The notes below the pieces were generated by a model that did not search any database, was not told the DNA's origin, and saw nothing but the letters and a program-made list of their open reading frames with translations. Below are positions 1 to 26,497 of a DNA stretch of 26,497 nucleotides, piece by piece; position 1 is the stretch's first letter, and each line of letters begins with the position of its first letter. This DNA is from a bacterium. GTDB taxonomy: Bacteria; Zhuqueibacterota; Zhuqueibacteria; Oceanimicrobiales; Oceanimicrobiaceae. The position numbers and the translations under genes are program-made. Where the stretch lies: NCBI GenBank assembly GCA_037446635.1, contig JBBIIG010000021.1, positions 1 to 26,497 of the forward strand, written 5' to 3'.

Positions 1-30
1 AAATTGTAGTCAGTACAAAGCTACTTTTGG

Positions 31-55
31 ACTGCGTGAGCCGCGCTCACGCAGT
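31..55. repeat. Perfect 11-bp inverted repeat (REP-like hairpin) just downstream of aceE
   Basis: actgcgtgagc-cgc-gctcacgcagt, 8 nt past the aceE stop. There is no U-tract on the minus strand, so it is not a clear intrinsic terminator. Confidence 0.6.
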
Positions 56-63
56 AAAGGGCA

Positions 64-2772
64 TCACGAAACCACCGGATCCGCTTTCTCCGCATCGACG
101 CCCAAATCTTTGATGGCCTTTTGCACCGCCGCCGGCTTGATGGCACCGCGCTGCGCCAACTGGTGCAGCACCGCAACCGCGATGCACTCGGCGTCCACCT
201 CGAAGAAGCGGCGCAGGGCTTCGCGGGTGTCGCTGCGGCCAAAGCCATCGGTGCCGAGGGAATAGAGCCCGCCGGGCACCCAGCGCGCAACCATGTCCGG
301 AACCAATTTCATATAATCCGAGGCCGCCACAAACGGCCCCTCCTCCTTTTCGAGAAGTTGCGTGATGTACGGCTTCCGGGGTTTTTCTGTGGGATGGAGC
401 ATATTCCAGCGCTCTGCGGCCAGGGCGTCGCGGCGCAACTCTTTATAGCTGGTGGCGCTCCAAACGTCGGCGGAAACGTCGAATTTCTCCAACAAAATTT
501 TCTGCGCGCGAATGGCTTCGTTCAAAATCGAGCCGCTGCCGAAGATGTGCGCCTTCGGGAGCGGCTTGCCGTTTTTGCCTTTGTCCGGCATCGTCGAAAA
601 TTTGTACAGCCCTTTGAGAATTCCCTCCCCCACCCCTTTGGGCATCGCGGCCATCGGATAATTTTCGTTGCCGAGCGTGATGTAATAAAAAATATCTTCG
701 CGATTGTGGTACATCCGCCGCAGACCGTCTTGAACGATCACCGCAATTTCATAAGCAAAAGTGGGATCATACGTCAGCAAATTAGGAATCGTGCTGGCCA
801 AAACGTGACTGTGGCCGTCCTCGTGCTGCAAGCCTTCGCCGTTCAGCGTCGTTCGTCCCGAAGTCGCGCCAAGCAAAAAGCCGCGGCCGCGCAGGTCGCC
901 GAACGCCCAGATCAAATCGCCGATGCGCTGGAAGCCGAACATCGAATAGAAAATGAAGAACGGGATCATATCGATGCCGTGGGTAGCATACGAGGTTCCC
1001 GCCGCGGTGAACGACGCCATCGAGCCGGCTTCAGTGATGCCTTCCTCTAAAATCTGGCCGTCTTTCGCTTCTTTGTAATAAAGGAAGGTGTTGGCGTCCA
1101 CGGGCTCGTACATTTGGCCCACGTGCGAGTAAATTCCGAACTGGCGGAAGAGTGACTCCATGCCGAAGGTGCGCGCTTCGTCCGGGACGATGGGCACGAC
1201 GTACTTGCCGACGGTTGGGTGCTTGAGCAGCAGCGTCAACATGCGCACAAAGGCCATAGTGGTGGAAACCTCGCGCTCCGAGCCTTTCATAAATTCGTCA
1301 AAAAAGTCGAGGCCGGGCACAGCCAGGGGCACAGAATAGACTTTGCGCTGCGGCACAAAACCACCCAGCGCGCGGCGGCGCTCCAGCAAATATTGGATTT
1401 CTTCGCTATTCTCCGGCGGGCGGTAAAAGGGCGCTTCTTCCACTTTCGAATCCGGGATGGGAATATCAAAGCGATCACGGAAAGATTTCAACTCCTCTTC
1501 GTTCAACTTTTTTTGTTGATGGGTGATGTTCTTGCCCTCGCCGGCTTCGCCCAAACCGTAGCCTTTGATGGTCTTCGCCAAAATCACCGTGGGCTGGCCC
1601 TGCGTTTCGATGGCTGCTTTGTACGCGGCATAGACCTTCACCGGGTCGTGGCCGCCGCGCTTCAGTTTTTGCAATTGTTCATCGCTGAGATTTTCCACCA
1701 TCTTCAGTAACTCCGGATGTTTGCCGAAGAAGTCGCGGCGAATGTAATCTCCCGATTCGACGGTGTACTTTTGATACTGGCCATCCACCACTTCGTTCAT
1801 GCGCTGCACCAACAGGCCGTGAGTATCCTGTTCCAACAACGCATCCCAATCACTGCCCCAGATCACTTTGATGACGTTCCAGCCGGCGCCGCGGAAAATA
1901 CGCTCCAACTCCTGGATGATTTTGCCGTTACCGCGCACCGGGCCATCGAGCCGCTGCAAGTTGCAGTTGATGACGAAAATCAAGTTATCTAACTGCTCGC
2001 GGGAAGCCAGCGTGATGGCGCCGAGGGCTTCCGGCTCGTCGGTTTCGCCGTCGCCCAAAAACGCCCACACGTGGCTGTTCTCAGTTTCTTTAATGCCGCG
2101 ATCTTTCAGATAGCGATTGAAGCGCGCCTGATAAATCGCGGTGATGGGCGAAAGCCCCATTGACACGGTGGGAAATTCCCAGAAATTGGGCATCAGCCAG
2201 GGATGCGGATACGACGACAGCCCGCCGCCTGCTGCCAACTCGCGGCGGAAGTTTTCCATTTGCGTCTCGCTGATTCGCCCCTCCAAAAAGGCGCGGGCGT
2301 AAATGCCCGGCGAAGCGTGCCCCTGGAAGAAAATCTGGTCGCCGTCAAAATCCTGGCCGCGGGCGCGGAAAAAATGGTTGAAGCCGATTTCGTAGAGGGT
2401 GGCCGCCGAGGCGTAGGTGGAAATGTGCCCACCAATACCCGGATAGTGCTTGTTGGCGCGCACCACCAGCGCCATGGCGTTCCAGCGAATCAAGCTTTTG
2501 ATGCGGCGCTCCAGCACGCGGTCGCCGGGGAACGGCGGCTGCTGCTCAACAGAAATGGTGTTGATGTACGGCGTGTTGGCCGAAAACGGCAGCCGCACGC
2601 CTTCCTGGTAGCTGCGTTCAACTAATTTTTTGAGGAGAAAGCGGGTACGGTCTTCCCCCTTAATTTCGATGATATCTTCCAGCGCCTCCAGCCACTCGGC
2701 GGTTTCTTCCATGTCGGTATCGCCGTTGTAACTGTTGGCCTGTAAAAATTGAGAGACAGTTTCTTCGGACAT
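64..2772 (-). CDS. aceE: Pyruvate dehydrogenase E1 component, homodimeric (AceE type)
   Basis: 902 aa with ETAEWLEAL, TPYINTI, GGHISTYASAA, GLSSYPHPWLMP, FPTVSMGL, the ThDP motif GDGETDEPE...NCNLQRLDGPVRGNGKIIQELE, PDEARTFGME, EGLQHEDGHS and LGTDGFGRSDTREALRRFFEVD. Confidence 0.98.
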   Translation of the reverse strand: MSEETVSQFLQANSYNGDTDMEETAEWLEALEDIIEIKGEDRTRFLLKKLVERSYQEGVRLPFSANTPYINTISVEQQPPFPGDRVLERRIKSLIRWNAMALVVRANKHYPGIGGHISTYASAATLYEIGFNHFFRARGQDFDGDQIFFQGHASPGIYARAFLEGRISETQMENFRRELAAGGGLSSYPHPWLMPNFWEFPTVSMGLSPITAIYQARFNRYLKDRGIKETENSHVWAFLGDGETDEPEALGAITLASREQLDNLIFVINCNLQRLDGPVRGNGKIIQELERIFRGAGWNVIKVIWGSDWDALLEQDTHGLLVQRMNEVVDGQYQKYTVESGDYIRRDFFGKHPELLKMVENLSDEQLQKLKRGGHDPVKVYAAYKAAIETQGQPTVILAKTIKGYGLGEAGEGKNITHQQKKLNEEELKSFRDRFDIPIPDSKVEEAPFYRPPENSEEIQYLLERRRALGGFVPQRKVYSVPLAVPGLDFFDEFMKGSEREVSTTMAFVRMLTLLLKHPTVGKYVVPIVPDEARTFGMESLFRQFGIYSHVGQMYEPVDANTFLYYKEAKDGQILEEGITEAGSMASFTAAGTSYATHGIDMIPFFIFYSMFGFQRIGDLIWAFGDLRGRGFLLGATSGRTTLNGEGLQHEDGHSHVLASTIPNLLTYDPTFAYEIAVIVQDGLRRMYHNREDIFYYITLGNENYPMAAMPKGVGEGILKGLYKFSTMPDKGKNGKPLPKAHIFGSGSILNEAIRAQKILLEKFDVSADVWSATSYKELRRDALAAERWNMLHPTEKPRKPYITQLLEKEEGPFVAASDYMKLVPDMVARWVPGGLYSLGTDGFGRSDTREALRRFFEVDAECIAVAVLHQLAQRGAIKPAAVQKAIKDLGVDAEKADPVVS

Positions 2773-2827
2773 GATTGGTGTACCCTTCGTTTTGTTTCAG
2801 CTTAAATTACAGCGCCAATCTGCATAG

Positions 2828-2908
2828 TGGATCAATGGATTTTTGGATCAATGGATTAATGAAAAAGCAGATCACACTGATCCAATGATCCATTAATCCA
2901 ACAATCCG
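2828..2908. repeat. Degenerate 8-bp tandem repeats followed by their inverted counterpart
   Basis: tggatcaa tggatttt tggatcaa tggattaa (2828-2859), then tccaatga tccattaa tccaacaa tcc (2881-2907). Confidence 0.75.
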
Positions 2909-2971
2909 CTTCATTTGAGTAAAGGTTCAAAGTTACCAGCATTAGCGTTGATTCGCGTCCATTCGTAGTTG

Positions 2972-3014
2972 AAATTAAAAATGGCTACTTAAAGCGTTCG
3001 AAAAATAGCCATTT
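2972..3014 (-). terminator. Possible intrinsic terminator or attenuator hairpin in the aceE leader
   Basis: Minus strand aaatggcta...tagccattt forms a 9-bp stem followed by a U-rich tail (ttaattt). It lies between the predicted promoter and the aceE start. The stem is AT-rich and the loop long. Confidence 0.35.
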
Positions 3015-3055
3015 GCTGAGTTGGCGCCGTGCGGTTTATCGAACCAACGGGCGGC

Positions 3056-3084
3056 AATTTAAAACATTTTTGGGTAAATGTCAA
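3056..3084 (-). promoter_or_regulatory. Sigma-70-type promoter for aceE
   Basis: Minus strand TTGACA (3084-3079), 17-nt spacer, TAAATT (3061-3056). Confidence 0.65.
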
Positions 3085-3310
3085 CGGGAGAAATGGGGCG
3101 GGACAAACCAGCGGGGGGCTTTCAAATCTCCCCTGGTAAGGAGTGCTCTGCAAAGCCTGTGAGATTTCAAAAAACAGTTTGACTTTAACAAACAGATTAA
3201 ATATGTTTTTACGAAACCAACACTTTATACTCTCTTTAAGAGTTCGACTTCGGCCAGCTCAACTGGCGCCATCCCTAAACCCTCTAAAGCCTAATTTTTT
3301 AGCGGTGATG

Positions 3311-4189
3311 TTACTCAGGAAAATAGCTTGCGCTGAGTTTTCCAGACGGCGCCGTTTCATAAAACTCAAAGACATTAATGATGATCTCGTCCTTCCGCCC
3401 GTAAAAGTGCCGATACAACTCCGCCACCGGCCGCAGGTTGAACTTCAGCGCGGCGCTGATCAGGCCATCGCAGGGGTCGTCGTGGTCTTCGTGGCGCAAA
3501 TAGAGATTGGCCTGCACCGGATACGATTCCAGAAACGCGGCGGGACTCATGAACAGCGCGTAGTCGTGCTCGGCGCAGCCGCCGCCGTGGGTGATGGCCA
3601 GCGTCAATGTGTCGCCGGAGATGGAAAGCGATTGCAGATGAAACGGATCGAGCTGCAGCGAATCCGGCGGCTGCTCGGTGATGATCACAAAATTCTCATC
3701 CGGACCGGCATCGCCGATCACCTCGAAATCAATTCGCTGCGGCTCGGGAGTTTCAAGACGATCAAACCGCAGCCGCGGCTTCGCCCAGGCGGTGTAGCGG
3801 CCCGGCGGCAGCAGGCTGTGCTGCACCACGGAATGCCAGTTGTAAATATGAACCAACTTTTGGGACGCCGGCAACGTCCCGCGTACAATCACGGTCGCGT
3901 AAGCGAAGCCGTCGTCGGAAGTTCCCACCAGCAGACCCTCGCGATAAAGCTCAAAGGTGACAAACGGGCCGGTGTCGGGATTGGTGAACGGCTGATCTTT
4001 GCCGGTCAAATTTTGCAGAGAATAATTGAAGGTCACATCCTGTCCCACTTCAAACGTTGTGGTCTGCTGGCCGGCGGGATCGGTGAGATAAAATTCGCTG
4101 AGGAGGCCGTCGTGGAATTGGAAGAAAGCAGGTTGGTCGCAGCTCAGAAGTAAAGCCAGTATCCAACCTAAGAGTAATTTATTTTTCAT
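3311..4189 (-). CDS. Two-domain lipoprotein: BsuPI-like Ig-fold N-domain plus NigD-C-like (GGGC..H) C-domain
   Basis: Lipobox LLSC after MKNKLLLGWILAL (alternative TTG start at 4195). The N-domain FEVGQDVTFNYSLQNLTG...FAYATVIVRGTLPA...W...LLPPGRYTA resembles BsuPI. The C-domain is ISGDTLTLAITHGGGCAEHDYAL...FLESYPVQANLYLRH...DDPCDGLI...FNL. Confidence 0.6.
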   Translation of the reverse strand: MKNKLLLGWILALLLSCDQPAFFQFHDGLLSEFYLTDPAGQQTTTFEVGQDVTFNYSLQNLTGKDQPFTNPDTGPFVTFELYREGLLVGTSDDGFAYATVIVRGTLPASQKLVHIYNWHSVVQHSLLPPGRYTAWAKPRLRFDRLETPEPQRIDFEVIGDAGPDENFVIITEQPPDSLQLDPFHLQSLSISGDTLTLAITHGGGCAEHDYALFMSPAAFLESYPVQANLYLRHEDHDDPCDGLISAALKFNLRPVAELYRHFYGRKDEIIINVFEFYETAPSGKLSASYFPE

Positions 4190-4231
4190 GTTCAACCAGT
4201 AAGTCTATCGCTGATGTGCATATTCTGAAAC

Positions 4232-4615
4232 TCATTGAATCACCATCGTCGTATCTACCCCGGTGCTGTCGAACGGCCAAAACCGAAATGTGTAGGTACC
4301 GGGCGACGGAACGGTAATGCCTGCTGGCGCATCTAAACTTGATATTACTGCAATACAAGGATCATTGTTAATTCTCTTCGCAATAATTTTGAAATTTATC
4401 TCAGTTCCGGAGATCGTGCGCTCAGTTCGAACAAATTCCCAACAAGGTTCGGGAAGGCCACATCGCACAATAAAAGAAACGCTTCGCCCAGAAACAGCCG
4501 CGCTCTTAATTAAATAAGCAGGAACTGGAACGGGCTCTGGCAGCCTCTCCCCAGAGTCGAGCAAGCATCCGGAGAAGCCAAGCAAAATGGAAAGGCAAAT
4601 ATTGGTTGTTCTCAT
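4232..4615 (-). CDS. Small lipoprotein, beta-sandwich with PEPC...NDPCIAVI Cys pair
   Basis: Lipobox FSGC, 127 aa, GAGG RBS upstream, Ig-like C-terminal strand PGTYTFRFW. Confidence 0.7.
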   Translation of the reverse strand: MRTTNICLSILLGFSGCLLDSGERLPEPVPVPAYLIKSAAVSGRSVSFIVRCGLPEPCWEFVRTERTISGTEINFKIIAKRINNDPCIAVISSLDAPAGITVPSPGTYTFRFWPFDSTGVDTTMVIQ

Positions 4616-4635
4616 AAATTGCCTCTAATCAGAAT

Positions 4636-5616
4636 CTAAATATTTTCCGGCCTCCCGCTAACCAACACTAGCGTCACTGCTTTGCCGCCGTCTCGCAATT
4701 CATCAAAAATAAAAAGCTGCGGGTAAACCCGGTAGTCATTTAAAAGCCGCCGCACCAATTTGTAATTCAGAGCAGTGAGAACCCGACCCGTTTCCGGAAT
4801 ATCGCTCAAAGCAAAACCAAATTCCATTGGCCAATATCGAATTGGAATGCCCCACACCTGAAAATAACTGCCGATGTTTTCCTCGAAAGTCGGGCCTTGG
4901 CGGGATAAGCCAAGGGTAAAAAGCGAATCGCCTTCCCAAAAAACAATCTCATAGAGCGAAACCTGTCTATCGAGTTGATCCAGATAATTGAATATCTGAC
5001 GGTACTGTTCGGTGTTATTGAAATAAATTCTTTCACCGGAATGATCCCCCAGCTTGATGGCCTCTGAAAATGGCCAGATATGAATGGCAAAACTCTGATA
5101 AATCAGCAGGGTGCCAGAATCCGGGTTCTCGAGAATCATTCCGTTGACTCGGTGGAGCTCGCTCAAAAGAACATTCAATTTCTTCGGATAATCGGCGCCA
5201 TCTTCAACCTCTACGGTTTTGGTGGCGCCATCTGAGGTGTAAGAAATGGCATAGAAAAATCCATCCGCTATGGGATGCTTCGGCTCATACTTTCTGCGCA
5301 GCGCGATGAAGTCCGCCTGGTCAAATGCGTCTTTGAGACTATCCAGTTGCACTGGCGTCAGCTCATAATGAACAACAAATTTTTGAGGGTAGTACCTGTG
5401 GCTAAGTTCGGCCTGACCGTTTTCATCAATTGTAGTTTGCACGTGAATGCCCCCGAATCCGCCGCTGATGGTGTAAGCGATGTGCGCCGGATGGGAGTAA
5501 TCCCAAGGGTTGCTGAAATCGCAGGCGGTGGACACCAGGAATATCGCCGCGACAAAATAATAACCGAGGAAAACCTTCGTCATCGAAATCTTAACGATTA
5601 AGAAGCCGAACCTCAT
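4636..5616 (-). CDS. Lipoprotein with N-terminal emfourin (protealysin/M4 inhibitor)-like domain and unknown C-domain
   Basis: Lipobox STAC. Motifs YTISGGFGG...LTPVQLDSLKDAF...F.AL...ADGFFYAISY...KTVEV...PKKLNVLLSEL. ATGA overlap with the serpin stop (alternative start at 5583). Confidence 0.65.
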   Translation of the reverse strand: MRFGFLIVKISMTKVFLGYYFVAAIFLVSTACDFSNPWDYSHPAHIAYTISGGFGGIHVQTTIDENGQAELSHRYYPQKFVVHYELTPVQLDSLKDAFDQADFIALRRKYEPKHPIADGFFYAISYTSDGATKTVEVEDGADYPKKLNVLLSELHRVNGMILENPDSGTLLIYQSFAIHIWPFSEAIKLGDHSGERIYFNNTEQYRQIFNYLDQLDRQVSLYEIVFWEGDSLFTLGLSRQGPTFEENIGSYFQVWGIPIRYWPMEFGFALSDIPETGRVLTALNYKLVRRLLNDYRVYPQLFIFDELRDGGKAVTLVLVSGRPENI

Positions 5617-6848
5617 AATTTTGGCTCCACAATTTTGCCCATAAAAAGAATCGCGCCGGAATGATGATCGCGAATCACAAAAAGGAACGGACGGTCCACG
5701 CGCATGAGCGGATACGATGGCACCGACGTTTCCGCGACTTCCACCGACGTCACCGCCGCGGCTTCCGTGCCTTCTTCATCGACTTTCACAAACGTTTTGT
5801 GGATGACTTCGTCGATATAAAGACCGCCCGGTGCGTACATGCGGGTGAAATCGGCAGCGCCGCTGAAAGCAATTTCCATCCCCAGCGCTTTCAGAACGTT
5901 GTTCATCGTCAATTCATATTCAAGCGTGAATTTCGGAAATTGCAGCTCCGTAGTACGATCGACAAAACTGCTTAGCCAGGCATCCCAATTCTCCTGAGTC
6001 AACTCCGCCAGCAGCGCGTTGACATCGAGGGGAAGTTTGGGAAGAAAGATGGTCATGCTAAACAGCTTGTCGCCGTACGGCAAATCCACGGCCTGGAACA
6101 AATCGTTTTCAAAGTATGACAGCGTGCCCGTCATGTTCATCATCTTGCAGGGAATTGGCGAACCGTCTAATTTCGTGAACTGGTCATCGCGGGTGTTTTC
6201 TTTTTTGAACTCGAACGTCCACGTGCCTTTGAAATAAATGGCGTTGATGAGGAACATCACGGTATTCCAATCGATCGCATCGGGTTTGACGATCTCCGAA
6301 ATTTTGCCGTGGGTTTTATCCTTCACCCACGCGTTCATCAGCGCCGCGGCGGCTTCCGCATCGTTGAAATTCACCGCGCGCACCACCGCGTCGAAAAATT
6401 GCTTGTTAACATCGATGAAAGTTTGCTCGAACGCCATGCCCTCGCGGTACCAGATGGAGTTGCCAATCTCAAACGTGACTTTGCGATCGAGGTTGGTGAG
6501 CAAGTCAATCAAGCTGCGATAGGTTTGGTTGATGTCGTCTGTGGTCATGCCGGTGAATTCCAGCGTCTGTTCCATTGCCGCCTGGGTTTCGCCGGCAGCG
6601 CCGTTGAGGGTCATGCCCAGTGCCATCGACACGCTCAGCGGCGAGATGAAAATGTTTTTGTCCGCGTCTTCCTGCCGGTTGATTTCGTTGAACAACTTCA
6701 ACCCGAATTTGTTGTCGGACGCCACCAGACTTTTTTCAAGTGCCGTTAATTCGCGGGCTTCCGGCGCCACCGGATTTTGCTGGTGGATGCAGCGCGTCAA
6801 AAGCAGGGTCAGAAGACACAGCGCGAAGAATGTCATTTTTTTCATCAT
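5613..6848 (-). CDS. Serpin-family serine protease inhibitor (probable lipoprotein)
   Basis: NIFISPLSVSMALGMTLNGAAGET, NAWVKDKTHGKI, LINAIYFKGTW, inhibitory hinge EEGTEAAAVT and signature DRPFLFVIRD...ILFMGKI. Signal peptide ends LLTRC. Confidence 0.97.
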   Translation of the reverse strand: MMKKMTFFALCLLTLLLTRCIHQQNPVAPEARELTALEKSLVASDNKFGLKLFNEINRQEDADKNIFISPLSVSMALGMTLNGAAGETQAAMEQTLEFTGMTTDDINQTYRSLIDLLTNLDRKVTFEIGNSIWYREGMAFEQTFIDVNKQFFDAVVRAVNFNDAEAAAALMNAWVKDKTHGKISEIVKPDAIDWNTVMFLINAIYFKGTWTFEFKKENTRDDQFTKLDGSPIPCKMMNMTGTLSYFENDLFQAVDLPYGDKLFSMTIFLPKLPLDVNALLAELTQENWDAWLSSFVDRTTELQFPKFTLEYELTMNNVLKALGMEIAFSGAADFTRMYAPGGLYIDEVIHKTFVKVDEEGTEAAAVTSVEVAETSVPSYPLMRVDRPFLFVIRDHHSGAILFMGKIVEPKL

Positions 6849-6855
6849 AGCAAAA

Positions 6856-7275
6856 TCACCTCACAAGTCTTGAAATTTTTAAAAGCGCGCGATAATCAGA
6901 ATCGCGCGGTTGGCGATCCGATTGCGGATACGGATCCAATTGCAACAGCGTGATGCGATATCCAATCGTATCAACGGGTTGATGGGCGAGGGTATCCGAC
7001 TGAGCAACGAATCCGGGAATGGCCAGCTCCACCTGAACAGAATCCGCGGCCGTTTGCAGCAGCAGCCCAATGCGGGCGCGGCCCGCCCAGACGCAAATCG
7101 CATCGCTGGGACAGCGCGACTCCTCCAGCACTTGTTGAAATTCGATGCACAGGTTGTCTGGCGTTAAAACCTTCTCGCCGAAGTTCAAAAAAAATGGTTC
7201 ATCCAAGTTCACTGGACTCAAAATACCTTCACAAGCACAGAAGAGCACGAGCGCAAGCAACGCGACTTTTTTCAT
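6856..7275 (-). CDS. Small lipoprotein with SRCPxDxxCxWAG motif
   Basis: Lipobox FCAC, motifs ESRCPSDAICVWAG and YRITLLQLDPYP, AGGAG RBS. Ends 7 nt before the serpin start. Confidence 0.8.
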   Translation of the reverse strand: MKKVALLALVLFCACEGILSPVNLDEPFFLNFGEKVLTPDNLCIEFQQVLEESRCPSDAICVWAGRARIGLLLQTAADSVQVELAIPGFVAQSDTLAHQPVDTIGYRITLLQLDPYPQSDRQPRDSDYRALLKISRLVR

Positions 7276-7310
7276 ATCATTACTCCTAAAAAGTACCCTT
7301 CGAGTTCATC

Positions 7311-7766
7311 TTAGTCCCCTTCTGCAAAACCTCTAATGACGATTTTAGAGGCCGGAAAAAGCAACTGCTCCGCACTCAAAATCATGCTCGAAATCCGCAC
7401 GGCTTCATAACAGCCGTTTTCTTTTTTCTCCTTGCCGGCCTGCCACCAAAACAACACCGCTTCGTCTCCGGGTTCATATTCCCAAATTTCATTCACCACC
7501 AGCGAACGTTGCTGAAAGGGCGGGATGCGATTCGGATCGTCCGGGCAACTTTGAAGTCTAATAAGAATGGAAGCCAAACTGCCGCGCTCAAAGGCGGCAA
7601 AATAGATGGCTGTGCCGGTGGCGTTCACAATGGTGAGCTCGCCGTCTATTCCGGCGATGATTTCAAACGGATTGGAATTGCTGGAGCAGCCAACCAGAAA
7701 TATCAGGATCGAGACAATCTCACAACGAAATAAGCGTTTCCAAAAACTGTTTGTTGCTTTTGCCAT
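7311..7766 (-). CDS. Hypothetical lipoprotein
   Basis: GGAGG RBS, lipobox LVGC, 151 aa, two further Cys in the mature part. Confidence 0.75.
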   Translation of the reverse strand: MAKATNSFWKRLFRCEIVSILIFLVGCSSNSNPFEIIAGIDGELTIVNATGTAIYFAAFERGSLASILIRLQSCPDDPNRIPPFQQRSLVVNEIWEYEPGDEAVLFWWQAGKEKKENGCYEAVRISSMILSAEQLLFPASKIVIRGFAEGD

Positions 7767-7797
7767 TACTTTTTCCTCCAGCCGTCTGGTAGAAATT

Positions 7798-8409
7798 TTA
7801 AAACTTAAGCTGCAGCGACGACATCATCGGCAGCACGTCGTTGCTGTGGTAGCTGGTGGCGAATCTTCCCTCGATCAGCCAATTTAAATTGGAGCGGATG
7901 GGAAGCGCCGCGCCCAGGCCGATGGCGATCCAGCCTTCCGAGAAATTTTTGTGGAATTGCGGGCGGCCATCATCTGCTGGCATGACGACAGGAAATCTCT
8001 CCTGAAGCTGCTCAAACGCCACACCGCCCAACACGCTGATAAATGGAGAGACGATCTTTCCCGGACTTATCAATCTCGTTCCAATTAAGAGGTTATAAAC
8101 CTGAGCATCGCGCCCATCGTTTTGCGCTTGAGCTTTGTTTGATCGCAGCTCAAAAATCGGCGGCTCGACGTCAAACGGGTAGCGCTGGTAATCAAAACCT
8201 GCAGTAAGTGCGATGGAGCGGTTCAACGAAAACGCGCCGCCCAAATGGACGCCCCAGCCGTTGCCGTAATTGCCAAGCTTGCGGTTTTGAGACAGATTGA
8301 TCACGTACCCGCCGCCGAACTCAATTTGAAATTTGGATTGCGAAAATGAAAACGAAGCGGGAAGACATACAATCGCTGATCCTATTATAATTAGCCCACT
8401 CTTTTTCAT
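7798..8409 (-). CDS. Small outer-membrane beta-barrel protein (OmpA/OmpW-like, ~8 strands)
   Basis: Signal peptide, alternating beta-strands (FQIEFGGGY, WGVHLGGAF, SPFISVLGGV, IAIGLGAAL, WLIEGRF) and C-terminal LQLKF (BAM signal). Confidence 0.8.
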   Translation of the reverse strand: MKKSGLIIIGSAIVCLPASFSFSQSKFQIEFGGGYVINLSQNRKLGNYGNGWGVHLGGAFSLNRSIALTAGFDYQRYPFDVEPPIFELRSNKAQAQNDGRDAQVYNLLIGTRLISPGKIVSPFISVLGGVAFEQLQERFPVVMPADDGRPQFHKNFSEGWIAIGLGAALPIRSNLNWLIEGRFATSYHSNDVLPMMSSLQLKF

Positions 8410-8435
8410 TGCATCCTGACCTCGCTAATGAATGA

Positions 8436-8477
8436 TTCAATCTCTACCCCGTTCACCAACGCTGATTTTAACTCAAA
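8436..8477 (-). pseudogene. Relic 3' end of a paralog of the 9042..9629 gene
   Basis: Intergenic DNA translates to FELKSALVNGVEIE, versus IQLQSAVVNGVEIN at the C-terminus of 9042..9629. Confidence 0.65.
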
Positions 8478-8483
8478 CGAACT

Positions 8484-9017
8484 TCATCCTTCGATACAAT
8501 ATTCAAATGCGAATGGATTAATGTTTGTCCGAAAACGTCCGTTGGTGAACTCGATCTTATCAAAGGGCGCTTCCTCATTTTTTACTCGGAGGTTGAAGAT
8601 TCCGCGCAACTCTCCGCTGTTCTTATCATAACTTTCAATCTCCACTCGATTGGGATAACCCGTATCCAGGAGATATCGCCGAAACGGAATGCAAAGTCCC
8701 AAGTCCCAGTACCCCGTCATTTGCTGATTGATGGCAACCCGGCCTTTAGGCGCCAGTTGGAAGGTTAACATCAAAGTCCGATCCCACTCAGCAGCCGAAC
8801 CTCTTAGAACGAGCTCACCTTCCTGGTATCCATTTGGGTTGGCGAAAAGATATAGATGATACTCCCGACCCTCGATGCTTACCGTCAACTGGCCGTCAAA
8901 AGGCTCTGGAATTTTCAGCGGTTCAAGTTCAACGTGCTTCGGTTCGAAGGTGTGTTGACAAGAAAAAATGACCGCCAACAAACCTGCCATCAATAATATA
9001 AATCTGAGCAACTTCAT
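8484..9017 (-). CDS. Hypothetical beta-rich lipoprotein
   Basis: GAGAGG RBS, lipobox IFSC, 177 aa, two additional Cys. Confidence 0.75.
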   Translation of the reverse strand: MKLLRFILLMAGLLAVIFSCQHTFEPKHVELEPLKIPEPFDGQLTVSIEGREYHLYLFANPNGYQEGELVLRGSAAEWDRTLMLTFQLAPKGRVAINQQMTGYWDLGLCIPFRRYLLDTGYPNRVEIESYDKNSGELRGIFNLRVKNEEAPFDKIEFTNGRFRTNINPFAFEYCIEG

Positions 9018-9041
9018 TGAAACCTCTCTGCTGTGATGATA

Positions 9042-9629
9042 CTAATTGATCTCCACCCCATTCACCACCGCGGACTGCAATTGAATGATGCCAATTTGCC
9101 CGCGGATCTCCACGCGCCCGGCGCCCGGGGCGTACACTTCCCAAAGCTCATCATCGATGGCCGGCGGGTAATCAAAAAACACTTCGATGCTGTTTTGGAA
9201 ACGGCCCGCGGGAACCTTCGACTGAAAATTTCTTTTGTTGATTTTGGCGATGTATTCCCCGTAACTTTCCCAACTTTCGCCCACGCCGCGGTTGAAGTCG
9301 ATGTACAGCGCATCCTGGCCCTGCCAGTTGATGAAAACGCGACCGCGACCGTCGGTGCGATAGTAGGTGGTATCGGGTTGGACCGCCAGATCAAACGTGC
9401 GGCGGAAAACGAAATAATCGTGCGCGCCGATGGTGGTGATTCCGACAATTTCGTGCTTGAGCCAGTAAGTGCCGGACGGGTAGGTCAACGAATAGGTCCA
9501 GCGGTTGCCGACTTGCAGGGGAAAATAGCCGAGGCCCGCGGTTTCCGGCGCGGTTGGAGCGTGATCGCACGCCCAATAAATCAACCCTGAACTCAACAAC
9601 AAAACCACGCAAATTTTTGGGCGCCTCAT
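9042..9629 (-). CDS. Lipoprotein of the YFPL..GN.W.Y / VPAG.F / YAPG.G family (TapB/DUF3108-like)
   Basis: GGAGGTG RBS, lipobox YWAC, motifs YFPLQVGNRWTY, KVPAGRFQN and YAPGAGRV. Confidence 0.75.
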   Translation of the reverse strand: MRRPKICVVLLLSSGLIYWACDHAPTAPETAGLGYFPLQVGNRWTYSLTYPSGTYWLKHEIVGITTIGAHDYFVFRRTFDLAVQPDTTYYRTDGRGRVFINWQGQDALYIDFNRGVGESWESYGEYIAKINKRNFQSKVPAGRFQNSIEVFFDYPPAIDDELWEVYAPGAGRVEIRGQIGIIQLQSAVVNGVEIN

Positions 9630-9635
9630 TTTACT

Positions 9636-10004
9636 TCACCTCCAAAAACTCGCGAAGATTTGCCACCTACTTTTGGCGCGCATGTTCAAGGTGGCAATCG
9701 CCGTGACCTCAAGCGGCAGGTAGCGGCCATCATCAAGCGGATTAAGGCTTGGCAAGTTGCCGCTAAAGATGACTGGCAAGCCAGGCTTGCGGAATGGCTC
9801 CGGCAAAGTGTGCGTTGGCAAATAGGCGATGGTCGTGTCGGCGTTAGCATAAATGACAAATTGCTTCTCGCGAATTCCGATCTGCTTGATAATGCCGAGT
9901 TGGTTAACGAGGTCCGGCGGCTTCTCTTCGTCGAAGAGGTTGCAGCCGCCGGCCCAAAATATTATTAGATTGAACGCAAAAATTTTAGATAGCCTATTCT
10001 TCAT
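9636..10004 (-). CDS. Small hypothetical lipoprotein (possible OB-fold)
   Basis: Lipobox AGGC, motif YLPTHTLPEPFRKPGLPVIFSG. Confidence 0.7.
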   Translation of the reverse strand: MKNRLSKIFAFNLIIFWAGGCNLFDEEKPPDLVNQLGIIKQIGIREKQFVIYANADTTIAYLPTHTLPEPFRKPGLPVIFSGNLPSLNPLDDGRYLPLEVTAIATLNMRAKSRWQIFASFWR

Positions 10005-10124
10005 GATCCGCTAGTCATGGATTGGATGCTGAAGCTTTGCTTCGGTTCTACACGGGGACCGCAGCCCCGCTTGTGCACTCAAATCAACCCACCATTTCAA
10101 CGGTTTCACCAGCAAGCGAGACAG

Positions 10125-13100
10125 TCACTTCAGCAACATCATCTTTTGCACGGCGCGCAACTGGCCGTTGGCCTCGAGTGTGTAGAAATAGATGCCGCTC
10201 GGCAACACCGCGCCGGAGAGATCGCGGCCGTCCCAGCGGATGGCGTGTTGGCCTGCCGCCAATCGTCCGCCCTCGAGTGTGCGCACTTCCTGTCCCAATA
10301 GGTTGAAGATGCGCAGCCGCACCGTCATCTCCGCTGGCAATCCAAACTTAATGAGGGTTTCGGGATTAAACGGATTCGGGTAATTGCCGTACAGCTCGAT
10401 GGCTGTTGGCACCGGTGGCTCATCCTCCACGCTGGTGACCGAATCCAACACGAAGTTGATCTCCAGCGCGCCATAGCCGACTTCGATCACCTGGGCATCG
10501 GCAAAGTTGGCGACGCCGTTGTTGAACTCGCCCTTAAAATTCAGATGTGTGGCTTTCGCGCGGTAGCGGCCGGGCGGCACGCTGTGCAATTCGTACAAGC
10601 CTTCGGCGTTGCTCTGTGCAAATGACACCGCCTTCTCCGTATCGTTCAACAAATAAATCGTGGCGCTGCGGATCGGTTTGCCGTTGCCATCGGTGACTTT
10701 GCCGAACACCTGCGCGCCGCCGCTTGCGCCCGGCGCGGCCAGGTCGCATTCCGGACAGCCGCGCAGCCACAGAATCGGCGAAAGCGCGAAATCGATGCCG
10801 GTCACCGGCTGGTTTTCAACAACGGCGATTACTTTGGCCTCGGAGGGATCATAAACATTGTCGTAGTATTCGCCAATATAGCCCGGTGCGAAGCTGAAGA
10901 GGTAATAATCGCCGGCGGGCAGGCCGGTCAATTCATAGCTGCCATCGGTTTGAGTGATGGTGTTGAAAAATTTTTCGGAATCAGGGAAAACCGCCGGCGT
11001 CGCCACTGGCCGGGCAATGACCATGGCTATTTGCAGCGCGCCGCTGTTCCATTCATCGGTGACGGTGCCGGAGATGACGCCATCCCCTTCATCACGGGGA
11101 GTGAGCGCAAAATTGACCGCGGTGGTTTCACCGCCGACTACTTTCACTTTCGCAGCCAACTCCGGCACCGGCGCATTTTCAAAATACTCGAACGCGCCGT
11201 TCGAATAAACCGAAACATAATACTCGCCCTGTGGCAGCCACTCAACTTGATAATTGCCAAACTCATTAGTGATGGCGTGATAGGGCCACCAAAATCCCGG
11301 CCAAATACTCGGGCGAGCCAGTCCATCTTCGAAGTAATTGAACCCGATGGGAGTAATCTCCACGTAGGCGCGGGCAATTGGCGCGCCGTTCACTTCGTCG
11401 GTGACGGTGCCGGCAATTGCGCCGTAATACGGCCGCAGCGTGAGATCGAAGTTGATGTCATCGCGCTGAGCGCCATCGGCTAATACGATGAGTGTAGCTT
11501 CGCTGCGGCTGTCTTTGTGATCGAACCACTGCTGCGCGAAATTCTGGTTCTCCCAATATTGCGAGTAGGCGACGTACTCACCCGCGGGCAGCCCCTGGAT
11601 GCGATAGCTGCCGTTGCTGTCGGTGCTGGCATAAGCCCAGATCGACGAAGTCGCACCATTGGCCGGATCGAGGGTAGCGTCAGCGGAGGTGAGTTGAATG
11701 TAAGCATACAGGATTGGCTCGCCGGTGTGGCGCAGCACGCGCCCGGAAATCCTCGCGGTGCCGGGACGGATGGGCAGCTTAAAATTCGTGGGCTGGCGAT
11801 CAGTCGCGCCATTCACTATCACCGACATGGCCTCTTCGGGAGTTTCGGCATCTGGCCAGTAGCGATTGACATACTGCCAGCCCACTTGTGCGTACGCGGA
11901 AACCAGGTATTCGCCATCGGGCAAATTGTCAATGGTGTAATTGCCGCGATGATCGGTGTAGCCATAAGCCCATACCTGCACGCCACCGCTCGACCAATCG
12001 AACGGCGCATGCGCTTGCACCACGGCGCCGGCAATGGGATCATCGTTGGCATCGACCACTTTTCCAAAAATGGTCCCGAAAGTGGTGGGCACGTCGAGAT
12101 CGAAATCGATGCCGGGAGTTTCCACTTCGGTTTCCACTACCACGGCAATAGCTTCATTGATGTCGGTGACGTTATCGTAGTACTCAATCAAATAAAACCA
12201 TTGATTCCACATTTGCGCGGAGACGATATAGTCGCCCGCCGGCAAACCGACGATTTGGTAAAATCCGCTTTCATCGGTAATCGCTGAGCCGTAGCCATAA
12301 ACCACGCCAACTCCAGAGTCGGGCTGCGGAATGGTGCCATCGGGGCGAAAGTCGGTGTAGGCCTGCACATAAATGCCGGAGAGCGGTTTGCCAGTCACCG
12401 TGGTGACAACGCCGGAGATCATGCCGCCGCGGCTGAGGGTGAAGTCGATGCCGTCGTAGTGATTCGGCTCCACCACGTCGATGGCATCGGCCGCATCGAA
12501 CGTAGCCGCTTCTTGGTAGTATTCGTTCAAATAGCCGTCGGCCCAAACGTAGGCATAATATTTTCCGGATTTCATGCCGGTAATTTCGTAGGTGCCGTCA
12601 TCGCGGGTTTCGGTCCAGCCGTAGAAGAAAGGGTTGTCCGGCGAGAACACATTGACGTAAGCGCGGGCGATCGGGTGACCGTCGAACTGCGCGGTCACTT
12701 TGCCGGAAAGGCTGGCGCGTCCGGAATTGATTTGTTCGAGGAAGAAATCGACGCCGCCAGTAGTTTCGCCTTCGCGCACCGGCACCGTGGTGGCGTCGCT
12801 GAAATCGGTGACGTTGTTGTAGAATTTCGGGACGTACGTATCGGCTAACGCCAGCACGTAGTAGTCGCCCGGTTCCAATTCGTGAATCACGTAACGGCCA
12901 TTGGGTTCGACTTTTCCGAAATAGGCGGTGCTGGTGCCCGTGCTGTCCGCAAGCTCCGCATCGCTGCGCCAGGCCACTACCGACGCTGAATAGATATAAC
13001 GCTCGGAAACGCCCGAAATGACGCCAGCAATCGATCCACCGCCAGCGATTTTGTTCAGGCCGGCAGTCTGCGCCTGTTTGTAAATACCTTCAAACGTAAT

Positions 13101-13253
13101 CGCGGGTTGCTTATGGGCCGCGCGCAGCAGATTGATTGAGCGGATGATTTGTTCTTTTTTGAGTTGATTAAAATTGGGGTTGGAACTCTTTGCAAAATTT
13201 GAAACGGCAAAACTGAACAACAGAAACAGCGACAAACAGGTTTTCAGGCGCAT
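10125..13253 (-). CDS. Secreted repeat protein: 8 carboxypeptidase-regulatory-like (prealbumin-like) beta-sandwich repeats plus T9SS type A/FlgD-Ig-like C-terminal domain
   Basis: Signal peptide and GGAGG RBS. Eight repeats of G.I.G.V...PI..A.V...T...G.Y.I..L..G.Y...YY...A..V.V...GIDF.L. C-terminus ELYGNYPNPFNPET.I.F...IFNLLGQEVRTL...WDGRD..G..LPSGIYFY...KMMLLK. Confidence 0.9.
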   Translation of the reverse strand: MRLKTCLSLFLLFSFAVSNFAKSSNPNFNQLKKEQIIRSINLLRAAHKQPAITFEGIYKQAQTAGLNKIAGGGSIAGVISGVSERYIYSASVVAWRSDAELADSTGTSTAYFGKVEPNGRYVIHELEPGDYYVLALADTYVPKFYNNVTDFSDATTVPVREGETTGGVDFFLEQINSGRASLSGKVTAQFDGHPIARAYVNVFSPDNPFFYGWTETRDDGTYEITGMKSGKYYAYVWADGYLNEYYQEAATFDAADAIDVVEPNHYDGIDFTLSRGGMISGVVTTVTGKPLSGIYVQAYTDFRPDGTIPQPDSGVGVVYGYGSAITDESGFYQIVGLPAGDYIVSAQMWNQWFYLIEYYDNVTDINEAIAVVVETEVETPGIDFDLDVPTTFGTIFGKVVDANDDPIAGAVVQAHAPFDWSSGGVQVWAYGYTDHRGNYTIDNLPDGEYLVSAYAQVGWQYVNRYWPDAETPEEAMSVIVNGATDRQPTNFKLPIRPGTARISGRVLRHTGEPILYAYIQLTSADATLDPANGATSSIWAYASTDSNGSYRIQGLPAGEYVAYSQYWENQNFAQQWFDHKDSRSEATLIVLADGAQRDDINFDLTLRPYYGAIAGTVTDEVNGAPIARAYVEITPIGFNYFEDGLARPSIWPGFWWPYHAITNEFGNYQVEWLPQGEYYVSVYSNGAFEYFENAPVPELAAKVKVVGGETTAVNFALTPRDEGDGVISGTVTDEWNSGALQIAMVIARPVATPAVFPDSEKFFNTITQTDGSYELTGLPAGDYYLFSFAPGYIGEYYDNVYDPSEAKVIAVVENQPVTGIDFALSPILWLRGCPECDLAAPGASGGAQVFGKVTDGNGKPIRSATIYLLNDTEKAVSFAQSNAEGLYELHSVPPGRYRAKATHLNFKGEFNNGVANFADAQVIEVGYGALEINFVLDSVTSVEDEPPVPTAIELYGNYPNPFNPETLIKFGLPAEMTVRLRIFNLLGQEVRTLEGGRLAAGQHAIRWDGRDLSGAVLPSGIYFYTLEANGQLRAVQKMMLLK

Positions 13254-13314
13254 ACCGCCTCCTCATGACTTGAAGTAATTTTGAGAAAGATAACGGCTCA
13301 TGTCAGTTTCAGAG

Positions 13315-13380
13315 TCGCAAACTTAACGCAGAGAAAAAAACTAAAAAATCACCTTTGCGATCCCTTGCGGCTTTGCGTGA
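13315..13380. repeat. Degenerate ctttgcg-type short repeats with upstream inverted partial copies
   Basis: tcgcaa/acgcagag followed by ctttgcga, cttgcgg and ctttgcgtga in the intergenic region. Confidence 0.35.
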
Positions 13381-13389
13381 GCTTTGCTT

Positions 13390-13971
13390 TTAATTGACGT
13401 CATTGGAAAAAGAAGCCCCTCCCTGCCCATGCGGAAAATATTTGCCCTTCACAGAGGCTTCGATCAGTTTCGAGGTGCCGCTGGCAGAGCGGTACTCCAC
13501 CATCCCGACCCCGGGCGCATATTTGCATAGCCACTCGCTGCCGACGTTGTCTTGAACTTCAAATTTGACTTCATACAAGTTGCTGAATGCGCCGGCGGGT
13601 GCCGAGGCTATTGATCCGGAATTCAGGAGCGTGCCTCTAATAACGCCGTAACTATTCCAGCTATCCGGCGGCACGCGATCGAAATCGACGAGCACGTAAT
13701 CCTCGCCAAAGTGATGAACCAACACCTGGCTTCCCTCAACGCGGTAATAGTTGGTGTCGCGATACGCACTGTTTTCAAAGCTGCGTTCAAAGACAAAATA
13801 TTCTTTTTCATTGATGGTTTTGACGCCCACCACTTTGAGGAACCATTTGAAATCCCGCTCAAAATTCTGGTAGGCCCATTGATTGCCAACATGCGCCGGA
13901 AAGTAAACGGCTGCCAATGGTTGCTGACGAGTTTTTAAAGCGCTGGCTGGATAAACACTCAACATAAGCAT
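13390..13971 (-). CDS. Paralog of 9042..9629 (TapB/DUF3108-like) lacking a lipobox; N-terminus possibly truncated
   Basis: YFPAHVGNQWAY, YFVFERSF, DTNYYR, APAGAFSN and YAPGVGMV align with 9042..9629. The signal is short and atypical, with in-frame stops just upstream. Confidence 0.7.
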   Translation of the reverse strand: MLMLSVYPASALKTRQQPLAAVYFPAHVGNQWAYQNFERDFKWFLKVVGVKTINEKEYFVFERSFENSAYRDTNYYRVEGSQVLVHHFGEDYVLVDFDRVPPDSWNSYGVIRGTLLNSGSIASAPAGAFSNLYEVKFEVQDNVGSEWLCKYAPGVGMVEYRSASGTSKLIEASVKGKYFPHGQGGASFSNDVN

Positions 13972-14047
13972 ACCAAAAATGATTCAGTTCAAAATCTAAG
14001 GCTATGAGGCAGTTGAAAAAGTCAACCCATTAATTTTTCCACGCCCC

Positions 14048-14905
14048 CTATAACTTGACGATCTGCTCGACAGCGCTGCCGCCGGGCACGGATTTCAACG
14101 TGGCGCCGATCAACACTTCGCCCGTGAGAACATTGCCGGCATTATCGCGCCCATCCCAGGTGACTTGGTAGGCTAGGCTCTCGCCTGCCAGCAGCGAAAT
14201 GCTCGAAAGCACCGCCGCGAAAACTTTATCGCTCGACCAATGCCACAAAAACCCACCCGACTGATTGAACGAGCTTTCAGTGGATGGGCGACGGACGTAA
14301 AAATCAAATATCTGACTGGAATTGAAACGCAAATCGATCGGCCCATTACTGACGTTAGTAACAATGAGCGTCAAGTCAAACTTGTGATCCTCAGCCAGTG
14401 GCTTGACATCCAATTTCAGACTCAGCCCATTTTCAGTGACGCGGTTCTTCAGCGCCACCATGCCATCGACGATGCGCTGAAGCGGCTCCGGCGCTCCAAA
14501 ACGATCGGTGAACACCGTGTTTCTCTGATTACCTTGAATAAACAATATCCGGTAAAAAAAGGCGTCAGCGACCCGCGGGTCAACAAAGGGGCCGCGCAGG
14601 GAGAGAAAATCATTTTGGGCAAACAGGTCGATCAACTCCCGCAGTTCGGCATCGGAAAGCTGCACCGTCCATTGCTGATTGCCTTGCTGGTTATCGGTGA
14701 AAACCGCCAGGCCTGATTCATCCACCAACAAGTTTTGCAGAACGCCGGCAATGCTACCAGTAATTTGCACGGCCAACAGGGTATCGGCAACACTATCGTG
14801 GCGGGTGGAGCTTTCCTCGTTGCTGGCGTCTTCACTCAGGATAGATGGAAAATCACAGGACGAAACCATGAGTGCTATACTCAAAAGCAGAAAGTAGAAT
14901 TTCAT
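14048..14905 (-). CDS. Lipoprotein fusing an emfourin-like domain and a BsuPI (intracellular proteinase inhibitor)-like domain
   Basis: Likely start MKFYFLLL at 14905 (GAGG RBS, lipobox VSSC). N-domain ITGSIAGV...LSDAELRELIDLF...F.SL...ADAFFYRI...APEPLQRIV. C-domain LTLIVTNVSNGPIDLRFNSSQIFDFYV...LWHWSSDKVFAAVL...L.AGESLAYQVTWDG. Confidence 0.8.
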   Translation of the reverse strand: MKFYFLLLSIALMVSSCDFPSILSEDASNEESSTRHDSVADTLLAVQITGSIAGVLQNLLVDESGLAVFTDNQQGNQQWTVQLSDAELRELIDLFAQNDFLSLRGPFVDPRVADAFFYRILFIQGNQRNTVFTDRFGAPEPLQRIVDGMVALKNRVTENGLSLKLDVKPLAEDHKFDLTLIVTNVSNGPIDLRFNSSQIFDFYVRRPSTESSFNQSGGFLWHWSSDKVFAAVLSSISLLAGESLAYQVTWDGRDNAGNVLTGEVLIGATLKSVPGGSAVEQIVKL

Positions 14906-14951
14906 ATTTAAACCTCGTGAAATGAATACAACAGAATTTGCCTGTAATTCA

Positions 14952-14967
14952 AGCAACGGATGTGCCA
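14952..14967 (-). promoter_or_regulatory. Sigma-54 (-24/-12) promoter for the lipoprotein/inhibitor array
   Basis: Minus strand TGGCACATCCGTTGCT matches TGGCAC-N5-TTGCW with exact spacing, 46 nt upstream of the 14905 ATG. Confidence 0.85.
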
Positions 14968-14977
14968 GAAATAATGA

Positions 14978-15002
14978 AGCCCTCCGGGCGCAGTCGAGGG
15001 CT
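14978..15002 (-). terminator. Probable terminator hairpin downstream of the beta-barrel gene
   Basis: Minus strand agccctc-11 nt-gagggct followed by tcattatttct. Confidence 0.45.
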
Positions 15003-15030
15003 AAAAACACGCTGCTTCCTTGGGGTAGGT

Positions 15031-15066
15031 TATCAGATTTTTGAGGAGAGTATCAGAAAACTGAGG
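15031..15066. promoter_or_regulatory. Tandem enhancer-like sites (putative UAS for the sigma-54 activator)
   Basis: Direct repeat tatcagatttttgagg / tatcagaaaactgagg, 20 bp apart. Each has a TCAG-N4-(C/T)TGA dyad and lies ~65-100 bp upstream of the -24 box. Confidence 0.65.
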
Positions 15067-15077
15067 CGACTGTCGAA

Positions 15078-15092
15078 CGACCAGTCTGGTCG
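15078..15092. repeat. 15-bp palindrome (operator-like or REP-like)
   Basis: cgaccag-t-ctggtcg, 8 nt past the stop of 15101..16174. Confidence 0.5.
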
Positions 15093-15100
15093 CTTTACAG

Positions 15101-16174
15101 CTAAAAGCGAATATCAAACCCCGTGGTGACGAGAAATTTGCGGTAAAAGCGGCTGCGAATAATGGACTCGTTGTTATAATACGCCAGCCGCACCAGTGCT
15201 GTCAGCCCGGGGTTGAAGTCTTTGGAGAGATCGGCGATGAAAAAATTGCTCTCTTCACGTTCGGTATCGAGGTCGATGGGAAACATCGGCACAAAGTCTT
15301 CGGTGTAATGCTTGTTCTGATACGCGCCATAGCCGCGCAGCCAGACACCCGCGAACATCGGCGTTCCAAAAAAGAGCACAATTTGGTGACGGTTGTAGCT
15401 GAATCCTTGTGTGTTGGAATCGTTATGAATAAACGAATAACTCAAGTTGATGAGAAATTTTTGGGTGTAATTTAGCTGTAGGAAAACTCTATAATTATCG
15501 TCTTCTTGCTTACGGCCAAAAGCCGGATCATTGGGGTTGAAGTTGAGCGTGCGCTTGTAGCGGATTTGCCGAAACGAAAACTCGAGGCTGCTGGCGATGG
15601 TCGATGTCAACTTGCGGGAAATCTGCCATTTGATTTGATGATCGGAGTAATCGAAAATGGTAAAATTTTGATAGTTGATGCCCGCGGCTTGATAAGCGAG
15701 TTCGCTGGCAATCTTCGAGAAAAACGGCGTTTGAATAAAAATTTCGCCAAAGCCGTTGACGTAATCGAGATTGTCGTTCAAATAAAGTTTGAGCCGGCCG
15801 GAGCCGCGCGCGCCTACCACCATCTTCGACAGCTTGGCGCTGCCCGCTATTTCCACCTCGTTAATGAGTTTATTCTCGATTGCGTTTTGCAAGAAGGTCT
15901 GCAGTCCCGTGTGGAAAATCAAGCCGACGCGGGTTTTGGGAGAGTTGCGCGTGGCCTGGGATTGAAACAGAAAGCGCGCCGAGGAATCTCGAATCTCACG
16001 GGTCGTATCCGAAGCGGGGACCTCGCGTATGTTGCTGTCGAACTCATAGCTCGTCTGCAAGCGGTTCTTCACCCGCCATGGCGGTGCCGTCTGCCCGCTT
16101 CCTTCCTCGGGCACGCTTAACAACGCCACACAAAAAATAAAAGTCAGATTACGTCTTAGTCCGTCTTGTGCCAC
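15101..16174 (-). CDS. Outer-membrane beta-barrel protein of unknown function
   Basis: GTG start and signal peptide, YEFDSNIRE N-terminal strand motif, amphipathic aromatic strands throughout, C-terminal TGFDIRF. Confidence 0.8.
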   Translation of the reverse strand: MAQDGLRRNLTFIFCVALLSVPEEGSGQTAPPWRVKNRLQTSYEFDSNIREVPASDTTREIRDSSARFLFQSQATRNSPKTRVGLIFHTGLQTFLQNAIENKLINEVEIAGSAKLSKMVVGARGSGRLKLYLNDNLDYVNGFGEIFIQTPFFSKIASELAYQAAGINYQNFTIFDYSDHQIKWQISRKLTSTIASSLEFSFRQIRYKRTLNFNPNDPAFGRKQEDDNYRVFLQLNYTQKFLINLSYSFIHNDSNTQGFSYNRHQIVLFFGTPMFAGVWLRGYGAYQNKHYTEDFVPMFPIDLDTEREESNFFIADLSKDFNPGLTALVRLAYYNNESIIRSRFYRKFLVTTGFDIRF

Positions 16175-16249
16175 CCTAAATTCTTTGATTAAGAATTGAG
16201 CTGCGGATGCATTTTGTAAGACCCTACTTTTGTTAAAAGATACAGAGAG

Positions 16250-16378
16250 GTAATGGAGTGCTGGAGTAATGTAACTCGAAGTCCGGCTTTGAGATGCAAT
16301 CCCGAAGCGCGGGGATTGCTTCTCGACTCATTATTCAAAAATCCATCACTCCAGTACTCCATTGCTCCATTACTTCGA
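16250..16378. repeat. Degenerate 8-bp repeats in inverted arrangement enclosing a hairpin
   Basis: taatggagtgctggagtaatg ... tccatcac tccagtac tccattgc tccattac. Internal stem gagatgcaatccc...gggattgcttctc (16291-16324, one mismatch). Confidence 0.7.
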
Positions 16379-16392
16379 TTACCCCCGGCGCA

Positions 16393-17403
16393 TTACTGCG
16401 GCTTTTTGCTCTCCTTCGCGGCTTTATAAAAAGCCTCAGCTTGCCGCGCCAAGCTATCGGCCTGCGCCTTCAGCCGCTGTTCCTGTTTCTTCAAATTGGC
16501 GATCACGTCTTCCAATTCTTCGGGAGAAAGCGTGCCAAAATCGAAGTCCGTTTGCCCGAAAATCAGACTCTGTTCAATAGCCTTGCCGATTTGCCCGCGG
16601 CCAGCCTCGTTACCGAACTGGCCATCCGGGGAGGTGGGAGCGCCAGCCTCGCCAGTGAGGTCCTGCACATCGAAGGTGTTGACGTTGCCCATTGCCTCTT
16701 CCTGTTGATCGAACACGGAGAGATCGGTCATCAAATCGCTCATACGACTTTTCAACTCCATCTCCTTCTTCAAGTCCGCGGTCTGCTTTTCGATGCGGGC
16801 AGCGGTAGCGCGCAGTTTATCCTCCTGATCCTTCAAGAGATCCGCTTTCTGTTCGATCTGTTTCGGGGAATCGTCCGCTTCAATGGCAAGTCGCGGAATT
16901 TTAAGGTTCATAATCTTCGATTCGCCAATTTTCTCCTTCGTCGCCTCGGCGCGCAAACGCAGCCGTTCGATCTCCGCCAGCAACTCGCGCTGTCGCGTTG
17001 ACTCCAACTTCTGATTCTCTAACTGCTTCAGCCGCTTCGAGATCTCGGCATCGTAAAGATAAACCAGGCGATTGGCGTTCTTCACGTACGCATTCTGCAG
17101 TGACTGCACTTGCGAGTCGATCTTCTCGATTTTCCTGGTGACGTCCTGCGAGTCCTTCAGCAGGCGTTCCAACCGCTGCTGCTGAAAATAGCTGCGGCTT
17201 TCCTTCGCCTTCAAATCCTGAATTTCTTTGGCGTAAGCAGCCAGATCGCGGATCAAAATAGTGCGCAGATTACTCTGCTGCTCAATCAGAGAATCCAGGC
17301 GCGCCAATTCCTTTTCCAACGACACAATTTCCTGAGCCAGCAAATTAGCGCCGAACAGCGCCGACAGAATCAGAATTATTGAAATGTGCTTTATGGTTTT
17401 CAT
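16393..17403 (-). CDS. Periplasmic coiled-coil protein of unknown function
   Basis: Sec signal (LLA-QE) and heptad-rich K/E/L/Q helices. Motif DDSPKQIEQKADLLKDQEDKL...RMSDLMTDLSVFDQQE, with a G/P-rich loop before the last helix. Confidence 0.85.
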   Translation of the reverse strand: MKTIKHISIILILSALFGANLLAQEIVSLEKELARLDSLIEQQSNLRTILIRDLAAYAKEIQDLKAKESRSYFQQQRLERLLKDSQDVTRKIEKIDSQVQSLQNAYVKNANRLVYLYDAEISKRLKQLENQKLESTRQRELLAEIERLRLRAEATKEKIGESKIMNLKIPRLAIEADDSPKQIEQKADLLKDQEDKLRATAARIEKQTADLKKEMELKSRMSDLMTDLSVFDQQEEAMGNVNTFDVQDLTGEAGAPTSPDGQFGNEAGRGQIGKAIEQSLIFGQTDFDFGTLSPEELEDVIANLKKQEQRLKAQADSLARQAEAFYKAAKESKKPQ

Positions 17404-17414
17404 ATTCTTGCCTT

Positions 17415-17461
17415 TAGTTGTTCATAATGTTTTAAAACGTCAGGCCGTAGATGAACAACTA
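17415..17461. repeat. Perfect 11-bp inverted repeat spanning the regulator / coiled-coil intergenic region
   Basis: tagttgttcat (17415-17425), 25 nt, atgaacaacta (17451-17461). Confidence 0.65.
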
Positions 17462-17469
17462 TCGTGCCA
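17454..17469 (-). promoter_or_regulatory. Possible second sigma-54 promoter overlapping the regulator's last codons
   Basis: TGGCACGATAGTTGTT has a perfect -24 box and correct spacing, but the -12 box is TTGT rather than TTGC. Confidence 0.4.
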
Positions 17470-18868
17470 ATTTCAGCAGCCCGTATTTTTCCAATTTATA
17501 ATACAGCGCGCTGGTTTTGATGCCTAACCGTTTCGCGGCCTCGGTTTTCACGCCGTCGGCTTCGGCCAGGGCTTTTTCGATGAGCTTCCGTTCCACCGAT
17601 TCCAGGGTTTGGTTCAAATCCGAACCGTTGGAGGGGATAAAATCCGCGGCCTCCCGCTGCGCAACCATCAGCGGCAAATCTCTGGCGGAAATGTTCTGGT
17701 CGTCGCACAAAACCGCCGCCCGCTCCAGCACGTTCTCCAGCTCGCGCACGTTGCCAGGCCAGGCGTACGTTTGCAGCTTTTCCCGGGCGCTGGCGTCAAT
17801 CGCCAGCTTCGGCAGCTTCAACTCCTGGCGGATTTTGGCAATGAAAAAATCCGTCAGCAGCGGGATGTCCTCTTTGCGTTCCCGCAGCGGCGGCAGGTGT
17901 ATAGGAATGATGTGCAACCGATAGTATAAATCTTCGCGGAACGTTCCCTTCGCGATTTCCTCTTTGAGATTTTTGTTGGTGGCGGCGATGATGCGGACGT
18001 CCACCTGCAGCGTCTCCTCGCCGCCGACGCGCTCAAATTCCTTTTCCTGCAACACCCGCAAAAGCTTCACCTGCGTTTGCAGCGGAATGTCGCCGATTTC
18101 GTCTAAAAAAATCGTGCCGTGGTGCGCCAGCTCGAAGCGGCCCTTTTTGCGTTTGAGCGCGCCGGTGAACGCGCCGCGCTCGTGGCCAAACAGCTCCGAT
18201 TCCAGCACCCCCTCCGCCAACGCTCCGCAATTGACGCGGATGAACGCGCGCCCCGCACGGGGACTGGCTTTGTGAATGGCGCGCGCCACCAACTCTTTGC
18301 CGGTGCCGCTTTCGCCGTAAATGATTACCGAGGAATCGCCTTTGGCCACCTTTTCGATGGTGCGATATACTTCCTTCATCGCTGGCGAGTTGCCGACGAT
18401 TTCTCCAAAATTAAACTCCGATTCAAACTGATCACGCAGATAAACGTTCTCTTCAGAAATACGCGACAACTCCTCGCGCTCCTGAATGCGCTCGAGAATC
18501 TTTTTGACTTTCAGCGTCAGCTCTTCCGGCGAAAAAGGCTTGGTGATGAAATCCGCTGCGCCCTTCTGCACCGCCTCCACCGCCAGCTCAATGGTGCCAA
18601 ACGCGGTGATCACCAGCACCTCAGTTTCGGGCGCCGCTTCTTTCACTTTTTGCAGAAGCGAAATGCCGTCGAGGCCGGGCAGTTTGTAATCGGTGATGAT
18701 GAGATGAAACGGATTTTTTTGAATCAGCGCCCACGCCTGTGCGCCGTCGGCCGCGGGCTGGGCCCGGTGCCCCATCTTTTCGATGACGCGCACCATGCCT
18801 TCGCGCAGGGTGTCGTTGTCTTCGACGATGAGGATGTTGTAGGTATTTTTCGAGGTATCGGAGCTCAA
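17459..18868 (-). CDS. Sigma-54-dependent response regulator (NtrC/AtoC/ZraR family bEBP)
   Basis: Receiver domain (ILIVEDN, ITDYKLPGLDG, FITKPF), AAA+ domain (GESGTGKELVA, ESELFGHERGAFTGA, FLDEIG, FREDLYYRL, WPGNVRELEN) and Fis HTH (AAKRLGIKTSALYYKLEKYGL). TTG start. Confidence 0.96.
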   Translation of the reverse strand: MSSDTSKNTYNILIVEDNDTLREGMVRVIEKMGHRAQPAADGAQAWALIQKNPFHLIITDYKLPGLDGISLLQKVKEAAPETEVLVITAFGTIELAVEAVQKGAADFITKPFSPEELTLKVKKILERIQEREELSRISEENVYLRDQFESEFNFGEIVGNSPAMKEVYRTIEKVAKGDSSVIIYGESGTGKELVARAIHKASPRAGRAFIRVNCGALAEGVLESELFGHERGAFTGALKRKKGRFELAHHGTIFLDEIGDIPLQTQVKLLRVLQEKEFERVGGEETLQVDVRIIAATNKNLKEEIAKGTFREDLYYRLHIIPIHLPPLRERKEDIPLLTDFFIAKIRQELKLPKLAIDASAREKLQTYAWPGNVRELENVLERAAVLCDDQNISARDLPLMVAQREAADFIPSNGSDLNQTLESVERKLIEKALAEADGVKTEAAKRLGIKTSALYYKLEKYGLLKLAR

Positions 18869-18893
18869 TTTTCATTAAAAAATTTTCGCGCTT

Positions 18894-18922
18894 AAAATAC
18901 CAAAAACTTCAAATTTAAGCAA
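18894..18922 (-). promoter_or_regulatory. Sigma-70-type promoter for the response regulator
   Basis: Minus strand TTGCTT-17 nt-TATTTT with an extended -10 TG, in an AT-rich divergent intergenic region. Confidence 0.45.
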
Positions 18923-18993
18923 GACATAAAATTGGTTTGAGTTTGAAAATAGGTTTCTTATATTTGCGGAGATAAAACTAAACTTGGGACGAA

Positions 18994-19791
18994 ATGATTT
19001 TTTTCCAAAATGAGTCGCTCACCATCATCCGCGATGACACCATCACCACGAAGTTAGTCGAGCCAGGCTCGGTGGATTTGGTGGTAACCTCGCCTCCCTA
19101 CAATGTTGATATTCAGTACAACTCCCACGCTGACGACGCCTCGTATGAAGACTATCTCGAATTCAACCGCCAGTGGTTGGCGCGCGTTTTCGAGTGGCTG
19201 AAAGATGATGGCCGTCTCTGCCTCAACGTCCCGCTGGACAAAAACAAGGGCGGGCAGCAGAGCATCGGCGCGGATGTAACCACCATCGCCAAAAACGTCG
19301 GCTTCAAATATCATTCAACCATCGTTTGGAACGAGGGCAACATTTCCCGGCGCACCGCGTGGGGCTCGTGGATGAGCGCCTCGGCGCCGTTTGTGATTGC
19401 GCCGGTGGAACTGATTATCGTGCTCTATAAAAACTCGTGGAAAAAAACCAGCGGCAGCGGAATCTCCGATATCGCCCGCAAAGATTTTATGGATTGGACC
19501 AACGGCCTGTGGACGTTTTCCGGCGAGAAGAAATCGGCGGTGGGACACCCGGCGCCGTTTCCCTTAGCGCTGCCGCTGCGCTGCATTCAGATCTTCAGCT
19601 TCGTTGATGATCTGATTTTGGATCCCTTCATGGGCAGCGGCACCACATTGGTTGCGGCGCACAAATTGAATCGCAAGGCCATCGGCATTGAAATGGACGA
19701 AGGCTATTGCGAGCTCGCGGTCAAACGGCTGCTCAAAGAGGCGCAGATTAACCAGCTTTCGCTGGGCGCGGAACAAAATTTTGGGAGATGA
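18994..19791 (+). CDS. Site-specific DNA methyltransferase, beta class N4-C/N6-A (probably N4-mC), orphan
   Basis: Catalytic VVTSPPYN near the N-terminus, HPAPFP, and SAM motif ILDPFMGSGTT...AIGIE near the C-terminus. Confidence 0.93.
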   Translation: MIFFQNESLTIIRDDTITTKLVEPGSVDLVVTSPPYNVDIQYNSHADDASYEDYLEFNRQWLARVFEWLKDDGRLCLNVPLDKNKGGQQSIGADVTTIAKNVGFKYHSTIVWNEGNISRRTAWGSWMSASAPFVIAPVELIIVLYKNSWKKTSGSGISDIARKDFMDWTNGLWTFSGEKKSAVGHPAPFPLALPLRCIQIFSFVDDLILDPFMGSGTTLVAAHKLNRKAIGIEMDEGYCELAVKRLLKEAQINQLSLGAEQNFGR

Positions 19792-19793
19792 AA

Positions 19794-20167
19794 ATGGGCT
19801 TAACGGTTTTGGAAATCGAAGTTGCTAATCCGGCCAATCCCAAGAAAACCGAGAAAGTGGAATTCCTAATCGACTCGGGTGCGGTTTATTCGGTTGTTCC
19901 TGCTGCGATCCTAAAAAAGTTGGGAATCAAACCGTTGACGAAGGAGACGTTTCGGTTGGCCGATGGCAGTAAAATTATTCGTAAAAAAGGCATGGCTTTG
20001 TTAAAATATCAGGACAAAATTGGCGGCGCGGATGTAATTTTTGGTGAGAAGGGCGACCACCAATTGTTGGCACGCTCGAGGCATTAGGGTTGTCATTGGA
20101 TCCGTTGAAGCGCGAGCTCAAACCTATGCCGATGGTGCTGGCGAGTATGGCGGCTTCGTTCATTTAG
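19794..20167 (+). pseudogene. Clan AA (retropepsin-like) aspartyl protease, frameshifted near 20070
   Basis: FLIDSGAVYSVVP...LGI...F.LADG in the first frame. The expected tail TLEALGLSLDPLKRELKPMPMVLA continues in a shifted frame from 20072 to TAG at 20165-20167. Confidence 0.8.
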
Positions 20168-20423
20168 ACGGGATTTTGCGTCAGACTTTTTTATCCATAT
20201 AACACAGCGCCTATGCAAAAAGCAACCCCGTTACAAATAAGGACTGGCAATTTTATTCGCAATGGCATTGCTCTTTGGAGTCAGCGCTGCCCTTTATGTA
20301 TGGTACACTGATAGGAAAAGTGATCGCAAATCCTCAACCAAATGAGACCGCCAGCATCGGGAGGGTATCTCTTTGCAGGAAATATCGAGGAATGAACAAC
20401 GGAGGTGTATTCTTCCATTTTAT

Positions 20424-20645
20424 TTATTCCTCCATTTTCTTATTGCGCAAAACGAAAAGCCCTGAAATTGTCAAAATAAAAAGAACTGCGAGTCCTAATC
20501 CAAATAGAAAAACGTTGAGCTTCTGTTCCGAAAATGCCTGTGCAAGAACCAATGCAGCAAAAACAAGTTTTCCAACATCAACTATAGTTTTCGAGAGCAA
20601 TTCCAACTGTTGATTATTAACCCTCCCTTCCGAAAAAATCAACAC
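20424..20645 (-). CDS. Small two-TM membrane protein (DUF6722-like)
   Basis: 73 aa: LSKTIVDVGKLVFAALVL plus a second hydrophobic helix and basic tail. GTG start overlaps the kinase stop. Confidence 0.55.
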   Translation of the reverse strand: MLIFSEGRVNNQQLELLSKTIVDVGKLVFAALVLAQAFSEQKLNVFLFGLGLAVLFILTISGLFVLRNKKMEE

Positions 20646-22057
20646 TAATTTTTTTGCCGCGGCAGGACGATTTCAAAGCGCGCCCCTTCGCCCTCGGCCA
20701 CCGAGATCGTCCCGCCGTTTTCCTCCACCAGACTTTTCACAATCGCCAACCCAAGCCCGGTCCCGCCTTCGCGTTTGGTGAAAAACGGCTCGAAAATTTG
20801 ATCGCGAATTTCGGCCGGGATACCCGGCCCGCTGTCGGAAAATCTCAAAATCACATTGCGGCCGGCGGGCGCGGTTTCAAGCCGGATGGCTCCGCCGCCA
20901 GCCAGCGCCTGCGCGGCATTCTTCATCAAATTCAAGAAAATACGTTTCAGATGCTGGGGGTCGGCCCAGGCGGTTTGGCCAGGCTTGGTTTCGATGAATT
21001 CCACCCGCAAGCCGTTCAGCTCCGGCGCCAGCAGCATTTGCGCTTCCTGAAATATGTCCTTGACGCGGCAAGGTTCTTTTTGCGATTTATTGGGTCGGGC
21101 ATAATCCAAAAAGTCTGTAACAACTTTCTTCAAATTCTGAACTTCTTTCAAAATTTTCCCGGCCGCGTTTTTCTCTTTCTCGTTTTGTAATTCGCTGGCC
21201 AACAGGCCCGCAAACAGCTCAATGCCGCCGAGTGGATTGCGAATTTCGTGGGCCACGCCGGCGAGCATCGCCTTTTGCCGGATGTCGCGCTGCACGATCG
21301 CGCGCCGCATCTCTTCCATCGTGTGGCCGAGAAATCCTATTTCATCGGAGCCTTTGATTTCGATGGGCGTTTCATAATCGCCGCGCGCGATTTGTTGCGC
21401 CGCCATTTTCAAGCGGTTGATCGGAGTGGTGATTTTTTGTGAAAACAACATTCCCAGAATGATCGAACCGAACAAAACGGCGACGCCCAAGAGCAACAGA
21501 TCGCGCCGGACGTTCTGGATGGCATCGAGCGTCTCGGCGCTGCCCTCGAGCGCCAATCCGGCCACAACTTCGTCTTCAAAAAAAATGGGCGCGAAGCCGG
21601 TTTTATAGAGTCGGCCATCGCTGCCGGTGAAGAGGGGCGAGCTGGCGGGCCTGCCAGCATAAAGCGCCGCTAATTCGTCAGCGCTCACCTCCAAAAAAAC
21701 GTATTCGGAACCGATTGGCGTTGCTGGCTCGGTGTCCACCAAACTGCGGCGCTCTTTCGAGAAAACAAAAATTCGGCGGGCGCCAATTTTCTCCTTCAGG
21801 TCTTGCAGCAACGAACGCAGATTGTGGTAGGTGCGGCTTTCTTCGTCGCCGGGGGTGAGATTGAGCAGCAGCTCAGCATCCACCTGCAGCGCCGCAGCCG
21901 CGGCAAGACTTTGCAGCTTATCGGCGAGTTCGGTTTCGAGGGTGCGCTGCAGCCGCCAATCCAGATAAAATCCACCGGCGAAAAATATGATCACAATTTG
22001 CAGGGTGAAAAGAAAAATCAGGCGCGTGCGGATGGAAAGCGAGCGCATGAGCCTCAC
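20645..22057 (-). CDS. Membrane sensor histidine kinase (periplasmic sensor, HAMP, HisKA, HATPase)
   Basis: Two TM helices, HAMP (PINRL...DEIGFLG), H-box AHEIRNPLGGI, N-box NLMKNA, G1 DSGPGI, F-box FEPFFTK and G2 GTGLGLAI. GTGA overlap with bshA (alternative ATG at 22048). Confidence 0.95.
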   Translation of the reverse strand: MRLMRSLSIRTRLIFLFTLQIVIIFFAGGFYLDWRLQRTLETELADKLQSLAAAAALQVDAELLLNLTPGDEESRTYHNLRSLLQDLKEKIGARRIFVFSKERRSLVDTEPATPIGSEYVFLEVSADELAALYAGRPASSPLFTGSDGRLYKTGFAPIFFEDEVVAGLALEGSAETLDAIQNVRRDLLLLGVAVLFGSIILGMLFSQKITTPINRLKMAAQQIARGDYETPIEIKGSDEIGFLGHTMEEMRRAIVQRDIRQKAMLAGVAHEIRNPLGGIELFAGLLASELQNEKEKNAAGKILKEVQNLKKVVTDFLDYARPNKSQKEPCRVKDIFQEAQMLLAPELNGLRVEFIETKPGQTAWADPQHLKRIFLNLMKNAAQALAGGGAIRLETAPAGRNVILRFSDSGPGIPAEIRDQIFEPFFTKREGGTGLGLAIVKSLVEENGGTISVAEGEGARFEIVLPRQKN

Positions 22058-23175
22058 CGATTCAAAATGTCGTGGTAATAGGCTTCATATTGCGGGATGA
22101 TGAGCGAGCGCTCGAAGCACGAGACCGCGCGCTCGCGGCCGCGGCGGCTGAATTCCTGATAGAGCTGGTCGTTGGTGAGCAATTCGATACACTTCTGCGC
22201 CATGCCCTGTACGTCGCCCACGGGCAGCAAAAATCCAGTTTCGCCATTAACCACCACTTCCGGCAAGCCGCCGGTGGCCGTGCCGACGACCGGCACGCCG
22301 CACGCGTGCGCTTCCAGCGCCACCAGCCCAAAACTTTCCTGCTCGCTCGGCAGCAAAAACAGATCGGCGCAGCTCAACAAATTCTCGATGTAATCCTGTT
22401 CGCCCAGAAAAAATACCTCCTTGCCGATCTTGAGCTCTTTCACCAATTGCTGAGCAAACAGCCGCTCCGGACCTTCGCCGAGCAACAGCAACTTGCTGGG
22501 AATCTGCTCGCGCACTTTCGCGAAAATGCGGACGACATCGCTCACCCGTTTCACCGGCCGAAAGTTGGAGGCGTGCATCAAAATTTTTTCACCTGCCGGG
22601 GCATAACGTTCTTTCGAGCATTTTTCCAGCCCCTTTTTGCAGCGGCTGGTATCGACAAAATTGTAAATGACGCGAATTTCTCTTTTGATGTCGAATTCTT
22701 CAATCGTGCGCTGTTTCAGAAATTTCGAGACCGCGGTCACGCCGTCGGATTCTTCGATGCTGAATTTGATAACGCGGTGAAACGATTTGTCCGCGCCCAC
22801 CAGCGTGATGTCCGTGCCGTGCAGCGTGGTGATGATCTTGAGTTTCTCGGAGCGCATAATTTTTCTGGCGATGTAGGCGCTGGCGGCGTGGGGCATGGCG
22901 TAGTGCGCATGAAACAGATCGAGTTTGTACTCTTCGGCTACGTCGGCTAACTTGGTCGCGAGTCCGAGACCGTACGGGGGATATTTGAACAGCGGATAGG
23001 TCGCCACTTCCACTTCATGGATAAACACGTTTTGACTAAAGGTGCGTAGGCGAAATGGCGTGGCATAACTCACAATGTGAACCTCGTGGCCGCGCTCCGC
23101 CAAACCCAACGCCAGCTCCGACGCCACCACGCCGCTGCCGCCGTGGGTGGGATAACAAACGATGCCAATTTTCAT
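22054..23175 (-). CDS. bshA: N-acetyl-alpha-D-glucosaminyl L-malate synthase (bacillithiol biosynthesis GT4)
   Basis: MKIGIVCYPTHGGSGVVASEL, YPLFKYPPY, HAHYAMPHA, TTLHGTDITLVG, SNFRPVKR and ESFGLVALEA. Confidence 0.96.
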   Translation of the reverse strand: MKIGIVCYPTHGGSGVVASELALGLAERGHEVHIVSYATPFRLRTFSQNVFIHEVEVATYPLFKYPPYGLGLATKLADVAEEYKLDLFHAHYAMPHAASAYIARKIMRSEKLKIITTLHGTDITLVGADKSFHRVIKFSIEESDGVTAVSKFLKQRTIEEFDIKREIRVIYNFVDTSRCKKGLEKCSKERYAPAGEKILMHASNFRPVKRVSDVVRIFAKVREQIPSKLLLLGEGPERLFAQQLVKELKIGKEVFFLGEQDYIENLLSCADLFLLPSEQESFGLVALEAHACGVPVVGTATGGLPEVVVNGETGFLLPVGDVQGMAQKCIELLTNDQLYQEFSRRGRERAVSCFERSLIIPQYEAYYHDILNR

Positions 23176-23193
23176 TTTATTCTCCTCTTAACT

Positions 23194-23303
23194 ACGTGCC
23201 AGGCACTTCCAAAGTGCCTGGCACGTGGCACTTCCAAAGTGCCTGGCACGTGACACTTCCAAAGTGCCTGGCAGGTGACACTTCCAAAGTGCCTGGCAGG
23301 TGA
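23194..23303. repeat. REP-like perfect palindrome plus 4 tandem copies of a 25-bp unit
   Basis: acgtgccaggcactt-cca-aagtgcctggcacgt (23194-23226). Unit cacttccaaagtgcctggca(c/g)gtg(g/a) starts at 23204, 23229, 23254 and 23279. Confidence 0.92.
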
Positions 23304-23308
23304 TAGGA

Positions 23309-24046
23309 TCACTGAATTCCTGTCAAATATTCCGGGCCAAAAAACGCCACCGGATCATCGAGCCGCATGGGCTCCCGCACTAAAAACGGCTCGCCGAATT
23401 TCACGCCAATGTACGAGCCGTACTGCCGATCGCGGGTGATGATTGCTTCCAAAAATTCTGGACGGCTGATGTTGGTTTCTTCTTCTCCGAATTGCTGTTT
23501 CTGCGGGTTATGAAATTGCGATTGATACGCCTGAATCGCCGCGATTTTTTTCTCGTGATGTTCAGAAATGTCCATAATAAACGACGGCTGAAATTCGAAG
23601 CGCTCGGCGTAGTAGATCACTTTGTAGGGCCGAAAGGCCTCCTGCCCGGTGTCGAGCTTTTTCAAGCCGGCAAAAAAGGCGGCTTCGCGAATCAAATCAG
23701 AGGCGTGGCCGTGATCGGGATGCCGCACCACCCAGTAGGGCGCCAACACAATCCGCGGACGATAAGCCCGAATTTCGCGAATCACTTTGAGCTTGTTTTC
23801 CATGGTGACTGCAATGTTGCCGTCCGGGAAATCCAGCATTTTGTGAACCGCCAGCCCCATGATTTTGCCGGCGGCCTCAAACTCGCGGGCGCGAATTTCC
23901 GCCGAGCCGCGCGTGCCCAACTCGCCGCGCGTGAGCGCGATGACGCCGGTTTTGTAGCCCTGCGCGCCCAACTTGATGATCGCGCCGGCGCAGGTCAGCT
24001 CAATGTCATCCGGATGGGCGCCAAAAGCTAAGATGTCAAGTTGCAT
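23309..24046 (-). CDS. bshB1: Bacillithiol biosynthesis deacetylase (PIG-L family)
   Basis: Start MQLDILAFGAHPDDIEL at 24046 (AGGAG RBS). Motifs LTRGELGTRG, RHPDH, AYQSQF and G..IGVKFGEPF. Lies between bshC and bshA. Confidence 0.93.
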   Translation of the reverse strand: MQLDILAFGAHPDDIELTCAGAIIKLGAQGYKTGVIALTRGELGTRGSAEIRAREFEAAGKIMGLAVHKMLDFPDGNIAVTMENKLKVIREIRAYRPRIVLAPYWVVRHPDHGHASDLIREAAFFAGLKKLDTGQEAFRPYKVIYYAERFEFQPSFIMDISEHHEKKIAAIQAYQSQFHNPQKQQFGEEETNISRPEFLEAIITRDRQYGSYIGVKFGEPFLVREPMRLDDPVAFFGPEYLTGIQ

Positions 24047-24057
24047 AACTCTCCTAC

Positions 24058-24186
24058 GTGAAACGTGAGCGGTGAGAGGTGAAACGGCAAAACATGGCAA
24101 GGGATAGTGAAATGTAAATAGTCACATTTCACCCTTTCACTTCACTTTTAACTCTTCTCTTTTACTATTCCCGTCTCACGTTTCGC
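24058..24186. repeat. Degenerate 7-bp repeats in inverted arrangement
   Basis: gtgaaac gtgagcg gtgagag gtgaaac ... tttcacc tttcac ... cgtctcacgtttcgc. Confidence 0.6.
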
Positions 24187-24196
24187 ACATCAATTT

Positions 24197-25813
24197 TCAC
24201 ACCTCAATAATCTGGTGATCAAAATTCCAAATATCCAACTCGTCATAAATTTTTTGTACAAACTGCCAGCCGTATTTAAACAAAAACGGCGCAACGTTCA
24301 GCACGCGTTCCTGCAATTGCTGATGGGGGTAAAGATGATTTGCGGCTTTTTGAATTTGATTCACGATGACGTCGCTACGTTTTTTGTAGGCCTGCACAAT
24401 TTTGGTTTCGAGCACTTCCACTTGATGCAGGATTCGGCCATTGGCGTTTTGCACAGCGTCGCGCAGCGTCGCATCAAATTCCGTGACGACGTCCGCAAGC
24501 GCTTGCAAATTTTTCGAGATGCACAACTGCGTGTTGCGAATCCGTTTCTCGATTTCTTCCGGCAATTGTTTTTGCAAAATGTCATTTGCCAACACATCGG
24601 AGTTGCGCCAGAAATCGGCGACTTGGAGATCAAAGTTTTCGAGCACCTTCCGAATCTTCGCTTCAAGCAAAGTCACACTTTTGCGCGGATAGATAATAGG
24701 CATCGGCAAATCAAACCTTTCGTAAATGCCCTTCATTTGCGCGTAGTAAGCCGACTCAGCGGGGCCGGCTACGTAGGCCGCCGTCGGAAAAAGTGCATCC
24801 TGAAAGATGGGGCGCAGTAGAACATTCGGGCTGAAATGTTGCGGATTCTTTTCCAGCAAATTCAAAAGCTCTTCCAATTCAAAAGTGCGGTCGCTGTTTT
24901 TTATGAAAAATCTTTTATCGGAGAAAGCAATCGCGTGCCGTCCCTCTTCCACCAAAAAAAGATTCAGCATGTTATCATGAAGTTGAACCTGGGCGTGATA
25001 ATTTTTCTGCAGCAGTCGTTGGGTCGCCGCCAGTGCGGCGCGTGTGGAAGGGGAGCGTTCGGCGATTTCTTGTTTAAAAATTTCTTTGCCCAGCGATTTG
25101 ATGCGTGGGTCGCTGGCATCGATCAAAATCAATCCCAAGGACTTACACAATTGCATCAACCACTTTCCGAAGGCGTGAGAAAAAGTTACGTTGGGCTGAT
25201 AAACAGTACGCAGGGTTTGTAAAACCTCGGCTTTGAGATCAGTCGGATGGGTGGCGTCATCTAATTGTTGGATGACGTCAGCAACGCGCGGTGACAATTT
25301 GATCGCGTACATCGGGACGCGCCCATCAAGCGGGTGATCGCTGTAACCGAACTCCAGGGGCTGATTGTTTTTATCGAGGATGCGAATGTGATTGGCTTCG
25401 CGAAAATCGTGATCCTCCGATGCCAGCCAAAAAATCGGGACAAAGCCATTGGCCCTCTTTTCGTTCAAATACGCCGCCAGTTTGATGGCCGTCAACGCTT
25501 TGTACAACGTGAACAACGGCCCCCCAAACAATCCCGTTTGCTGCCCAGTGATGATAGCCGAGGCACCCTTTTCCAAACGCAACAAATTTGCAGTCGTCTC
25601 CTCACCGCTGCCGAAAAAGAGATTTTGCTCTTTCAAAATGGGTACAAGCTGAGCGAGCGGGAGTTTTCGTGAGCGCGTGGTTTCGGCACGCGCCAACAAA
25701 ATTTCCGGATGATGAAAATCACCGTTGTAAAATTCCGCGACGCGATCGAAGTTTTCGAGATAATCGAGAAACAGCCGCGAACTGCCAGGAACATCGCGAA
25801 ATGGAACCGTCAT
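24197..25813 (-). CDS. bshC: Bacillithiol biosynthesis cysteine-adding enzyme
   Basis: ITGQQTGLFGGPLFTLYKAL, PIFWLASEDHDFREANH, FSPNVLLRPIFQD, YVAGPAESAYYAQ and LQERVLN. TGATG coupling to the upstream methyltransferase. Confidence 0.95.
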   Translation of the reverse strand: MTVPFRDVPGSSRLFLDYLENFDRVAEFYNGDFHHPEILLARAETTRSRKLPLAQLVPILKEQNLFFGSGEETTANLLRLEKGASAIITGQQTGLFGGPLFTLYKALTAIKLAAYLNEKRANGFVPIFWLASEDHDFREANHIRILDKNNQPLEFGYSDHPLDGRVPMYAIKLSPRVADVIQQLDDATHPTDLKAEVLQTLRTVYQPNVTFSHAFGKWLMQLCKSLGLILIDASDPRIKSLGKEIFKQEIAERSPSTRAALAATQRLLQKNYHAQVQLHDNMLNLFLVEEGRHAIAFSDKRFFIKNSDRTFELEELLNLLEKNPQHFSPNVLLRPIFQDALFPTAAYVAGPAESAYYAQMKGIYERFDLPMPIIYPRKSVTLLEAKIRKVLENFDLQVADFWRNSDVLANDILQKQLPEEIEKRIRNTQLCISKNLQALADVVTEFDATLRDAVQNANGRILHQVEVLETKIVQAYKKRSDVIVNQIQKAANHLYPHQQLQERVLNVAPFLFKYGWQFVQKIYDELDIWNFDHQIIEV

Positions 25814-26497
25814 CAATTTTTCTCCTTCCTGCCAACGAGGATCAAACGCGGACTGGCGTCGGTGAACTCGCGGCCATCAAAATCGCCGAAGGTTTTCGTC
25901 AGCGTCAATCCGGCGGCGGACAACAGCGCCCGCAATTCGCTGAGCGTGTACACGCGCACCGACTCGCGGTACTCGCGCACGCGGCCATTTTCTTTGATTT
26001 TAATTTTCTTTTCGATGCGCTGCTCTTTTTGATTGAACTGGCGCTCCTGCAAAATTTCAAATCCGTTTTCAACGCGAGAATCGCTCGGCACCAGGCTGTT
26101 CACCACGAAATCTTTGTTCAAATAATCGAGAAAAAACCAGCCGCCCAGTTTCAGCGCGCTTTGAATGCTCGCCAAGGTTTGCTGGTTTTCTGCGTCGGTT
26201 TTAAAATAACCGAACGTGGTGAAAAAACTCAGCACCGCATCGAACGTTTCCGCAAATGGAATGAAGCGCATATCGGCGCGCACAAAGTGAGCGCAACACA
26301 CTTCATCGCTTTTTTGCTTGGCTAACTTGAGCAGCACCGGCGAGAGATCGAGACAGGCAACCCGCCAGCCGCGCCGGCTGAGCTCGATGGCGTGGCGCCC
26401 CATACCGGAACCGAGATCGAGAACGCGCGCGCCGGCTTGCAACGGCAGAACGCTGGCCACGAAATCCACCTGCGTCTTTGCTTCGCGCTCGTCGCGG
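25813..26497 (-). CDS. Class I SAM-dependent methyltransferase (5' end outside window); candidate bacillithiol N-methyltransferase
   Basis: VLDLGSGMGRH, DLSP, ADMRFIPF...FD...FFTTFGYF and RESVRVY. The frame stays open to the window edge (RDEREAKTQVDF). Confidence 0.88.
   Translation of the reverse strand, partial: RDEREAKTQVDFVASVLPLQAGARVLDLGSGMGRHAIELSRRGWRVACLDLSPVLLKLAKQKSDEVCCAHFVRADMRFIPFAETFDAVLSFFTTFGYFKTDAENQQTLASIQSALKLGGWFFLDYLNKDFVVNSLVPSDSRVENGFEILQERQFNQKEQRIEKKIKIKENGRVREYRESVRVYTLSELRALLSAAGLTLTKTFGDFDGREFTDASPRLILVGRKEKN

Follow-up and report, generated by a model that had tools for sequence, protein, structure and literature searches.

A row of 13 lipoprotein and secreted-protein genes (g1 to g13) is proposed to belong to an undescribed, phylum-wide sigma-54 regulon for envelope defence with a core of protease inhibitors of several classes; we give this reading a probability of about 0.6. 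The array is probably a shield for the cell envelope. Its inhibitor domains were recognized by homology and have retained their functional motifs, and inhibition by them is predicted. Promoter and enhancer are kept between genomes while the downstream cargo turns over.

Organization of the array

In the window (the whole stretch of 26,497 nt that was analysed), the 13 ORFs lie on the minus strand between positions 3311 and 14905, all in one direction and with intergenic gaps of -4 to 136 nt (Table 1). A lipobox-type cysteine after the signal peptide was seen by eye in g1, g4, g5, g6, g8, g9, g10 (the serpin), g11, g12 and g13; ordinary signal peptides are present in g3 and g7. The first-pass annotation had described 13 co-directional exported proteins, ten with a lipobox. 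The ORFs, their strand and the ten cysteines were found as stated, but the signal peptide of g2 is short and doubtful and export of all 13 proteins is therefore uncertain. Lipoprotein density was highest in the array among all 13-ORF stretches of the genome, with seven matches to a crude lipobox regular expression (genome background, 225 of 3612 ORFs) compared with four in the runner-up. Pfam and NCBIfam profile searches of the 13 ORFs revealed no peptidase domain, in line with the earlier remark that the array lacks a cognate protease. Terminator-like sites occurred at chance level (26 vs 23). Rfam gave no match, and no informative repeats were found. A gene remnant is present between g6 and g7, and g3 is flanked by two gaps of 120 to 136 nt.

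Table 1. Features of the array and of the regulatory module upstream of it.
Feature	Position	Strand	Basis
Sensor histidine kinase with HAMP, HisKA and HATPase domains, opening the conserved head module	20645..22057	-	Pfam
NtrC-type sigma-54 activator, presumed array regulator	17459..18868	-	Pfam
Exported coiled-coil protein, head module	16393..17403	-	ORF and Pfam calls
Outer-membrane beta-barrel, head module	15101..16174	-	weak SlipAM/BBP2 matches
Tandem palindromic enhancer, two copies of TCAGA-WW-TCTGA, 20 bp apart	15033..15064	.	conserved motif
Sigma-54 -24/-12 promoter TGGCACATCCGTTGC	14953-14967	-	perfect TGGCAC-N5-TTGC match
g1, lipoprotein: emfourin-like N-domain (41-158) and IPI/BsuPI domain (159-285)	14048..14905	-	Pfam, hhalign, structure
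g2, 38% identical to its paralogue g5, weakly DUF3108-like; doubtful signal peptide	13390..13971	-	comparison
g3, secreted protein of 1042 aa, CarboxypepD_reg-like repeats, type IX-like C-terminal domain	10125..13253	-	profiles
g4, small lipoprotein	9636..10004	-	ORF, profiles
g5, lipoprotein, paralogue of g2	9042..9629	-	comparison
g6, lipoprotein	8484..9017	-	weak Riean_0653 match, E 0.001, far below cut-off
g7, small outer-membrane beta-barrel-like protein	7798..8409	-	E 0.086, C-terminal Phe
g8, lipoprotein	7311..7766	-	ORF
g9, lipoprotein, invariant R-C-P-x-x-x-x-C-V-W-x-G disulfide loop; candidate inhibitor	6856..7275	-	alignment
g10, serpin lipoprotein, inhibitory hinge EEGTEAAAVT at 358	5613..6848	-	Pfam and miropin alignment
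g11, lipoprotein: emfourin-like/DUF6438 domain (GGFGG, ADGF) and C-domain	4636..5616	-	Pfam
g12, small beta-sandwich lipoprotein (YB1M-like), disulfide-held loop; candidate inhibitor	4232..4615	-	relatives, fold
g13, lipoprotein: divergent BsuPI-like N-domain and NigD-like C-domain	3311..4189	-	hhalign, profiles

Sigma-54 promoter and tandem enhancer

The promoter sits 48 nt upstream of the true ATG of g1 (14905) and is among the 10 perfect sigma-54 sites of the genome. Matches with at most one mismatch were at chance level in the window (3 observed, 2.9 expected), so that the case for the promoter rests on conservation. In 28 of 40 homologues (43 rows, from which three truncated rows were dropped), the 250 nt preceding the lipobox cysteine of g1 contain a strict site, compared with 0.5% of random windows, and the sigma-54 promoter noted earlier is real by this measure.

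The two enhancer copies precede the -24 box by 77 and 97 nt. The enhancer was present at 33 of 36 promoters of the array type and doubled at 23, compared with 4.0% and 0.6%; the count of 33 is not independent, as the motif was derived from those very promoters, and the 36 rows take in one truncated locus and one intragenic site. The exact tandem pattern occurred in 23 of the 167 genomes of the phylum (KSB1), its reversed control in 0. Of 20 further tandem-enhancer sites, 16 had a sigma-54-like box differing at one position at most, and among the 285 loose sigma-54 sites of the genome the enhancer accompanies the array promoter only. Enhancer and promoter also head serpin operons without g1 (G028, G033, G038, G119 and G128). 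The features of an enhancer-dependent sigma-54 promoter are present: a conserved -24/-12 box, upstream palindromes, and genes for RpoN and an activator in the genome.

Upstream regulatory module

The enhancer and the head module upstream of it are additions to the first-pass annotation. In relatives, the kinase gene adjoins the NtrC gene; in the loci mapped, the coiled-coil gene adjoins the barrel gene. The recognition helix of the NtrC-type protein, GIKTSALYYKLEKYG, is conserved across head orthologues, and this activator is predicted to bind the tandem enhancer. The head barrel was found in 104 of the 167 genomes. SlipAM matched six of 28 members of the barrel family, all weakly (best 5e-6). 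As a Slam or type XI lipoprotein exporter the barrel scored 19.8 bits against a cut-off of 22, with no TPR match, and its PDB sequence search gave no significant match.

Inhibitor-type domains

Five inhibitor-type domains were assigned in four of the 13 genes (g1, g10, g11 and g13), leaving nine genes without such an assignment. The five correspond to those listed in the first-pass annotation (an inhibitory serpin, two emfourin-like domains, and one clear and one divergent BsuPI-like domain), which withstood the profile searches at the strengths given here, the divergent BsuPI-like one tentatively.

The serpin match of g10 covers the full Pfam domain (profile 2-370 of 370, E 8e-119, 397.6 bits). 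Among solved structures, miropin is closest to it (5ncs, E 1.6e-81), and in the alignment with miropin the hinge is intact, with the small-residue pattern E-x-G-T-E-A-A-A; inhibition is predicted. The lipobox LTRC is atypical, and the homologues read carry a cysteine at the same place. Serpin genes were present in 121 of the 167 genomes, often in unrelated settings, and their presence was not significantly tied to that of the head barrel (Fisher p 0.11). Of the 78 genomes with both, 36 have the serpin no more than 15 kb from the barrel, as do 29 of 64 outside the own family; in G026 and G091 the serpin is located between the NtrC and coiled-coil genes.

The conserved first array gene, g1, was found in 19 of 20 same-family genomes and in 58 of 167 across the phylum; a genome-collection scan with g1 returned one locus only, which was unrelated. 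The Pfam emfourin matches of g1 (E 0.0015, 19.3 bits) and g11 (E 5.9e-5, 23.8 bits) are below the cut-off of 27 for PF20242, which is exceeded by some orthologues of the array's emfourin-like domains. The g1 N-domain aligned with protealysin-linked emfourins at an hhalign probability of 98.6 (E 7.5e-16, 94 columns), and those emfourins match 6zyg. An Asp matching Asp70 of 6zyg, which we take to be a zinc ligand, is invariant (33 of 33 rows); the family loop GGFAG reads GSIAG in the g1 of the window. The N-domain profile had no direct link to 6zyg, which was also absent among the structural matches listed for the two-domain g1 model, although absence from lists of this kind excludes nothing; within that model, the best match listed for the N-domain was Mago nashi (Z 13.0, rmsd 3.5, 121 residues).

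The C-domain of g1 exceeds the BsuPI cut-off of 22.9 (53.9 bits, E 1.9e-14) and resembles the IPI structure (Z 14.7, rmsd 2.1 over 112 residues, TM 0.80 of target). The wedge FTQAF aligns to FAAVL, with a variable P1. The fold was taken from an alignment-based model, the single-sequence fold (pLDDT 38) being unusable. Whether IPI is an inhibitor is disputed, and MEROPS no longer includes the family (PMC3901451). The N-domain of g13 matched the C-domain of g1 with an hhalign probability of 89.5 (E 2e-6, rank 2 of 276 comparisons); g13 itself had no Pfam match in this domain, and one orthologue had a match at E 0.001.

Other array proteins

The proteins g3, g7 and the pair g2/g5 look like other kinds of envelope protein. 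The g3 type is a common array cargo and not an inhibitor family; SprA is encoded in the genome. A domain similar to g5 follows the TIMP domain in proteins of relatives (by eye), and an outer-membrane protein family similar to g7 was found in their arrays. The C-domain of g13 remained below the family thresholds, with 21.4 vs 22.6 bits for NigD_C and 18.9 vs 60 for NF051862; NigD-like domains are also found in many relatives. For g12, whose loop has the pattern C-[I/P/A]-[Q/A/D]-V-[I/L], 171 relatives were obtained by full search and zero by word-indexed search. In the atlas, g9 fell into unnamed clusters only (<0.9). PDB sequence searches with g9 and g12 gave no significant match, and profile links among g12, g9 and IPI were not significant.

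Arrays in related genomes

A survey of gene neighbourhoods, proposed in the first-pass annotation as a check, showed that the array genes co-occur across the phylum: in genomes of many families, this promoter is followed by recurring cargo families in differing order. Additional inhibitor classes in relatives are tandem serpins, which differ in their reactive loops, and TIMP-like proteins with an N-terminal CxC, placed directly after the signal peptide in 5 of 5 checked. Twelve of 21 TIMP-like matches have a serpin or g1 no further than 10 kb away; they were counted by protein query, as the Pfam model of TIMP failed to detect known copies, with matches in 1 of 167 genomes. Equally common are non-inhibitor cargo types, namely g3-type proteins, DUF3160, DUF2330, BNR propellers, DUF6174 and OMP barrels. 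In G056, G064 and G125, the first gene of an enhancer-driven operon codes for DUF2330 or a protein of unknown type, and the stretch examined showed no inhibitor; in G001, the enhancer precedes a HipA-like kinase gene. DUF2330 was rejected as a VIT-like domain (profile probability 0.1). The heavy chain of the inter-alpha-trypsin inhibitor is not the inhibitory chain, and VIT-vWA neighbours were therefore excluded from the inhibitor count.

Proposed function

In the proposed regulon, a threat to the envelope would be sensed by the kinase, probably together with the coiled-coil protein and the barrel of the outer membrane, and the kinase would then phosphorylate the NtrC-type activator. Bound to the tandem enhancer, the activator would fire the sigma-54 promoter, both sites being recognized by conservation. 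The products would be lipoproteins and type IX-like secreted proteins, encoded in a long row that is remodelled rapidly. Within the recurring core, the serpin would act against serine and cysteine proteases, IPI-type wedges against subtilases, and emfourin-like and, in relatives, TIMP-like domains against metalloproteases, whereby surface and periplasmic proteins would be guarded against proteolysis by neighbours' or own proteases. The remaining members may also protect the envelope, and some of them could be inhibitors from families not yet described. The multi-class inhibitor shield suggested earlier is consistent with the serpin, emfourin and IPI calls and with the TIMP-like proteins and tandem serpins of relatives; for most members of the array an inhibitor role is conjectural, only four of 13 genes having inhibitor-type domains.

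Tentatively, the locus may be read as an inducible anti-protease immune system, in which barrel, coiled-coil protein and kinase would sense proteolytic attack and control a modular inhibitor library, with small lipoproteins that have disulfide-held loops, such as the g12-type (C-P/I-Q-V-I), g9-type (C-V-W-A-G) and NigD-like ones, as new standard-mechanism inhibitor families. If true, this would also explain what widespread lipoproteins of Bacteroidota type, so far without a known role, do.

We consider it rather unlikely that the array is a general regulon for outer-membrane stress or surface remodelling, like EcfO-Reo/Dma-NigD, with the inhibitor folds as minority passengers or binding domains. 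The NigD-like domain of g13 and of many relatives points to such a response, since NigD lipoproteins are outputs of an outer-membrane stress regulon and one of them drives vesiculation (PMC13114119, PMC10927553, PMC9308784). The cargo is mostly of unknown or structural type, and certain enhancer-driven operons are without visible inhibitor. Nevertheless, four unrelated inhibitor families with retained functional motifs recur at the loci, and the serpin is physically linked to the regulator in distant families.

Proteases of the genome and possible targets

Outside the array, the genome has nine S8 (subtilase) matches and a single secreted M4 protease, whose tail is type IX-like; alpha-2-macroglobulin was not found in the genome. 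One relative (G013) has a subtilase with an intact D/H/S triad inside its serpin-bearing array. Foreign proteases, named as targets in the first-pass annotation, are therefore candidate targets alongside the cell's own enzymes. Together with SprA, these proteases would suit a self-control system in which inhibitors acting in trans guard the envelope from the cell's own M4 and S8 enzymes during secretion, and the potempins of Tannerella are lipoprotein inhibitors of the cell's own proteases (PMC9890683). This explanation seems improbable: none of the S8 and M4 genes is on the array contig or behind the enhancer-promoter pair, protealysin genomes keep a separate cytoplasmic emfourin beside protealysin, and the differing reactive loops of the tandem serpins suit varied external targets.

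A hotspot that collects unrelated lipoprotein genes behind g1, with no common regulation or purpose, is barely credible, as the same families stand in different orders behind the same promoter in many families and terminator-like sites do not exceed chance, even though turnover is high (including the remnant), the wider gaps adjoin g3 and the single transcript is a prediction only.

Comparison with known systems

To our knowledge, protease inhibitors have been described as rare in prokaryotes, the known cases being single genes or inhibitor-protease pairs. Close counterparts of the envelope-defence regulon proposed here are miropin and the potempins of Tannerella forsythia, which are outer-membrane lipoprotein protease inhibitors of several classes. 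Miropin is exposed at the cell surface and inhibits proteases made by a neighbour (bioRxiv 10.1101/2025.09.05.674453), and each potempin gene is beside that of its cognate peptidase (PMC9890683). Unlike these, the array pools its inhibitors, is protease-poor, stands under a sigma-54 enhancer and belongs to an uncultured phylum; an inhibitor gene directly upstream of a cognate peptidase gene, as in the potempin/KLIKK type, was not found, with 0 peptidases in 13 ORFs and protease motifs in 2 of 507 array neighbours of relatives.

Emfourin (M4in, PF20242, PDB 6zyg) shares a homologous domain, the GGFA loop and the conserved Asp. In contrast to the emfourin of the protealysin operon, the array version is a lipoprotein fused to IPI or another domain, and no M4 gene is beside it, the only M4 match of the genome being on another contig; canonical cytoplasmic emfourin-protealysin pairs occur separately in the same phylum. 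With IPI/BsuPI of Bacillus subtilis (PF12690, PDB 3isy), g1 has the Ig-like fold and the wedge in common, and secreted IPI homologues without protease linkage are already known (PMC3901451); the g1 domain differs in its fusion to an emfourin-like domain, its place at the start of a regulated array and its varying P1.

In the EcfO-Reo/Dma1-Das1 regulon of Bacteroidota, NigD-type lipoproteins are controlled by a regulator that senses the envelope and includes a beta-barrel component (PMC13114119, PMC10927553). That regulon relies on an ECF sigma factor and a membrane-spanning anti-sigma factor, whereas the array has a kinase, an NtrC-type activator and sigma-54, and its NigD-like match is weak and confined to a C-domain. 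PrsK/PrsR (PEP-CTERM) and ZraSR are sigma-54 envelope regulons in which a kinase/NtrC pair and an enhancer control exported proteins. The NCBIfam near-matches to these are below the family cut-offs and the cargo differs; the locus showed neither an exosortase nor a Zra periplasmic protein.

No such regulon was found in the literature searched, which left out most subscription papers. Through guilt by association, the array yields a list of small proteins, easy to express, that may represent new inhibitor families, and its activator-enhancer-promoter set is defined and amenable to testing in a laboratory host. Compared with the single genes and pairs known so far, a regulated phylum-wide array pooling at least four inhibitor classes would represent a new way of defending the envelope.

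The array, its promoter and its enhancer

In this 4.64 Mb genome, the window is the initial 26.5 kb of contig C21. The source names attached to close homologues indicate candidate phylum KSB1. Thirteen ORFs, numbered in transcription order (g1 to g13), form an array with intergenic gaps of -4 to 136 nt, and a lipobox-type Cys was found by eye in 10 of the 13 products, which confirms the packed, co-directional row proposed in the first-pass annotation. By a crude lipobox regex (genome background 225 of 3612 ORFs), no other run of 13 ORFs in the genome is as dense in lipoproteins as the array, with 7 matches versus 4 for the next best. The signal peptide of g2 is doubtful, g3 has both a signal peptide and a type IX-like tail and carries eight CarboxypepD_reg-like repeats, and g7 resembles a small barrel. 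Domain profile searches including Pfam detected no peptidase domain in the 13 ORFs, in line with the earlier statement that the array contains no cognate protease. The next gene, 538 nt beyond the array, encodes pyruvate dehydrogenase E1. The spacer between g6 and g7 matches the C-terminus of g5/g2-type genes; it is a deletion remnant of a g5-type gene end and records turnover at this place.

Features of the window
Feature	Position	Strand	Basis or remark
Short palindromic repeats	2825-2907; 16247-16376		97 and 41 BLAST matches in the genome
13-ORF array	3311..14905	-	ORF calling and Pfam
g6/g7 spacer	8410-8483		in frame with the g7 ATG; reads LKSALVNGVEIE, g5/g2-type end LQSAVVNGVEIN
Emfourin-like domain of g1	14432-14785		modelled
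σ54 box	14953-14967	-	perfect match
Enhancer copies	15033-15044; 15053-15064		TCAGA-WW-TCTGA
Barrel gene	15101..16174	-	
Coiled-coil gene	16393..17403	-	
Second σ54 box	17455-17469		one mismatch; NtrC gene 3' end, 52 nt ahead of the coiled-coil gene
NtrC gene	17459..18868	-	
N4/N6 DNA methylase, short aspartyl-protease-like and DUF6722 ORFs	18994-20645		split kinase from NtrC
Histidine kinase gene	20645..22057	-	
Bacillithiol biosynthesis-type genes	22054-25816		glycosyltransferase, PIG-L deacetylase, BshC; directly upstream of kinase

RpoN is encoded in the genome, and the σ54 promoter suspected ahead of the array is conserved: a strict box lies no more than 250 nt ahead of the lipobox Cys in 28 of 40 g1 homologues (43 rows, of which 3 truncated ones were dropped), compared to 0.5% of random windows. 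In several homologues without a nearby box, a different cargo gene lies between promoter and g1. The 13 genes would be transcribed as a single unit.

The upstream sequences share the palindrome TCAGA-WW-TCTGA, usually in two copies 20 bp apart. It precedes 33 of 36 g1 promoters (random windows, 4.0%), a count which is not independent since the motif was derived from these same sequences, and it is doubled in 23 of the 36 (random, 0.6%); a truncated locus is among the 36, as is a site located within a gene. As an independent check, 23 of the 167 genomes of the phylum set contain the tandem pattern in its exact form, and none contains the reversed control. Sixteen of 20 further tandem sites have a σ54-like box (≤ 1 mismatch) within 260 nt, where our own arithmetic, assuming uniform bases, gives an expectation of ~5%; six of the 20 lie directly behind a head barrel gene (see below). 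Among 285 loose σ54 sites of this genome, only the array's own has the enhancer.

The second σ54 box (table) is possibly another promoter; in genome G166, enhancer and promoter are located ahead of the coiled-coil gene. In G001 (L197:783-1514), a HipA-like kinase gene follows a tandem enhancer and a perfect σ54 box, being the only non-exported first gene among the enhancer-driven genes examined.

The head module

Upstream of the array, Pfam identified genes for a histidine kinase and an NtrC-type activator, followed by those for an exported coiled-coil protein and an outer-membrane barrel. The order kinase, NtrC, coiled coil, barrel, enhancer, promoter and cargo was found repeatedly across the phylum, and the barrel is present in 104 of 167 genomes, mostly in single copy. 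The head NtrC orthologues have a common recognition helix, which is consistent with a conserved operator. The activator would bind the tandem enhancer, and barrel and coiled coil may contribute to sensing an inducing signal. Alternatively, the barrel might function in lipoprotein export, as suggested by weak SlipAM matches in 6 of 28 barrel members.

In relatives, the kinase and NtrC genes adjoin. The bacillithiol-type genes occupy the same position directly upstream of the kinase in G006, G007 and G021.

Inhibitor-type domains

Five inhibitor-type domains are spread over four of the 13 genes. According to Pfam and alignment, g10 is a full serpin whose hinge is of the inhibitory type, and miropin is its nearest relative of solved structure. 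A g1 model from an alignment of 43 sequences (pLDDT 88) gave B. subtilis IPI as Foldseek rank 1, with residues 158-285 matching at Z 14.7 and rmsd 2.1 over 112 residues. PMC3901451 proposes a reactive wedge in IPI (residues 62-68, including Thr-Gln) and leaves its status as an inhibitor unsettled. The aligned wedge counterpart is FAAVL in g1 and F-T-x-A-L, with variable x, in its orthologues. The g13 N-domain appears to be a divergent IPI-like domain, and its C-domain has a weak NigD-like match.

The N-domains of g1 and g11 are homologous to emfourin, an M4 protease inhibitor, with an hhalign probability of 98.6 over 94 columns against ten protealysin-linked emfourins of the same phylum, which themselves match 6zyg at E 4e-5. 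An Asp is invariant (33 of 33 rows) at the position of emfourin Asp70, a zinc ligand. Three points weigh against this assignment: both emfourin-like domains fall below the Pfam cut-off, the loop of the g1 domain is GSIAG and departs from the GGFAG of its family, and for the modelled g1 domain eukaryotic Mago nashi, an unexpected neighbour, was the best fold match among those listed (Z 13.0). Emfourin is paired with protealysin (PMC9505478).

Two candidate inhibitors are g12 and g9. The g12 protein, which has 171 relatives, resembles the YB1M β-sandwich family (score 0.91; YB1M on 57% of the top cluster). Two Cys are kept in 97% of 127 rows, and the loop reads C-[I/P/A/L]-[Q/A/D]-V-[I/L]. It is reminiscent of the Streptomyces subtilisin inhibitor loop, Cys-Pro-Met-Val, which we regard as a lead only. 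In the g9 family, R-C-P-x4-C-V-W-x-G is kept in 108 rows. Profile comparisons linked neither g12 nor g9 to any known inhibitor, and neither had a significant PDB sequence match.

Conservation and cargo turnover

Co-occurrence in related genomes, a check proposed in the first-pass annotation, was observed. g1 is present in 58 of 167 genomes, among them 19 of the 20 from its own family; tallies over 167 genomes include the unpublished G158 and G162, of which the claims are independent. A serpin lies within 15 kb of the head barrel in 36 of 78 genomes having both, counting published genomes only and scoring fragmented assemblies as misses; with the own family left aside, the count is 29 of 64. 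The cargo behind g1 varies between genomes, serpin operons without g1 are also located behind enhancer and promoter, and reactive loops differ among tandem serpins. Stand-alone emfourin-like lipoproteins adjoin serpins in G059 and G060. Of 21 TIMP-like matches in published genomes, 12 have a serpin or g1 no more than 10 kb away, and the mature chain starts with CxC, the TIMP inhibitory signature, in all five checked. Peptidase motifs (S8, HExxH-type and trypsin, by regex only, overlapping loci unmerged) were found in 2 of 507 same-strand neighbours of relatives' loci.

One of these two is a subtilase with intact triad and type IX-like tail (G013, L078:6896-10189), accompanied in its row by two serpins and g4-/g5-type genes. 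In six genomes, VIT-vWA proteins are immediate or close neighbours of serpins (L022, L058, L098, L137, L140, L148). An unnamed secreted family of ~490 aa has an N-terminus like QYISLKSIPVASGDQF (L186, L187, L189, L141); in G012, G011 and G008 its members follow a second enhancer site, whereas in G047 two serpins flank the gene.

Function and comparison with known systems

Pfam was run on 101 of the 162 listed proteins from arrays or serpin neighbourhoods and on 44 others, and assigned much of the cargo to DUF3160, DUF2330, DUF6174, BNR propellers, OMP barrels, VIT-vWA, META or no family. Some enhancer-driven operons contained no inhibitor within the stretch covered. Serpins occur in 121 of 167 genomes, often unlinked, and their presence did not track the head barrel (p 0.11). 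A further point against a pure inhibitor arsenal is that, in Bacteroidota, NigD lipoproteins belong to the output of an outer-membrane stress regulon (PMC13114119, PMC9308784 and PMC10927553); the weakly NigD-like C-domain of g13 would fit such a response.

Where the array proteins do inhibit proteases, the cell's own secreted enzymes are possible targets, because the genome encodes nine S8 matches and one secreted M4 protease, the latter on contig C10 at 20935-24405; potempins likewise target own-cell proteases (PMC9890683). Miropin makes foreign targets realistic too (bioRxiv 10.1101/2025.09.05.674453). The assembled regulon was not found in the literature searched, most subscription papers lying outside its coverage; its parts have known relatives.
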